64,000 nt of DNA from Macrostomum lignano. Taxonomy: Eukaryota. The stretch spans positions 1-64,000 of the forward strand of contig NIVC01003064.1 in assembly GCA_002269645.1 (NCBI GenBank), written 5' to 3'. The notes below the pieces were generated by a model. That model saw only the letters and a program-made list of their open reading frames with translations, ran no database searches and had not been told where the DNA came from. Below, piece by piece: positions 1 to 64,000 of this stretch. A program made the position numbers and the translations under genes. Within the stretch, counting starts at the first letter, position 1, and the number at the start of each line of letters is the position of its first letter.

Positions 1-775
1 GGACTGCCTGTCGGCTTCATCTGGCTGCTGGAAGTTGGCAGTCCCAAAGTCCAAGACCAACCAGTTCGGCCACAGCATCCAGGGGGGGGGTGCCAGCTTC
101 TGCCATCAAATCGGCTTGTCAGAATCGGACATTCGGGCCCTTTGAGGCTGGAGATCGGCCCTTTGAGGCTGGAGATCGGACGCTGTTCTCCTCTTCTTTT
201 CCGCCAGCTCTACGCTGTCGCGCCGCCAGCGCTCCGCTTCTTTCTTGGCTTCGCTTCGCAGCTGCAGGCTGCTACCAGGCTGCTACCACCTAGCTCTGGT
301 TTCCCCTGCTTTTACTCCTCTTCCCCTTCGTTGGGTTTCTCGGCCGCTGCCGGCTTTTTCGCAACCGCTTTGTCTCATTTGGCTCCTTCCGATGTGTTTA
401 ATGCAATCGTTACTCACTGAGTAAGGTGTGTTAGGCGCGCCGGGGGATGCTGTTGTACGAGCTACATTTCCTCTGTACTCTGGCGGGGTTGAGGTTTGGG
501 GCCGGGGTGTTGGCCGCGCCGGCCGGCTTAAAGCCTCTGCACCCGGCCCGGCTTGTCTCCACCGCTATTTCTCATTTTTTTATTTTTCGTTTTTATGGAC
601 CAAAAAATACCCGTTTAAACAAGTAAATAAACGCTTCGCTTGATTCCGTTCGGATCCGCTTTCTCGGCCACTGCCGGCTTTTTCGCAACCGCTTTGTCTT
701 CTTTGGCTCCTTCAAGCGTATTTAATTCTTTTTTATTTCTCTTGCATTTTCTTGAGCGCAAAGTGTGCGAGTATA

Positions 776-843
776 GGGGGTTGTAGCCTAGTGGTTTAGA
801 GCGTCGGACTCTCGACTTTAAGGTCGGGGGTTCGATTCCTGAT
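776..843 (+). mobile_element. 5' head fragment of a tRNA-derived SINE (same family as 59342-59651)
   Basis: GGGGGTTGTAGCCTAGTGGTTTAGAGCGTCGGACTCTCGACTTTAAGGTCGGGGGTTCGATTCC carries A-box and B-box and nearly matches 59347-59410. Similarity stops after the B-box. Confidence 0.8.
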
Positions 844-1234
844 TCAGGGACGTCTAGAGCTAGCACCACTGGACTAGTAGCTAGAATAAAACACCACCCA
901 TTTTACGCTAGTGTAGCAACAGCAAGGTGGCAGTTGTGCTAGCTAAGCAAACTAGGTAAATAAACTAAATAAACTAGTGCGTTCGAGTTGGGGCACTAGG
1001 GATAGGGGACTTGGGGGAGAGCAGTGAAACAGACAAACGAGTAGAAATGCACAGGGCTTGGGCACCGAGCTCATGACACTGATATGTTCTCGATGCATAT
1101 TCAGTGGTGTACAATTTAAGAAATTATTCACCCCACTACCCCAGGTTTTCCTTGCTCTCTGCCAAGCACTGACAAAGAGTAAATGATGTCTTGCACTGTT
1201 ATCATTTCCAGCAGCCTCTCAGTGCAAGCTTTCA

Positions 1235-2400
1235 ATGGTGCATGCATGTTCAGTCTACCAATGCTTAACTCGAGCAACCCAGGAATCTGGAGTGAACTTC
1301 CACAGCCAGCCTCTCCAAGACACTACTCTTCTTGAGAAATGGAAGAGAGCAAACCCGAGAAGACTTTGAGCAGGCAAAGTACTGCAAGATTTGCTCTCGT
1401 GATTTTCATCTCCATGACTTCACGGAAGCATCGGTGGATCAACGCCACACGCAATAAGAGAGGCGAGTCGCTGTCAAGGAGGAGACTCAAGCCTACAGTG
1501 GTTCCATCCATCTGTCTGAACGCTCCCATGAGCTCCCATCTAATTGTCATCTGACAATAAGGAACCGCGAGCAACGACAGTGACATTGTCTGAGCGATGG
1601 AGAGAGAGAGCAGAGAGAGCTGGAAGAAAGGGTTGGAGTCTCTGGAAGCAGACTCCACTGTTAGGACGGACCTAAAGGAGATTCAGCGCAAGCTGGAGCA
1701 GGAAGCGACCAAGCCAGCTGGACTTCAGACGGCTACCTAGGACAATAAGCTCTGCGTCCATATGCTAGAGACAGCCATTGTGCCGTGTTTCTTGCTACAT
1801 CTGCCTGGCAGAAGACCAAGCCAATGGACTGCCGCTAAAAGCAAGCATTTTCACCTACTGACTAGAGGAAAAACTTTGACTCTCAGCCAGCTTGTGAATT
1901 TCATGTCGAGAATCAAGAATTCGACTGAGAATTGGCCGAGTCGTCACCTCAGACCAAGATCTCCAGGATGCCGTGGAAGACCTCTTGCCGTCTTGGAGGA
2001 AGCAAAAAGGCTGACGGACAATCGGACTGTGAGCTTTGCCTTGGAGCAGCTAAAGCTGAGCACGAAGTCATCGTGCACCAGAAGGTGTTCCAAGGATCTC
2101 CTTGTGTTCTACTTGATCTAATCCATCAGTGCCTCAGCCCTCAGCGTAACAAGACCTACGAGTACTTGGGCAGGATGCCGTCTGCCTCCCGTCTGATCTC
2201 ACGCTGACGTCCATAACTGCACATCTTCAAGCGGCCTTGGGCTGAGAGCTTCAAAGCTGTCACGAATGGAGAAGGTAGTGACCCTGTTCATCGGCGAGAT
2301 CTACATCGCAAGTAGGATTGAATCAATGCCAAAGCAACAGGCCAGCAGTCTGTGTTCATGCTATTCAATCCAGTGCACGACTTGAAAACATATTTACAAC
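1235..2400 (+). pseudogene. Decayed THAP-domain P-element-type transposase
   Basis: Across frameshifts it reads MVHACSVYQC..SGVNFHSQP..LEKWKR / CKICSRDF / RRRLKPTVVPSI (THAP pattern). It continues FALEQLKL..RRCSKDLL, KTYEYL, LSRMEKVVTLFIGEIYI (DEIY-like) and FMLFNPVHDLK (FDxxHLLK-like). It has several stops and frameshifts and an internal deletion. Confidence 0.75.
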
Positions 2401-2568
2401 TTTCACAGCTGAGGAGACCTCCATCTCCTTCCCTCCAGCGTGTAGTGACTGGCTGCTAACTGGCTTTTCAGCAGCATTCACTAGCTGTTCCTAAGAGCGC
2501 TGTGATCCGCTGCACAGTGGCTCAGTCCACCTGATCTAGAGAGAGATTTACTCTGTGCTGGGCCTAAG

Positions 2569-3250
2569 TGTTTACTGCCCGATGACTCATCGCCTGAGCG
2601 GGCGCGGCAGTCACACTCAATGCCTTCCCCTCCCGCGCTGAGGAGACATAGCAGGATGACTCGTCACCTGCGCGGGTGTAAAGGCTGCCTAGAGGGAGTA
2701 AACAGGATGACTCATCCGCCCAAGTTCTATTTTTAGCACAGAAAAGCACGTGACTGTGCACGCACACTGTGCGTGGCCACTGACCTTGAGTCACGCCACT
2801 GCTGCGTGATAGGCTTGCCTTATTAGAAAGTCGGCCTTGGATCACGCATCGCTCGAATGATTCTGAGGACCAAAAAAGGAAGTTTCACGCGCTCACCGCA
2901 TGAAACTCACGTGACTTTTGGGGGTCTGCTCGGCTATAAATACGGAGCATCTGTGAGCCATTTTTCTCCAGATCGCGTTCACTGCGTCGTCTCGCGGAGC
3001 ATTGGCTAACTCGTGAAGCCTCCTCCGAGCTCTCCTCTCATCGTTTCAGGTTTTTCAGGTTTTCTGGTTCGAGCAGCATTCTACTAAGTCAATCGACTGT
3101 CGAGACATTTTTCAAATTTGCCTTTGCTCCGAGCGATTTCGTTATTTTATTTCAGGTGACGGATAGACAACTCTGCCGACGCGTCGAGTCCGCACACCAA
3201 GGTGGCAGCAACCCTACCAAGTTAAGGCTAACGTTTTAGGTTCAATTACA
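2569..3250. mobile_element. LTR-like segment (TG...CA, 682 bp)
   Basis: Starts TGTTTAC and ends TTACA, has TATAAA at 2935-2940 and enhancer-like motifs upstream, and abuts a Gypsy pol remnant. No TSD, PBS or PPT was found. Confidence 0.45.
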
Positions 3251-3455
3251 GGCAAATCGATAGGTAGTACAACGGTGCTATCTAGCTACTTCCGGAGCAG
3301 CGAGTTCTAGCTCGTATTTATAGGATCATCTTCAAGAACTCGGGAAGGAGCCTAACAAGCTCTTGCAATGATTCTTAACAAGTTGGTTCAGAGCCAAGTC
3401 AGTATTTTTCTCCATTATTTCCATATATTCTCATCATAAAGTCTAAATTTTTATA

Positions 3456-4720
3456 CTAGTAGCACACTGTCACCAAACGAATCGCTTTTGCATGCTGTTG
3501 CTTTTGTTCCTCTTGATTTTCGACGACTCGTTGCTCGGTGTCCTGGTGAAGATGGCTGAGCGTAGGCGAATATTTTAGCATCATCTCACTAGGCTTCTTG
3601 CCGTTGTAGCGTGCGGCTTGAGATGAAATGCATTCAGGCACTCTAGTACATCCCTCATCCCTCATGCCTATTCTCAACGCTCTCTTGGCGGTCTGAACCA
3701 TTCGTTCAGCCAATTCATTTGGCCGCGGATGTCTCACAGATGTTAGAATTTGCGTGGTTCGGAGCTTCGGAGATTTTTTAGTTCGTCCGAAGTGATTCAT
3801 CCTGGATAACCGTATCGAATGATTGCTGCAGCTTGCCAATCGTGCCACGGGTACTCGCTGATCTCAGAAAAATTTCCACCCATTTTGTCGTGGCATCCTC
3901 AGTAACCATCAGCCACATGAACCCGTAGCAAGGACCGAAGAAGTCCAAACAGAGTGGTTAATTGGCTGAGCTTCTATGCAATTTTGACACACATCATCTT
4001 CGTGAACCCAGCATTCTCCAGTGGCAAGCTTGGAAATGCGTCTGCATTTTCATGTTCATCCGTCCGGCTCTATCGAATCTCAAATTGATAGGCTGACAGA
4101 ATCACAGCCCAGAGCTGCAACCGACTGGCAGATATTCTTGAGATTTGTTCTCAGGACCAAATTCGTCACATGCGGTTTGTGGTCCGTGACCAGTATGAAC
4201 CGTCGGCCATAAGGTACTGGTGAAATTTCTTCACCGCAACAACAACAACAATAACAAAGTACGCTGTCAGGTAGAAAAAAGCAGCGTCACAGGGCACGCT
4301 TCAGAGCCTGGGCGCGAACAAAGGCCGCACCGCCGGCAGAGTCCGGGGCGCCAGCGTCGGCCAGCAGGCAGTCGACGAAATGCCGAGTTCGGGCTTGGCC
4401 TCGCCGGTAGGGTGCCTTCACCGCAAAAATTATCGCTAATCATTCCTTCTCTATTTTTGAGTTGTTTCTTTCGGCCTTGGACTGGCCTCTGATTGCACAG
4501 CAGATTGGATTCTCTGAATCCTGCAAAATGTGCGAAAGCACTGCGCCTACGCTGTAGTATGATGCATCGGCATGAACAACCAACTCTTTGCTTGGGGTCA
4601 TAGTGAATCAACACTCGATTAGAAGTCAGATGATTTCTAATGAGCAAATGGATAAATCAAACCTGTCAGTCCATCTCAACTCAGCGTCTTTCTGTAGTAG
4701 CGCATTTAGGACGCCAGGAC
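3456..4720 (-). pseudogene. Decayed Ty3/Gypsy pol fragment (RT end, RNase H, integrase)
   Basis: Minus-strand translation gives LVVHADASYYSVGAVLSH..KAERNNSKIEKE*LAIIFAVKKFHQYL.GRRFILVTDHKP and ASRLQLWAVILSAYQFEI..ENADAF. It continues LDFFGP..WLMVT..TKWVEIF and HPRPNELAERMVQTAKRAL. Stops and frameshifts are present. Confidence 0.9.
4240..4415 (-). mobile_element. Short 5'-truncated retroposed insertion inside the Gypsy RNase H
   Basis: An 11-bp direct repeat CTTCACCGCAA at 4229-4239 and 4416-4426 splits the AIIFAVK|KFHQYL coding sequence. The insert is GC-rich with an ORF end (..FVDCLLADAG..QALKRAL*) and a (TTG)n tail on the minus strand. Confidence 0.75.
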
Positions 4721-4829
4721 GTCGGACAGGCCTCTGATTAATTTGTTATAGTATTTATCAGCCCAACTAGGGACCGAACCTTCGAAATGCTAGTTGGCCT
4801 TGGGGCTTCAGTGATGGCTTTCATGATTC

Positions 4830-5375
4830 GTGGCCTCTGCCCCCCCGGCCCAGTCAGCCCTCTGCCCTCCCCCCCCCCCCAGTCAGGCCTCTGCTGCCCC
4901 CCCCCAGTGAGGCCTCTGCTGCCCCCCCAGTCAGGCCTCTGCTGCCCCCCAAGTCAGGCCTCTGCTGCCTTCCCAGTCAGGCCTCTGCCGCACCCCCAGT
5001 CAGGCCCCTGCCGCACCCCAGTCAGGCCTCTGCCGCACCCCCTGTCAGGCCTCTGCTGCCTTCCCAGTCAGGCCTCTGCTGCCTTCCCAGTCAGGCCTCT
5101 GCCGCACCCCCAGTCAGGCCTCTGCCGCACCCCCAGTCAGGCCTCTGCCGCACCCCCAGTAAGGCCTCTGCCGCACCCCCTGTCAGGCCTCTGCTGCCCC
5201 CCCCCCCCTGTCAGGCCTCTGCTGCCCCCCTGTCAGGCCTCTGCTGCCCCTCCTGTCAGGCCTCTGCTGCCCCCCCTGTCAGGCCTCTGCTGCCCCCCCT
5301 GTCAGGCCTCTGCCCCTCCCCAGTCAGGCCTTCCCCTCCCCAGTCAGGCCTTCCACCCCCTTTGTCAGGCCTCTG
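4830..5375. repeat. GC-rich ~20-23 bp minisatellite (CAGTCAGGCCTCTGCCGCACCCC)
   Basis: Direct reading of the tandem units. Confidence 0.9.
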
Positions 5376-6279
5376 CACTACATATCGTGCAGATTGTGGT
5401 TGATTTTCAGAATTCAGACGCAAAAAACGCAAAATATACTACTATCTGAAAAATGAAGTAAGTAGTATACGAAAACGGTATCCTAGGCGTGATATGGCAA
5501 TATGTAGTCGTAATAATCCATGTGCTCATATATGTACATTAATTCCATGTTCAATAATCCCTATCTATCTCAAATTGGATATGTACATTAATTCCATGTA
5601 CATTAATCCCTATCTCAAATGTCCATGTCTATTCCCAATTCTATATGTACACTTACATTAATCTACAGTGTCATCCCCAGACGGCCAGCGCGCGCGCACC
5701 AAAATTACAACTCGAAACCCTACTACATGTACAGTTGTACAATCTCATCCAAATGAGTCAACTAATTGTGTAGCCTACAACGTAAATGTATATTTCCAAT
5801 GTACATTTCTCAGACAGATTTGAATAATACTGGTCGGAGTCTATATGTACATCGATAGCCTCTATACTCATATCCGCTACATACCCCAAAAATTAGGTAT
5901 GTACATTTTCACCCTCGGAGACTGTAGGTTTGAATATGCTGATAATTTATTCAAAATCACTTATAAAATACACATACTTTCATATAGAGGCGGGCCTGTA
6001 CAAACTCTCGCCAAGCGATGGGGTGGAGGTTGCGTCATCCAAGCCTCTCCCCAAGTCAGACCCCAAATGCAGGACTGTGTTGAAGCAGTGCTTTATATTT
6101 CTATATTGACAGTGTGGATGATACAAGACCTTTAATTGGTAATTATCAACTGCTACTGCTTTACGGTATATCCTCACCCCTCGAAGCCCCTATACTGAAT
6201 GTTGAATCACCCTTTAACTCGGACCATAGTCAAATTCAACCCTGTTCGAAAACAGCCACCCCTCCGATGTTCACCAGAC

Positions 6280-9200
6280 ACAGCGCAGACCCCATAACAA
6301 ATCGAGCTAAATTTTAACACTCGCCCCTGTTTTCTCTGTCCCCCCTTCTAAATGCCAAGGAATTTCGACCCTCTCTCCATTTTCAGTGTACAGACAGATC
6401 TTTCCACAGCACAGACCATATATTAAACTTCAAAACCCCTCTCTTCTCCGATTACGTCATCCATGCCGCCCCAGTTAGCAAGAAACCAACTTTTAATGCA
6501 CACATCAACCCCCGCGAGCAAATCCGAGTCCGCCAACCTCTACCTGCATTGACAAATCCCAGCTGCATTTGTAAATGTACACAGCCTATGAATCAGTGTC
6601 TCCACCGCATGCAATTCTGATTTACTTGATTCTAAACTTTGTAAATTGTATAAGTCACCCTTGCGTTATACTAGAAGTAGTGAAGTCCACATATTTAAAT
6701 ACGTGAGGCTATTCAATTCTGCCTCTCCGCCTCCCCTACCTTCTCACTTCAAGCTTTCAGACTTGGTCTTTGAGACGGTCGGTTTAATCTGTTAGAAGCA
6801 GGAATTAATCATGCACTGACCTCTCCATACAAAGTAAAGTTGGAATTTCAGACAAGAAATTTGGTTATTTTAAAAGCTAAATGACTAGAAATGCACATTT
6901 TTTTAATTAAAATGCAGCTTTTTACAGTTTTTTTACGATTTTAACCTTAAAATGCAGACTTTGTTGATCAAAATCAGTAGTTTCATCACTAGAAACCATA
7001 CTTTCAACAGCTAATTTGTCCAAATGTCGCTTTCAACTTGACCTTAGACTGCTTTTAAGCAGGAATGAACCCCACACAAACATCCACAAGCCAGCCCAAA
7101 ATCATCCAAAGACATGGCTATTGAAGCCTAAATTGCTAGAAATGCGCATTTTTTTCATAAGAAAATACAAATTTTCACGGTTTTTATGCATTTTTACGTT
7201 AAAATGCAGACTTTATTGATCAAAATCAGTAGTTTCATCACTAGAAACCATACTTTCAGCAACTAATTTGTCCAAATATCGCTTTCAACTTGACCTTAGA
7301 CAGCTTTTAAGCAGGAATGAACCCCCCACGAACATACACAAGCTAGCCCAAAATCATCCAAAGACGGCTGTTGAAGACTAAATTGCTAGAAATGAGCATT
7401 TTTTCATAAGAAAACACAAATTTTCACAGTTTTTACGCATTTTTTTCGTTAAAATGCAGATTTTATTGATCAAAATCAGTAATTCATCACTAAAAACCAC
7501 AATTTTAACAGAAAATTATCACAAATGCTACTTCTGGAACTCTGAGACAGCTTTGAGCAGGAATTATAATCGCACACGGATTACCCGAGCCAGTCCAATA
7601 TTCCACTGAAGCCAGGGTTTTTTAAAGCTGAATTGGTAGAATTGCTCATTCTTTCGTTTAATAAATGACAATTTTCACAGTTTTATTATTTTCTAACGTT
7701 AAAATGCGAAATGTATTGGTCAAACTTAGTAGTTTCATCCCAAAAGCCATAATTTCAACCGCTAATTTGTCCAAATGCTGATTTCAAAGTTGGCAAGAGA
7801 CAGCTTTCGAGCAGGAATGAGTCACACACTGATCTCCATATGCACACCCGGCCCAAGTTGGAATTCCACCCAAGACATTTTCATTGAAAGCTAAATTACT
7901 AGAAATTGCACATTTTCGTTTTAAAAAGGTCAATTTTCACAGTTTTTACTCTTTTTAACGTTAAAATGCTGACTTTATTGAACAAAATTAATCACTTCAT
8001 CAGCAGAAACCATAATTTTTACAACTTAATGCTGTTTCATCATTCAAATGTATGTATTTGGTACGTGTAATACCCCTCAAGAAGTCAGGGAAGGGATTAT
8101 TCTTGAATATTGGGTTAAAACGTACAGTTTGCTATAAACCTAGCTATAATAATTTTAACATATACAGTCGGCGAAGCGGCCCGTTGATTTCGATTGACAT
8201 TTAAACTGTCCCTCCCATGCCAGACCTCTCTCTCTCTCTCCTTCTGCACCCACCGAGAAAAGTGACTCATGCGGCAATCAGTTTGACAGGTTTAGTATAT
8301 TACTGAATTGGCAAAACAGCCAACACACAATGTTCATTAGACTCGTCTTCACAGCACAGACCCATGTAGAACAGAACCACTCGTCCCTGTCTCTCTGACC
8401 TTACCATTTCTAACTGTCAAGGAATTCCGACCCTCCCTCTCCAATTTCAGTGTACAAACAGATATTTTCACAGCACAGACTCATATATTGAGCCTCCTCC
8501 AACCAAAACCCTATCTTGATTACGTCATCCACCTCCCCCATAGAAGCAGTTAGCAAGAAACAAAATTTTTCGATGCACATATGAACACTGTGAACCATGC
8601 AAAATAGCACATCTACGGGTCGATTTTGATTGACAATTTAATACCTTTTGTTGATGCTGCTGTGTACAGTAGTCTTATTTCCGAAGCTCCTAGCAGTCAT
8701 CTTTTAGATGTGGTGAATCAGTGTTGTTTTTGCCAACTTTACATCTTGATTCATCCTCCAAATTCTTCAACTCTGACCATATTCAATAATTTAACCCATG
8801 CAAGTAGATTTGCCAATTCGCCAAATTGCCAATACGAATGGGGCCAGAGGACCCACCCAAATCGAGCCCTTGTCTCTCTCAGGCCTCTCTCTCCTACACA
8901 TACCCCAGAAAAGTGACTCATGAGGCAATCAGTTTAACAGGTTCAGTATACTGAATTGGCAAAACAGCAAACACCCAATGGTCAATGGACTCGTCTTCGC
9001 AGCACAGACCATTTTGAATAAAGCCAAAACACACATACACCCCTATTCTCTGACCAAACCTTTCCATTTCTAGTTGTCAACGAAATTCGACCGGCCTCTC
9101 TCTCAATCCCAATGTACATTTTGACGAAGCAAGCAGATCTTTTCACAGCACGGACCCAGCCTCCCCCAACCAAAGCCCTATCTCTGATTACGTCATCTAT

Positions 9201-9355
9201 ACATCCCCATAGAAGCAGTTAGCAAGAAAAAAATTTTGATGCGCATATATGAACAATGCGAACCAAGCAAATCCGCGCGTCTACCAAAGCCAACCCTACC
9301 CTGCGTGCTGTAATTGCATTTGTCAATGTACACACCCTATGAATCAGTGTCTCCT
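6280..9355. repeat. Three diverged copies of a ~330-470 bp repeat (about 6280-6605, 8230-8610, 8880-9355)
   Basis: Shared blocks CAGCACAGACC, GATTACGTCATC, CAGTTAGCAAGAAA and CCTATGAATCAGTGTCTCC occur in the same order. Confidence 0.7.
6830..8030. repeat. Diverged ~250-bp tandem repeat, about 5 copies
   Basis: TTAAAATGC(A/T/G)..A.T anchor recurs near 6948, 7199, 7449, 7699 and 7961 with colinear downstream sequence. Confidence 0.85.
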
Positions 9356-11130
9356 TCTTTAGAACACACGAAGGCATTAGTCAGAAAGTTTGGATGCAAT
9401 TAAAAACTCTCTCGATACTTTGCGTATAAACGAGTAATCGATTGAATCAATTGTACACTTGACACATTTAATTACGTGCTGCCATGCAACGGAAAGACAG
9501 GATAATGGGGTGGGTGGTCACGCAGCCTCATTCTCTCTTTCCTACTGATTTTTCATTATCTATCAATCTCAGCTCTTTCCGGGGCAACTCGCGCATTTGT
9601 GCATAGTTCCTCATCAGATTTACCACATGTTCATTTACATGTGATGTACATATGCAAGCGGCAGCCGATTTAAACCTGAGAAATGGTTGAAGCACTCCCC
9701 CGACTATGACTAAATGCACGTACGTTCAGTCAAATACAGGAAAATTTGACACCCGTAGTATGAAGATTAAATCTTCACGAAAGCTTCACATGTTTATCTT
9801 TCTCTGTGGAAATGACGATAGTTTCTCAATAAAAATCTGTCATAGGCCCAATATAGCAGTTTAAATATTTTCACGAAAATGTCGCATTATTCAAAGAACT
9901 GATTTTTGCAAACTCTACTGTCAGTAGGAAGATGAGTTTTCATAGAGACATTTTGTAAAACATAGACTAAACTTTCAAATCATTCGTTTACACGACCAAC
10001 TGTCTATATTAATGGTGGGGTTATTATTACTTTACAGAAAAACGCATGTCCTGTGTTACGACACTGCCTAGCAACCGTATAATTTTTGCAGGTCAAGGAG
10101 CATTAATACATGAACTAACACTCCTATTTTACATTCATTGAGAGGCGGCGGCGCGGGCGGAGGCGGCAGTAGAGACAGGGATATTTGTCGTCGTTTCGCT
10201 CGAGTAGTTTTTTTCAGCAAAAACAGCAGCAGCAGCATCAGCATCAGCTTCTCCCGCTGGAGAACTTTTGTTTTCCTGGTCCTCTGGCTGCAGCAGACAG
10301 AAAATCGGCAAGCAATCGGAACGAGTTCCCAGCTCGCATTCTATTCAGTCCAAAGCTGGGAAAACTCTGCTGGAGTTTTCTGCCGAAGCCGGTTTTGAAT
10401 TCAAATGCAGCAGCCGCTTGCTGTAGTCACGCGTTGCCTCACTGCTGTGGGTCCGATAGACTCTTTATTTAATGGAAATCAAGCGTGCCATCTTCTCTGG
10501 CTTCTGCTATTTCAAAATCAGTTGTTTCGGCGCACAAAAGCAAGCGGAGTCTGAATGCCATTTCTGAGCAGCAGGGAGGGCTGTATTCGGACCCAAGGCT
10601 GTCTCGTACTTCAAGTAATTTGGACCAGTGTCCGCTGTCGGAATTCTACTGCTGCCAATAACTAACTGCCGCAATCAGAACCATCAACGCGTCGCAATTT
10701 AGAGTTTCTAATCATGAGAACGAGTATGGAATTAATTTTTGTCCAGTTCAAAATCCGACTTTTACGTATTGCAGTTTTTTATCTTTGGTTATACAATAAT
10801 CGGTTGTTCAACTTGGTCATCTAAGACCAAGGCAACTCCGACGCTCTAGCAAACTACCATGGAAGCTTCTTGCTGAACTTGTTAACCGCCGTAAGACCGA
10901 AACTTAACATGAGATGGTAAAAAATAGCGTGATCCAGTGATCCTGTGATGTCACAGGCTGCTCGATTCTGCCTTACTGGCTGGCCTGAGTCAGTTTTACG
11001 AGTACCAGAGCTGCTGCGGCACAGCCGCCGATAAAATTAACTTTATAAATAAGACGGCCGTCTTCCCTGAGGCAGTCGCACAATTTTTCCACCTTTTCTG
11101 GTGCTTTGGTGCCTTTACTAGATCCATCGA

Positions 11131-11421
11131 GGTGGTGTGGTGCAGGTGGTGGTGGTAGTGGTGGTGGTGCAGGTGGTGGTGGTGGTGGTGGTGCAGGTGG
11201 TGGTGGTGGTGGTGGTGCAGGTGGTGGTGGTGGTGGTGGTGGTGCAGGTGGTGGTGGTGCAGGTGGTGGTGGTGGTGGTGGTGCAGGTGGTGGTGGTGGT
11301 GGTGCAGGTGGTGGTGGTGGTGGTGTTGGTGGTGCAGGTGGTGGTGGTGGTGGTGGTGCAGGTGGTGGTGGTGGTGGTGCAGGTGGTGGTGGTGGTGGTG
11401 TTGGTGGTGCAGGTGGTGGTG
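11131..11421. repeat. (GGT)n microsatellite punctuated by GCA
   Basis: Direct reading. Confidence 0.95.
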
Positions 11422-11844
11422 TGCATCCAACGGGCATGGGGCTTTCTGGGAGGACTGCAGTGCAGAGCTTAAAGAGTTGGCTAGAGTAGTTTTCCACATT
11501 CTGATTAACAGCACCCGAAGAGTAGCGACTCAGTGCCTTGCAATATTGATGTTATCAACAATGCGCCAACTTCGAGTCTATTCGTTATAACTAAATCTGT
11601 GGATGTCAGCCAGTCAGTCAGTAAGCTGGCTTTCCACTACATGTACAAGAGAAAACGCTGCTAATCCACTGGTTGCTTTTGATTAACAACTTAGCCAGCT
11701 TAGACAGACGTCAGTAGAGGGCGATCAGACATTGGGAAAAGCGAGAATTCTGCACCGCGGAAAATGTGCAGTTGCACTCATGCAGATGATTAATTTGTTT
11801 TGAATCTCTTTACTATGTACAGTAGCTCGTAAATGTTGTTAATT

Positions 11845-12346
11845 CAGCCAGTTAGATCATTCTTAGGATTGGCGCTTAGTTGAACGGCGAAACGCATTCG
11901 CACAGGCCGCTCCTGTCAGCCAGTTAGATCATTCTTAGGACTGGCGCTTAGTTGAACGGCGAAACGCACTCGCACAGGCCGCTCCTGTCAGCCAGTTAGA
12001 TCATTCTTAGGACTGGCGCTTAGTTGAACGGCGAAACGCATTCGCACAGGCCGCTCCTGTCAGCCAGTTAGATCATTCTTAGGACTGGCGCTTAGTTGAA
12101 CGGCGAAACGCATTCGCACAGGCCGCTCCTGTCAGCCAGTTAGATCATTCTTAGGACTGGCGCTTAGTTGAACGGCGAAACGCACTCGCACAGGCCGCTC
12201 CTGTCAGCCAGTTAGATCATTCTTAGGACTGGCGCTTAGTTGAACGGCGAAACGCATTCGCACAGGCCGCTCCTGTCAGCCAGTTAGATCATTCTTAGGA
12301 CTGGCGCTTAGTTGAACGGCGAAACGCACTCGCACAGGCCGCTCCT
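11845..12346. repeat. 72-bp tandem repeat, 7 copies, overlapping the lectin gene 3' end
   Basis: Unit CAGCCAGTTAGATCATTC...GGCCGCTCCTGT starts at 11845, 11917, 11989, 12061, 12133, 12205 and 12277. Confidence 0.95.
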
Positions 12347-13051
12347 GCCGCTGTCCGCGCCATCACTGTCGCCCAGCTTCGAGTAGTGGTGTCCTCTAAC
12401 GACAACATTCTCCCTGCCAAGCGCGTCGTTAGGCTCGCCAGAGTTCCACAGGCTGCTGCTGCCGCTCAGGGGGATGCCGCAGGCTACCCAGTACCAGCCG
12501 CCGTCGGGCTCCACGCTGTCGGGCTGCTGGAACCCGCCCAGGTGGAACGACAGTCCGTAGCTGCTCGACAGGGCGTCCACGTGGCTCATCTCCGTGCTGT
12601 CCATCACGTCAGCCATGATCACCTGGCCCGGGTCGGACTCGCAGATCTGCCTCTGAGCGGTCCAGTTATTCATCGCGCTGAGCACACGGTACTTCACTCC
12701 GCACAGCTCGTGGCCGTAGCCGGGAGGACACAGCGAGCCCGCCGAGAGTCCCGGCTGCCGCTTCACGAACAGGCGGCCTCTCCTGGAGCAGCTGCAGTCC
12801 CTCACCGACTTGCTGCATCTGTCGAACACGAACAGCTGGCACGGACCGTCGGCCGTGGCGAAGGCCTGGCAGCGCTGGTTGCTGCTACAGAGAGCGGCGC
12901 AGGTCAAGGAGTTGGTGTTCCAGTGACGGACGACGAACTCTGCGTTGATGCAGAGGCTGCCCTCGGTGCTGTGGTACTCGGCGAGCCCCCAACTGGCCCG
13001 GATTGGCGGTGGCAGCAGCAGCAGAGCGAGCAGCGCCGCTGTCGATATCAT
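12308..13051 (-). CDS. Secreted PAN/apple-domain + C-type lectin domain protein, intronless, 247 aa
   Basis: ATG at 13051 (the ORF-track start at 13105 is GTG) begins a hydrophobic signal MISTAALLALLLLPPPIRASWG. It is followed by a PAN-like CAALCSSNQRCQAF..CQLF and a CTLD with NW..QRQICES, FHLGG, GWYWV, WNSGEPND, EN and GLCEC. A TATA box lies upstream. Confidence 0.88.
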   Translation of the reverse strand: MISTAALLALLLLPPPIRASWGLAEYHSTEGSLCINAEFVVRHWNTNSLTCAALCSSNQRCQAFATADGPCQLFVFDRCSKSVRDCSCSRRGRLFVKRQPGLSAGSLCPPGYGHELCGVKYRVLSAMNNWTAQRQICESDPGQVIMADVMDSTEMSHVDALSSSYGLSFHLGGFQQPDSVEPDGGWYWVACGIPLSGSSSLWNSGEPNDALGRENVVVRGHHYSKLGDSDGADSGRSGLCECVSPFN

Positions 13052-13116
13052 CAGGGCTGCCGGTTGTCTAGAAAAGCCCCTCCTACTGGGCCGGTTTCTC
13101 CCCACTACCCGATCCC

Positions 13117-13122
13117 TTTATA
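13117..13122 (-). promoter_or_regulatory. TATA box of the lectin gene
   Basis: TATAAA on the minus strand, 66 nt upstream of ATG 13051. Confidence 0.6.
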
Positions 13123-13565
13123 GAGGCCGTCAAGAGGTCGCAAAAAGCGAGGCGCAGCGGGTGTGACGCCACTCGAAGAGTCTGCTTCGAAATGCGCCGT
13201 GCCCACTCGTCTGCTGCCCCCCCCCCTGGCAGCCTTTTTCACTTTTTAAACATTCCGCAGTCAGTCTCCATCGTTTCCGTTTCATTGTAAGGTCGTCCTG
13301 TTTGTCTGCCTTTTTCACAATTTTGGCTCCAGTCCTTCCTCAATGATTTTGAATGACGAACAAGGCAAAAAAGCAAAAAACGGGCCTTGATTGACGTGTG
13401 CTGTGCCAGCCAGTTGTTTCTACATGGTGGGGGATTGGTGGGCACGATACAGTAGAATTTTAGATGCGGGCGTCCAGCAATAGCCAGAATCCCAATCGTT
13501 TTGCTGTGACAGCCATGCCCTGCATGGGTTTTTTGCTCGACAATGTCATCTCTCATGTGGCTCAC

Positions 13566-14009
13566 AGGCTGGCCCAGCAACTGAGGATCTGAGAGGCTGG
13601 CCCAGCAAATGAGAATCTGAGAGGCTGGCCCAGCAACTGAGAATCTGAGAGGCTGGCCCAGCAACTGAGAATCTGAGAGGCTGGCCCAGCAAATGAGAAT
13701 CTGAGAGGCTGGCCCAGCAACTGAGAATCTGAGAGGCTGGCCCAGCAACTGAGAATCTGAGAGGCTGGCTCAGCAACTGAGGATCTGAGAGGCTGGCTCA
13801 GCAACTGAGGATCTGAGAGGCTGGCTCAGCAACTGAGAATCTGGGAGGCTGGCTCAGCAACTGAGGATCTGGGAGGCTGGCTCAGCAACTGAGAATCTGG
13901 GAGGCTGGCTCAGCAACTGAGGATCTGGGAGGCTGGCCCAGCAACTGAGGATCTGAGAGGCTGGCCCAGCAACTGAGGATCTGAGAGGCTGGCTCAGCAA
14001 CTGAGGATC
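13566..14009. repeat. 28-bp minisatellite (GGCTGGCCCAGCAACTGAGAATCTGAGA), about 16 copies
   Basis: Direct reading. Confidence 0.95.
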
Positions 14010-14725
14010 GGAGAAGGAAGTCAGAAGAGTAAGAGATTTGAAAAAAATGAAGCAACTTGAAACTCTTAAGAGCAGTGCTGCAGATTGAAGCAAACGCAGT
14101 GTTTAAAACAGGTAAACAAAACATGTAGACAGCGCGCATAGCACTCAATGTATTTACTGTCAAAACATGTGACAGTAATTACATTGTTCTGATATTAGTC
14201 ATTTAAACGTGCGGAACGAGCAGAAACAATCGGCCTGGCTCGCTGTCAATCTAAATGATGCAAGATATCACAGGCTGCTGTACACAGCTGTCCGGCGGTT
14301 TGGCACTTCCTGTGCTGTGCAGCTGCACTCGGCTGGTGCCAACGATCGCACAATAAAATTAGTGGCGACTTTGTACAAAATTATTTCCAACCGGAAACTG
14401 GGCGGGAAAATGCGCGCGCAGATCGAACAGCGAATACGAAAGCTACTGCAACAGGTACAGGTAAAAATAATCTTTCCAGGAATCAGCCGATAATTCTTGA
14501 AGCCACAGGGTCAGAGAAATCGCTGGGGGGGAATTGTGTAAGAAAGGTCGCAGACTTAAAGTACATCAAACTACCAATAAATTTGCTAATCAGCTGTTGA
14601 TTGAAACAAGCGCAATCGAGCTGAGCTGGGACAGTTTAAAGGAAGCTGAGAAAAGCGTGGAAGCACAGTGTGAATACTGCTGTGGCTCACTGAATTCAGT
14701 GAGAACTGGATGAGCATGAGCAGTA

Positions 14726-15258
14726 TTACCGTTGCTATGCACCCGGTAACTATAGAGAAATTATCGTTGCTATGCACCTGGTAACTATAGAGAAATTATC
14801 GTTGCTATGCACCCGGTAACTATAGAGAAATTTTACTTGCTATGTACTCGGTATCCATGGAGACATTGTCGCTGCTATGCATCCGGTAACTATGGAGAAA
14901 TTATCGTTGCTATGCATCCGGTAACTATGGAGAAATTATCGTTGCTATGCACCCGGTAACTATGGAGAAAATATCGTTGCTTTGCACCCGGTAACTATGG
15001 AGAAATTATCGTTGCTATGCACCCGGTAACTATGGAGAAAATATCGTTGCTATGCACCCGGTAACTATGGAGAAATTATCGTTGCTATGCACCCGGTAAC
15101 TATGGAGAAATTATCGTTGCTATGCACCCGGTAACTATGGAGACATTATCGTTGCTATGCACCCGGTAACTATGGAGACATTATCGTAGCTATGCACCCG
15201 GTAACTATGGAGACATTATCGTTGCTATGCACCAAGTATCCATGGAGACATTATTGTT
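14726..15258. repeat. 35-bp minisatellite immediately downstream of the NACHT/TPR stop codon
   Basis: Unit TTATCGTTGCTATGCACCCGGTAACTATGGAGAAA at 14761, 14796 and onward. Confidence 0.95.
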
Positions 15259-15268
15259 AGCGCCCCAG

Positions 15269-15739
15269 TCAGTCCCTCAGGGTCAGGGTAGCCAGCATGT
15301 CGCTGACAACTTCGTCCACTCCGTCATCGTCGGCCATTGCCGAGGCCGAAGCTGCGGTGCCATCGCCGGACGCCTCGTCCTCCTCCGACGGCAGCTGGTC
15401 TTCGTCCAGCAGCACGAAGTCGTCCTCCGAAGCCGCCGCGGCGCCTTGCGACACCGACGAGGTGGCGAAGAAGCTGCCCAACGGATTTCCCATGCCGCCG
15501 GAGTCGACGGCGCCAGCGCTGTCGTCGTCCTCCTGGAGCTCGCGCTGGCTGAACTCGGCCTCCTGCTCGGGCCCGACCTCGGCGGAGTGCAGGTGCCGCA
15601 GGTACAGCGCGGCCCGGCGGTAGCGAGGCTCCAGCAGCACGGAAGCCGCGCGGCAGGTCTTGGGGTGGTCGGGCCCGTACACCAGCTGAATCACTTCCGC
15701 CCAGCGCCGGAAGTACATGTAGGCGCGCAGGAAGCAGGA
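15269..15739 (-). CDS. NACHT/TPR gene exon 9 (last TPR + acidic tail)
   Basis: gtccag|SCFLRAY..YGPDHPKT..TLTLRD*, 471 nt. Confidence 0.85.
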   Translation of the reverse strand, partial: SCFLRAYMYFRRWAEVIQLVYGPDHPKTCRAASVLLEPRYRRAALYLRHLHSAEVGPEQEAEFSQRELQEDDDSAGAVDSGGMGNPLGSFFATSSVSQGAAAASEDDFVLLDEDQLPSEEDEASGDGTAASASAMADDDGVDEVVSDMLATLTLRD

Positions 15740-18700
15740 CTGGACGGGCGAAACGGAGGGGAGATTGGGGAAAACTACTGTGTAATCAGTATGCGGCATT
15801 TTACAGCAGCTGAACTTTTCACAGTAGCTACTGGGACACCTGATTGGTCCCGAACCATCATGCCCTCAGCCCATCAATCATCTGGTGACCCCAATACCCA
15901 ATTGCTTCTGTGACCCCAATCATCAAGTGACCACCCGTGACACCAATCATCAAGTGGCCACCTGTGACACCAATCATCAAATAACCCGTGACCCCAATCA
16001 TCAAGTGACCACCCGTGACCCCAATCATCAAGTGACCACCCGTGACACCAATCATCAAGTGACCACCCGTGACCCCAATCATCAAGTGACCACCCGTGAC
16101 ACCAATCATCAAGTGGCCTCCCGTGACACCAATCATCAAGTGGCCTCCCGTGACACCAATCATCAAGTGACCTCCCGTGACACCAATCATCAAGTGGCCT
16201 CCCGTGACACCAATCATCAAGTGGCCTCCCGTGACACCAATCATCAAGTGGCCTCCCGTGACACCAATCATCAAGTGACCACCCGTGACACCAATCATCA
16301 AGTGGCCTCCCGTGACACCAATCATCAAGTGACCACCCGTGACACCAATCATCAAGTGGCCTCCCGTGACACCAATCATCAAGTGACCACCCGTGACACC
16401 AATCATCAAGTGACCACCCGTGACACCAATCATCAAGTGACCACCCGTGACACCAATCATCAAGTGACCACCCGTGACACCAATCATCAAGTGACCACCC
16501 GTGACACCAATCATCAAGTGACCACCCGTGACACCAATCATCAAGTGGCCTCCCGTGACACCAATCATCAAATAACCCGTGACACCAATCATCAAATAAC
16601 CCGTGACCCCAATCATCAAATAACCCGTGACAGCAATCATCAAATAACCCGTGACCCCAATCATCAAATAACCCGTGACAGCAATCATCAAATAACCCGT
16701 GACCCCAATCATCAAATAACCCGTGACCCCAATCATCAAGTGACCACCCGTGACCCCAATCATCAAATAACCCGTGACCCCAATCATCAAATAACCCGTG
16801 ACCCCAATCATCAAATAATCCGTGACCCCAATCATCAAATAACCCGTGACCCCAAATATTAACCCGTTGAAAAGAAAACTTTACCAAAGGACTCAAACGA
16901 CTACAATGCGGCTGAGAGCGTTAGCGCTTAACTTTCTACTAACTCAAGTAGGCTAAATAGTTGTTATACCGGTAAATGCGAAATGCGATTATAATTCACA
17001 ATGTGATACACGTCGGCTTTAGACGCAACTCAGAGTGCTGCTACAGCGACCCTACGAGCACGCCTCAGATACGACTCTACGGCCCCCAGAGTGGTTTCAG
17101 AGACGCAGACAATAAAACGCCTCAACTTGACTCTTAGGCGACTTTTACCGCGACATCTCGTCGTTTTAGAGTCGTCTAAAGTCACTTCTTTCCTACTGTA
17201 TTTTACCTGTGTTACCTGCAACCACTCTGGGGGCGACGCAAATCACTTCATGGGGAGCCGACCCTCCAGAGCATCCGCTACCCATCCCCGCGGCTCCGGC
17301 CCACCTTGTCCTCGTAGGCGATGCCGATGTTGATGTACAGCCGGCCCACCAGCCTGTGGCAGTCTCCGAACAGCATCCTGGCCAGCCGCAGGGCCGCCTT
17401 GTACAGCCGCAGCTGCCGGTCGGAGCCCCGCTTGGCCAGCACGCCCTGCGTCATGGCGGCCTCGCTGGCCAGCTGCCTATCCAGCTGCCTGGCGAAGGCA
17501 TCCGAAGCGGACTGGACGAGGCCGAGCGCCTTGCCGACGGCCTGCTCGGGGGTAAGCCAGGAGTGGCCGCCGCTGCAGGCCCGCCAGGAGTCCAGCGCGA
17601 AGCTCAGGCGCATCTGCAGCACGGCGAGCCGGCGGCGCCCGCTGTCCCGGCGCATCCGGGCGTAGACGCCGATGGCAGCCTCGGCGAATTTGATGGCCCG
17701 GCGCAGCGTCGGCTTCTGGTCGCTGGTGACGAAGTCGGACAGTTTGAGCCGGTCATCGTACAGGTGGAACATCAGGCCGCACAGGTCGGCTGTGATTGGC
17801 TGCGGCAGCCCGGCCGCCTTGGCCAGCTTGTAGGCCGACTTTGCCGCCTCCAGGCACCTGCGGGCGGCGAGGAATTGAGGGTCAGAAGGGATCTGGGATT
17901 GTGGCAGGGATGTTTGGGGATCAGGGGACAAGCAGAAATAATTTGAGGTACTGGGAGACGATCAGATGGGATTTGATTTGAGGATCAAGAAGACGATCAG
18001 AAGGGATTTGATTTGAGGATCAGGGAGACGATCAGAGGGGATTTGATTTGAGGATTAGGGGACGATCAGAGGGAATTTGAGGATCAGGGAGAGGATCAGA
18101 GGGGATTTGAGGATCAGGGAGACGATCACAGGGGGTTTGAGGATCAGGAAGACGATCAGAAGGTATTTGAGGATCGGGGAGACGATCAGAGGGGATTTGA
18201 TTTGAGGATTAGGGGAAGATTAGAGGGGATTTGAGGATCAGGGAGACGATCAGAGGGGATTCGATTTGAGGATTAGGGGAAGATCAGAGGGGATTTAAGG
18301 ATCAGGGAGACGATCACAGGGGGTTTGAGGATCAGGGAGACAATCAGAGGGGATTTAAGGATCAGAAAGACGATCAGAGGGGATTTGAGGATCAGGAAGA
18401 CGATCAGAGGGGATTTGAGGATCAGGGAGACGATCAGAGGGGATTTAAGGATCAGGAAGAAAATCAGAGGGGATTTAAGGATCAGGGAGACGATCCGAGG
18501 GGATTTGAGGATCAGGAAGACAATCAGAGGGGATTTGAAGATCAGGAAGAAAATCAGAGGGGATTTGAGGATCAGGGAGGTGATCAGGGGGGACACTAAT
18601 TCTAATATCGATCAGAATCAGTGAAAAATGCTAAAAGCCGCTCACTTTCGATAGTGCCCGGCCAGCAGCAGCACCCGGCAGATCAGCAGGTGGCGGTGCA

Positions 18701-21700
18701 GGTCGCAGGCGGCGGGCTCGGCGGCCTCTAGCAGGGCGCAGTAGCGCTCGGCCATGGAGCTGTAGTCCCCGCACTGGGCGGCGTCCCGCCACAGCCGCAG
18801 GAGGCGGTCGCTGGGGTCGGGCGCGTCAAGCTGGTGAAAAGTTTCCAGCACGTCCCAGCGGCAGAGGAAATCTTCAAGGCGGCCGAGGGCACCGCTGGCC
18901 AAAGCGGCGGGCGGGAACTCGTCCAGGGCCCGGTCCAGGCCCGCGAGCTCCGGCCGCTCGAACTGATCGGCCAGCCGGGACAGCCAGAACTGGGCGCTGG
19001 GCTGCTGCAGGGAGCTGGGGGGGGGGGGCGGCGGGTGCGCTGGACTGGATTCATATATGCGAAACCTTGGGAATCACCCGGCCGTTTCTATTGGCAACAC
19101 ACACATGTAAGTCGCTATTGGCTGAGAGCAGTCACGTGACTATTATTCTGTCCAATAGCGACTTACGTGTGTGTGTTGCCAATAGAAACGGCCGGGTAAA
19201 TCCTAGGTTGCACCCAGGCCCAAGCATGACTGGATTGCCACTATTTGTGAATAGGGCGGAAACTGTGGGTGAATGAGGCGGAAACTGGAGGGTGAATTGG
19301 GGGCGGAAACTGTGGGTGAATGGGGCGGAAACTGGAGGCTGAATAGGGCGGAAACTGTGGGTGAATGGGGCGGAAACTGGAGGGTGAATGGGGTGGAAGG
19401 TGAGGTTCAATGGGGCGGAAGGTGAGGTTGAATGGGGCGGAATCTGTGGGTGAATGGGCGGAAACTGGTGGGTGAATGGGGCGGAAAATGAAAAAAAAAT
19501 GGGGCGGAAAATTAAAAATGAATGGGGCGGAAGGTGAGGTTGAATGGGGCGGAAAAGCGGGCTGAAGGGGCGGAAACTGGAGGGTGAATGGAGCGGAAAA
19601 GCGGGCTGATGGGGTGGAAACTGGAGGGTGAATGGGGCGGAAGGTGAGATTGAATGGGGCGGAAAAGTGGGCTGAAGGGGCGGAAACTGACCGAGCAGCC
19701 TTTCGCAGCGCCGGATGGCGAAACGCCAGCCAGCGGTCAGGCTCAGTTCCTATTGGCGCCGGCGGCGCTAACAAGGGCGCCAAAGCGCCGAGCACGCCGG
19801 CCCAAAGCCGAGGCGACCAGCTCCGACGATAGGCGGGCGAATCGATACGATCGGCGCCGCTGGCGAGCCCCGCCGCGCTGCCGGCCTTCTCCGACGCCTC
19901 GACGCCGTCCTTCTCGGCGAAGGGGCCTCCAGGCGCGGTCAGCGGGCCGCTGCTCAGCAGGCCGACGGCTTCGGACTCGAAGAGGCCGCCATGGGCTGAG
20001 TTGGCCAGCAGGCACAGCAGCGCCTCGGCGACTGGCCCGGACTTTCCATCGCCAGAGTCGAGTTGGGCCGCGTCCTCCACGGCGTCGGCGACAACGGAGC
20101 GGCACAGCTCGGACAGCGAGTCGCAGTCGGCCAGGCGCTGGCACTGGCGCCGGCGGCTGCGGGCGGCGCTCAGCTGGAGGAACATCGCCTGGTCGGAGCA
20201 GCGGGCCAGCCGGGCCACCTCGGCGGCTGACAGCGGCGGCTGGGGACCCACCTGAGGAGATTATGGATCAGGGACTAGATGGATCAGGGACTAGATGGAT
20301 CAGGGACTAGATGGATCAGGGACTAGATAGATCAGGGACTAGATGGATCAGGGACTAGATGGATCAGGGACTAGATGGATCAGGGACTAGATGGATCAGG
20401 GACTAGATGGATCAGGGACTAGATGGATCAGGGACTAGATGGATCAGGGACTAGATGGATCAGGGACTAGATGGATCAGGGACTAGATGGATCAGGGACT
20501 AGATGGATCAGGGACTAGATGGATCAGGGACTAGATGGATCAGGGACTAGATGGATCAGGGACTAGATGGATCAGGGACTAGATGGATCAGGGACTAGAT
20601 GGATGAGAGAATGAGGGATTAAATATTTGGGATTAGAGACAAGAAGTTCGAGATTGGGGATCACTCTAAAAGAAAGTTCAGCTCAACAACGCGGAAGAGT
20701 CCGCGGCGAGCTCACCGCATCCGCAGATGCTGCGGCAACGATGAGGCGTCTCTCCGGCTCGAACAGCGGCAGCACCAGCTCGCAGTCGATGCGCCCGCCG
20801 CCCACGTCACCGCCGCTGTTGCCGCCGCCGCCGCTGGAGACGCCGACATTGTCCCGGCTGCGCAGGGTCTTGGCGGGCTCGCAGTCTGGCGGGCAGGAGA
20901 TGAGCACGCGAACGAACGGGGCCAGGTTGCTGGGCAGCCAGTTGAGCAAGCGGGCAGCGCCGGGGTCGCCGCGCAGCTGGTCGCACCCAGGCAGGATGAG
21001 GTGCAGCGGCCGGCGGGGACCGGAGAACTCCAGCAGGAAGGCGACCGCATCGGCCAGCCGGGAGACGGGGGCGTCTTCGCGCAGCAGGTCGGAGCAGAAC
21101 GGGGCCTGCGGGTGGGAGCGGCAGAAGTCACGTGATCTGCCTCTCTACTCAATTATCCCCCAAGAGTACCCGGTACTGATCCCGTGTGTGCGCCCAGTCC
21201 CTATACCTGATAGGCCAGAAGCTCCGGCGGCAGCGGAGGCGTCAGCGGGCAGCCGCTGGGTGCGGAGGCGGCAGCCGCGGCGGAGGCAGCCGCAGCCCAG
21301 TCGACTCCGTCGAGCAGCTCGGCAAGCAGGCGGATGAGCAGCCAGCGCACGTCGCCGCTCCTGTAGTCGGCGCAGGGCGAGTGGTACAGCAGCACGGAGC
21401 CGCTGGCGGACGCCGCCTCAGGCATGGACGGATCCCGCCGTCGTCCGCGCAGCCATCGGCGAAGCTGGCAGGCGACGCTGGCGAGCACGCAGGCTTTGCC
21501 TTCGCCCGGCTCGCCGACCAGCAGCACCGGCGAGTTGCCAGAGGCCGCGGCGGCGAGTCTCCCGCTGTTGTCCTCTGCTGCCCGGGCCTCGCCGTCATCG
21601 TCGTCTGTGTCGCTGCCGAGTTGGTGCAGCGTCGGGATGATCCATTGGCGCGGAAGCAGCGGTGGCAGCGGCGGAGCCCGAGTCGGCGACATCGTCATGA

Positions 21701-24417
21701 GGGGGGCGGCACTTTCGATGGGAGCAACGCCGGACCTGGGGATGCTAAGATTTAGGGCGGGTGCCAGATGTCTTGTTGGGATGTCAGATGCCTTGGTAGG
21801 ATGTCAGATGCCTTGGTGGGATGTCAGATGTCTTGTTGGGATGTCAGATGCATTGGTGGGATGTCAGATGTCTTGTTGGGATGTCAGATGCCTTGGTGGG
21901 ATGTCAGATATCTTGTTGGGATGTCAGATGCCTTGGTGGGAGGTCAGATGCCTTAGTGGGATGTCAGATGTCTTGTTGGGATGTCAGATGCCTTAGTGGG
22001 ATGTCAGATGTCTTGTTGGGATGTCAGATGTCCTGGTGGGATGTCAGATGTCTTGGTGGGATGTCTTGTGAGATGCCTTGATAGGATAACTGCTGCATTG
22101 TTGGGATGCCAGGTGCTTTGACAGGGTGTCAGGCACTTTGATAGGGTGTCAGGCACTTTGATAGGGTGTCAGGCACTTTGATATAATGTCAGGGGCACGG
22201 TTAGTGTGCCAGAAGATACTCTGACGGTCACCTGGGCGCCGGATAGTCGGGGCAGAGCCGGCGCAGCAGGCGGTTCACCAGGCCGTTCCTGGTGCGCGGG
22301 TGCCGCTCGGCCGACCGCCTGTCGCAATCGGCCGCCTGCGATTCGGCCAGGCCGGCCAAAACCCAGCGGCAGCGGCGGACGCGAAGCCGGAGGGCGGCCC
22401 AGTGCCGCAACGAGTCGGCCGGACTTGAGCTGTCCGATTCCTCCGGCCGGACAGGCAGAAGGCGGTTGTTCTGCAGTCAGCCATGAGAGCAACGTTTGCT
22501 TAGTCTCCGTAGCTGGATCACGTGATTTTTATTCCGCTCACCTACTAGAGATTATGAAACTAAGAGATCTCCACATAAACTAAACTTCCAAGATTTTTAA
22601 GTCTGGAATGCCCTAGTCACGTGACTAAGTTCTAATTACCCCCCCCCTACAACACCTGATGAAATACCAAATTACCGCAAATCACGTGACGTGACACCCC
22701 AGCCAGCCGCTCAGGTGACCCTGTTCCTGCAAATCACGTGACACCCCACCCAGCCGCTCACGTGACCCTGTTCCCGCAAATCACGTGACACCCCACCCAG
22801 CCGCTCACGTGACCCTGTTCCCGCAAATCACGTGACACCCCAGCCAGCATCTCACGTGACCTTTTTGAACTGCAAATCACGTGACAACCCAGCCAGCCGC
22901 TCACGTGACCCTGTTGCCACAAATCCCGCGACACACCCGTGACATACGTGATAATACTGCAGCAGCAGGTCGCCGGCGGAAGCGCCGCCAGCGAATCTCC
23001 GCTGGGCGAATTTCCTCGCCCTCGGCGACAACTCGGCGGCGTCGTCAACAACGCAGACGGCGTCTTCGAGAAGCGGATGGTGCATGGCGGACAGGGCGGC
23101 CGCGGCCGACCGGCTTAGACGGAAGTGGCGGGCGAACTCGCTAGCGTAGGCCGGCTGTCCAGGAAACTCGTGCAGGATGCCCACGCCCTCGTGGACGAGA
23201 TTCACGCACAGCGTCGTCCTGTCGCCATTCGGGTCCCCGACGCTGGCGTCATCGCGGAGGCGGGCCTCAAGACCGTTGGTTCCGCCGCGGTCACCAATTT
23301 GGACCTCGTCGTGGTCCCCGTTGCATTCTTCCAGGCTTCGAGATTTCGTTCCCTGTAGGTGTTTTTCAGCTGGCTTGCTGACTATTCTGATAGTGAATAT
23401 CTAGGCTTGCGGCGCCAGCTGAGGGATTGAGGCCGAGGGTTCGCGGCGCCAGCTGAGGGACTGAGGTTTAGTGGGGCCAGCTGAGGGACTGAGGGTTAGC
23501 GGCGCCAACTGAGGGACTGAGGGGAGGGACTGAGGGTTAGTGGCGCCAACTGAGGGACTGAGGGTTAGCGGCGCCAGCTGAGGACTGAGGTTTAGTGGCG
23601 CCAGCTGAGGGATTGAGGGTTAGCGGCGCCAGCTGAGGACTGAGGTTTAGTGGCGCCAGCTGAGGGACTGAGGTTTAGTGGCGCCAGCTGAGGGATTATT
23701 ATTTTTATTAGAGGCAGGGGGTTGTGTGCACCCTGGCGCGACATAGGCACACAACCGGCGAGAGGCATTACTGCCCATTCCGCCGACTCCCCTGAGCAGG
23801 CATACAAGCGCGCGGATACGTACGCAGGCACACACTCACACAGGAGTGTACAGCGGCCCTAACTTTATTTTATCGTTAGGCATGTACACTTCACTGCGCC
23901 TTGGGGGGTTGGCTCTCAAGGCCGTTAATTGCACGAGCAGAGCCAAGCCGAGATTCCAATTCAGTCCCAAATTAATGTGACTGCACTTGGAATCGAGCCT
24001 GGGTCGCTGGCACACCAGAGCAGCTGCGCTACCGCTGGGCTACGGCCCCCCTCAGCTGAGGGATTGAGGGTTCGCGGTGCCAGCTGAGGGACTGAGGGTT
24101 AGCGGCGCCAGCTGAGGTACTGAGGGTTCGCGGCGCCAGCTGAGGGACTGAGGGTTAGCGGCGCTAACTGAGGGACTGAGGGTTTGTGGGGCCAACTGAG
24201 GGACTGAAGTTAAGTGGCACCAAGGATATGAAATGATTGCTATAAACCTCAATAGTGTAGACTGACTTACCCAAAAGATTTCTTCAGTGGACACAGATAG
24301 GCCAGGAAATTCAGCTTGCAAGAAGGGAATGACACTGTTGGACAGGTCGAGCACCTGCAAGTCCAGCTCATCAAAGCAGGAAAGCTTGATAAGTAAAGAT
24401 TTGCCACACCAGGTCAT
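15269..24417 (-). CDS. 9-exon DUF4062-like / NACHT-like P-loop / TPR protein (NPHP3/TTC41/TEP1-type architecture), 1220 aa
   Basis: Exons: 24417-24271, 23352-22948, 22470-22232, 21735-21207, 21105-20716, 20251-19692, 19014-18646, 17857-17305, 15739-15269. All junctions are GT-AG, phases are compatible, and the total is 3663 nt with no internal stop. Motifs: VIPFLQAEF..EEIFW|G, VLLVGEPGEGKA, PLHLILPGCDQL..LNWLP..VRVLIS, LAFRHPALRKAAR, LFGDCHRLVGRLYINIG, LVYGPDHPKT. Confidence 0.82.
15886..16856. repeat. Intron 8 minisatellite, 27-bp unit with 24-bp variant
   Basis: GACACCAATCATCAAGTGACCACCCGT / GACCCCAATCATCAAATAACCCGT. Confidence 0.95.
17305..17857 (-). CDS. NACHT/TPR gene exon 8 (TPR-like)
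   Basis: ccgcag|CLEAAK..GIAYEDK|gtgggc, 553 nt. Confidence 0.85.
17950..18595. repeat. Intron 7 minisatellite, 30-bp unit (35-bp variant)
   Basis: GAGGATCAGGGAGACGATCAGAGGGGATTT. Confidence 0.95.
18646..19014 (-). CDS. NACHT/TPR gene exon 7
   Basis: ccccag|SLQQPSAQFWLSRLA..GHYRK|gtgagc, 369 nt. Confidence 0.85.
19063..19210. other. Long inverted repeat (46-bp arms) in intron 6; MITE-like or hairpin RNA
   Basis: 19076-19121 is the reverse complement of 19152-19197 with one mismatch. The 30-nt loop contains GTCACGTGAC. Confidence 0.85.
19250..19688. repeat. Intron 6 G-rich ~21-bp minisatellite
   Basis: GGGCGGAAACTGTGGGTGAAT and variants. Confidence 0.9.
19692..20251 (-). CDS. NACHT/TPR gene exon 6 (helical/winged-helix region)
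   Basis: cctcag|VGPQPP..RKAAR|gtcagt, 560 nt. Confidence 0.85.
20263..20604. repeat. Intron 5 16-bp near-perfect minisatellite, about 21 copies
   Basis: ATGGATCAGGGACTAG. Confidence 0.97.
20716..21105 (-). CDS. NACHT/TPR gene exon 5 (Walker B region)
   Basis: ccgcag|APFCSD..PLHLILPGCDQL..ASADA|gtgagc, 390 nt. Confidence 0.85.
21207..21735 (-). CDS. NACHT/TPR gene exon 4 (Walker A region)
   Basis: ccccag|..GEPGEGKACVL..ELLAYQ|gtatag, 529 nt. Confidence 0.85.
21765..22075. repeat. Intron 3 20-bp minisatellite
   Basis: TGTCAGATG(T/C)CTT(G/A)(T/G)TGGGA-type units. Confidence 0.92.
22232..22470 (-). CDS. NACHT/TPR gene exon 3
   Basis: ctgcag|NNRLLP..PDYPAP(R)|gtgacc, 239 nt. Confidence 0.75.
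22680..22940. repeat. Intron 2 47-bp repeat with two TCACGTGA per unit
   Basis: TCACGTGA at 22734/22758, 22781/22805, 22828/22852, 22877/22901. Confidence 0.9.
22948..23352 (-). CDS. NACHT/TPR gene exon 2
   Basis: ctacag|GTKSRSLEEC..LLLQYYH|gtatgt, 405 nt, open. Confidence 0.8.
23410..24205. repeat. Intron 1 ~27-28 bp minisatellite interrupted by a SINE
   Basis: CAGCTGAGGGACTGAGGGTTAGCGGCGC units occur on both sides of 23698-24052. Confidence 0.9.
23698..24052 (-). mobile_element. Full-length tRNA-derived SINE, second family (355 bp)
   Basis: Head GGGGGGCCGTAGCCCAGCGG...GGCTCGATTCC (A and B boxes) and A-rich tail CTAATAAAAATAAT. The 13-bp TSD CAGCTGAGGGATT lies at 23685-23697 and 24053-24065. 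Confidence 0.88.
24271..24417 (-). CDS. NACHT/TPR gene exon 1 (DUF4062-like N-terminus)
   Basis: cag|cATG..MTWCGKSLLIKLSCFDELDLQVLDLSNSVIPFLQAEFPGLSVSTEEIFW|gtaagt. It joins the G of exon 2 to give FWG. Confidence 0.65.
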
Positions 24418-25249
24418 GCTGTGTTGAAACCACAGTATTGTTTATTCAGTTCAAGAATTACATGGGGGTGTCTTAGAGATGAGAATCTCTCATGCATGTT
24501 AATGAAATATTAGTTATTGATTTTAAAATTATTTTACTCTTCTAAATGTAGCTTAGATAAACTAATAATATTTTAATAATTTCCCATCAAGAAATTAGTT
24601 CACTGTGTAGTAGGCAAGGCCTCCCACTGTTCCCTACTGAGTGTCTTTGCTCACCATGTGAAATGCTTTTACTTTAAGTATATTCATGTTATTTTCCTAT
24701 GTGGAAATCACTATTTTGCCCCTTAGTGTACTTTGGGTACCCACCCCCTATAATTTTTATTTTGCTATTAATTTAAAAAGGGTTACACCCAGTATTTAGT
24801 CCTTACCACCTAATATACTTCTATTTTCTATTGTGTGAAACTCTTTCCACTTGGAGCAACCTTTTTTCTCTTAGTAGCTTATAACATTACTATTTAAGAG
24901 TCTAGGTGCCCTTTTTTCCCATTAGACTCTTGTGTGGAACCCATATAGACCTATTAAATGACCTCTTTCTAATATTCCTAACACAGGAGGACCTATGTAT
25001 AATCCTAGTTTCTCCCTTGACCCAACCAACTCTGTTTTTAAATAATTAATCAATGTATATATTACAATAATTTGTTATTTAAATATAATCTTATTTTATT
25101 AATAATTAAATTTTTATTTTACCTATCTAGATAAAAACAAAAAATGATAGTACAAAGCATATCAATATAGCTCACATCACAAATGGATGGTAGATAATAA
25201 GATAAAATGACTTAATGACTAAAATCCATACAACCAATGGCAACCAATC

Positions 25250-25325
25250 AAAAGGGCGACAGATGAAAAGGGCAACAGTTAAAAGGGTGACAGTCAAAAG
25301 GGCGACAGTCAAAAGGGTGACAGGG
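25250..25325. repeat. 15-bp short tandem repeat (AAAAGGG(C/T)GACAGTC), 5 copies
   Basis: Direct reading. Confidence 0.8.
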
Positions 25326-27267
25326 TATAAAATGAACTACTTAAGTGGAAGGACGGGAAACCTTGTTTCTTAGAAAACCTTAGAATCTTAGCAATAACAA
25401 TTTTTGTGCTCTACATTTTTGTTACTCTACATTAAAAATGCTATAATAAATTTTAACTATATATATACGAGTATATACGAATGAATATACGAACCATATA
25501 CGAACCATATATATATATAAATTTTTTATATATGCCCAAATTAAAAAATTTACCTAGCTATGCAACCTAATTTTTGACAAAAAATGTGATTTACTTATGA
25601 AAGAAGCCCTAAAACAAAAAATAATGTAATTTTGAATAAACAACAAAAGTAACTTTGACTATATTATAACTATATTATTAATTTAAATGTCTCATCATCT
25701 AATTAGTTAATATAATGCCTATATTTTTAGGTTAGCATTTTTGAGACTTACCTTGGCTAGACCTCTTGCTAACTGGCCAAATCAGCTCAGGTTGGCTGGG
25801 TATTAGGCATGTTGGGGCCTATGTATTTAATTGAAAATTGTCAGTGACTCAACTGTGACAAGATCTCACCCAACCTCTAAAAATATCAATACATATATTG
25901 GATAGGGATTCTGAAGATTCCTGACCTAACTCACTTACTACCATAATTCTAAAACCCCTGGCTTGCAGCCAAGCCAAATTAAATTGTCTACAATACAATA
26001 CCTCACAGTAAGTCGTGACCAAGTCTTGAAAAAGTCACAAAAAACGTCTGATGATGCATAAGCAAGAAGAATTGGGGGAACCGGGAAGTGTTTATTTATC
26101 AATTTATGTGGGTTTTTAATCCCATTCAATTAATAGGGCCTAGCTTAGGAGTCAAGATTTTGCGTTGTAGTACATAAGTACAAGAAGACGTAGCTGTAAA
26201 ACTTGTAGACGTCATGCAGCTGAAGTTATAGAATTAGAGTATAAATAGGCCTAATACTAATAATAGGCTTGACTTGTTATGTATAAAAATAAAAAAATAA
26301 AAATTTATCATTTATTCATCAATCATGCTTGCAAAAATGGTTATTATAAGCTGTTTAATTTATAAATAATTTTTATCAAAAAAAGTTTTCTGTCATATCT
26401 GCCTATCTATTAGCCTGATTGATCATCGATTTCCAAGAAAATTGTTTCTTCAATTCTAACAACTCTCAAACTCAAACGCGGTAATTAAAGTCTTTAGTAC
26501 ACTAAAGCAAATGTTTTCATTTTGGCAATAACGATCTGCTTTTTATCAGCAAATATTTTTTTAATCTCAAACTAAAATATTAATTAGATTTTTTTTAGCC
26601 GACTGGTTTCTATAAAGCACTTAGTTCTTAAAAATTGAACCAAATCCAATATACTAAAAATGGTCTGTCTGTGTCTATGTGATCGATTAGAGAAAAAATG
26701 GCTGGACCGATTTTGTTCGAACTAGCACTGTTCGATCAGAAATTTTCCCGTGACTGTACATGCATCGTGGCTAAGAAATTGCTCGATGCTAAAGGCATTA
26801 AATATTCGAAAAACATGCTTTTTTGCAAAGGTCAAGCAAACTTTTCGACTTGAAATGCATTGTAAGAATGCTAGAGAAAAAACTGACTGGTTGAATTCTG
26901 ATTCTGAAATAGATTGCATCATAACTGAATTGTAACTCCGACTTGAATTGAAAATGCAGTGTGGAAGCGTAGCACCAGACTTGATTTAAATTGCGTAACC
27001 ATATTGTTAACTGATACTGACTGACTGAGAAACTGATTATGTCATAACTGCTTCGTGTGATTTACTCTATGCTTGGATTTTCAAGTGTTGAATTATATAA
27101 GTGCAAAATTTGATGTTATCAAAACGATGAGAGCTAGCCTAGAGGTGAACAAACTGAACTGCTAAATGCAGCGACGATGGTTCGAATTTTCATAGAGTAT
27201 AATTTTTTTAATTAAAGCTTTTCAACGTCAGGAAAACTAAAAGACTTTTTAAAAAGAAGCGTCATGT

Positions 27268-27975
27268 AAAAATCATAGAAGCGTCATTTACAAAATCATA
27301 GTAGCGTCATTTACAAAATCATAGAAGCATCATTTAAAAAATCATAGAAGCGTCATATAAAAATCATAGATGCGTCATTTAAACTATCATAGAAGCGTCA
27401 TGTAAAATATCATAGAAGCGTCATGTAAACCATCATAGAAGCGTCATGTAAAAAATCGTAGAAGCGTCATGTAAACAATCATAGAAGCGTCATGTAAAAA
27501 ATCATAGAAGCGTCATATAAAATCATAGAAGCGTCATTTAAAAAATCATAGAAGCGTCATGTAAACAATCATAGAAGCGTCATGTAAAAAATCGTAGAAG
27601 CGTCATGTAAAAAATCTTAGAAGCGTCATGTAAACAATCATAGAAGCGTCATGTAAACAATCATAGAAGCGTCATGTAAAAAATCTTAGAAGCGTCATGT
27701 AAACAATCATAGAAGCGTCATGTAAACAATCATAGAAGAGTCATGTAAAAAATCATAGAAGCGTCATGTAAACAATCATAGAAGCGCCATGTAAAAAATC
27801 ATAGAAGCGTCATGTAAACAATCATAGAAGTGTCATGTAAAAAATTGTAGAAGCGTCATGTAAACAATCATAGAAGCGTCATGTAAACAATCATAGAAGC
27901 GTCATATAAAAATCATAGAAGCGTCATGTAAAAATCATAGAAGCGTCAAGAAAAAATCATAGAAGCCTCATTTAA
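27268..27975. repeat. ~23-bp satellite TCATAGAAGCGTCATGTAAA(A/C)AA in H1 (also 35123-36015 and 47390-48285)
   Basis: Direct reading. Confidence 0.95.
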
Positions 27976-28832
27976 AAACTAATGAAAGTGTCATTTAAAA
28001 AATTAAGAATCGTCACGGTAGAATAAAAGAAACGTCATGTCAGACATGAAGGGTTCATGTAAAAATGAAATGCAATTATAATGCTGTGCTGGGGAGAAAA
28101 ACTGAGACGTAAAGGCTCTCAGAGAATAACTGAGATTACGGGGGGGGGATTTCTGAGATGTCAAAGCAAAAGTCAGAAGCTACTTCAAAGTTCATGTCAC
28201 GGGGGGGGCGCTGATAGAAGAAGAGTCATGTAAAAAATAAAAGTAGCACTATGTATACATAAAATAAAAGTCATGTCGAAGTTAAAAGATTCATTTGGGA
28301 ATTGCTACGATGTCAAAGCTTGGTGGAAATCGTTATAGTGCTGTTATTCTTAAAGAAGGAATCACTAAAATGTCAAGGCTTAGGGGAGAAGAATTGCTGA
28401 GATTTCAAGGCTTTAGGTTGGGTTAAAGTTAGGTTTAGGTCAGGTGTGGGTTGAGGGTTATATTTTATCGGGTTTCAAGGTTAACAGGGGATTTTTTAGA
28501 TTTCAAGGTTTATGGGGGCCATTGCTGACATGTCAAGGCTTACGGGGGGAATAGCTGAGATGTCAAGGCTCACGGGGGTATAAATGAGATTTCAAGGCTA
28601 AAGTCAGAAGCTACATGTAGTTTATTGAAAACTTTTTATTACATTATTTGATGCCTCCTTAGGGGAGGGATCGCTGATAAAAAAGCGTAATGTAAAAAAT
28701 AAAAGAAGCTTCATGTCGAAGTTAAGAGATTCATTTGGGAATCCCTACGATGTTGAGGCTTGCAGGGAATCGCTATAATGCTGTAGTAGTGCTATAATGA
28801 CTCTTAGAGAGAATTACTGAAATTTCAATGCT

Positions 28833-28882
28833 TTAGGGTTAGGTTAGGGTTAGGGTTAGGGTTAGGGTTAGGCTAGGGTTAG
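28833..28882 (+). repeat. Interstitial telomere-type (TTAGGG)n (also 36951-36984, 41103-41152, 49221-49254)
   Basis: Five to eight consecutive TTAGGG or variant hexamers. Confidence 0.9.
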
Positions 28883-29106
28883 AAGGTTGACAGATATTTT
28901 TAGATTTCCAAGGCTTATTGGGGGCATTGCTGAGATGTCAAGGGGGGAAGTTGATATGTTAAAGCTTGTGGGGGGGGGATAACTGACATGTCAAGGCTTA
29001 CAAGGTTTGACAGAAGATTTTTCAAGATTTCAAGGATACATGTAGCTTATTAAAAAAACGTGTATTGCATTTCTTTGGCTCCCCAATGGGGGGCGTAGAT
29101 TGCTAG

Positions 29107-32100
29107 TCTAATATACTAAAAATGAAATGCTTGGTTGCTTGCTTGTAATTGATTTTCTCCCGAACGGCTCAACCGATTTTCTTCAAACTTGCACCATTCG
29201 ATCAGAAATTTTCCCGGGACGGTACATGCATATTGGCTAAGAAATTGCTCAATGTTAAAGGGATTAAATATTCGAAAAACATGATTTTTTGCAAAGGTCA
29301 AGCAGCTCTTTCGACCTGAAATGCATTGTAAGAATGCTAGAGAAAAATCTGACTGGTTGAATTCTGATTCTGAAATAGATTGCATCACAATACACTTTAT
29401 TTATCGTCTGTGTACTGGCTGAATTTGACACTCAATTGAATTGCGTCACAGCTTTGAGGGTGAAAGTATAGTGCAGTACTGAATTTATATTACGTAACCA
29501 TATTGTTAACTTTCATAGACACTGGTACTGACTTGCCTAAGAAATTGATTATGTCATAACTGCTTCGCGTGACTTTTTACTCTACCTGACTTGGTGTGAG
29601 TGTTGAATTAATTATATAAGTGGTACAAATTCACTGATAACTTCGATGAGAGCTAGCCTAGAGCTGAGCAGACCAGACTGCTAATGCAGCGACCTGGGTT
29701 CGAATCTAAGTAGTTTAAAAGTAGTAGTGTAAAATTTTTTATTAAAAGCTTTTATTAAAGGACTAAATAAAAACACTTAGATTACTGCACTCGATAAGCT
29801 AAGGATTATTGCTCTTGGCAAACCAAGGAATACTGCACTCGATAAGCCAAGGATTATTGCTCTTGGCAAACCAAGGATTACTGCACTCGATAAGCCATGG
29901 ATTATTGCTATTAATAAACCAAGGATTACTGCACTCGATAAGCCAAGGATTATTGCTATTAATAAACCATGAATTACTGCACTCGATAAGCCAAGGATTA
30001 TTGCTATTAATAAACCAAGGATTACTGCACTCATAAGCCATGGATTATTGCTATTAATAAACCAAGGATTACTGCACTCGATAAGCCAAGGATTATTGCT
30101 ATTAATAAACCAAGGATTACTGCACTCGATAAACCAAGGATTATTGCTATTAATAAACCAAGGATTACTGCACTCGATAAGCCAAGGACTATTGCTATTA
30201 ATAAACCAAGGATTACTGCACTCAATAAACCAAGGACTATTGCTCTTGGCAAACCAAGGATTACTGCACTCGATAAGCCAAGGACTATTGCTCTTGGCAA
30301 ACCAAGGATTACTGCACTCGATAAGCCATGGATTATTGCTATTAATAAACCAAGGATTACTGCACTCGATAAGCCAAGGATTATTGCTATTAATAAACTA
30401 AGGATTACTGCACTCGATAAACCAAGGATTATTGCTATTAATAAACCAAGGATTATGCACTTGGCAAACCAAGGATTACTGCAATCGATAAGCCAAGGAT
30501 TATTGCTATTAATAAACCAAGCATTACTGCACTCAATAAACCAAGGACTATTGCTATTAATAAACCAAGGATTACTGCACTCAAAAAACCAAGGACTATT
30601 GCTCTTGGCAAACCAAGGATTACTGCACTCGATAAGCCAAGGATTATTGCTATTAATAAACCAAGGATTACTGCACTCGATAAGCCAAGGATTATTGCTA
30701 TTAATAAACCAAGGATTAATGCACTCGATAAACCAAGGATTATTGCTATTAATAAACCAAGGATTACTGCACTCGATAAGCCAAGGATTATTGCTATTAA
30801 TAAACCAAGGATTATGCACTTGGCAAACCAAGGATTACTGCACTCGATAAGCCAAGGATTATTGCTATTAATAAACCAAGGATTACTGCACTCAATAAAC
30901 CAAGGACTATTGCTATTAATAAACCAAGGATTACTGCACTCAATAAACCAAGGACTATTGCTCTTGGCAAACCAAGGATTACTGCACTCGATAAGCCAAG
31001 GACTATTGCTCTTGGCAAACCAAGGATTACTGCACTCGATAAGCCATGGATTATTGCTATTAATAAACCAAGGATTACTGCACTCGATAAGCCAAGGATT
31101 ATTGCTATTAATAAACCAAGGATTACTGCACTCGATAAACCAAGGATTATGCACTTGGCAAACCAAGGATTACTGCACTCGATAAGCCAAGGATTATTGC
31201 TATTAATAAACCAAGGATTACTGCACTCGATAAGCCAAGGATTATTGCTATTAATAAACCAAGGATTAATGCACTCGATAAACCAAGGATTATTGCTATT
31301 AATAAACCAAGGATTACTGCACTCGATAAGCCAAGGATTATTGCTATTAATAAACCAAGGATTATGCACTTGGCAAACCAAGGACTATTGCTCTTGGCAA
31401 ACCAAGGATTACTGCACTCGATAAGCCAAGGATTATTGCTATTAATAAACCAAGGATTACTGCACTCGATAAGCCAAGGATTATTGCTATTAATAAACCA
31501 AGGATTAATGCACTCGATAAACCAAGGATTATTGCTATTAATAAACCAAGGATTACTGCACTCGATAAGCCAAGGATTATTGCTATTAATAAACCAAGGA
31601 TTATGCACTTGACAAACCAAGGATTACTGCACTCGATAAGCCAAGGATTATTGCTATTAATAAACCAAGGATTACTGCACTCAATAAACCAAGGACTATT
31701 GCTATTAATAAACCAAGGATTACTGCACTCAATAAACCAAGGACTATTGCTCTTGGCAAACCAAGGATTACTGCACTCGATAAGCCAAGGACTATTGCTC
31801 TTGGCAAACCAAGGATTACTGCACTCGATAAGCCATGGATTATTGCTATTAATAAACCAAGGATTACTGCACTCGATAAGCCAAGGATTATTGCTATTAA
31901 TAAACCAAGGATTACTGCACTCGATAAACCAAGGATTATGCACTTGGCAAACCAAGGATTACTGCACTCGATAAGCCAAGGATTATTGCTATTAATAAAC
32001 CAAGGATTACTGCACTCGATAAGCCAAGGATTATTGCTATTAATAAACCAAGCATTACTGCACTCAATAAACCAAGGACTATTGCTCTTGGCAAACCAAA

Positions 32101-35100
32101 AATTACTGCACTCGATAAGCCAAGGATTATTGCTATTAATAAACCAAGGATTACTGCACTCGATAAGCCAAGGATTATTGCTATTAATAAACCAAGGATT
32201 AATGCACTCGATAAACCAAGGATTATTGCTATTAATAAACCAAGGATTACTGCACTCGATAAGCCAAGGATTATTGCTATTAATAAACCAAGGATTATGC
32301 ACTTGGCAAACCAAGGATTACTGCACTCGATAAGCCAAGGATTATTGCTATTAATAAACCAAGGATTACTGCACTCAATAAACCAAGGACTATTGCTATT
32401 AATAAACCAAGGATTACTGCACTCAATAAACCAAGGACTATTGCTCTTGGCAAACCAAGGATTACTGCACTCGATAAGCCAAGGACTATTGCTCTTGGCA
32501 AACCAAGGATTACTGCACTCGATAAGCCATGGATTATTGCTATTAATAAACCAAGGATTACTGCACTCGATAAGCCAAGGATTATTGCTATTAATAAACC
32601 AAGGATTACTGCACTCGATAAACCAAGGATTATGCACTTGGCAAACCAAGGATTACTGCACTCGATAAGCCAAGGATTATTGCTATTAATAAACCAAGGA
32701 TTACTGCACTCGATAAGCCAAGGATTATTGCTATTAATAAACCAAGGATTAATGCACTCGATAAACCAAGGATTATTGCTATTAATAAACCAAGGATTAC
32801 TGCACTCGATAAGCCAAGGATTATTGCTATTAATAAACCAAGGATTATGCACTTGGCAAACCAAGGATTACTGCACTCGATAAGCCAAGGATTATTGCTA
32901 TTAATAAACCAAGGATTACTGCACTCAATAAACCAAGGACTATTGCTATTAATAAACCAAGGATTACTGCACTCAATAAACCAAGGACTATTGCTCTTGG
33001 CAAACCAAGGATTACTGCACTCGATAAGCCAAGGACTATTGCTCTTGGCAAACCAAGGATTACTGCACTCGATAAGCCATGGATTATTGCTATTAATAAA
33101 CCAAGGATTACTGCACTCGATAAGCCAAGGATTATTGCTATTAATAAACCAAGGATTACTGCACTCGATAAACCAAGGATTATGCACTTGGCAAACCAAG
33201 GATTACTGCACTCGATAAGCCAAGGATTATTGCTATTAATAAACCAAGGATTACTGCACTCAATAAACCAAGGACTATTGCTATTAATAAACCAAGGATT
33301 ACTGCACTCAATAAACCAAGGACTATTGCTCTTGGCAAACCAAGGATTACTGCACTCGATAAGCCAAGGACTATTGCTCTTGGCAAACCAAGGATTACTG
33401 CACTCGATAAGCCATGGATTATTGCTATTAATAAACCAAGGATTACTGCACTCGATAAGCCAAGGATTATTGCTATTAATAAACCAAGGATTACTGCACT
33501 CGATAAGGCATGGATTATTGCTATTAATAAACCAAGGATTACTGCACTCGATAAGCCAAGGATTATTGCTATTAATAAACCATGAATTACTGCACTCGAT
33601 AAGCCAAGGATTATTGCTATTAATAAACCAAGGATTACTGCACTCGATAAGCCAAGGATTATTGCTATTAATAAACCAAGGATTACTGCACTCGATAGCC
33701 AAGGATTATTGCTATTAATAAACCAAGGATTAATGCACTCGATAAACCAAGGATTATTGCTATTAATAAACCAAGGATTACTGCACTCGATAAGCCAAGG
33801 ATTATTGCTATTAATAAACCAAGGATTATGCACTTGGCAAACCAAGGACTATTGCTCTTGGCAAACCAAGGATTACTGCACTCGATAAGCCAAGGATTAT
33901 TGCTATTAATAAACCAAGGATTACTGCACTCAATAAACCAAGGACTATTGCTATTAATAAACCAAGGATTACTGCACTCAATAAACCAAGGACTATTGCT
34001 CTTGGCAAACCAAGGATTACTGCACTCGATAAGCCAAGGACTATTGCTCTTGGCAAACCAAGGATTACTGCACTCGATAAGCCATGGATTATTGCTATTA
34101 ATAAACCAAGGATTACTGCACTCGATAAGCCAAGGATTATTGCTATTAATAAACCAAGGATTACTGCACTCGATAAACCAAGGATTATGCACTTGGCAAA
34201 CCAAGGATTACTGCACTCGATAAGCCAAGGATTATTGCTATTAATAAACCAAGGATTACTGCACTCAATAAACCAAGGACTATTGCTATTAATAAACCAA
34301 GGATTACTGCACTCAATAAACCAAGGACTATTGCTCTTGGCAAACCAAGGATTACTGCACTCGATAAGCCAAGGACTATTGCTCTTGGCAAACCAAGGAT
34401 TACTGCACTCGATAAGCCATGGATTATTGCTATTAATAAACCAAGGATTACTGCACTCGATAAGCCAAGGATTATTGCTATTAATAAACCAAGGATTACT
34501 GCACTCGATAAGGCATGGATTATTGCTATTAATAAACCAAGGATTACTGCACTCGATAAGCCAAGGATTATTGCTATTAATAAACCATGAATTACTGCAC
34601 TCGATAAGCCAAGGATTATTGCTATTAATAAACCAAGGATTACTGCACTCGATAAGCCAAGGATTATTGCTATTAATAAACCAAGGATTACTGCACTCGA
34701 TAGCCAAGGATTACTGCGCTTGATAAGCTTGGCTACATGTATAGGATTATTTCTATCCAGGGATGCTTGCTATTTAGGGATTCTTGCTATGTGCAGGATG
34801 CTTGCTATCTGGAAGGATGCTTCTACATTATTTGGGGTATGCTTGCTATCTGCAAGATGCTTGCTATCTGCAAGATGCTTGCTATCTGCAGATGCTTGCT
34901 ATCTGGGTGGATGCTTGCTAGGAGTATTAGGGGATGCTTGCTACTGGGGGGATGCTTGCTGTCTTGGGAATATTTTCTATTTAGGGGTAATGACTAAAAT
35001 TCATGAGAGCTAGCCTAGAGGTAAACAGACTAAACTGCTAAATGCAGGGACGATGGTTCGAATTTTTAGAGAGTAGAGTTTTTTTAATTAAAGCCTTTTA

Positions 35101-37564
35101 ACGCCAAGACAAAAAAAATTATGGAAGCGTCATGTAAACAATCATACAAGCGTCATGTAAACAATCATAGAAGCGTCATGTAAACAATCATAGAAGCGTC
35201 ATGTAAAAATCATAGAAGCGTCATGTAAAAATCATAGAAGCGTAATGTAAACAATCATAGAAGCGTCATGTTAAAATCATAAAAAGCGTCATGTAAAAAA
35301 TCATAGAAGCGTCATGTAAACAATCATACAAGCGTCATGTAAACAATCATAGAAGCGTCATGTAAAAATCATACAAGCGTCATGTAAACAAGCATAGAAG
35401 CGTCATGAAAAAATTATAGAAGCGTAATGTAAACAATCATAGAAGCGTCATGTTAAAATCATACAAGCGTCATGTAAACAATCATACAAGCGTCATGTAA
35501 ACAATCATAGAAGCGTCATGTAAAAAAATCATAGAAGCGTCATGTTAAAATCATAGAAGCGTCATGTAAACAATCATAGAAGCGTCATGTAAACAATCAT
35601 AGAAGCGTCATGTAAAAATCATAGAAGCGTCATGTAAAAATCATAGAAGCGTCATGTAAACAATCATAAAAGCGTCATGTAAACAATCATAGAAGCGTCA
35701 TGTATACAATCATAGAAGCGTCATGTAAACAATCATAGAAGCGTCATGTAAAAATCATAGAAGCGTCATGTAAAAATCATAGAAGCGTCATGTAAAAATC
35801 ATAGAAGCGTCATGTAAAAATCATAGAAGCGTCATGTAAAAAATCATAGAAGCGTCATGTAAAAATCATAAAAGCGTCATGTAAAAAATCATAGAAGCGT
35901 CATGTAAACAATCATACAAGCGTCATGTAAACAATCATAGAAGCGTCATGTAAAAATCATACAAGCGTCATGTAAACAAGCATAGAAGCGTCATGAAAAA
36001 ATTATAGAAGCCTCATATAAAAACTAATGAAAGTGTGTCATTTAAAAAATTAAGAAGCATCATGGAAGAATAAAAGAAGCGTAACGTAAAAATCAAAAGA
36101 AGCGTCATGTCAGACATGAAAGAAATGTCATATAAAAATTAAATGAAGCTATAGTACAGTGCTGTGCTGGGGAGAATTACTGAGACGTCAAGGCTCACAG
36201 AGAATAACTGAGATTACAGGGGGGTTTCTGAGATGTTAAAGCAAAAGTCAGAAGCTACTTCAAAGTACATGTACTTTACTTAAGTTTTTTATTGCATTCT
36301 TTGTTGGCTTGCCACGGTGGGGGAGGGCGCTGATAGAAGAAGAGTCATGTAAAAATAAAAGGAGCACTATGTATACATAAAATAAAAGTCATGTCAAAGT
36401 TAAAAGATTCATTTGGGAATTGCTACGATGTCAAAGCTTGGAGGGAATCGTTATAGTGCTGTGATTCTTAAAGAAGGAATCACTTAAATGCCAAGGCTTA
36501 GGGAAGAAGAATTGCTGTGATTTCAAGGCTTTAGGTTGGGTGAAAGTTAGGTTTACGTCAGGTTTGGGTTGAGGGTTAGATTTTAGCGCGTTTCAAGGTT
36601 AACAGGGGATTTTTTAGATTTCAAGGTTTATGGGGGCCATCGCTGACATGTCAAGGCTTACGGGGGGGGAATAGCTGAGATGCCAAGGCTCACTGGGGTA
36701 TAAATGAGATTTCAAGGCTAAAGCCAGAAGCTACATGTAGTTTATTGAAAACTTTTTATTACATTATTTGATGCCTCCTCAGGGGAGGGATCGCTGATAA
36801 AAAAGCGTAATGTAAAAAATAAAAGAAGCTTCATGTCGAAGTTAAGAGATTCATTTGGGAATCCCTACGATGTCGAGGCTTGCAGGGAATCGCTATAATG
36901 CTGTAGTAGTGCTATAGACTCTTAGAGAGAATTACTGAAATTTCAATGCTTTAGGGTTAGGGTTAGGGTTAGGGTTAGGGTTAGAAAATAGACAGATTTT
37001 TTAAGATTTCAAGGCTTGTGGGAGCATTGCTGAGATGTCAAGGGGGGAGTTGATATGTTAAGGCTTGTGGGGGGGATTGCTGACATGTCAAGGCTTACAA
37101 GGGTACTGGTAGCGTACTGAAGCATACTGGTAGAAGTAGCTCTGAAAGAAGGCAAGTATGGTTGAATTTCAATGTCTGTTATAAAATTCTGCACAAACAT
37201 GTTTTATTGGTACATAAGCCTGGAATTAAAATGAGAATTCGATTCCTAGCCCCCCTCCCTAAGAATTTTTTTTCATTTAAAAGGATTCGTCCCTTGCTTA
37301 TTGGCCACCCGAAGGCCATTTTTTATCAAAAATGATAAAAATAATTTTTATCAAACACGTTGACATATACAGGGCTCTAAACTAAAAACTGTAAAAAGTT
37401 GATAGTTTTGTTTTACCTAAAATGCGTTATTAACGATCTCCAAAAATTCCTATTTTAAGCTTAAGCTTAAGAAAAACACTTAAAGTACTCCTGCTAAAAG
37501 GTATATTATATTAGACGAATATTAATTTTTTCTGCTCCCCGAAGGGGGGCAAAACTTTAGCTAG
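29107..37564 (+). mobile_element. Helitron unit H2 (8458 bp)
   Basis: 5' TCTAATATACTAAAA. 3' GCTCCCCGAAGGGGGGC-N10-CTAG. Confidence 0.8.
29779..34716. repeat. 24-bp dimeric satellite (48-bp period) with higher-order structure, copy A
   Basis: CCAAGGATTACTGCACTCGATAAG alternates with CCAAGGATTATTGCTATTAATAAA. Confidence 0.97.
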
Positions 37565-38261
37565 TCTAATATACTAAAAATGAAATGCTTGGTTGCTTGC
37601 TTGTAATTGATTTTCTCCCGAACGGCTCAACCGATTTTCTTCAAACTTGCACCATTCGATCAGAAATTTTCCCGGGACGGTACATGCATATTGGCTAAGA
37701 AATTGCTCAATGTTAAAGGGATTAAATATTCGAAAAACATGATTTTTTGCAAAGGTCAAGCAGCTCTTTCGACCTGAAATGCATTGTAAGAATGCTAGAG
37801 AAAAAACTGACTGACTGAATTCCGATTGTGATAAAGATTGCATCACAACAAGTTGAAAACAATGCCGAACAAATGCACACAAAACTTGAATGAAATTGCG
37901 TAACCATATTGCCAACTTAAATTGAGACTGATACTGGCTGACTGAGAAATTGATTATGTCATAATTTTTTACTCCAATTGACTTGCTGTAAGAATTGAAT
38001 TATAAGGGCCACAATTCATGTTCTCCAATTGAAAAGAGATAGCCAAGAAAGATGCGAACAGACTGGACTGCTACTGTAGATGATGGAATAGCCGATGTGT
38101 AGGCACTAGGAATTGGTTATAGGCTCGGCTAGGGTTCGATTCTGCACTGCGTCAAATTTCAGCCAGTAGTGATTGAAGATTATTTAAATTTATTTTTTTC
38201 ATTCACTTCGTAAATAAAATATTATCTGACTTTGAATCATTGCAAAAATAGAGCTTGAATC

Positions 38262-39765
38262 AGACTAAACCAGAGTTTAAATCATGGCTAAACCAGAGTC
38301 TGAATCATGGCTAAAACCAGTGTTTGAATCATGGCTAAACCAGAGTCTGAATCATGGCTAAACCAGAGTCTGAATCATGGCTAAAACCAGTGTTTGAATC
38401 ATGGCTAAACCATTGTTTGAATCATGGCTAAACCAGAGTTTAAGTCATGGCTAAACCATCGTTTGAATCATGACTAAACCAAAGTTTGAATCATGGCAAA
38501 ACCAGAGTTTGAATCATGGCTAAACCATTGTTTGAATCATGACTAAACCAGAGTTTGAATCGTGGCTAAACCATCGTTTGAATCATGACTAAACCAAAGT
38601 TTGAATCATGGCAAAACCAGAGTTTGAATCATGGCTAAACCAAAGTTTGAATCATGGCAAAACCAGAGTTTGAATCATGGCTAAACCATCGTTTGAATCA
38701 TGGCTAAAACCAGTGTTTGAATCATGGCTAAACCAGAGTCTGAATCATGGCTAAACCAGAGTCTGAATCATGGCTAAAACCAGTGTTTGAATCATGGCTA
38801 AACCATTGTTTGAATCATGGCTAAACCAGAGTTTAAGTCATGGCTAAACCATCGTTTGAATCATGACTAAACCAAAGTTTGAATCATGGCAAAACCAGAG
38901 TTTGAATCATGGCTAAACCATTGTTTGAATCATGACTAAACCAGAGTTTGAATCGTGGCTAAACCATCGTTTGAATCATGACTAAACCAAAGTTTGAATC
39001 ATGGCAAAACCAGAGTTTGAATCATGGCTAAACCAAAGTTTGAATCATGGCAAAACCAGAGTTTGAATCATGGCTAAACCATCGTTTGAATCATGGCTAA
39101 ACCAGAGTTTAAGTCATGGCTAAACCATCGTTTGAATCATGACTAAACCAGAGTTTGAATCGTGGCTAAACCATCGTTTGAATCATGACTAAACCAAAGT
39201 TTGAATCATGGCAAAACCAGAGTTTGAATCATGGCTAAACCAAAGTTTGAATCATGGCAAAACCAGAGTTTGAATCATGGCTAAACCATCGTTTGAATCA
39301 TGGCTAAACCAGAGTTTGAATCATGGCTAAACCAAAGTTTGAATCATGGCAAAACCAGAGTTTGAATCATGGCTAAACCATCGTTTGAATCATGGCTAAA
39401 CCAGAGTTTGAATCATGGCTAAACCAGAGTTTAAGTCATGGCTAAACCATCGTTTGAATCATGGCTAAACCAGAGTTTGAATCATGGCTAAACCAAAGTT
39501 TGAATCATGGCAAAACCAAAGTTTGAATCATGGCAAAACCAGAGTTTGAATCGTGGCTAAACCAGAGTTTGAATCATGGCTAAACCAAAGTTTGAATCAT
39601 GGCAAAACCAAAGTTTGAATCATGGCAAAACCAGAGTTTGAATCGTGGCTAAACCATCGTTTGAATCATGACTAAACCAGAGTTTGAATCATGGCTAAAC
39701 GAGAGTCTGACTCATGGCTAAACCAGAGTTTGAATCATGGCTAAACCAGAGTTTGAATCATTGCA
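38262..39765. repeat. 23-bp satellite TTTGAATCATGGCTAAACCAGAG (H3)
   Basis: Direct reading. Confidence 0.95.
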
Positions 39766-40038
39766 AAACCAGTTTTGTTAAAAGTGATACTGATTATCAC
39801 TGATATTGATGATATCACTGATATCAGTGATACTGGTAACTCTGATAAGAATTTCACTATGTCAAAAGTACATAGCTGTATCAACCCCACTGGCGAGACA
39901 GTCATAAATAGATTACATTCACAGTTTTTTTCACTGGCTGGCGCAGACCAGTGTACATTGTGAGCCCTCTGCCCCGGAATTTGGACACACGGGCCTGGAG
40001 AGCCCACACCCCAAATCATAGGTTTTTTAGATTTAGAC

Positions 40039-40900
40039 CACAGATACTATAAACACTAGATAGGCCACTCCAGCTAATTTTCACAACACGACAGTTTACT
40101 CTACTTTCTGCTTAGTAGTAGTAAAAACATTTTAGCGTTATTTATATTTTTTTAAAATAAAAAAACAGATGAATGCAATGCAGCAATTGTATTGATTTTT
40201 TGCAAAAAGAAACTTATAATTATACTTTCCACAATTCAAAGCAACATTGTGAATGCTTTAGATTGCATAGAAGGCTATATTATTGCAGTCTACTATTGTA
40301 TATTTAGCAAATACGAGCTATATCATATACTCCATAATCCATATTCGTGAAGCAAAATAGAAAGATTTCTCATCTTAATCAGCTCATCTGTTTGTGAAAC
40401 TCGCAGCGTGCTGTCGAAGAACAGGGTCGCCAGTCGCCCTTGTTCAGAGGCAGCATTCAGAACGGCCCAACAGATGAAAAAAACTGGCGAATGCGCCACT
40501 TCAAGGTCCAGGGATGTATCCGATGGAGCCAATCCTCAGTGGTTTCGTAACAGGCAGCCGATAAGCAGCAGGACTTTTGTGGTGCAGCTGCAATGAGCTG
40601 CTGATGAGATGACATCCTTTGACCAGAGCACCCCTGACTGCGAGCGCCCTGCCGCCCAGTCGACCGCTGGAAGCTGCGCTAGCCACGCCTCCACAGTCCA
40701 TGGATGCACGACTGCGCTGCACTTGCCTTGACCATCGAGAGTTGCCGCTGCAGCCGCTTGATTTGCCTGTCGCTTTCGGGATTGCCGCTGCAGCCGCTTG
40801 ATTTGCCTGTCGCTTTCGGGATTGCCGCTGCAGCCGCTTGATTTGCCTGTCGCTTTCGGGATTGCCGCTGCAGCCGCTTGATTTGCCTGTCGCTTTTGTC
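40039..40900 (-). mobile_element. Truncated copy of the P element (one TIR only)
   Basis: ATTTAGAC|CACAGATACTATAAACAC at 40031-40056. It is cut at the duplication junction. Confidence 0.85.
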
Positions 40901-41375
40901 ACTTTTTATTACATTATTTGATGCCTCCTTAGGGGAGGGATCGCTGATAAAAAAGCGTAATGTAAAAAATAAAAGAAGCTTCATGTCGAAGTTAAGAGAT
41001 TCATTTGGGAATCCCTACGATGTTGAGGCTTGCAGGGAATCGCTATAATGCTGTAGTAGTGCTATAATGACTCTTAGAGAGAATTACTGAAATTTCAATG
41101 CTTTAGGGTTAGGTTAGGGTTAGGGTTAGGGTTAGGGTTAGGCTAGGGTTAGAAGGTTGACAGATATTTTTAGATTTCCAAGGCTTATTGGGGGCATTGC
41201 TGAGATGTCAAGGGGGGAAGTTGATATGTTAAAGCTTGTGGGGGGGGATAACTGACATGTCAAGGCTTACAAGGTTTGACAGAAGATTTTTCAAGATTTC
41301 AAGGATACATGTAGCTTATTAAAAAAACGTGTATTGCATTTCTTTGGCTCCCCAATGGGGGGCGTAGATTGCTAG

Positions 41376-44300
41376 TCTAATATACTAAAAATGAAATGCT
41401 TGGTTGCTTGCTTGTAATTGATTTTCTCCCGAACGGCTCAACCGATTTTCTTCAAACTTGCACCATTCGATCAGAAATTTTCCCGGGACGGTACATGCAT
41501 ATTGGCTAAGAAATTGCTCAATGTTAAAGGGATTAAATATTCGAAAAACATGATTTTTTGCAAAGGTCAAGCAGCTCTTTCGACCTGAAATGCATTGTAA
41601 GAATGCTAGAGAAAAATCTGACTGGTTGAATTCTGATTCTGAAATAGATTGCATCACAATACACTTTATTTATCGTCTGTGTACTGGCTGAATTTGACAC
41701 TCAATTGAATTGCGTCACAGCTTTGAGGGTGAAAGTATAGTGCAGTACTGAATTTATATTACGTAACCATATTGTTAACTTTCATAGACACTGGTACTGA
41801 CTTGCCTAAGAAATTGATTATGTCATAACTGCTTCGCGTGACTTTTTACTCTACCTGACTTGGTGTGAGTGTTGAATTAATTATATAAGTGGTACAAATT
41901 CACTGATAACTTCGATGAGAGCTAGCCTAGAGCTGAGCAGACCAGACTGCTAATGCAGCGACCTGGGTTCGAATCTAAGTAGTTTAAAAGTAGTAGTGTA
42001 AAATTTTTTATTAAAAGCTTTTATTAAAGGACTAAATAAAAACACTTAGATTACTGCACTCGATAAGCTAAGGATTATTGCTCTTGGCAAACCAAGGAAT
42101 ACTGCACTCGATAAGCCAAGGATTATTGCTCTTGGCAAACCAAGGATTACTGCACTCGATAAGCCATGGATTATTGCTATTAATAAACCAAGGATTACTG
42201 CACTCGATAAGCCAAGGATTATTGCTATTAATAAACCATGAATTACTGCACTCGATAAGCCAAGGATTATTGCTATTAATAAACCAAGGATTACTGCACT
42301 CATAAGCCATGGATTATTGCTATTAATAAACCAAGGATTACTGCACTCGATAAGCCAAGGATTATTGCTATTAATAAACCAAGGATTACTGCAGTCGATA
42401 AACCAAGGATTATTGCTATTAATAAACCAAGGATTACTGCACTCGATAAGCCAAGGACTATTGCTATTAATAAACCAAGGATTACTGCACTCAATAAACC
42501 AAGGACTATTGCTCTTGGCAAACCAAGGATTACTGCACTCGATAAGCCAAGGACTATTGCTCTTGGCAAACCAAGGATTACTGCACTCGATAAGCCATGG
42601 ATTATTGCTATTAATAAACCAAGGATTACTGCACTCGATAAGCCAAGGATTATTGCTATTAATAAACTAAGGATTACTGCACTCGATAAACCAAGGATTA
42701 TTGCTATTAATAAACCAAGGATTATGCACTTGGCAAACCAAGGATTACTGCAATCGATAAGCCAAGGATTATTGCTATTAATAAACCAAGCATTACTGCA
42801 CTCAATAAACCAAGGACTATTGCTATTAATAAACCAAGGATTACTGCACTCAAAAACCAAGGACTATTGCTCTTGGCAAACCAAGGATTACTGCACTCGA
42901 TAAGCCAAGGATTATTGCTATTAATAAACCAAGGATTACTGCACTCGATAAGCCAAGGATTATTGCTATTAATAAACCAAGGATTAATGCACTCGATAAA
43001 CCAAGGATTATTGCTATTAATAAACCAAGGATTACTGCACTCGATAAGCCAAGGATTATTGCTATTAATAAACCAAGGATTATGCACTTGGCAAACCAAG
43101 GATTACTGCACTCGATAAGCCAAGGATTATTGCTATTAATAAACCAAGGATTACTGCACTCAATAAACCAAGGACTATTGCTATTAATAAACCAAGGATT
43201 ACTGCACTCAATAAACCAAGGACTATTGCTCTTGGCAAACCAAGGATTACTGCACTCGATAAGCCAAGGACTATTGCTCTTGGCAAACCAAGGATTACTG
43301 CACTCGATAAGCCATGGATTATTGCTATTAATAAACCAAGGATTACTGCACTCGATAAGCCAAGGATTATTGCTATTAATAAACCAAGGATTACTGCACT
43401 CGATAAACCAAGGATTATGCACTTGGCAAACCAAGGATTACTGCACTCGATAAGCCAAGGATTATTGCTATTAATAAACCAAGGATTACTGCACTCGATA
43501 AGCCAAGGATTATTGCTATTAATAAACCAAGGATTAATGCACTCGATAAACCAAGGATTATTGCTATTAATAAACCAAGGATTACTGCACTCGATAAGCC
43601 AAGGATTATTGCTATTAATAAACCAAGGATTATGCACTTGGCAAACCAAGGACTATTGCTCTTGGCAAACCAAGGATTACTGCACTCGATAAGCCAAGGA
43701 TTATTGCTATTAATAAACCAAGGATTACTGCACTCGATAAGCCAAGGATTATTGCTATTAATAAACCAAGGATTAATGCACTCGATAAACCAAGGATTAT
43801 TGCTATTAATAAACCAAGGATTACTGCACTCGATAAGCCAAGGATTATTGCTATTAATAAACCAAGGATTATGCACTTGACAAACCAAGGATTACTGCAC
43901 TCGATAAGCCAAGGATTATTGCTATTAATAAACCAAGGATTACTGCACTCAATAAACCAAGGACTATTGCTATTAATAAACCAAGGATTACTGCACTCAA
44001 TAAACCAAGGACTATTGCTCTTGGCAAACCAAGGATTACTGCACTCGATAAGCCAAGGACTATTGCTCTTGGCAAACCAAGGATTACTGCACTCGATAAG
44101 CCATGGATTATTGCTATTAATAAACCAAGGATTACTGCACTCGATAAGCCAAGGATTATTGCTATTAATAAACCAAGGATTACTGCACTCGATAAACCAA
44201 GGATTATGCACTTGGCAAACTAAGGATTACTGCACTCGATAAGCCAAGGATTATTGCTATTAATAAACCAAGGATTACTGCACTCGATAAGCCAAGGATT

Positions 44301-47300
44301 ATTGCTATTAATAAACCAAGCATTACTGCACTCAATAAACCAAGGACTATTGCTCTTGGCAAACCAAGGATTACTGCACTCGATAAGCCAAGGATTATTG
44401 CTATTAATAAACCAAGGATTACTGCACTCGATAAGCCAAGGATTATTGCTATTAATAAACCAAGGATTAATGCACTCGATAAACCAAGGATTATTGCTAT
44501 TAATAAACCAAGGATTACTGCACTCGATAAGCCAAGGATTATTGCTATTAATAAACCAAGGATTATGCACTTGGCAAACCAAGGATTACTGCACTCGATA
44601 AGCCAAGGATTATTGCTATTAATAAACCAAGGATTACTGCACTCAATAAACCAAGGACTATTGCTATTAATAAACCAAGGATTACTGCACTCAATAAACC
44701 AAGGACTATTGCTCTTGGCAAACCAAGGATTACTGCACTCGATAAGCCAAGGACTATTGCTCTTGGCAAACCAAGGATTACTGCACTCGATAAGCCATGG
44801 ATTATTGCTATTAATAAACCAAGGATTACTGCACTCGATAAGCCAAGGATTATTGCTATTAATAAACCAAGGATTACTGCACTCGATAAACCAAGGATTA
44901 TGCACTTGGCAAACCAAGGATTACTGCACTCGATAAGCCAAGGATTATTGCTATTAATAAACCAAGGATTACTGCACTCGATAAGCCAAGGATTATTGCT
45001 ATTAATAAACCAAGGATTAATGCACTCGATAAACCAAGGATTATTGCTATTAATAAACCAAGGATTACTGCACTCGATAAGCCAAGGATTATTGCTATTA
45101 ATAAACCAAGGATTATGCACTTGGCAAACCAAGGATTACTGCACTCGATAAGCCAAGGATTATTGCTATTAATAAACCAAGGATTACTGCACTCAATAAA
45201 CCAAGGACTATTGCTATTAATAAACCAAGGATTACTGCACTCAATAAACCAAGGACTATTGCTCTTGGCAAACCAAGGATTACTGCACTCGATAAGCCAA
45301 GGACTATTGCTCTTGGCAAACCAAGGATTACTGCACTCGATAAGCCATGGATTATTGCTATTAATAAACCAAGGATTACTGCACTCGATAAGCCAAGGAT
45401 TATTGCTATTAATAAACCAAGGATTACTGCACTCGATAAACCAAGGATTATGCACTTGGCAAACCAAGGATTACTGCACTCGATAAGCCAAGGATTATTG
45501 CTATTAATAAACCAAGGATTACTGCACTCAATAAACCAAGGACTATTGCTATTAATAAACCAAGGATTACTGCACTCAATAAACCAAGGACTATTGCTCT
45601 TGGCAAACCAAGGATTACTGCACTCGATAAGCCAAGGACTATTGCTCTTGGCAAACCAAGGATTACTGCACTCGATAAGCCATGGATTATTGCTATTAAT
45701 AAACCAAGGATTACTGCACTCGATAAGCCAAGGATTATTGCTATTAATAAACCAAGGATTACTGCACTCGATAAGGCATGGATTATTGCTATTAATAAAC
45801 CAAGGATTACTGCACTCGATAAGCCAAGGATTATTGCTATTAATAAACCATGATTACTGCACTCGATAAGCCAAGGATTATTGCTATTAATAAACCAAGG
45901 ATTACTGCACTCGATAAGCCAAGGATTATTGCTATTAATAAACCAAGGATTACTGCACTCGATAGCCAAGGATTATTGCTATTAATAAACCAAGGATTAA
46001 TGCACTCGATAAACCAAGGATTATTGCTATTAATAAACCAAGGATTACTGCACTCGATAAGCCAAGGATTATTGCTATTAATAAACCAAGGATTATGCAC
46101 TTGGCAAACCAAGGACTATTGCTCTTGGCAAACCAAGGATTACTGCACTCGATAAGCCAAGGATTATTGCTATTAATAAACCAAGGATTACTGCACTCAA
46201 TAAACCAAGGACTATTGCTATTAATAAACCAAGGATTACTGCACTCAATAAACCAAGGACTATTGCTCTTGGCAAACCAAGGATTACTGCACTCGATAAG
46301 CCAAGGACTATTGCTCTTGGCAAACCAAGGATTACTGCACTCGATAAGCCATGGATTATTGCTATTAATAAACCAAGGATTACTGCACTCGATAAGCCAA
46401 GGATTATTGCTATTAATAAACCAAGGATTACTGCACTCGATAAACCAAGGATTATGCACTTGGCAAACCAAGGATTACTGCACTCGATAAGCCAAGGATT
46501 ATTGCTATTAATAAACCAAGGATTACTGCACTCAATAAACCAAGGACTATTGCTATTAATAAACCAAGGATTACTGCACTCAATAAACCAAGGACTATTG
46601 CTCTTGGCAAACCAAGGATTACTGCACTCGATAAGCCAAGGACTATTGCTCTTGGCAAACCAAGGATTACTGCACTCGATAAGCCATGGATTATTGCTAT
46701 TAATAAACCAAGGATTACTGCACTCGATAAGCCAAGGATTATTGCTATTAATAAACCAAGGATTACTGCACTCGATAAGGCATGGATTATTGCTATTAAT
46801 AAACCAAGGATTACTGCACTCGATAAGCCAAGGATTATTGCTATTAATAAACCATGAATTACTGCACTCGATAAGCCAAGGATTATTGCTATTAATAAAC
46901 CAAGGATTACTGCACTCGATAAGCCAAGGATTATTGCTATTAATAAACCAAGGATTACTGCACTCGATAGCCAAGGATTACTGCGCTTGATAAGCTTGGC
47001 TACATGTATAGGATTATTTCTATCCAGGGATGCTTGCTATTTAGGGATTCTTGCTATGTGCAGGATGCTTGCTATCTGGAAGGATGCTTCTACATTATTT
47101 GGGGTATGCTTGCTATCTGCAAGATGCTTGCTATCTGCAAGATGCTTGCTATCTGCAGATGCTTGCTATCTGGGTGGATGCTTGCTAGGAGTATTAGGGG
47201 ATGCTTGCTACTGGGGGGATGCTTGCTGTCTTGGGAATATTTTCTATTTAGGGGTAATGACTAAAATTCATGAGAGCTAGCCTAGAGGTAAACAGACTAA

Positions 47301-49833
47301 ACTGCTAAATGCAGGGACGATGGTTCGAATTTTTAGAGAGTAGAGTTTTTTTAATTAAAGCCTTTTAACGCCAAGACAAAAAAAATTATGGAAGCGTCAT
47401 GTAAACAATCATACAAGCGTCATGTAAACAATCATAGAAGCGTCATGTAAACAATCATAGAAGCGTCATGTAAAAATCATAGAAGCGTCATGTAAAAATC
47501 ATAGAAGCGTAATGTAAACAATCATAGAAGCGTCATGTTAAAATCATAAAAAGCGTCATGTAAAAAATCATAGAAGCGTCATGTAAACAATCATACAAGC
47601 GTCATGTAAACAATCATAGAAGCGTCATGTAAAAATCATACAAGCGTCATGTAAACAAGCATAGAAGCGTCATGAAAAAATTATAGAAGCGTAATGTAAA
47701 CAATCATAGAAGCGTCATGTTAAAATCATACAAGCGTCATGTAAACAATCATACAAGCGTCATGTAAACAATCATAGAAGCGTCATGTAAAAAAATCATA
47801 GAAGCGTCATGTTAAAATCATAGAAGCGTCATGTAAACAATCATAGAAGCGTCATGTAAACAATCATAGAAGCGTCATGTAAAAATCATAGAAGCGTCAT
47901 GTAAAAATCATAGAAGCGTCATGTAAACAATCATAAAAGCGTCATGTAAACAATCATAGAAGCGTCATGTATACAATCATAGAAGCGTCATGTAAACAAT
48001 CATAGAAGCGTCATGTAAAAAATCATAGAAGCGTCATGTAAAAATCATAGAAGCGTCATGTAAAAATCATAGAAGCGTCATGTAAAAATCATAGAAGCGT
48101 CATGTAAAAAATCATAGAAGCGTCATGTAAAAATCATAAAAGCGTCATGTAAAAAATCATAGAAGCGTCATGTAAACAATCATACAAGCGTCATGTAAAC
48201 AATCATAGAAGCGTCATGTAAAAATCATACAAGCGTCATGTAAACAAGCATAGAAGCGTCATGAAAAAATTATAGAAGCCTCATATAAAAACTAATGAAA
48301 GTGTGTCATTTAAAAAATTAAGAAGCATCATGGAAGAATAAAAGAAGCGTAACGTAAAAATCAAAAGAAGCGTCATGTCAGACATGAAAGAAATGTCATA
48401 TAAAAATTAAATGAAGCTATAGTACAGTGCTGTGCTGGGGAGAATTACTGAGACGTCAAGGCTCACAGAGAATAACTGAGATTACAGGGGGGTTTCTGAG
48501 ATGTTAAAGCAAAAGTCAGAAGCTACTTCAAAGTACATGTACTTTACTTAAGTTTTTTATTGCATTCTTTGTTGGCTTGCCACGGTGGGGGGAGGGCGCT
48601 GATAGAAGAAGAGTCATGTAAAAATAAAAGGAGCACTATGTATACATAAAATAAAAGTCATGTCAAAGTTAAAAGATTCATTTGGGAATTGCTACGATGT
48701 CAAAGCTTGGAGGGAATCGTTATAGTGCTGTGATTCTTAAAGAAGGAATCACTTAAATGCCAAGGCTTAGGGAAGAAGAATTGCTGTGATTTCAAGGCTT
48801 TAGGTTGGGTGAAAGTTAGGTTTACGTCAGGTTTGGGTTGAGGGTTAGATTTTAGCGCGTTTCAAGGTTAACAGGGGATTTTTTAGATTTCAAGGTTTAT
48901 GGGGGCCATCGCTGACATGTCAAGGCTTACGGGGGGGGAATAGCTGAGATGCCAAGGCTCACTGGGGTATAAATGAGATTTCAAGGCTAAAGCCAGAAGC
49001 TACATGTAGTTTATTGAAAACTTTTTATTACATTATTTGATGCCTCCTCAGGGGAGGGATCGCTGATAAAAAAAGCGTAATGTAAAAAATAAAAGAAGCT
49101 TCATGTCGAAGTTAAGAGATTCATTTGGGAATCCCTACGATGTCGAGGCTTGCAGGGAATCGCTATAATGCTGTAGTAGTGCTATAGACTCTTAGAGAGA
49201 ATTACTGAAATTTCAATGCTTTAGGGTTAGGGTTAGGGTTAGGGTTAGGGTTAGAAAATAGACAGATTTTTTAAGATTTCAAGGCTTGTGGGAGCATTGC
49301 TGAGATGTCAAGGGGGAGTTGATATGTTAAGGCTTGTGGGGGGGATTGCTGACATGTCAAGGCTTACAAGGGTACTGGTAGCGTACTGAAGCATACTGGT
49401 AGAAGTAGCTCTGAAAGAAGGCAAGTATGGTTGAATTTCAATGTCTGTTATAAAATTCTGCACAAACATGTTTTATTGGTACATAAGCCTGGAATTAAAA
49501 TGAGAATTCGATTCCTAGCCCCCCTCCCTAAGAATTTTTTTTCATTTAAAAGGATTCGTCCCTTGCTTATTGGCCACCCGAAGGCCATTTTTTATCAAAA
49601 ATGATAAAAATAATTTTTATCAAACACGTTGACATATACAGGGCTCTAAACTAAAAACTGTAAAAAGTTGATAGTTTTGTTTTACCTAAAATGCGTTATT
49701 AACGATCTCCAAAAATTCCTATTTTAAGCTTAAGCTTAAGAAAAACACTTAAAGTACTCCTGCTAAAAGGTATATTATATTAGACGAATATTAATTTTTT
49801 CTGCTCCCCGAAGGGGGGCAAAACTTTAGCTAG
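41376..49833 (+). mobile_element. Helitron unit H4 (near-identical copy of H2, 8458 bp)
   Basis: Same termini as H2, offset 12267-12269 throughout. Confidence 0.8.
42048..46983. repeat. 24-bp dimeric satellite, copy B
   Basis: Same units and same variant order as 29779-34716. Confidence 0.97.
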
Positions 49834-50530
49834 TCTAATATACTAAAAATGAAATGCTTGGTTGCTTGCTTGTAATTGATTTTCTCCCGAACGGCTCAAC
49901 CGATTTTCTTCAAACTTGCACCATTCGATCAGAAATTTTCCCGGGACGGTACATGCATATTGGCTAAGAAATTGCTCAATGTTAAAGGGATTAAATATTC
50001 GAAAAACATGATTTTTTGCAAAGGTCAAGCAGCTCTTTCGACCTGAAATGCATTGTAAGAATGCTAGAGAAAAAACTGACTGACTGAATTCCGATTGTGA
50101 TAAAGATTGCATCACAACAAGTTGAAAACAATGCCGAACAAATGCACACAAAACTTGAATGAAATTGCGTAACCATATTGCCAACTTAAATTGAGACTGA
50201 TACTGGCTGACTGAGAAATTGATTATGTCATAATTTTTTACTCCAATTGACTTGCTGTAAGAATTGAATTATAAGGGCCACAATTCATGTTCTCCAATTG
50301 AAAAGAGATAGCCAAGAAAGATGCGAACAGACTGGACTGCTACTGTAGATGATGGAATAGCCGATGTGTAGGCACTAGGAATTGGTTATAGGCTCGGCTA
50401 GGGTTCGATTCTGCACTGCGTCAAATTTCAGCCAGTAGTGATTGAAGATTATTTAAATTTATTTTTTTCATTCACTTCGTAAATAAAATATTATCTGACT
50501 TTGAATCATTGCAAAAATAGAGCTTGAATC

Positions 50531-51920
50531 AGACTAAACCAGAGTTTAAATCATGGCTAAACCAGAGTCTGAATCATGGCTAAAACCAGTGTTTGAATCA
50601 TGGCTAAACCAGAGTCTGAATCATGGCTAAACCAGAGTCTGAATCATGGCTAAAACCAGTGTTTGAATCATGGCTAAACCATTGTTTGAATCATGGCTAA
50701 ACCAGAGTTTAAGTCATGGCTAAACCATCGTTTGAATCATGACTAAACCAAAGTTTGAATCATGGCAAAACCAGAGTTTGAATCATGGCTAAACCATTGT
50801 TTGAATCATGACTAAACCAGAGTTTGAATCGTGGCTAAACCATCGTTTGAATCATGACTAAACCAAAGTTTGAATCATGGCAAAACCAGAGTTTGAATCA
50901 TGGCTAAACCAAAGTTTGAATCATGGCAAAACCAGAGTTTGAATCATGGCTAAACCATCGTTTGAATCATGGCTAAAACCAGTGTTTGAATCATGGCTAA
51001 ACCAGAGTCTGAATCATGGCTAAACCAGAGTCTGAATCATGGCTAAAACCAGTGTTTGAATCATGGCTAAACCATTGTTTGAATCATGGCTAAACCAGAG
51101 TTTAAGTCATGGCTAAACCATCGTTTGAATCATGACTAAACCAAAGTTTGAATCATGGCAAAACCAGAGTTTGAATCATGGCTAAACCAAAGTTTGAATC
51201 ATGGCAAAACCAGAGTTTGAATCATGGCTAAACCATCGTTTGAATCATGGCTAAACCAGAGTTTAAGTCATGGCTAAACCATCGTTTGAATCATGACTAA
51301 ACCAGAGTTTGAATCGTGGCTAAACCATCGTTTGAATCATGACTAAACCAAAGTTTGAATCATGGCAAAACCAGAGTTTGAATCATGGCTAAACCAAAGT
51401 TTGAATCATGGCAAAACCAGAGTTTGAATCATGGCTAAACCATCGTTTGAATCATGGCTAAACCAGAGTTTGAATCATGGCTAAACCAAAGTTTGAATCA
51501 TGGCAAAACCAGAGTTTGAATCATGGCTAAACCATCGTTTGAATCATGGCTAAACCAGAGTTTGAATCATGGCTAAACCAGAGTTTAAGTCATGGCTAAA
51601 CCATCGTTTGAATCATGGCTAAACCAGAGTTTGAATCATGGCTAAACCAAAGTTTGAATCATGGCAAAACCAAAGTTTGAATCATGGCAAAACCAGAGTT
51701 TGAATCGTGGCTAAACCAGAGTTTGAATCATGGCTAAACCAAAGTTTGAATCATGGCAAAACCAAAGTTTGAATCATGGCAAAACCAGAGTTTGAATCGT
51801 GGCTAAACCATCGTTTGAATCATGACTAAACCAGAGTTTGAATCATGGCTAAACGAGAGTCTGACTCATGGCTAAACCAGAGTTTGAATCATGGCTAAAC
51901 CAGAGTTTGAATCATTGCAA
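50531..51920. repeat. 23-bp satellite TTTGAATCATGGCTAAACCAGAG (H5), 115 bp (5 units) shorter than the H3 copy
   Basis: The duplication offset drops from 12269 to 12154 across this array. Confidence 0.95.
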
Positions 51921-52479
51921 AACCAGTTTTGTTAAAAGTGATACTGATTATCACTGATATTGATGATATCACTGATATCAGTGATACTGGTAACTCTGAT
52001 AAGAATTTCACTATGTCAAAAGTACATAGCTGTATCAACCCCACTGGCGAGACAGTCATAAATAGATTACATTCACAGTTTTTTTCACTGGCTGGCGCAG
52101 ACCAGTGTACATTGTGAGCCCTCTGCCCCGGAATTTGGACACACGGGCCTGGAGAGCCCACACCCCAAATCATAGGTTTTTTAGATTTAGACCACAGATA
52201 CTATAAACACTAGATAGGCCACTCCAGCTAATTTTCACAACACGACAGTTTACTCTACTTTCTGCTTAGTAGTAGTAAAAACATTTTAGCGTTATTTATA
52301 TTTTTTTAAAATAAAAAAACAGATGAATGCAATGCAGCAATTGTATTGATTTTTTGCAAAAAGAAACTTATAATTATACTTTCCACAATTCAAAGCAACA
52401 TTGTGAATGCTTTAGATTGCATAGAAGGCTATATTATTGCAGTCTACTATTGTATATTTAGCAAATACGAGCTATATCA

Positions 52480-53700
52480 TATACTCCATAATCCATATTC
52501 GTGAAGCAAAATAGAAAGATTTCTCATCTTAATCAGCTCATCTGTTTGTGAAACTCGCAGCGTGCTGTCGAAGAACAGGGTCGCCAGTCGCCCTTGTTCA
52601 GAGGCAGCATTCAGAACGGCCCAACAGATGAAAAAAACTGGCGAATGCGCCACTTCAAGGTCCAGGGATGTATCCGATGGAGCCAATCCTCAGTGGTTTC
52701 GTAACAGGCAGCCGATAAGCAGCAGGACTTTTGTGGTGCAGCTGCAATGAGCTGCTGATGAGATGACATCCTTTGACCAGAGCACCCCTGACTGCGAGCG
52801 CCCTGCCGCCCAGTCGACCGCTGGAAGCTGCGCTAGCCACGCCTCCACAGTCCATGGATGCACGACTGCGCTGCACTTGCCTTGACCATCGAGAGTTGCC
52901 GCTGCAGCCGCTTGATTTGCCTGTCGCTTTCGGGATTGCCGCTGCAGCCGCTTGATTTGCCTGTCGCTTTCGGGATTGCCGCTGCAGCCGCTTGATTTGC
53001 CTGTCGTTTTCGGGATTGCCGCTGCAGCCGCTTGATTTGCCTGTCGCTTTCGGGATTGCCGCTGCAGCCGCTTGATTCGCCTGTCACTTTCGGGATTGCC
53101 GCTGCAGCCGCTTGATTCGCCTGTCACTTTCGGGATCGTTGCTGCAGCCGCTTGATCTTTGCCTCTAGCGCTTGGAACCCGCGAATCGGCTGCAGAGGTG
53201 AGAGCTTTCAGCCGCAACAGCTGTTCTCGGCGCAGAATCTGGTAGCCGAAGGTTGCTCTGCCACAGCACTGGCAGCAGGCAAGTCGCAGGCTCGGCTGCA
53301 GATAGATTGCTAATTGGCCCCAGCACTGGAGGGTACATGTCGTCTGCCTCTTCATCGTTTATCAGTCCTTTGCACAGAGGGTAGCTGGTCTATTTGAACG
53401 AGCCGAGGCAGCATCAACTCTTGGTGTGGGATTGCGTCCCAGCGAAAACAGATGTCTTGCACATCCGTGGCACTTTGTAAGGCAGCAGTAGGCCTCGTCC
53501 ATAAAGTGCAAGCTGAACACACGGAGGCCCCGTGATTTAATTGTTTATAAAGATCAATATCCACGCTCCTGTAGTAGCTGCTGCCAGCGCTTCGCCAGTG
53601 TCATCTTTTGGTAATTTATGCATTCGCAACGGATTTTTCTTTCTCGGATGTTAATAGCACTAGTACAAAGCTCGTGCAAGTGGGAGCACAGCAGTGGTTC
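52480..53700 (-). pseudogene. Decayed THAP + P-element transposase N-terminal region
   Basis: Across frames it reads NHCCAPTC, MHKLPKDD, KRWQQLL and S.HFMDEAY (THAP). It continues with a coiled-coil LEAKIKRLQ, GVLWSKDVISSA and GRLATLFFD. Confidence 0.7.
52895..53150. repeat. 40-bp tandem repeat inside the P transposase remnant, about 6-7 copies
   Basis: GCCGCTGCAGCCGCTTGATTTGCCTGTCGCTTTCGGGATT. Confidence 0.92.
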
Positions 53701-54403
53701 GAATCAAAACATTTCTCGAGTACAAGATTAGATAGAAAAGCTAGTATGCACTCGAACTTTCTTTAACTCTGACTCTTGTCCTGTTCATCTATATAAGCTT
53801 GTATTTAAGCACGATTCGCCACCCCCAAATTTTCTAACCCACAACCTCTCAACCCCCACCCCACCCCTAACCCAGGCTAGCTATGTGCAGTCCTTTATTT
53901 TCTATCCCACCACCAGTAGGCCTAAATTATCGATCCACTCACCCTGCCTTATACGAAACTGATATTAACCCTATTCCAGACTACCCCCTTCCTCCACTTT
54001 GAAAGATAGCGGCATTGCACACTGTCTGTCGCGTCTTAATGTACACCATTACTGCACAAAACAAGTTAGTTGTTTATGGCGTTAGCAAAACGATGTCTTA
54101 AAAACAGTCACTCGATTTGTCTAATTTAGCAAATAATACTGTTGCTTCCTTTCATTGCTACTAAGCAGAAAGTAGAATAAAAAACTTGCCCAGAAAATTA
54201 GCCTGAGTGGCCTATCTAGTGTTTATAGTATCTGTGATTTAGACCCCTTTCTTCTTTATCGATTTTTCAGTTTCTACCCTGCGTCTTAAGATAAGCTCCA
54301 ATTCAGCCCACTGGATGATAAATAGCCTGTAATAGTTTGGCTCAAGGGCACCTTATCTGATTCTTCAGACATCCAAATTCACAAACTTTCATCTTTCAAA
54401 CCT

Positions 54404-55478
54404 TAGAATCTCTTAGATCCCAATCCTAAATTCATAGAATCTCTTATATCCCAATCCTAAATTCACAGAATCTCTTAGATCCCAATCCTAAATTCACAGA
54501 ATCTCTTAGATCCCAATCCTAAATTCATAGAATCTCTTAGATCCCAATCCTAAATTCACAGAATCTCTTAGATCCCAATCCTAAATTCATAGAATCTCTT
54601 ATATCCCAATCCTAAATTCATAGAATCTCTTAGATCCCAATCCTAATCTCATAGAATCTCTTAGATCCCAATCCTAATCTCATAGAATCTCTTAGATCCC
54701 AATCCTAAATTCATTGAATCTCTTAGATCACAATCCTAAATTCACAGAATCTCTTAGATCCCAATCCTAAATTCACAGAATCTCTTAGATCCCAATCCTA
54801 AATTCACAGAATCTCTTATATCCCAATCCTAAATTCATTGAATCTCTTAGATCCCAATCCTAATCTCATTGAATCTCTTAGATCCCAATCCTAAATTCAT
54901 AGAATCTCTTAGATCCCAATCCTAAATTCATTGAATCTCTTAGATCCCAATCCTAATCTCATTGAATCTCTTAGATCCCAATCCTAAATTCATAGAATCT
55001 CTTAGATCCCAATCCTAAATTCACAGAGTCTCTTAGATCCCAATCCTAAATTCATGGGATCTCTTAGATCCCAATCCTAAATTCATAGAATCTCTTAGAT
55101 CCCAATGCTAAATTCTTAGAATCTCTTAGATCCCAATCCTAAATTCACAGAATCTCTTAGATCCCAATGCTAAATTCAGAGAATCTCTTAGATCCCAATC
55201 CTAAATTCATAGAATCTCTTATATCCCAATCCTAAATTCTTAGAATCTCTTAGATCCCAATCCTAAATTCATAGAATCTCTTAGATCCCAATCCTAAATT
55301 CACAGAATCTCTTAGATCCCAATGCTAAATTCACAGAATCTATTAGATTCCAATCCTAAATTCATAGAATCTCTTAAATCCCAATCCTAAATTCATAGAA
55401 TCTCTTAGATCCCAATCCTAAATTCATAGAATCTCTTAGATCCCAATCCTAAATTCACAGAATCTTATATATCAATCC
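54404..55478. repeat. 31-bp satellite AGAATCTCTTAGATCCCAATCCTAAATTCA(C/T) (also 59706-60038)
   Basis: Period 31 read directly (54421, 54452). Confidence 0.95.
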
Positions 55479-56402
55479 TAGATCATTGCTTAGCCTAATT
55501 GGGTTCATTGCATAACAGAACTAAGATCATTGCTTAGCGTAATTGGGATCATTTGGCATAACTAAGTTGGGATCCTTGCATACTAAATTGGGATCAAGGC
55601 AAACCAGAATAGGATCGGATACAATCGGATCCCAATTTAGTTGTGCCATGAAAGTTAATAAGTAATAGTGAAATTAATGTAGGTAAATATTAGGTGAATA
55701 TATAGCAGGTTGGCTGCATATCAATGGGCCTTGAGATTGTGGTTGAAATAACGTGTTCGCTGCTTTTTCACGATTCAGAGGTTCTTCCACTCTAAAACTG
55801 AGGGTATGCAGCCATGAGAGAGAGGTTTGAAGCAGCTTCAGCAAACCTAGAGACTTGTGATAGCTAAGCTTTTTGTGTGACGTTGAGTGCGTGAACTTAA
55901 CTTGCCCCAGTGAATGCCTCTGACCAGCAGTGCAGAGTAAAGCAAGCCAACAAGCAGTAGGATTGACACCATTATTCTTGCAGTCAAATGCAATGAACTG
56001 TGCAATGATACTGTCTTGTTGGCGGAGCAATCTGCGAATTCATCATCTCTACTGTCTTTGTAAGTAAGTATTCACAAAGCAATTATTAAACTCATCAGTT
56101 GTCATTGAATTCCCTTATTTATAATATGTTATTTTGCATACTTTCATATGGATGTTTGTTTAGTTAAAAACTTTCAATTAAGCTCCAAAACTTCATTTTA
56201 GGTTCTAAATTGATCATAGCAATGAGCTGTGTCAGTTAAGTTTCTTATTTTCATTTAGGAGTAAGAAAAAGCAACACGAAACACTTATTTATCCAGTAAA
56301 CAGAATTATTTATTTTATTTATTTAGAATTCTTTAAATTCTCAAACACATAAATAAAAAAATCAAGAAATCATATCAAGTTAATTCCACAAACAAATTGA
56401 AT

Positions 56403-56433
56403 TTAATTATTCCGCTGCTGCTGCTGCTGCGGC

Positions 56434-56477
<44 letters not shown>

Positions 56478-56478
56478 C

Positions 56479-56522
<44 letters not shown>

Positions 56523-56764
56523 CTGCTGCTGCAGCCGCATGTCGGCCAGGTCCGGACACCGGGCCACAGGGTGACCTCCACCGCAGAGATAACAGGCCAC
56601 TGTTAAGTTTGGAAAGTGCAATTTTACTCAACAGGTGGTTTCGAAAGACTTAATTACAGTAATGAGACTTAGAAATGAGACTTACTAGGTTTTCTAGGGT
56701 GTCCACCACCGCGGCCTCCTCGCCGCCTGCCGCCGCCGGAAAAGAAGTTCTGGGTAAACTTCAT
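56403..56764 (-). CDS. Two-exon 91-aa microprotein: RGG-rich + CX2CX3HX4C zinc knuckle + polyQ
   Basis: Exon 1 56764-56686 (79 nt) reads MKFTQNFFSGGGRRRGGRGGGHPRKP|gtaagt. An 86-nt intron ends ttaacag. Exon 2 56599-56403 reads MACYLCGGGHPVARCPDLADMRL-Q33-P-Q5-RNN*. The frame joins exactly (276 nt). TATAAA at 56838-56843, CCAAT at 56877-56881 and AATAAA at 56309-56314 are all on the minus strand. Confidence 0.75.
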
Positions 56765-57581
56765 TTGTGGAACAGTGGAGTTAAACAGTGGAACTATACA
56801 GTGGAAATTATACGAGCGTGTCGTACGCTCACTCTGGTTTATATACGCTCACTCATGTCAAGCAAGGATTAGCGAGATTGGTTTGAAAACCTTGCTAACG
56901 AAATGAAACTCATTTCATTTTTTTAAAGCCCGTTTCAGCTTAGGCAAAAATGAATACCAGCTTAGGGCCACCCCCAACCCCAGTTAAAATCGTGTGAGGC
57001 TTCATTGGTGAGCGTCATGAGGCTTTAGCTGTTTGTGATTACTGAAAAGTCGCACTAGGTTGGGGCTTGCACTGGCAGTTTAATGAAATCACTTTAGTTG
57101 AATACAAAGTTTACTGCTATTGGCTGACTTGAAACCCTCTATTTTTAGCCACGTTAGCCACACGCCGCACTGGCTTCCCAATTACAGTGTACATTTAAGA
57201 TCTTTTTTGTGTCCTATTATTGAAGTGTGTCGAAAACAGATTGCATAACAAGTCGCACCACACTCGACTCTGACACCCCACACAGTGTACATAAAGAAAG
57301 AACGTAAAAGCTAAGGCAATCACCAGCCAATCCACAACAAGTAGCCCAGTGGGTGGATTAGAACAAAACTCTCTCTGATTGGTTAGCCAGATCTAAATTG
57401 ATCTTTACATGGCACCCTCTATTGGCATGAGTCATCACAGTTAGGGTTGTCCGAAACGAAATGCTGCAATATAAACTGGCACAATTGGCCTTGATGCTAA
57501 AACTATCAAACCACAAACCGTAAAGACCTTATCAGTGAAATTTTTATAATCCATATTTTTGGCAACTATCAATCGAGCAAT
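56765..57581. promoter_or_regulatory. Candidate bidirectional promoter
   Basis: Minus TATA at 56838-56843 and plus TATAAA at 57470-57475. CCAAT/ATTGG at 56877, 57327, 57378 and 57421. TGAGTCA at 57428-57434. Confidence 0.55.
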
Positions 57582-58990
57582 ATGGAGTCAACCGAAGGAG
57601 CCAAGAAAAGCAAAGCGTGTATCTCTGCTCTGCTTCCGGGCCTGATGCACGCTGCAATCGTTGGCCTCGTAATGAGGCTGTCCAAAATCACGGACTTTGA
57701 AGGCAAAAGAGGACCAGGCCAAGTGTTTTCCTTTATCCTCTGTGACGACACCGGCGATATACGTGTAAGCGTGTTCGGAAAGGATCTTAAGCCTTTCCTG
57801 GAGGTGTGTCGTGAGGGCGTCGCCGTCCGCATATCCGGCGGCTGGGTGAAGAAGGCGGATCCCAAATACAGCACTACGGACAATGAGCACGAGCTAACAG
57901 TTTCAATTGACCAACGTGGAACCATTGTGAGGACCCTCGAGACCGTCACTCGACGTGCACCAAGCTATAAGAAGATAAAAGAGATTTCGGACTGTGAAAT
58001 GAAAATGTAAGTTAACTTGTTGCAATTGTTAAAAATAAAATGGAAAGGATTTGGAATATATATTCCCACTAAATGTTAGGTTAGCCAATTATTTCTAGGG
58101 AAACTTATTTAAATCAGTCAGTGAAGTTGCTTAGTGAATGAGTTAATGCATTCTTGTAAGTTCACCCTTTGCCTCACATATCTCAGGAATGTTAACGTCT
58201 ATGGCACGATTTCTGCTGTCCAGAAACCAACGGAAGTTAAAACCGGTTCCGGAAAACTCATCAACCTGGCGAAAGTGACGCTTGTTGATCAGTCTGGGTC
58301 CTCCGTGTCGTGCACATTTTGGGCCAGCTCTACTGCCCAAGTGAATGACTGGTCTGTGGGCGACGTTCTAGCGATTCATGGTGCTCAAGTCCAGGAATAT
58401 TCCCAGACAATCAGTCTCGGATGTTCGAAAGCGGAAATTCAGCATTGGCCAGAAGACTCTGCTGATGTCTCCGACATTACCCAGTGGTACAAGGATGCGC
58501 TTTCTAGCCAACAGTGCTTCGAGGAGCTACGGGTGACGCAAAGCTCCCAGCGGGAGAAATATGCTAACCGTGACGACGAAATGGTATTACAGTACCCAGA
58601 GCGAATGTTCGACCAATTCGATGAGGTGCGAAGAATTAAAGTGCGATTTGGGGACAAAGAGGTAAGTTGATTTTACGAGTATTACGTGTGGGTTAAATAG
58701 AAATATGGTGTCAGAGAACGTACTAAAGAAGCAATAAGTGATTGACTGCTTAGATTCATTATTAACTTGTTCAATGAGGCCTCTTATCTCTAAAGATTAG
58801 GTTTATTCATTCATTCAAGAGTAATATGAATATAAAAAATTGATTAAATTCATATATAAATTTCATTTCACAGGTGACATTTTCCCGAGATCATATCAAC
58901 AGAAGTCAGCAGATCCCCGCTATGTCAACCCCTAAGGCTCCCAATGTGTCCGAGAAGCCTGGGCCATCACATGATTTCATGGACGAGTAG
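57582..58990 (+). CDS. RPA1-like: Three-exon RPA70-like ssDNA-binding protein (DBD-A + DBD-B OB folds only), 338 aa
   Basis: Exons 57582-58006, 58187-58661 and 58874-58990; both donors gtaagt, 1017 nt open. Motifs GQVFSFILCDDTGDIRVSVF, VKKADPKYSTTDNEHE, VTLVDQSG..VSCTFW, VLAIHGAQVQEY and TQWY match RPA70 DBD-A/B. AATAAA lies at 59004-59009. Confidence 0.88.
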
Positions 58991-59204
58991 GACTTGAAAG
59001 ACTAATAAAGATGCAATTAACGTGAGTAATGCTTGAGTGCATTTTTGTCTGCCAGTAGCGCATCTGAGTTCGATAGCCATCTCAAGTAGTTTAACCTGAT
59101 ATGTATAATACGGCCCGATGAGACGTATCAGGTAAATCCTGCTTTATTCACCTAATAAATTAAAATTAGATGGGATCATAATGGAATTGGGATCAGTGAT
59201 TAGC

Positions 59205-60700
59205 TAAGCAAAATGATTAGCTAAATTGTGTTCATTGCATAACAGAACTGAGATCATTGCTTAGCGAAATTGGGTTCATTGCATAACAGAACTGAGATCA
59301 TTGCTTAGTTAAATTGGGTTTATGGCATTACAGAACTGAGATTCAAGGGGGTTGTAGCCTAGTGGTTAGGGCGTCGGACTCACGACTTGAAGGTCGGGGG
59401 TTCGATTCCCGATCCCTCTGCAACAATTTGTGTCCTTGAGCAAGACACTTAACTCTGCGTTGCTTCAGTTTACCCAGCTGTAAAATGGGTACCAGCATTA
59501 GCTGGGGTAATTGAGGGTGTGTGTGGCGACCCCCCAGTCCTTGGACTGAACAGCTGTACGCAGCCTTCAGATGCGCCGCGCAATAGCTGCGGCTGAGCTG
59601 TCGGTTGCACATCTGCCCATTGGGCAGGTGTAATCAATTATTATTATTATTAGAACTGAGAGCATTGCTTAGCTAAATTGGGTTCATTGCTTGTTCATTG
59701 GGTTCACAGAATCTCTTAGATCCCAATCCTAAATTCACAGAATCTCTTAGATCCCAATCCTAAATTCACAGAATCTCTTAGATCCCAATCCTAAATTCAT
59801 AGAATCTCTTAGATCCCAATGCTAAATTCTTAGAATCTCTTAGATCCCAATCCTAAATTCACAGAATCTCTTAGATCCCAATGCTAAATTCACAGAATCT
59901 ATTAGATTCCAATCCTAAATTCATAGAATCTCTTAAATCCCAATCTTAAATTCATAGAATCTCTTAGATCCCAATCCTAAATTCATAGAATCTCTTAGAT
60001 CCCAATCCTAAATTCACAGAATCTTATATATCAATCCTAAATCATTGCTTAGCTAAATTGTGTTTGTGGCATAACAGAAGTGAGATCATTGCTTAGCTAA
60101 ATTGTGTTTGTGGCATAACAGAAGTGAGATCATTGCTTAGCCTAATTGGGTTCATTGCATAACAGAACTAAGATCATTGCTTAGCGTAATTGGGATCATT
60201 TGGCATAACTAAGTTGGGATCCTTGCATACTAAATTGGGATCATAGCAAACCAGAATTGGAATTATCGCATAATGAAATTGGGCTCATGGCATGATACGA
60301 ATGGGATCATTGAAGAATGGAAAATTGGATTCATAGTTTACCAGAATTATGATTAGTAAGAGGGGCGTCCGTAAGGTAATGAAAATTTTCTGCTACGAGT
60401 TGGGATCAAGGCAAACCAGAATAGGATCGAATTGGGTTCCCAATAGCCAATTGGGTTCCCAACCCAATAGCTAAATTGTGTTTGTGGCATAACAGAAGTG
60501 AGATCATTGCTTAGCTAAATTGTGTTTGTGGCATAACAGAAGTGAGATCATTGCTTAGCCTAATTGGGTTCATTGCATAACAGAACTAAGATCATTGCTT
60601 AGCGTAATTGGGATCATTTGGCATAACTAAAATGGGATTATTGCATAACTAAATTGAGATCCTTTCATAACTAGATTGAGATCATTGCATAACTAGATTG
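59205..60700. repeat. ~43-44 bp degenerate satellite (CATAACAGAACTGAGATCATTGCTTAGCTAAATTGGGTTCATTG) flanking the SINE and the 31-bp array
   Basis: Units at 59210-59340, 60040-60230 and 60470-60700, with related units at 55480-55620. Confidence 0.8.
59342..59651 (+). mobile_element. Full-length tRNA-derived CORE-type SINE (310 bp)
   Basis: A/B-box head at 59347-59410, CORE-like TGTGTCCTTGAGCAAGACACTTAAC..TCAGTTTACCCAGCTGTAAAATGGG at 59429-59489, and an (ATT)n tail. The 10-bp TSD AGAACTGAGA lies at 59332-59341 and 59652-59661. Confidence 0.9.
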
Positions 60701-61138
60701 GGATCAAGGCAAACCAGAATAGGATCGGATACAATCGGATCCCAATTTAGTTGTGCCATGAAAGTTAATAAGTAATAGTGAAATTAATGTAGGTAAATAT
60801 TAGGTGAATATATAGCAGGTTGGCTGCATATCAATGGGCCTTGAGATTGTGGTTGAAATAACGTGTTCGCTGCTTTTTCACGATTCAGAGGTTCTTCCAC
60901 TCTAAAACTGAGGGTATGCAGCCATGAGAGAGAGGTTTGAAGCAGCTTCAGCAAACCTAGAGACTTGTGATAGCTAAGCTTTTTGTGTGACGTTGAGTGC
61001 GTGAACTTAACTTGCCCCAGTGAATGCCTCTGACCAGCAGTGCAGAGTAAAGCAAGCCAACAAGCAGTAGGATTGACACCATTATTCTTGCAGTCAAATG
61101 CAATGAACTGTGCAATGATACTGTCTTGTTGGCGGAGC
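60700..61138. repeat. Near-identical copy of about 55590-56028
   Basis: GGGATCAAGGCAAACCAGAATAGGATCGG through CTTGTTGGCGGAGC matches in both places. Confidence 0.9.
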
Positions 61139-64000
61139 CTTCTGCAAGTGCATCATGTTTACTGTTTGTGGGTAATATTTTTAGGTGCAATGCAATTTTT
61201 TCTTTTTTCATTGAACTGAATCCCATTACTGTCCCATTACTGTCGTTTTCTGACATTACTCAGTAGTCACAACTTGTTTCTGTCGAAAAAATAATTTAAC
61301 AAACGAAAGAGGAAAATCGCTGAATTCTCTACATTTGGAGTTTGTTTTCTTATAATGTCATAATGATGTGTATTTGTATAATAATAATTTTGCCAGATGC
61401 TCACTCAATTGTTGTTGTTTTGTTGTTTTCAATGTGTTTTGCAATTGAAGAAATACAAAAAATGTTTCAGTGGACAAAGACCAGTCCCATGATTCATGAA
61501 TCTGCACACCTGGTACCTGCCTTATTCTATTTTAAAAGATAAATTGTCAGGCATGCATTTGTAATGAAGAATGATACAAAATGGATTACTAAGAAAAGAG
61601 GTCAGATGAGAAATAGGATCTGATCAGAACTGGAATCATTAAGAAAAAGAAAGGATATTAGAAATTGATCCATTGATATTTAATTAGCCATTGATATGAG
61701 CTAACCATTTTGAACTATCAAAATGGATCTAATTTGAAATAGACTTTTATGTCATATAGGATTTGATTCAAAATAAGATTTGACAATGTGAATGAGGCAT
61801 ATAAGAAAAGAGAAGTCTGCTGAGGAGTGTGACTAGAAAAGAAAGGGGGAATTTAGCATGATAATATATATCATATATCATGCCTATATATAGCCAATGT
61901 TAGCTTTATTAAAAGTGTCAAACCAAAGGTCGAAGGATGTAGCTCCAGTTGCTTTTGCAAAGTCCATTCACAATGAGATAGCTGCATTGAACTGACTCTT
62001 TAAGTCATTTATTATAATAAGAGGGGCCTCATTCAAGGGCAATAGTTGCAATGCTGAGCTACTTATTGTTCGGAACATTGCAGTCGCAGTTAGTACGATG
62101 AGCAGGGCTAAGAAATTCACTTACAAATGAAGAAAGTAAAAAATTTCTCGGGATGTGTATAAAACTGTAGTACACATGAGCAATACAAGCAACAAGAAAA
62201 TCGGAATAAAGCAAGTCATTTCTCGGAAAGTCGCAATTTCTTGGAATATTATTTAATTTATTTTCAGTAACAACTAAAAAAGTGATCTCAACAGTTTTAT
62301 AAACTAAATAAATAAAATAATTTTTATCAAACACGTTGACATATACAGGGCTCTAAACTAAAAAACTGTAAAAAGTTGATAGTTTTGTTTTACCTAAAAT
62401 GCGTTATTAACGATCTCCAAAAATTCCTATTTTAAGCTTAAGCTTAAGAAAGACACTTAAAGTACTCCTGCTAAAAGGTATATTATATTAGACGAATATT
62501 AATTATTTCTGCTCCCCGAAGGGGGGCAAAACTTTAGCTAGTTATTAATTCTGTTTGTGGACGCGATCATTGAGCTCTTGACAATCCTTGGTATCAGTTG
62601 CAGGCGGATTTGTGTAGTGTCTTGATCGGTAGATAAAGTGAAACTTTTTTATATTTACTGTAAATTTATTCAATGTATGTATAGTCACCAGGTCTATTAA
62701 TGTAAAGCCAAATTACTATTTTTATAGGGGCCTAGTTAGTCATTGTTTGAATTGGAATAGAATATATTTCATTAATATTATGGTTAATATTAAGTTATTA
62801 GCTATGATCAATGACAATAACAAGGACCATTAGAAGTTACCACTGACATCGGCCTATCATTATTCTATGCTTCAAAACTTATAAATATAATGTATGATGG
62901 CAGAAAGCTATTGTATTAGTAGTAGTAGTAGTAGTAGTGGTAGTAATAGTATAATTATGGCCAAAATGTTTTATCATAGACAAACTCACTGACTAAAAGC
63001 TAAAACCTATCTAAGTAATGCTTTTTGAGAGTACCAGTCATTTCAATGACAAGTTGTTTTAGTGATAGATGTTTCAATGGCAAAAATCATTTTGGCATGA
63101 TTTTGCCATGCTTTTCTCTTTGACTTTGACACTTTGTGATAGACACACTTCATTTTTGATGGAAAATTAAATATTTCATAAGTATAATCATTTTAGTGAT
63201 AAGAGGCACTTTATAATATTAGTGTGTAATTATTTTGTGAAGATTTATATTTTATACATATATTTATAAATTTCTATCAAAATATTAATATATTTAAAAA
63301 AAGAAATCAAACTAATTATATTGTTTTCTTTTGTGCAAATTGTTTTGAATTGTTCTAAATATTCAGAATATTCAAACATATACATATGCAACCCTGATTT
63401 ATACTGATTATATGACTAACTTTTTGACCAAAAATGTGATTTACCTATGAACGAAATGCTAATAAAAATTAATGCAATTTGGATAAATGGCAGAAATACT
63501 GCCTTATTAAGGCTAAATACCCCATCATATAATTAGTACTACTTAGGAGGTTCAACCCCTAGCTTTTTATAGGAAGTCACTGGAGACCTGGTTTAAGCAG
63601 CTAGAATCACAATTTACCCTATTGGAATAAGTTGACAAAATGCGGACAACTGTCTGTCGCATTTTTGGATTCTCCTGCTGTCGCGTTGCGTGACAGTGGT
63701 GTCAAGTGGTGTGTCACGTCGCGCGACACTGGAAACCTGGTGTCGTCATGCGTCGTGTCGCGTGACACGACACAACGAGACGCGTAAGTGTGGCAACTTG
63801 GCGGCTAGTGTCATCATGTGTTGCATTGCGGCCTAGATCTGCATCCAAAACCTCGCAAACTGTGTTTCATTGTAATATGTTCACAGTTGTTTCTCGGTAT
63901 TTAAATGTTTCAAACATGTTTGATAAAAACTAATTCTTGAATTGTTCTTTTTTATTTTGACTGTAAAATAACTAATACTTTAAATATAATTTCTAGAAAG

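Follow-up and report, generated by a model that had tools for sequence, protein, structure and literature searches.

The two divergent genes at 56403-58990 of the window (the whole stretch of 64,000 nucleotides of Macrostomum lignano DNA that was analyzed) probably form an accessory module of Macrostomum Helitrons, which are rolling-circle transposons. The same head-to-head pair occurs in three lineages with saturated synonymous sites: the window, four M. lignano loci of the P0001 type (L001, L007, L008 and L009; 63% amino acid identity to the window RPA-like protein) and one contig from another sequencing run (L006; RPA-like protein ~50% identical to that of the window). At each of these other loci, a knuckle gene precedes the RPA-like gene in head-to-head orientation. 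The pair is confirmed and conserved, and the module is old and has been kept by selection. A sequence-only reading of the window had proposed a two-gene cassette and a search for the same pair elsewhere; the shared arrangement agrees with a conserved cassette.

The gene pair and its shared spacer

The start codons of the two genes point apart with 817 bp between them, in keeping with the ~820 bp previously read from the sequence, and the spacer measures 817-918 bp across the lineages. The pair comprises the following features:

56403..56599, minus strand: knuckle exon 2, (M)ACYLCGGGHPVARCPDLADMRL, then polyQ, RNN and the stop TAA
56600..56685, minus strand: knuckle intron, GT-AG, phase-1, with the split codon 2 residues before the first Cys
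56686..56764, minus strand: knuckle exon 1, MKFTQNFFSGGGRRRGGRGGGHPRKP, ATG at 56764; aligns with MKIINNFYGSPSPFGRRRRRGGREGKKK of L006
56765..57581, no strand: putative shared divergent promoter region with TATA elements at both ends, 8 CCAAT pentamers and one TGAGTCA
57582..58006, plus strand: RPA-like exon 1, ATG at 57582; OB fold resembling RPA70 DBD-A (Pfam tRNA_anti-codon OB, 6e-14), aligned to P0001/P0002 and 1JMC
58187..58661, plus strand: RPA-like exon 2; OB fold resembling DBD-B (Pfam REPA_OB_2, 2e-12), then the first part of the conserved C-terminal region
58874..58990, plus strand: RPA-like exon 3 with the TAG stop; EVTFSRD...STP...GPSH conserved
59004-59009, plus strand: AATAAA, 3' of the RPA-like stop

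The TATA element that had been claimed for each gene was found on both sides. The minus-side element (TATATAAAC, minus strand, ~56838-56846) lies ~75-80 nt before the minus ATG and the plus-side TATAAA starts at 57470, which places it 112 nt upstream of the ATG of the plus gene; 'GCAATATA' TATA elements are located 110-112 nt ahead of the RPA-like ATG in the window and L001 alike. CCAAT boxes and a TGAGTCA had also been reported in the spacer. Both are present, but the CCAAT pentamers number eight instead of four (56877, 57004, 57119, 57178, 57327, 57378, 57421 and 57484), against a shuffle mean of 1.7 and with 0 of 2000 shuffles reaching eight, a density unmatched elsewhere in the window outside tandem-repeat arrays. 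The pentamers are of the NF-Y type; the box at 57378, for example, reads AACCAATCAGA. CCAATCA boxes recur in the spacers of L001, L007, L009 and L006, although these spacers are unalignable. The single TGAGTCA, at 57428, was rejected as a conserved element because it is absent from L001, L006, L007 and L009. Sensitive blastn searches with the spacers, introns and flanks of the window and L001 produced low-complexity matches only, so the homology of the promoters rests on motifs and not on alignment. The head-to-head distance of under 1 kb and the enrichment in CCAAT boxes correspond to the sequence features of a divergent promoter of the CCAAT/NF-Y type, and the two genes may be co-regulated from the shared spacer. 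In L009, the M. lignano annotation places genes at both positions of the pair.

The RPA-like protein

The plus gene is made up of three exons encoding 338 amino acids, and both of its introns read GTAAGT...AG. Annotated M. lignano proteins align with this model through all three exons and confirm it, and the L001 homologue of exon 2 has the same length (475 nt). The window-type protein itself was not found in the protein collection; its closest relatives are M. lignano proteins. The profile of the family matches the DBD-A/B region of human RPA70 (1JMC; E = 5e-21), and the likeness to the human structures (1JMC, 1FGU) covers tandem OB folds over ~210 residues. All four DNA-stacking aromatic residues are retained: F65, Y96, W187 and Y213 correspond to RPA70 F238, F269, W361 and F386 and do not vary among family members. 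The window protein thus has the tandem DBD-A and DBD-B with stacking aromatics of cellular RPA1/RPA70, but neither the N-terminal OB fold (DBD-F) nor the zinc motif of DBD-C: it begins ~25 residues ahead of DBD-A and has no Pfam match to Rep_fac-A_C, a domain present in the cellular-type relative P0013. Without DBD-C and its zinc ribbon, it therefore lacks a canonical trimerisation core. Its last ~110 amino acids form a conserved tail with no match to known domains. An AlphaFold2 model based on a three-sequence alignment was unusable (pLDDT 38). The gene is under purifying selection (dN/dS = 0.16, with dS = 1.67, i.e. saturated). In the tree, the Macrostomum RPA-like proteins form one clade, apart from cellular RPA1.

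These observations make it likely that the plus gene encodes a Helitron-type RPA-like protein limited to DBD-A and DBD-B and predicted to bind ssDNA. One may ask if it is instead an ordinary cellular RPA1 paralogue that faces an unrelated neighbor by chance, since it is homologous to RPA70 DBD-A/B and the next-best matches after the Macrostomum clade are cellular RPA1s. Yet, the protein has neither the N-terminal OB fold nor Rep_fac-A_C/DBD-C, it clusters with proteins encoded beside Helitron helicases and apart from cellular RPA1s, and the neighboring gene recurs in three saturated lineages; this reading is already contradicted and we consider it highly improbable.

The knuckle protein

The minus gene has two exons and encodes 91 amino acids that include a basic RGG stretch, the knuckle and a polyQ tract. 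The zinc-knuckle announced by the sequence-only reading exists as CYLCGGGHPVARC, a C-x2-C-x3-H-x4-C motif, but its spacing is one residue under the canonical one, and the x3 knuckles of the window and L006 have no match to Pfam zf-CCHC (PF00098). The window motif consequently has neither the C-x2-C-x4-H-x4-C spacing nor the score over the gathering cutoff that define zf-CCHC. The L001-type knuckle has the canonical x4 spacing, reaches 12.8 bits for a cutoff of 20.8 and is followed by RS repeats. A profile made of the window and L006 knuckles had no match at E<=10 among 5.8 billion proteins; the knuckle protein is therefore unannotated everywhere.

About half of the minus ORF is polyQ, it has neither a Pfam match nor a database homologue, and its knuckle spacing is non-canonical, all of which might suggest a spurious, non-coding ORF derived from a CAG repeat. 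Against this, the amino acids are conserved between the window and L006 despite saturated synonymous change: the L006 knuckle (TCYLCAGPHPVRRCPALA) is maintained with nearly every codon synonymously altered (for instance TGT TAT CTC TGC in the window vs TGC TAC CTT TGT in L006), and the comparison of the two knuckle genes indicates purifying selection (pN = 0.26, pS = 0.86). The MK(F/I)xxNF(F/Y) start motif and the basic tract are conserved too, as is the phase-1 intron, common to the window, L001 and L006 at a near-identical position 2-3 codons before the first knuckle Cys. A spurious ORF is thus very hard to credit, and the second gene likely encodes a small, basic protein in which a single CCHC-like knuckle, predicted to bind zinc, is accompanied by low-complexity tails (RGG and polyQ in the window).

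Small basic zinc-knuckle proteins that act as nucleic-acid chaperones include the retroviral nucleocapsid and CNBP, and proteins of the SRSF7 type combine a knuckle with an RS tail. The proteins studied here resemble them in the basic tract beside a single Cys-Cys-His-Cys knuckle and, in the L001 type, in the canonical spacing followed by RS repeats. They differ from them in the C-x2-C-x3-H-x4-C spacing of the window and L006, and no homology to these families was detected.

The six reading frames of the window, L001, L008, L009 and L006 contain no CCHC-like motif other than the knuckle of the pair. L007 has one extra match to the CCHC regular expression (2184-2225), in a stop-ridden frame, which was taken as chance. 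L007 carries a disrupted knuckle gene, and that of L009 has a frameshift. The idea that the relatives combine the knuckle and the OB folds in a single chain was rejected, as a fused knuckle occurs in 0 of 167 related RPA-like proteins. Plant RPA1C and RPA1E do have C-terminal CCHC zinc-finger motifs (PMC4731521; bioRxiv 10.64898/2026.01.26.701817), as the sequence-only reading had correctly stated (PMC4731521). An RPA-type OB-fold protein is associated with CCHC-type motifs in both cases, but those of plants are fused to a full-length cellular RPA1, whereas the knuckle of the window belongs to a separate, divergent gene.

The Helitrons that carry the module

The cassette had been proposed to travel with a Helitron, and at the four P0001-type loci it is indeed found within M. 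lignano Helitrons bearing Rep and helicase. The L001 element extends over 14,379 bp (~14.4 kb), from TCCTATATACT... at 20796 to ...CCCCCAACGGGGGGCGAAGATTGCTAG at 6418, and exists in several copies that are 95-99% identical. It encodes Helitron_like_N (Rep) and a PIF1 helicase and is bounded by TC on the 5' side and by a hairpin with CTAG on the 3' side; the 3' ends of L001 and L009 consist of CCCCC-AAC-GGGGG, 10 nt and CTAG. The related loci match PIF1 (1e-62), with a full helicase in L007 and L009. In the assembly concerned, their Rep/helicase regions are broken up into several ORFs, which could be due to introns, assembly indels or decay.

In other Helitrons (L002, L004 and L005), the RPA-like gene directly follows the helicase, and in L004 and L005 a hairpin-CTAG end is located ~0.6-0.85 kb downstream of it. 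Since the Helitrons of this type lack the knuckle gene, the knuckle is not required in every lineage. Two lineages that share 82-86% identity in the Rep/helicase have RPA-like genes that are only ~44% identical and lie in opposite orientations.

The Helitron-like unit of the window

The pair of the window is enclosed by a Helitron 5' end and the next 3' end, in a 12.7-kb unit (49834-62541) with the following features around the pair:

49834..50181, plus strand: Helitron 5' terminus (TCTAATATACTAAAAATGAAA...) and ~350-nt 5' region, immediately following the preceding element's CTAG; this region has homology with the L001 Helitron 5' end
54404..56072, no strand: left flanking direct repeat (31-nt satellite, 44-nt repeats, unique tail)
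59346..59421, plus strand: SINE head, tRNA-Val(CAC)-like, inserted downstream of the pair; body to ~59700
59703..61179, no strand: right flanking direct repeat (31-nt satellite, 44-nt repeats, tail)
61691..62541, plus strand: Helitron 3' terminal region with the hairpin CCCC-GAA-GGGG at 62514-62524, 13 nt, CTAG at 62538-62541, then T

The unit has the TC 5' terminus and the CTRR 3' terminus with a G/C-rich hairpin that are expected of Helitrons, in which the hairpin lies ~10-12 nt upstream. Helitrons insert between A and T without target-site duplication; in the window, a T (62542) flanks the unit on the 3' side, and on the 5' side it adjoins the preceding element's CTAG, which makes the original target unreadable. 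Exact matches to the TCTAATATACTAAAAATGAAA motif at 29111, 37569, 41380 and 49838 accompany plus-strand 5' ends at 29107, 37565, 41376 and 49834, and plus-strand 3' ends occur at 29106, 37564, 41375, 49833 and 62541. The unit belongs to an array of non-autonomous, satellite-filled Helitrons arranged head-to-tail, whose termini are shared with the Rep/helicase-bearing family; the TCTAATATACTAAAAATGAAA motif starts the L001 Helitron as well. The 3' terminal region of the unit matches L001 21648-20797 with 100% identity over 852 nt, and this part of L001 is the 3' end of the element that abuts the L001 Helitron; an 852-nt stretch of the window shows 100% identity to the M. lignano contig NIVC01004209. 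The ~350-nt 5' region and the hairpin-CTAG type of end are common to the window unit, the L001 Helitron and the neighbor of the latter. The L001 Helitron, with its Rep and PIF1, is a Rep/helicase-bearing relative of the kind whose search had been suggested as a check.

No Rep/helicase similarity or remnant was detected anywhere in the 64-kb window, and because of this the window unit can be non-autonomous only. The module is inverted relative to the termini when the window is compared with the L001-type Helitron, and the L001-type orientation was ruled out for the window by the lack of a minus-strand Helitron 3' end within 52-56.4 kb. Homology to the sister unit (37565-41375) breaks in a 40-nt minisatellite at ~53156, which gives the unit a chimeric look, and a second copy of the window-type unit was not retrieved. 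The tail and 44-nt part of the left flanking repeat (55480-56072) is 90% identical to 60545-61179, and the 31-nt satellite blocks (54404-55483 and 59703-60042) match at ~91-95%; such direct repeats bracketing the pair could reflect a local duplication.

A different scenario holds that the window pair consists of domesticated host genes, once borne by a Helitron and now serving the host amid dead Helitron debris, for instance by handling ssDNA in stem cells or the germline. Both window ORFs are intact and several Helitron-borne paralogues are damaged, the strong purifying selection reaches the C-terminal tail, the pair has its own putative TATA/CCAAT promoter, the window has no Rep/helicase and the surrounding unit looks chimeric. 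Nevertheless, the nearest paralogue resides within multi-copy Helitrons bearing Rep and helicase, the window pair lies between 5' and 3' ends of the same terminal families, and purifying selection is equally expected for the genes of active transposons. Domestication consequently seems unlikely to us. The intactness of both ORFs had been set against decayed transposon neighbors by the earlier reading; the first part stands, and the second is only weakly verifiable. One integrase relic among the ORFs selected for Pfam scanning, at 3459-3863, is sub-threshold and far from the pair.

Relation to known elements and proposed mechanism

Published work describes the hallmarks of Helitrons, the RPA homologues that some of them carry and the rice 'mother' element DHH_Mothra, which is RPA-only in that it has an RPA-like gene and tandem-repeat blocks but no RepHel (PMC4683698; PMC6431247). 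The window unit shares with Mothra a Helitron-borne accessory gene derived from RPA70 and predicted here to bind ssDNA, the absence of a transposase combined with the retention of the RPA gene and of termini common to a RepHel-bearing sister family, and a body filled with tandem repeats. It differs from it in its host, a flatworm and not a plant, in a protein made of DBD-A/B only with a novel tail, and in the head-to-head knuckle gene, the module being found in both orientations relative to the termini. We thus favor the view that 49834-62541 is a transposase-less 'semi-autonomous', Mothra-like element, with putative mobility as a unit. The pair had been put forward as an undescribed system. 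This holds in part: what looks undescribed is the knuckle partner and the divergent-promoter module, of which no description was found for Mothra or in the other Helitron papers retrieved, those combining Helitron, CCHC and RPA included (nor any literature on the paralogue gene id Mlig007159), but Helitron RPA-like genes and RPA-only elements were already known (PMC4683698; PMC6431247). The module extends the known picture of RPA-bearing Helitrons and is not a new kind of system.

In the accessory-module scenario, the two genes would be transcribed divergently from the CCAAT/TATA spacer of ~0.8-0.9 kb, and the module has been combined with the Rep/helicase gene in differing orientations. The pair may handle ssDNA during rolling-circle transposition: the RPA-like protein would coat and protect the displaced single strand, the knuckle protein would be a basic nucleic-acid chaperone or adaptor, and the Rep/helicase would be provided in trans to the window unit. 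A bolder version, which we advance tentatively and hold to be rather doubtful, is that of a self-promoted, portable 'ssDNA-handling cassette' swapped between Helitron lineages by recombination, a view prompted by the 82-86% and ~44% identities given above. The cassette would let transposase-less elements give trans-acting factors, and the knuckle protein would functionally stand in for the zinc-bearing DBD-C that the RPA-like protein lacks in comparison with RPA70; another option is that the worm has co-opted the window copy for the maintenance of its genome.

To our knowledge, the role of Helitron RPA-like proteins has never been established. An RPA-like gene locked by a putative shared promoter to a second small gene, predicted to encode a nucleic-acid-binding protein, leads to a two-protein hypothesis, and the survival of the pair in a transposase-less element offers a natural test case. 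Canonical head-to-tail arrayed Helitrons with accessory genes are documented here in a regenerative flatworm model, and the transposase and accessory parts of these Helitrons appear to be exchanged modularly.

Gene models and shared spacer of the divergent pair

The two genes lie head-to-head in eukaryotic sequence and their introns are of the GT-AG type. Their models are as follows:

57582-58006, 58187-58661 and 58874-58990, plus strand: the three exons of the RPA-like gene (start at 57582, 338 aa)
56764-56686 (exon 1) and 56599-56403 (exon 2), minus strand: the knuckle gene (start at 56764, intron of 86 nt)

The plus-strand model, short exon 3 included, aligns end to end with two annotated M. 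lignano relatives, P0001 (63% identity) and P0002 (44%). Its homologue in L001, a locus where a P0001-type gene lies inside a Rep/helicase-bearing Helitron, likewise has three exons, the middle one being 475 nt long as in the window. The minus-strand product reads MKFTQNFFSGGGRRRGGRGGGHPRKPMACYLCGGGHPVARCPDLADMRL, followed by about 40 glutamines. The divergent pair with two TATA elements that had been proposed from sequence alone is borne out by these models and by the 817-bp spacer, which has a TATA element on either side. The CCAAT boxes predicted between the genes are also present, but the initial count of four was too low: the spacer holds eight pentamers, whereas 2000 shuffles gave 1.7 on average and never reached eight. 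TGAGTCA occurs once. As for the zinc knuckle, a CCHC-like motif does exist, but its spacing (C-x2-C-x3-H-x4-C) is one residue short of canonical and the protein has no match to Pfam zf-CCHC.

Conservation of the pair

In L001 and three similar loci (L007, L008 and L009), a knuckle CRFCLRRGHIAAEC followed by RS repeats is encoded on the opposite strand upstream of the RPA-like gene. L006, a 2.7-kb contig from another sequencing run, carries an RPA-like gene about 50% identical to that of the window and, upstream on the opposite strand, TCYLCAGPHPVRRCPALAKQRQQQ..., preceded by the exon MKIINNFYGSPSPFGRRRRRGGREGKKK. No examined locus has a CCHC-like motif other than the knuckle ahead of its RPA-like gene, bar one match in L007, which lies in a stop-ridden frame and is taken as chance. 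In all three lineages the knuckle gene is interrupted by a phase-1 intron whose split codon is 2-3 residues ahead of the first Cys. The spacers (817, 918 and 866 bp) do not align between lineages; RRCCAATCA boxes are common to all three, and a "GCAATATA..." TATA stands 110-112 nt ahead of the RPA-like ATG in both the window and L001.

Between the window and L006, the knuckle gene shows a pN of 0.26 versus a pS of 0.86, and all four codons of its CYLC differ synonymously. This pattern shows that the minus ORF is a real protein-coding gene and that the x3 spacing is a conserved variant, not decay; a spurious ORF is contradicted by the same pN and pS values and by the conserved intron phase. Similarly, the head-to-head recurrence in three lineages contradicts a chance juxtaposition and, together with the tree, indicates that the linkage is older than the split of these lineages. 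A profile search of 5.8 billion proteins found no relatives of the knuckle protein. Two copies of the knuckle gene are damaged: an insertion of 1.18 kb interrupts exon 1 in L007, and a C8 run carries a frameshift in L009, where a 115-aa ORF is annotated. Either decay or long-read indel error could explain this.

The RPA-like protein

Pfam recognizes two OB folds in the plus-gene protein (tRNA_anti-codon, 6e-14; REPA_OB_2, 2e-12), and the family profile matches the crystal structures of human RPA70 DBD-A/B at 5e-21. Residues F65, Y96, W187 and Y213, all four invariant in the family, align with RPA70 F238, F269, W361 and F386, the DNA-stacking residues of the 1JMC structure. The last ~110 residues match nothing, yet their constraint equals that of the OB folds (dN/dS 0.14); the whole gene has a dN/dS of 0.16, with a saturated dS of 1.67. 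An N-terminal OB fold and DBD-C/Rep_fac-A_C are both missing. An exhaustive HMM search placed the protein in a small clade, nearly all from Macrostomum plus one trematode protein, ordinary 600-aa RPA1s scoring far lower. Both the absent domains and the clade placement contradict a cellular RPA1 paralogue. The profile's top match (E 1e-203) is P0004 (CAL8082275.1), a 4022-aa gene model of the trematode Calicophoron daubneyi with 26 consecutive REPA_OB_2 and no Rep/helicase domain; the model represents either one giant array of OB folds or several tandem genes that annotation has joined.

Helitrons carrying related genes

Four M. lignano loci make up the 90% cluster of P0001; each shows the RPA-like gene, a 21-nt satellite and then an opposite-strand Helitron_like_N and helicase region. 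In a second type (L002, L004, L005), a PIF1-type helicase ORF (PIF1 1e-62) lies 250-540 bp upstream of the RPA-like gene on the same strand, and in L004 and L005 the 3' end after this gene is CCCCCCGAAGGGGGG...GCTAG. Coordinates in these loci are:

L001 20796 (TCCTATATACTAAAAATGAAA) to 6418 (GTCCCCCAACGGGGGGCGAAGATTGCTAG), minus strand: Helitron, 14,379 bp
L001 14460-14463 versus L007 14678-15845 and L009 14528-15695: helicase deletion

L009 has the 3' end of L001 with a different flank beyond it. Termini and Rep/helicase of these loci match textbook Helitron hallmarks (PMC4683698). Neighbouring elements abut head to tail, CTAG preceding the TC of the next (CTAG|TC), at L001 20796/20797 and 6417/6418, L004 11755 and L005 11768; such routine junctions suggest that elements often insert in tandem or that the termination hairpin is often read through. 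Rep/helicase is broken across several ORFs in the related loci, which could reflect decay or long-read indel error. The 1.17-kb deletion takes out the C-terminal half of the helicase in L001 and L008, L007 and L009 being intact there.

The Rep/helicases of the L001 type (L001, L007, L009) and the L002 type are 82-86% identical, but their RPA-like proteins are only ~44% identical and lie in reverse orientations, and the knuckle gene is present in one type only. This points to modular exchange of transposase and accessory module, which would have been swapped by recombination.

Helitron units in the window and interpretation

Helitron termini in the window are:

29107, 37565, 41376 and 49834, plus strand: 5' ends
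29106, 37564, 41375, 49833 and 62541, plus strand: hairpin-CTAG 3' ends

Units one to four are non-autonomous Helitrons filled with satellites and lie within a 12.27-kb tandem duplication (29107-53156), in which two head-to-tail elements, 29107-37564 and 37565-41375, repeat from 41376. The copies are ~99.9% identical where compared, their satellites have periods of 24/48, 23 and 40 nt, and all junctions read CTAG|TCTAATATACT.

The pair is flanked on its left by the 5' end at 49834 and on its right by the 3' end that follows, at 62541. The unit so delimited looks chimeric: its homology to the sister unit ends inside a 40-nt minisatellite near 53156. The 852 nt at 61691-62542 match an M. lignano contig at 100% identity, and satellites are common to both. 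Of the L001 Helitron, the window has no more than the 350-nt 5' terminal region. With respect to the termini, the module is inverted relative to its L001-type counterpart. Nothing in the 64 kb resembles Rep/helicase.

The pair is probably a Helitron accessory module kept in a transposase-less element, comparable to Mothra, the rice RPA-only 'mother' element (PMC4683698). The main alternative, which we consider unlikely, is domestication of this intact copy. On the accessory-module reading, the single-stranded transposition intermediate would be the ligand of the RPA-like protein, the knuckle protein, which is basic, would serve as chaperone or adaptor, and elements with matching termini would supply Rep/helicase in trans. 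Both Helitron RPA genes (in plants, fish, cnidarians and flies) and mother elements with RPA alone have been described before (PMC4683698; PMC6431247); our literature search turned up neither a knuckle partner transcribed divergently from such a gene nor flatworm Helitrons of this type.

Other repeats in the window

The window is very rich in repeats. Direct repeats at 54404-56072 and 59703-61179, 90% identical, bracket the pair; their unit consists of a 31-nt satellite, 44-nt repeats and a 450-nt tail, and they may stem from a local duplication or belong to the internal make-up of the carrier element. Part of another 44-nt array occupies 59214-59342. At 59346-59700 lies a SINE with a tRNA-Val(CAC)-like head, the sole tRNA-like match in the window, and a tail gtgtccttgagcaagacacttaac...cagctgtaaaatgggtaccagc, which resembles the core of CORE/MIR-type SINEs. 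The sole non-Helitron transposon coding remnant noticed is an ORF fragment at 3459-3863 (minus strand) matching the integrase core rve_3 (E 2e-4; 21.3 bits, below the 26.5 cutoff); by this match it is a decayed rve-type integrase relic, probably derived from a retroelement or DDE transposon. Finally, 11000-24200 is a G+C-rich block (50-63% GC) made almost wholly of varied minisatellites with periods of 15-72 nt, in sharp contrast to the Helitron array that follows it (36% GC).

What the first reader, a model, noticed from the sequence alone, without database searches (positions are those of the whole stretch)
56403..56764. Hidden 91-aa RGG / zinc-knuckle / polyQ microprotein gene inside a Helitron
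Seen: a complete small gene that the ORF track splits. It has CCAAT, TATA, ATG, a gtaagt donor, an 86-nt intron, an exact phase-1 join, a stop and AATAAA. The product is RGG-rich (GGGRRRGGRGGG), then CYLCGGGHPVARC (CX2CX3HX4C), then Q33PQ5. Known: RGG boxes and CCHC knuckles bind single-stranded nucleic acid and act as chaperones (retroviral nucleocapsid, CNBP). Inference: a nucleocapsid-like, possibly condensate-forming accessory factor carried by a rolling-circle element. I do not know of such cargo in Helitrons.
Basis: partly seen in the sequence, partly recalled or inferred. Interest (0 to 1): 0.88.

Follow-up and report, generated by a model that had tools for sequence, protein, structure and literature searches.

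The report
Small zinc-knuckle gene inside flatworm Helitron
A real two-exon gene for a ~90-residue basic, zinc-knuckle-like, polyglutamine protein sits head-to-head with an RPA-like gene inside a rolling-circle transposon (Helitron) of the flatworm Macrostomum lignano. It is conserved in a distant relative of that element, so it looks like an undescribed accessory gene, but its function is untested.

Summary
The gene model is correct as written: ATG 56764, exon 1 56764-56686, 86-nt GT..AG phase-1 intron, exon 2 56599-56403, 91 aa. The window is Macrostomum lignano contig NIVC01003064.1, bases 1-64000.

The gene lies inside a canonical Helitron at 49834-62541: 5' TC, subterminal 3' hairpin plus CTAG, A|T target. 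This copy has no RepHel gene; sibling copies carry a 1137-aa RepHel upstream.

The small gene is antisense, 818 nt from an RPA70 DBD-A/B-like gene whose three-exon model equals the GenBank protein exactly. One sibling copy carries an RNA-seq-derived annotated CDS with the same start, end and intron length, so the gene is unannotated only in some copies.

A diverged locus (RPA ~50% identical) keeps the same pair, orientation, intron position and phase, all four Cys/His ligands, the basic patch and the polyQ. Non-synonymous differences are 0.27 per site against saturated synonymous sites; intron and upstream DNA align no better than shuffles.

The knuckle is CX2CX3HX4C, not canonical zf-CCHC, and Pfam gives no hit. 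Its spacing matches the eIF3g knuckle. A nucleocapsid-like or condensate role remains inference.

Verdict: a real, constrained Helitron cargo gene; a new variant of a known kind; moderate interest.

The parts
49834..62541 (+). Helitron (HLE1-type) copy that carries the small gene. It is 12.7 kb and non-autonomous here because the RepHel gene is absent.
   Evidence: The 5' end TCTAATATAC... starts at 49834 and the 3' end ...CTAG ends at 62541. Sibling copies share homology up to exactly these ends and then differ. There is no RepHel homology in the window by blastn or tblastx.
49834..49853 (+). Helitron 5' terminus (TC...)
   Evidence: The same start follows unrelated left flanks that end in A in L005 and L006, and follows another unit's CTAG in the window.
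62511..62541 (+). Helitron 3' terminus: GC hairpin GCTCCCCGAAGGGGGGC, a 10-nt spacer, CTAG, followed by T
   Evidence: 7-8 bp stem. The pattern occurs 5 times in the window against 0 expected by chance.
56686..56764 (-). Small gene, exon 1 (ATG plus 26 codons plus 1 nt). It encodes MKFTQNFFS and the Arg/Gly-rich patch at 56702-56737.
   Evidence: Conserved in L001 as an 85-nt exon with the same A|GTAAGT donor and phase 1.
56600..56685 (-). 86-nt GT..AG intron, phase 1
   Evidence: The sibling annotated CDS needs an intron of 86 nt. L001 has a 97-nt intron at the same codon position, and its sequence aligns no better than shuffles.
56403..56599 (-). Small gene, exon 2: knuckle C-X2-C-X3-H-X4-C at 56556-56594, CAG/CAA tract at 56415-56531 (Q33-P-Q5), RNN, and TAA at 56403-56405
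   Evidence: The knuckle ligands and spacing are conserved in L001.
56309..56323 (-). Two overlapping AATAAA poly(A) signals, 80-94 nt past the stop
   Evidence: sequence only
56765..57581 (.). 817-nt divergent intergenic region between the small gene and the RPA-like gene. It holds a TATA box (56840-56845) and a CCAAT box (56877-56881) for the small gene.
   Evidence: The equivalent ATG-to-ATG spacing in L001 is 867 nt.
57582..58990 (+). RPA70 DBD-A/B-like gene with 3 exons (57582-58006, 58187-58661, 58874-58990), 338 aa
   Evidence: The joined exons equal GenBank proteins PAA53567.1, PAA54715.1, PAA72160.1 and PAA73688.1 exactly. Pfam gives OB fold at 6e-14 and REPA_OB_2 at 2e-12. PDB 1jmc (RPA70 DBD-A/B) matches at E 1.9e-13.
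54404..55465 (+). Internal 31-bp satellite of the element. A second array lies at 59703-60042, and 44-bp arrays lie at 59214-59342 and 60041-60706.
   Evidence: The arrays are present in all sibling copies.
59343..59702 (+). Segment private to this copy, containing a tRNA-Val-derived SINE (tRNA part 59346-59421)
52194..54235 (+). 2.04-kb segment (40-bp satellite) that is absent from sibling copies L006-L008

Best explanation
The locus is a genuine, transcribed protein-coding gene under purifying selection. It is part of the cargo of an HLE1-type Helitron family of Macrostomum lignano.

In full-length siblings the gene order is RepHel (+), small gene (-), RPA70 DBD-A/B-like gene (+). The small gene and the RPA-like gene share a ~0.8-kb divergent promoter region.

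The product is 89-91 aa. It has a basic Arg/Gly-rich N-terminal patch, one Cys-X2-Cys-X3-His-X4-Cys motif that most likely binds one zinc ion as a knuckle, and a ~Q31-33 tract.

The most likely mechanism is inferred, not shown. The protein would be a small nucleic-acid-binding partner made together with the element's single-strand-DNA-binding RPA-like protein. It would act on the single-stranded or hairpin DNA, or on the RNA, of the element. The polyQ tract would drive self-association or partner binding.

Shown here: gene structure, position inside the element, copy distribution, conservation and constraint. Inferred: zinc binding, nucleic-acid binding, co-regulation, and any role in the element's life cycle.
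For: Gene model.

Identity of the window: L004 is identical to the window, and the record is NIVC01003064.1 of GCA_002269645.1.

Indirect expression and splice evidence:
- Sibling copy L007 has an annotated minus-strand CDS at 8801-9183 with 98 residues. My model gives exactly that start, end and length for that copy, and it requires the 86-nt intron.
- The GenBank annotation of this assembly was built from genome-guided RNA-seq transcripts plus TransDecoder. Transcripts overlapping repeat annotation were removed (PMC5730564).

Helitron context:
- The termini lie at 49834 and 62541, with A|TC...CTAG|T junctions in several different flanks.
- A 1137-aa Helitron_like_N + PIF1 gene lies upstream on the RPA strand in L009. 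The same DNA is 99.8% identical in L008.
- All 7 copies whose RPA-like gene has the full upstream region carry the small gene with an identical 49-residue non-repeat part.

Deep conservation in L001 (RPA-like protein 48-52% identical to the window's):
- Same head-to-head arrangement, same intron position, same phase 1, same A|GTAAGT donor.
- 27 of 45 aligned residues are identical, z = 12 against shuffles. All four Cys/His ligands and the X2/X3/X4 spacing are invariant, and a polyQ tract follows.
- pN is 0.27 against pS 0.82, which is saturated.
- The intron and 200 nt upstream align no better than shuffled sequence.

Partner gene: RPA70 DBD-A/B-like, with dN/dS ~0.14-0.19 against L002.

The knuckle spacing equals that of the solved eIF3g zinc knuckle 2mjc.
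Against: - No Pfam family matches, including zf-CCHC.
- PDB matches are weak: E 0.08 to a retroviral Gag knuckle and E 0.37 to eIF3g.
- HMMER against 1.84 billion representative proteins returned only 4 weak, repeat-boosted generic CCHC hits.
- Deep conservation rests on one diverged contig of 2.7 kb, from an unidentified organism. Its Helitron context is unseen.
- The M. lignano copies are too similar to test selection: 3 variable sites in 817 intergenic nt.
- 2 of 7 copies have an altered C-terminus. One has a frameshift in the CAG tract and one has a changed tail.
- One sibling (L005) carries an annotated longer CDS that reads the CAG tract in another frame.
- I saw no RNA-seq reads or peptides myself.
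Confidence: 0.6

Rival explanations
1. Element-encoded transcriptional regulator. The knuckle and basic patch would bind double-stranded DNA or RNA of the element, and the polyQ tract would act as an activation or co-factor domain. The protein would tune expression of the RPA-like and RepHel genes rather than handle single-stranded transposition intermediates.
For: PolyQ tracts are common in transcription factors (general knowledge). The gene shares a compact divergent promoter region with the RPA-like gene in both lineages. All the conservation evidence fits this reading as well as the best explanation.
Against: A single knuckle of this size is better known for binding single-stranded nucleic acid (general knowledge). 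No DNA-binding family matches. Nothing in the data tells the two readings apart.
Confidence: 0.2
2. Passenger: a fragment captured from a host CCHC/polyQ gene or from a retroelement gag. It would be transcribed because of where it sits but have no function for the element or the host.
For: Helitrons often capture gene fragments (PMC11417382). The product is mostly low-complexity. The closest database hits are generic CCHC-repeat proteins. The CAG tract is unstable: 2 of 7 copies have an altered C-terminus. Within-genome copies give no selection signal.
Against: The diverged locus L001 keeps the start codon, intron position and phase, all ligand residues, the basic patch and the polyQ. Its intron and flanks are randomised and synonymous sites are saturated. 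Non-synonymous divergence (0.34) is below that of the neighbouring RPA-like gene (0.43-0.48).
Confidence: 0.12
3. Host gene pair. The RPA-like gene and the small gene would be cellular genes that were swallowed once by, or merely lie beside, Helitron DNA. Their many copies would reflect the recent genome duplication of M. lignano.
For: The assembly has 180-312 Mb of duplicated blocks (PMC5730564). The copies are 98.5-99.9% identical. The Helitron context of L001 is unknown.
Against: The pair lies between canonical Helitron termini. Copies sit in at least three different flanking contexts. A 5'-truncated copy lies beside a Kelch gene and is absent from two paralogous loci. RepHel sits upstream in the position typical of HLE1 elements with RPA. 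Several diverged RPA-like lineages exist within single samples.
Confidence: 0.08
4. The true product is different: a longer or chimeric transcript that reads exon 2 in another frame (poly-Ser or poly-Ala). On this reading the 91-aa ORF is an annotation coincidence.
For: L005 has an annotated 174-aa minus-strand CDS that ends at the stop of the Ser frame of the CAG tract. All three frames of the tract are open.
Against: The Gln-frame model alone links a conserved ATG exon to the conserved knuckle through a conserved phase-1 intron in two lineages. The knuckle is read in the Gln frame. I could not rebuild the 174-aa model from a simple two-exon join.
Confidence: 0.05

Closest known systems
Recurrent accessory or captured genes of Helitron-like elements (RPA-like, OTU, endonuclease and 17 further domains catalogued by HELIANO, PMC11417382)
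   Same: It is a second or third gene carried between canonical Helitron termini together with RepHel and an RPA-like gene. As reported for HLE1, the RPA-like gene lies downstream of RepHel.
   Different: No zinc-knuckle or CCHC domain is named among the domains in that paper's main text. The gene is a spliced antisense microprotein that matches no Pfam family, so domain-based surveys would miss it.
zf-CCHC zinc knuckles (Pfam PF00098) of retroelement Gag nucleocapsid proteins and of the cellular protein CNBP
   Same: It has the Cys-Cys-His-Cys ligand order, Gly before the His, Pro after the last Cys, and a basic flanking patch. phmmer gives a weak match to a Gag knuckle, 2ec7, at E 0.08. It is a TE-encoded small basic protein.
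   Different: The spacing is C-X2-C-X3-H-X4-C, one residue short, in both lineages. Pfam gives no hit at E<=10. There is a single knuckle, it is followed by polyQ, and the element is a DNA transposon with no capsid.
Zinc knuckle of translation initiation factor eIF3g (PDB 2mjc; Pfam PF12353)
   Same: It has the identical C-X2-C-X3-H-X4-C spacing and aligns without gaps. This is the only Pfam family that appears for the knuckle peptides of both lineages (E 0.06-0.24).
   Different: The scores are far below the family cut-off (12-14 bits against 24.4). The rest of eIF3g is absent. The likeness is in motif geometry, not in demonstrated homology.
Replication protein A 70-kDa subunit, DBD-A/B (PDB 1jmc), the neighbour gene's family
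   Same: The partner gene encodes two OB folds that align to RPA70 DBD-A/B at E 1.9e-13.
   Different: The partner lacks the N-terminal domain and the zinc-containing DBD-C of RPA70 (general knowledge of RPA70). The small protein shows no similarity to any RPA part.

Membership tests
Helitron (HLE1-type rolling-circle transposon) | 5' terminus TC and 3' terminus CTRR | tested here: met
   5' TCTAATATAC... starts at 49834 and 3' ...AGCTAG ends at 62541. The same ends recur at four other unit junctions in the window.
Helitron (HLE1-type rolling-circle transposon) | Subterminal GC-rich hairpin about 10-15 nt before the 3' end | tested here: met
   GCTCCCCGAAGGGGGGC at 62511-62527, 14 nt before the end. 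It folds with a 7-8 bp stem, -6.6 kcal/mol.
Helitron (HLE1-type rolling-circle transposon) | Insertion between A and T without target-site duplication; ends defined by copies in different flanks | tested here: met
   Left flanks end in A before TC in L005 and L006. A T follows CTAG in the window, L005, L009 and L012, and the flanks differ between copies. No clean empty site was recovered, because L012 against L013 is not a simple filled/empty pair.
Helitron (HLE1-type rolling-circle transposon) | RepHel protein (Rep endonuclease plus PIF1-type helicase) in autonomous members | tested here: met
   It is absent from the window copy. A 1137-aa gene with Helitron_like_N, PIF1 and Pif1_2B sits upstream of the pair in sibling L009, and the same DNA is present in L008.
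zf-CCHC zinc knuckle (Pfam PF00098) | C-X2-C-X4-H-X4-C spacing | tested here: not met
   The spacing is C-X2-C-X3-H-X4-C in the window and in L001.
zf-CCHC zinc knuckle (Pfam PF00098) | Match to the family profile at or above the curated cut-off | tested here: not met
   There is no zf-CCHC hit at E<=1 for the whole protein or at E<=10 for the knuckle peptides.
zf-CCHC zinc knuckle (Pfam PF00098) | Zinc coordination by the three Cys and one His | not testable with these tools
   All four ligands are invariant between the two lineages.
eIF3g-type knuckle (Pfam PF12353; PDB 2mjc) | C-X2-C-X3-H-X4-C spacing and a profile match | tested here: inconclusive
   The spacing is identical and the alignment has no gaps. 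The profile scores are 12-14 bits against a cut-off of 24.4.
RGG/RG box | Clustered RGG repeats | tested here: inconclusive
   The window has RRRGGRGGG, with two RGG. L001 has RRRRRGGREG, with one RGG. What is conserved is an Arg-rich basic patch rather than an RGG array.
Protein-coding gene under purifying selection | Conserved frame, intron position and phase, and dN below dS between diverged copies | tested here: met
   Window against L001: phase-1 intron at the same codon, pN 0.27 against pS 0.82, and non-coding DNA at random level. This rests on one comparator only.
Expressed spliced gene | Transcript with the 56686|56599 junction | tested here: inconclusive
   The evidence is indirect. 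An RNA-seq-derived annotated CDS in sibling L007 has exactly the model's start, end and residue number. I could not inspect reads, and the annotated protein sequence could not be retrieved.

The most novel reading that the evidence does not exclude
A DNA transposon family maintains its own three-gene module for handling single-stranded DNA. The module would consist of RepHel, an RPA70 DBD-A/B-like protein, and a dedicated knuckle-polyQ microprotein. The microprotein would serve as a nucleic-acid chaperone or condensate scaffold for the rolling-circle intermediate. That would be a functional analogue of retroelement nucleocapsid proteins, evolved in a capsid-less DNA element.
Probability: 0.22. 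Interest if true: 0.75.

Novelty: new variant of a known kind. Interest (0 to 1): 0.55.

Why it matters
Helitron accessory genes are catalogued by Pfam domain, mainly RPA, OTU and endonuclease. A spliced, antisense, ~90-residue protein that matches no profile is invisible to such surveys.

This one is conserved together with the RPA-like gene across a divergence at which non-coding DNA is randomised. That argues the element needs it, or benefits from it.

If it is a nucleic-acid-binding partner of the RPA-like protein, it would add a component to the poorly known host-independent machinery of eukaryotic rolling-circle transposition. It would also show that microproteins can be TE cargo.

The practical lesson is that repeat-filtered annotation hides real genes. 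The gene is annotated in only 1 of the 7 copies examined.

Tried and rejected
**Searches that found no relatives or failed**
- The search for homologous proteins with the small protein failed twice on time-out and once because the query was too short. One search was lost from the cap.
- HMMER against 1.84 billion representatives gave only 4 weak, repeat-boosted generic CCHC hits and no orthologue.
- Exact look-ups of the 91-, 89-, 98- and 99-aa products were not in the collection.
- Metagenome scans (RPA profile, then small-protein profile) and one viral-contig scan found no relatives.
- The UniRef M. lignano RPA-like paralogues P0010 and P0012 could not be placed on contigs. Other lineages in the same genome therefore stay unexamined.
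- The run accessions of L001-L003 occur in no paper held here. The Macrostomum cliftonense/hystrix genome paper lists only an ENA BioProject accession and no SRR run accessions. The source organism of L001 is unknown.

**Readings considered and set aside**
- L002 and L003 start inside the RPA-like gene and say nothing about the small gene.
- The 398-aa 'cluster mates' P0014 and P0016 are Kelch proteins, not RPA variants.
- I first read 56073-59213 as an insertion between duplicated satellite blocks. That was superseded once the true element ends were found.
- A possible hairpin and CTAA just after the RPA-like gene is not an element end.
- I could not rebuild L005's 174-aa model as a two-exon join.
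- The sigma-70 promoter and terminator scan is irrelevant for a eukaryote.

Full report
**1. The observation**

On the minus strand, an ATG at 56764 opens a 79-nt exon that ends in A|GTAAGT. An 86-nt intron (56685-56600) ends in TTAACAG. A 197-nt second exon runs to the TAA at 56405-56403.

The joined 276 nt read in phase 1. They give 91 aa: MKFTQNFFSGGGRRRGGRGGGHPRKPMACYLCGGGHPVARCPDLADMRL, then Q33, P, Q5, RNN. Without splicing, the frame stops after 31 aa. That is why the mechanical ORF list shows two pieces.

**2. Where the window comes from**

The neighbouring plus-strand ORFs are OB folds. I joined three exons at GT..AG sites: 57582-58006, 58187-58661 and 58874-58990. The result is a 338-aa protein.

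That protein is, letter for letter, GenBank PAA53567.1, PAA54715.1, PAA72160.1 and PAA73688.1 of Macrostomum lignano. One of its four loci is contig NIVC01003064.1, with the gene at 57582-58990, and its DNA is identical to the window. The window is therefore bases 1-64000 of that contig of assembly GCA_002269645.1.

The protein aligns to RPA70 DBD-A/B (1jmc, E 1.9e-13; Pfam).

**3. The element**

Seven loci (L004-L010) carry this RPA-like gene with the full upstream region. An eighth (L012) carries a truncated copy.

Their shared homology stops on the right at exactly one place. That place is a GC hairpin (GCTCCCCGAAGGGGGGC, 62511-62527), ten bases, then CTAG ending at 62541, followed by T. 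After that the sequences differ.

On the left, the sequence TC(C)TATATACTAAAAATGA... begins after unrelated flanks that end in A in L005 and L006. In the window it begins after the CTAG of the preceding unit.

This is the classical Helitron signature: 5' TC, 3' hairpin plus CTAG, and an A|T target. The hairpin-CTAG pattern occurs five times in the window against none expected by chance. The window holds a head-to-tail array of units: 29107-37564, 37565-41375, 41376-49833 and 49834-62541.

The small gene lies in the last unit, which is 12.7 kb. This copy has no RepHel homology at all.

- In sibling L009, an annotated 1137-aa gene with Helitron_like_N, PIF1 and Pif1_2B lies upstream on the same strand as the RPA-like gene.
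- L008 shares that DNA at 99.8% identity.
- L005 keeps only a C-terminal remnant.
- A second RepHel family, 79% identical, follows in L008, L010 and L013.

RPA downstream of RepHel is the arrangement reported for HLE1 (PMC11417382).

The copies sit in at least three different flanking contexts. The 5'-truncated copy begins between the two genes, and so lacks the small gene. It lies beside a Kelch gene and is absent from two paralogous loci. 'Inside a Helitron' is therefore right, with the qualification that the window copy is non-autonomous.

**4. Is the small gene real?**

*Within M. lignano.* All seven copies have the gene 818 nt upstream of the RPA-like ATG, in antisense. The 49 non-repeat residues are identical in all of them.

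- Five copies keep the frame through Q31 or Q33 to ...PQQQQQRNN.
- One copy has a frameshift in the CAG tract.
- One copy has a changed C-terminal tail.

The copies are too young to test selection. There are 3 variable sites in 817 intergenic nt and 0 in the 147 coding nt.

*The diverged locus.* The informative comparison is L001, a 2.7-kb Logan contig from run SRR24204725. Its RPA-like exons are 48-52% identical to the window's.

Upstream, on the opposite strand and 867 nt from the RPA-like ATG, it has three parts:
- an 85-nt exon, MKIINNFYGSPSPFGRRRRRGGREGKKK, ending in A|GTAAGT;
- a 97-nt intron;
- a second exon reading (I)TCYLCAGPHPVRRCPALAKQRQQQQQQQ up to the contig end.

The intron sits at the same codon, two residues before the first Cys, and in the same phase.

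- Twenty-seven of 45 aligned residues are identical, z = 12 against shuffles.
- C, C, H and C and their X2/X3/X4 spacing are invariant.
- Non-synonymous differences are 0.27 per site. Synonymous differences are 0.82, which is saturated.
- The intron gives 60 matches against a shuffled mean of 54 (maximum 61). The 200 nt upstream give 120 matches against a shuffled mean of 119. Both are at random level.

The small gene's dN (0.34) is lower than that of the RPA-like gene next to it (0.43-0.48).

This is the pattern of a protein-coding gene under purifying selection. It rests on a single comparator.

**5. Expression**

I could not look at reads. However, sibling L007 has an annotated minus-strand CDS at 8801-9183 with 98 residues. 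My model applied to that copy gives an ATG at 9183, a 79-nt exon, an 86-nt intron, a 218-nt exon ending at 8801, and 98 aa.

The GenBank annotation of this assembly derives from genome-guided RNA-seq transcripts (StringTie, TACO, TBONE and TransDecoder). Transcripts overlapping repeat annotation were removed (PMC5730564). That explains both why the model exists and why most copies lack it.

L005 carries a longer annotated CDS that reads the CAG tract in the Ser frame. Alternative transcripts are therefore possible.

**6. What the protein is**

No Pfam family is matched, zf-CCHC included, at E<=1 for the protein or at E<=10 for the knuckle peptides.

Against PDB sequences, the best hits are:
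- a retroviral Gag knuckle (2ec7, E 0.08, needs a one-residue gap);
- the eIF3g knuckle (2mjc, E 0.37, no gap, same CX2CX3HX4C spacing).

HMMER against 1.84 billion representatives found only four weak hits to proteins with repeated generic CCHC knuckles.

The motif is therefore knuckle-like, with an unusual but precedented spacing that is conserved in both lineages. It is not a demonstrable member of zf-CCHC.

The 'RGG box' is better described as a conserved Arg-rich basic patch. The polyQ tract is present in both lineages.

**7. Mechanism**

Shown here: a constrained small gene, kept head-to-head with the element's RPA-like single-strand-DNA-binding gene, inside a Helitron whose full-length siblings encode RepHel.

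Inferred: the two genes are co-expressed from the shared ~0.8-kb region. The small protein binds zinc and nucleic acid through the knuckle and basic patch. It acts with the RPA-like protein on the element's single-stranded or hairpin DNA or on its RNA, and the polyQ tract mediates association.

I put 0.6 on the general statement (real accessory gene, nucleic-acid-binding). I put about 0.2-0.3 on the specific chaperone or condensate role.

The rivals are an element-encoded transcription regulator (0.2), a neutral captured passenger (0.12), a host gene pair (0.08) and a different frame or product (0.05).

**8. Novelty**

RPA, OTU, endonuclease and 17 further domains are reported as recurrent Helitron cargo. 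The main text of that survey names no zinc-knuckle or CCHC domain. Full-text searches that combined Helitron with zinc knuckle, CCHC or RPA found no description of such a gene.

I class this as a new variant of a known kind, namely Helitron accessory genes. It is not categorically new.

**9. Limits**

- There is only one deep comparator, and its organism is unknown.
- I inspected no reads or peptides.
- Other RPA-bearing Helitron lineages of M. lignano could not be fetched.
- The direct functional test lies outside what this report may propose.

Noticed in passing
window 29107-62541: There is a head-to-tail array of four Helitron-family units that share the same 5' start and 3' hairpin-CTAG end: 29107-37564, 37565-41375, 41376-49833 and 49834-62541. 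The 12.27-kb '99% duplication' (28631-39656 = 40901-51925) is two of these unit pairs. The 3.8-kb unit uses a variant 3' end (...GGCTCCCCAATGGGGGGCGTAGATTGCTAG).
   Followed up: partly
window 29780-34726 and 42049-46993; also 27255-28015, 35113-36110, 38231-39772, 47380-48378, 50500-51926: The 8.46-kb Helitron-like units are mostly satellite DNA. They hold a ~5-kb array with 48/96/335-bp periodicity and several 23-bp arrays. Internal 31-bp and 44-bp arrays also flank the gene pair in every sibling copy. Satellites therefore seem to travel with this Helitron family.
   Followed up: partly
window 59343-59702 (tRNA part 59346-59421); related fragment at 775-843: A tRNA-Val-derived SINE-like insertion lies inside the element. 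It is present only in this copy.
   Followed up: partly
window 10000-24300: This is a GC-rich (50-63%) block made of many different minisatellites with periods of 15-83 bp. The long ORFs there are repeat artefacts. A 28-bp unit from this block (13566-14014) also forms the left flank of the Helitron copy in L005.
   Followed up: no
L012 17664-22817, against L011 and L013: A 5'-truncated copy of the element, with the RPA-like gene but without the small gene, lies 2.8 kb downstream of a Kelch-repeat gene. It is missing from two paralogous loci. A UniRef 880-aa 'Rab9 effector with kelch motifs' clusters with the RPA-like protein, which suggests a chimeric gene model across this insertion.
   Followed up: partly
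L009 6441-6678, against window 59016-59252: The ~240 nt after the RepHel stop codon are 85% identical to the ~240 nt after the RPA-like stop codon, poly(A) signal included. In each case 44-bp and 31-bp satellites follow. This is a duplicated 3' module inside the element.
   Followed up: no
L008 16703-21024, L010 8646-12978, L013 15636-17738: A second RepHel lineage, about 79% identical in DNA to the one in L009, lies just downstream of several copies. The region therefore holds nested or tandem Helitrons of at least two subfamilies.
   Followed up: no
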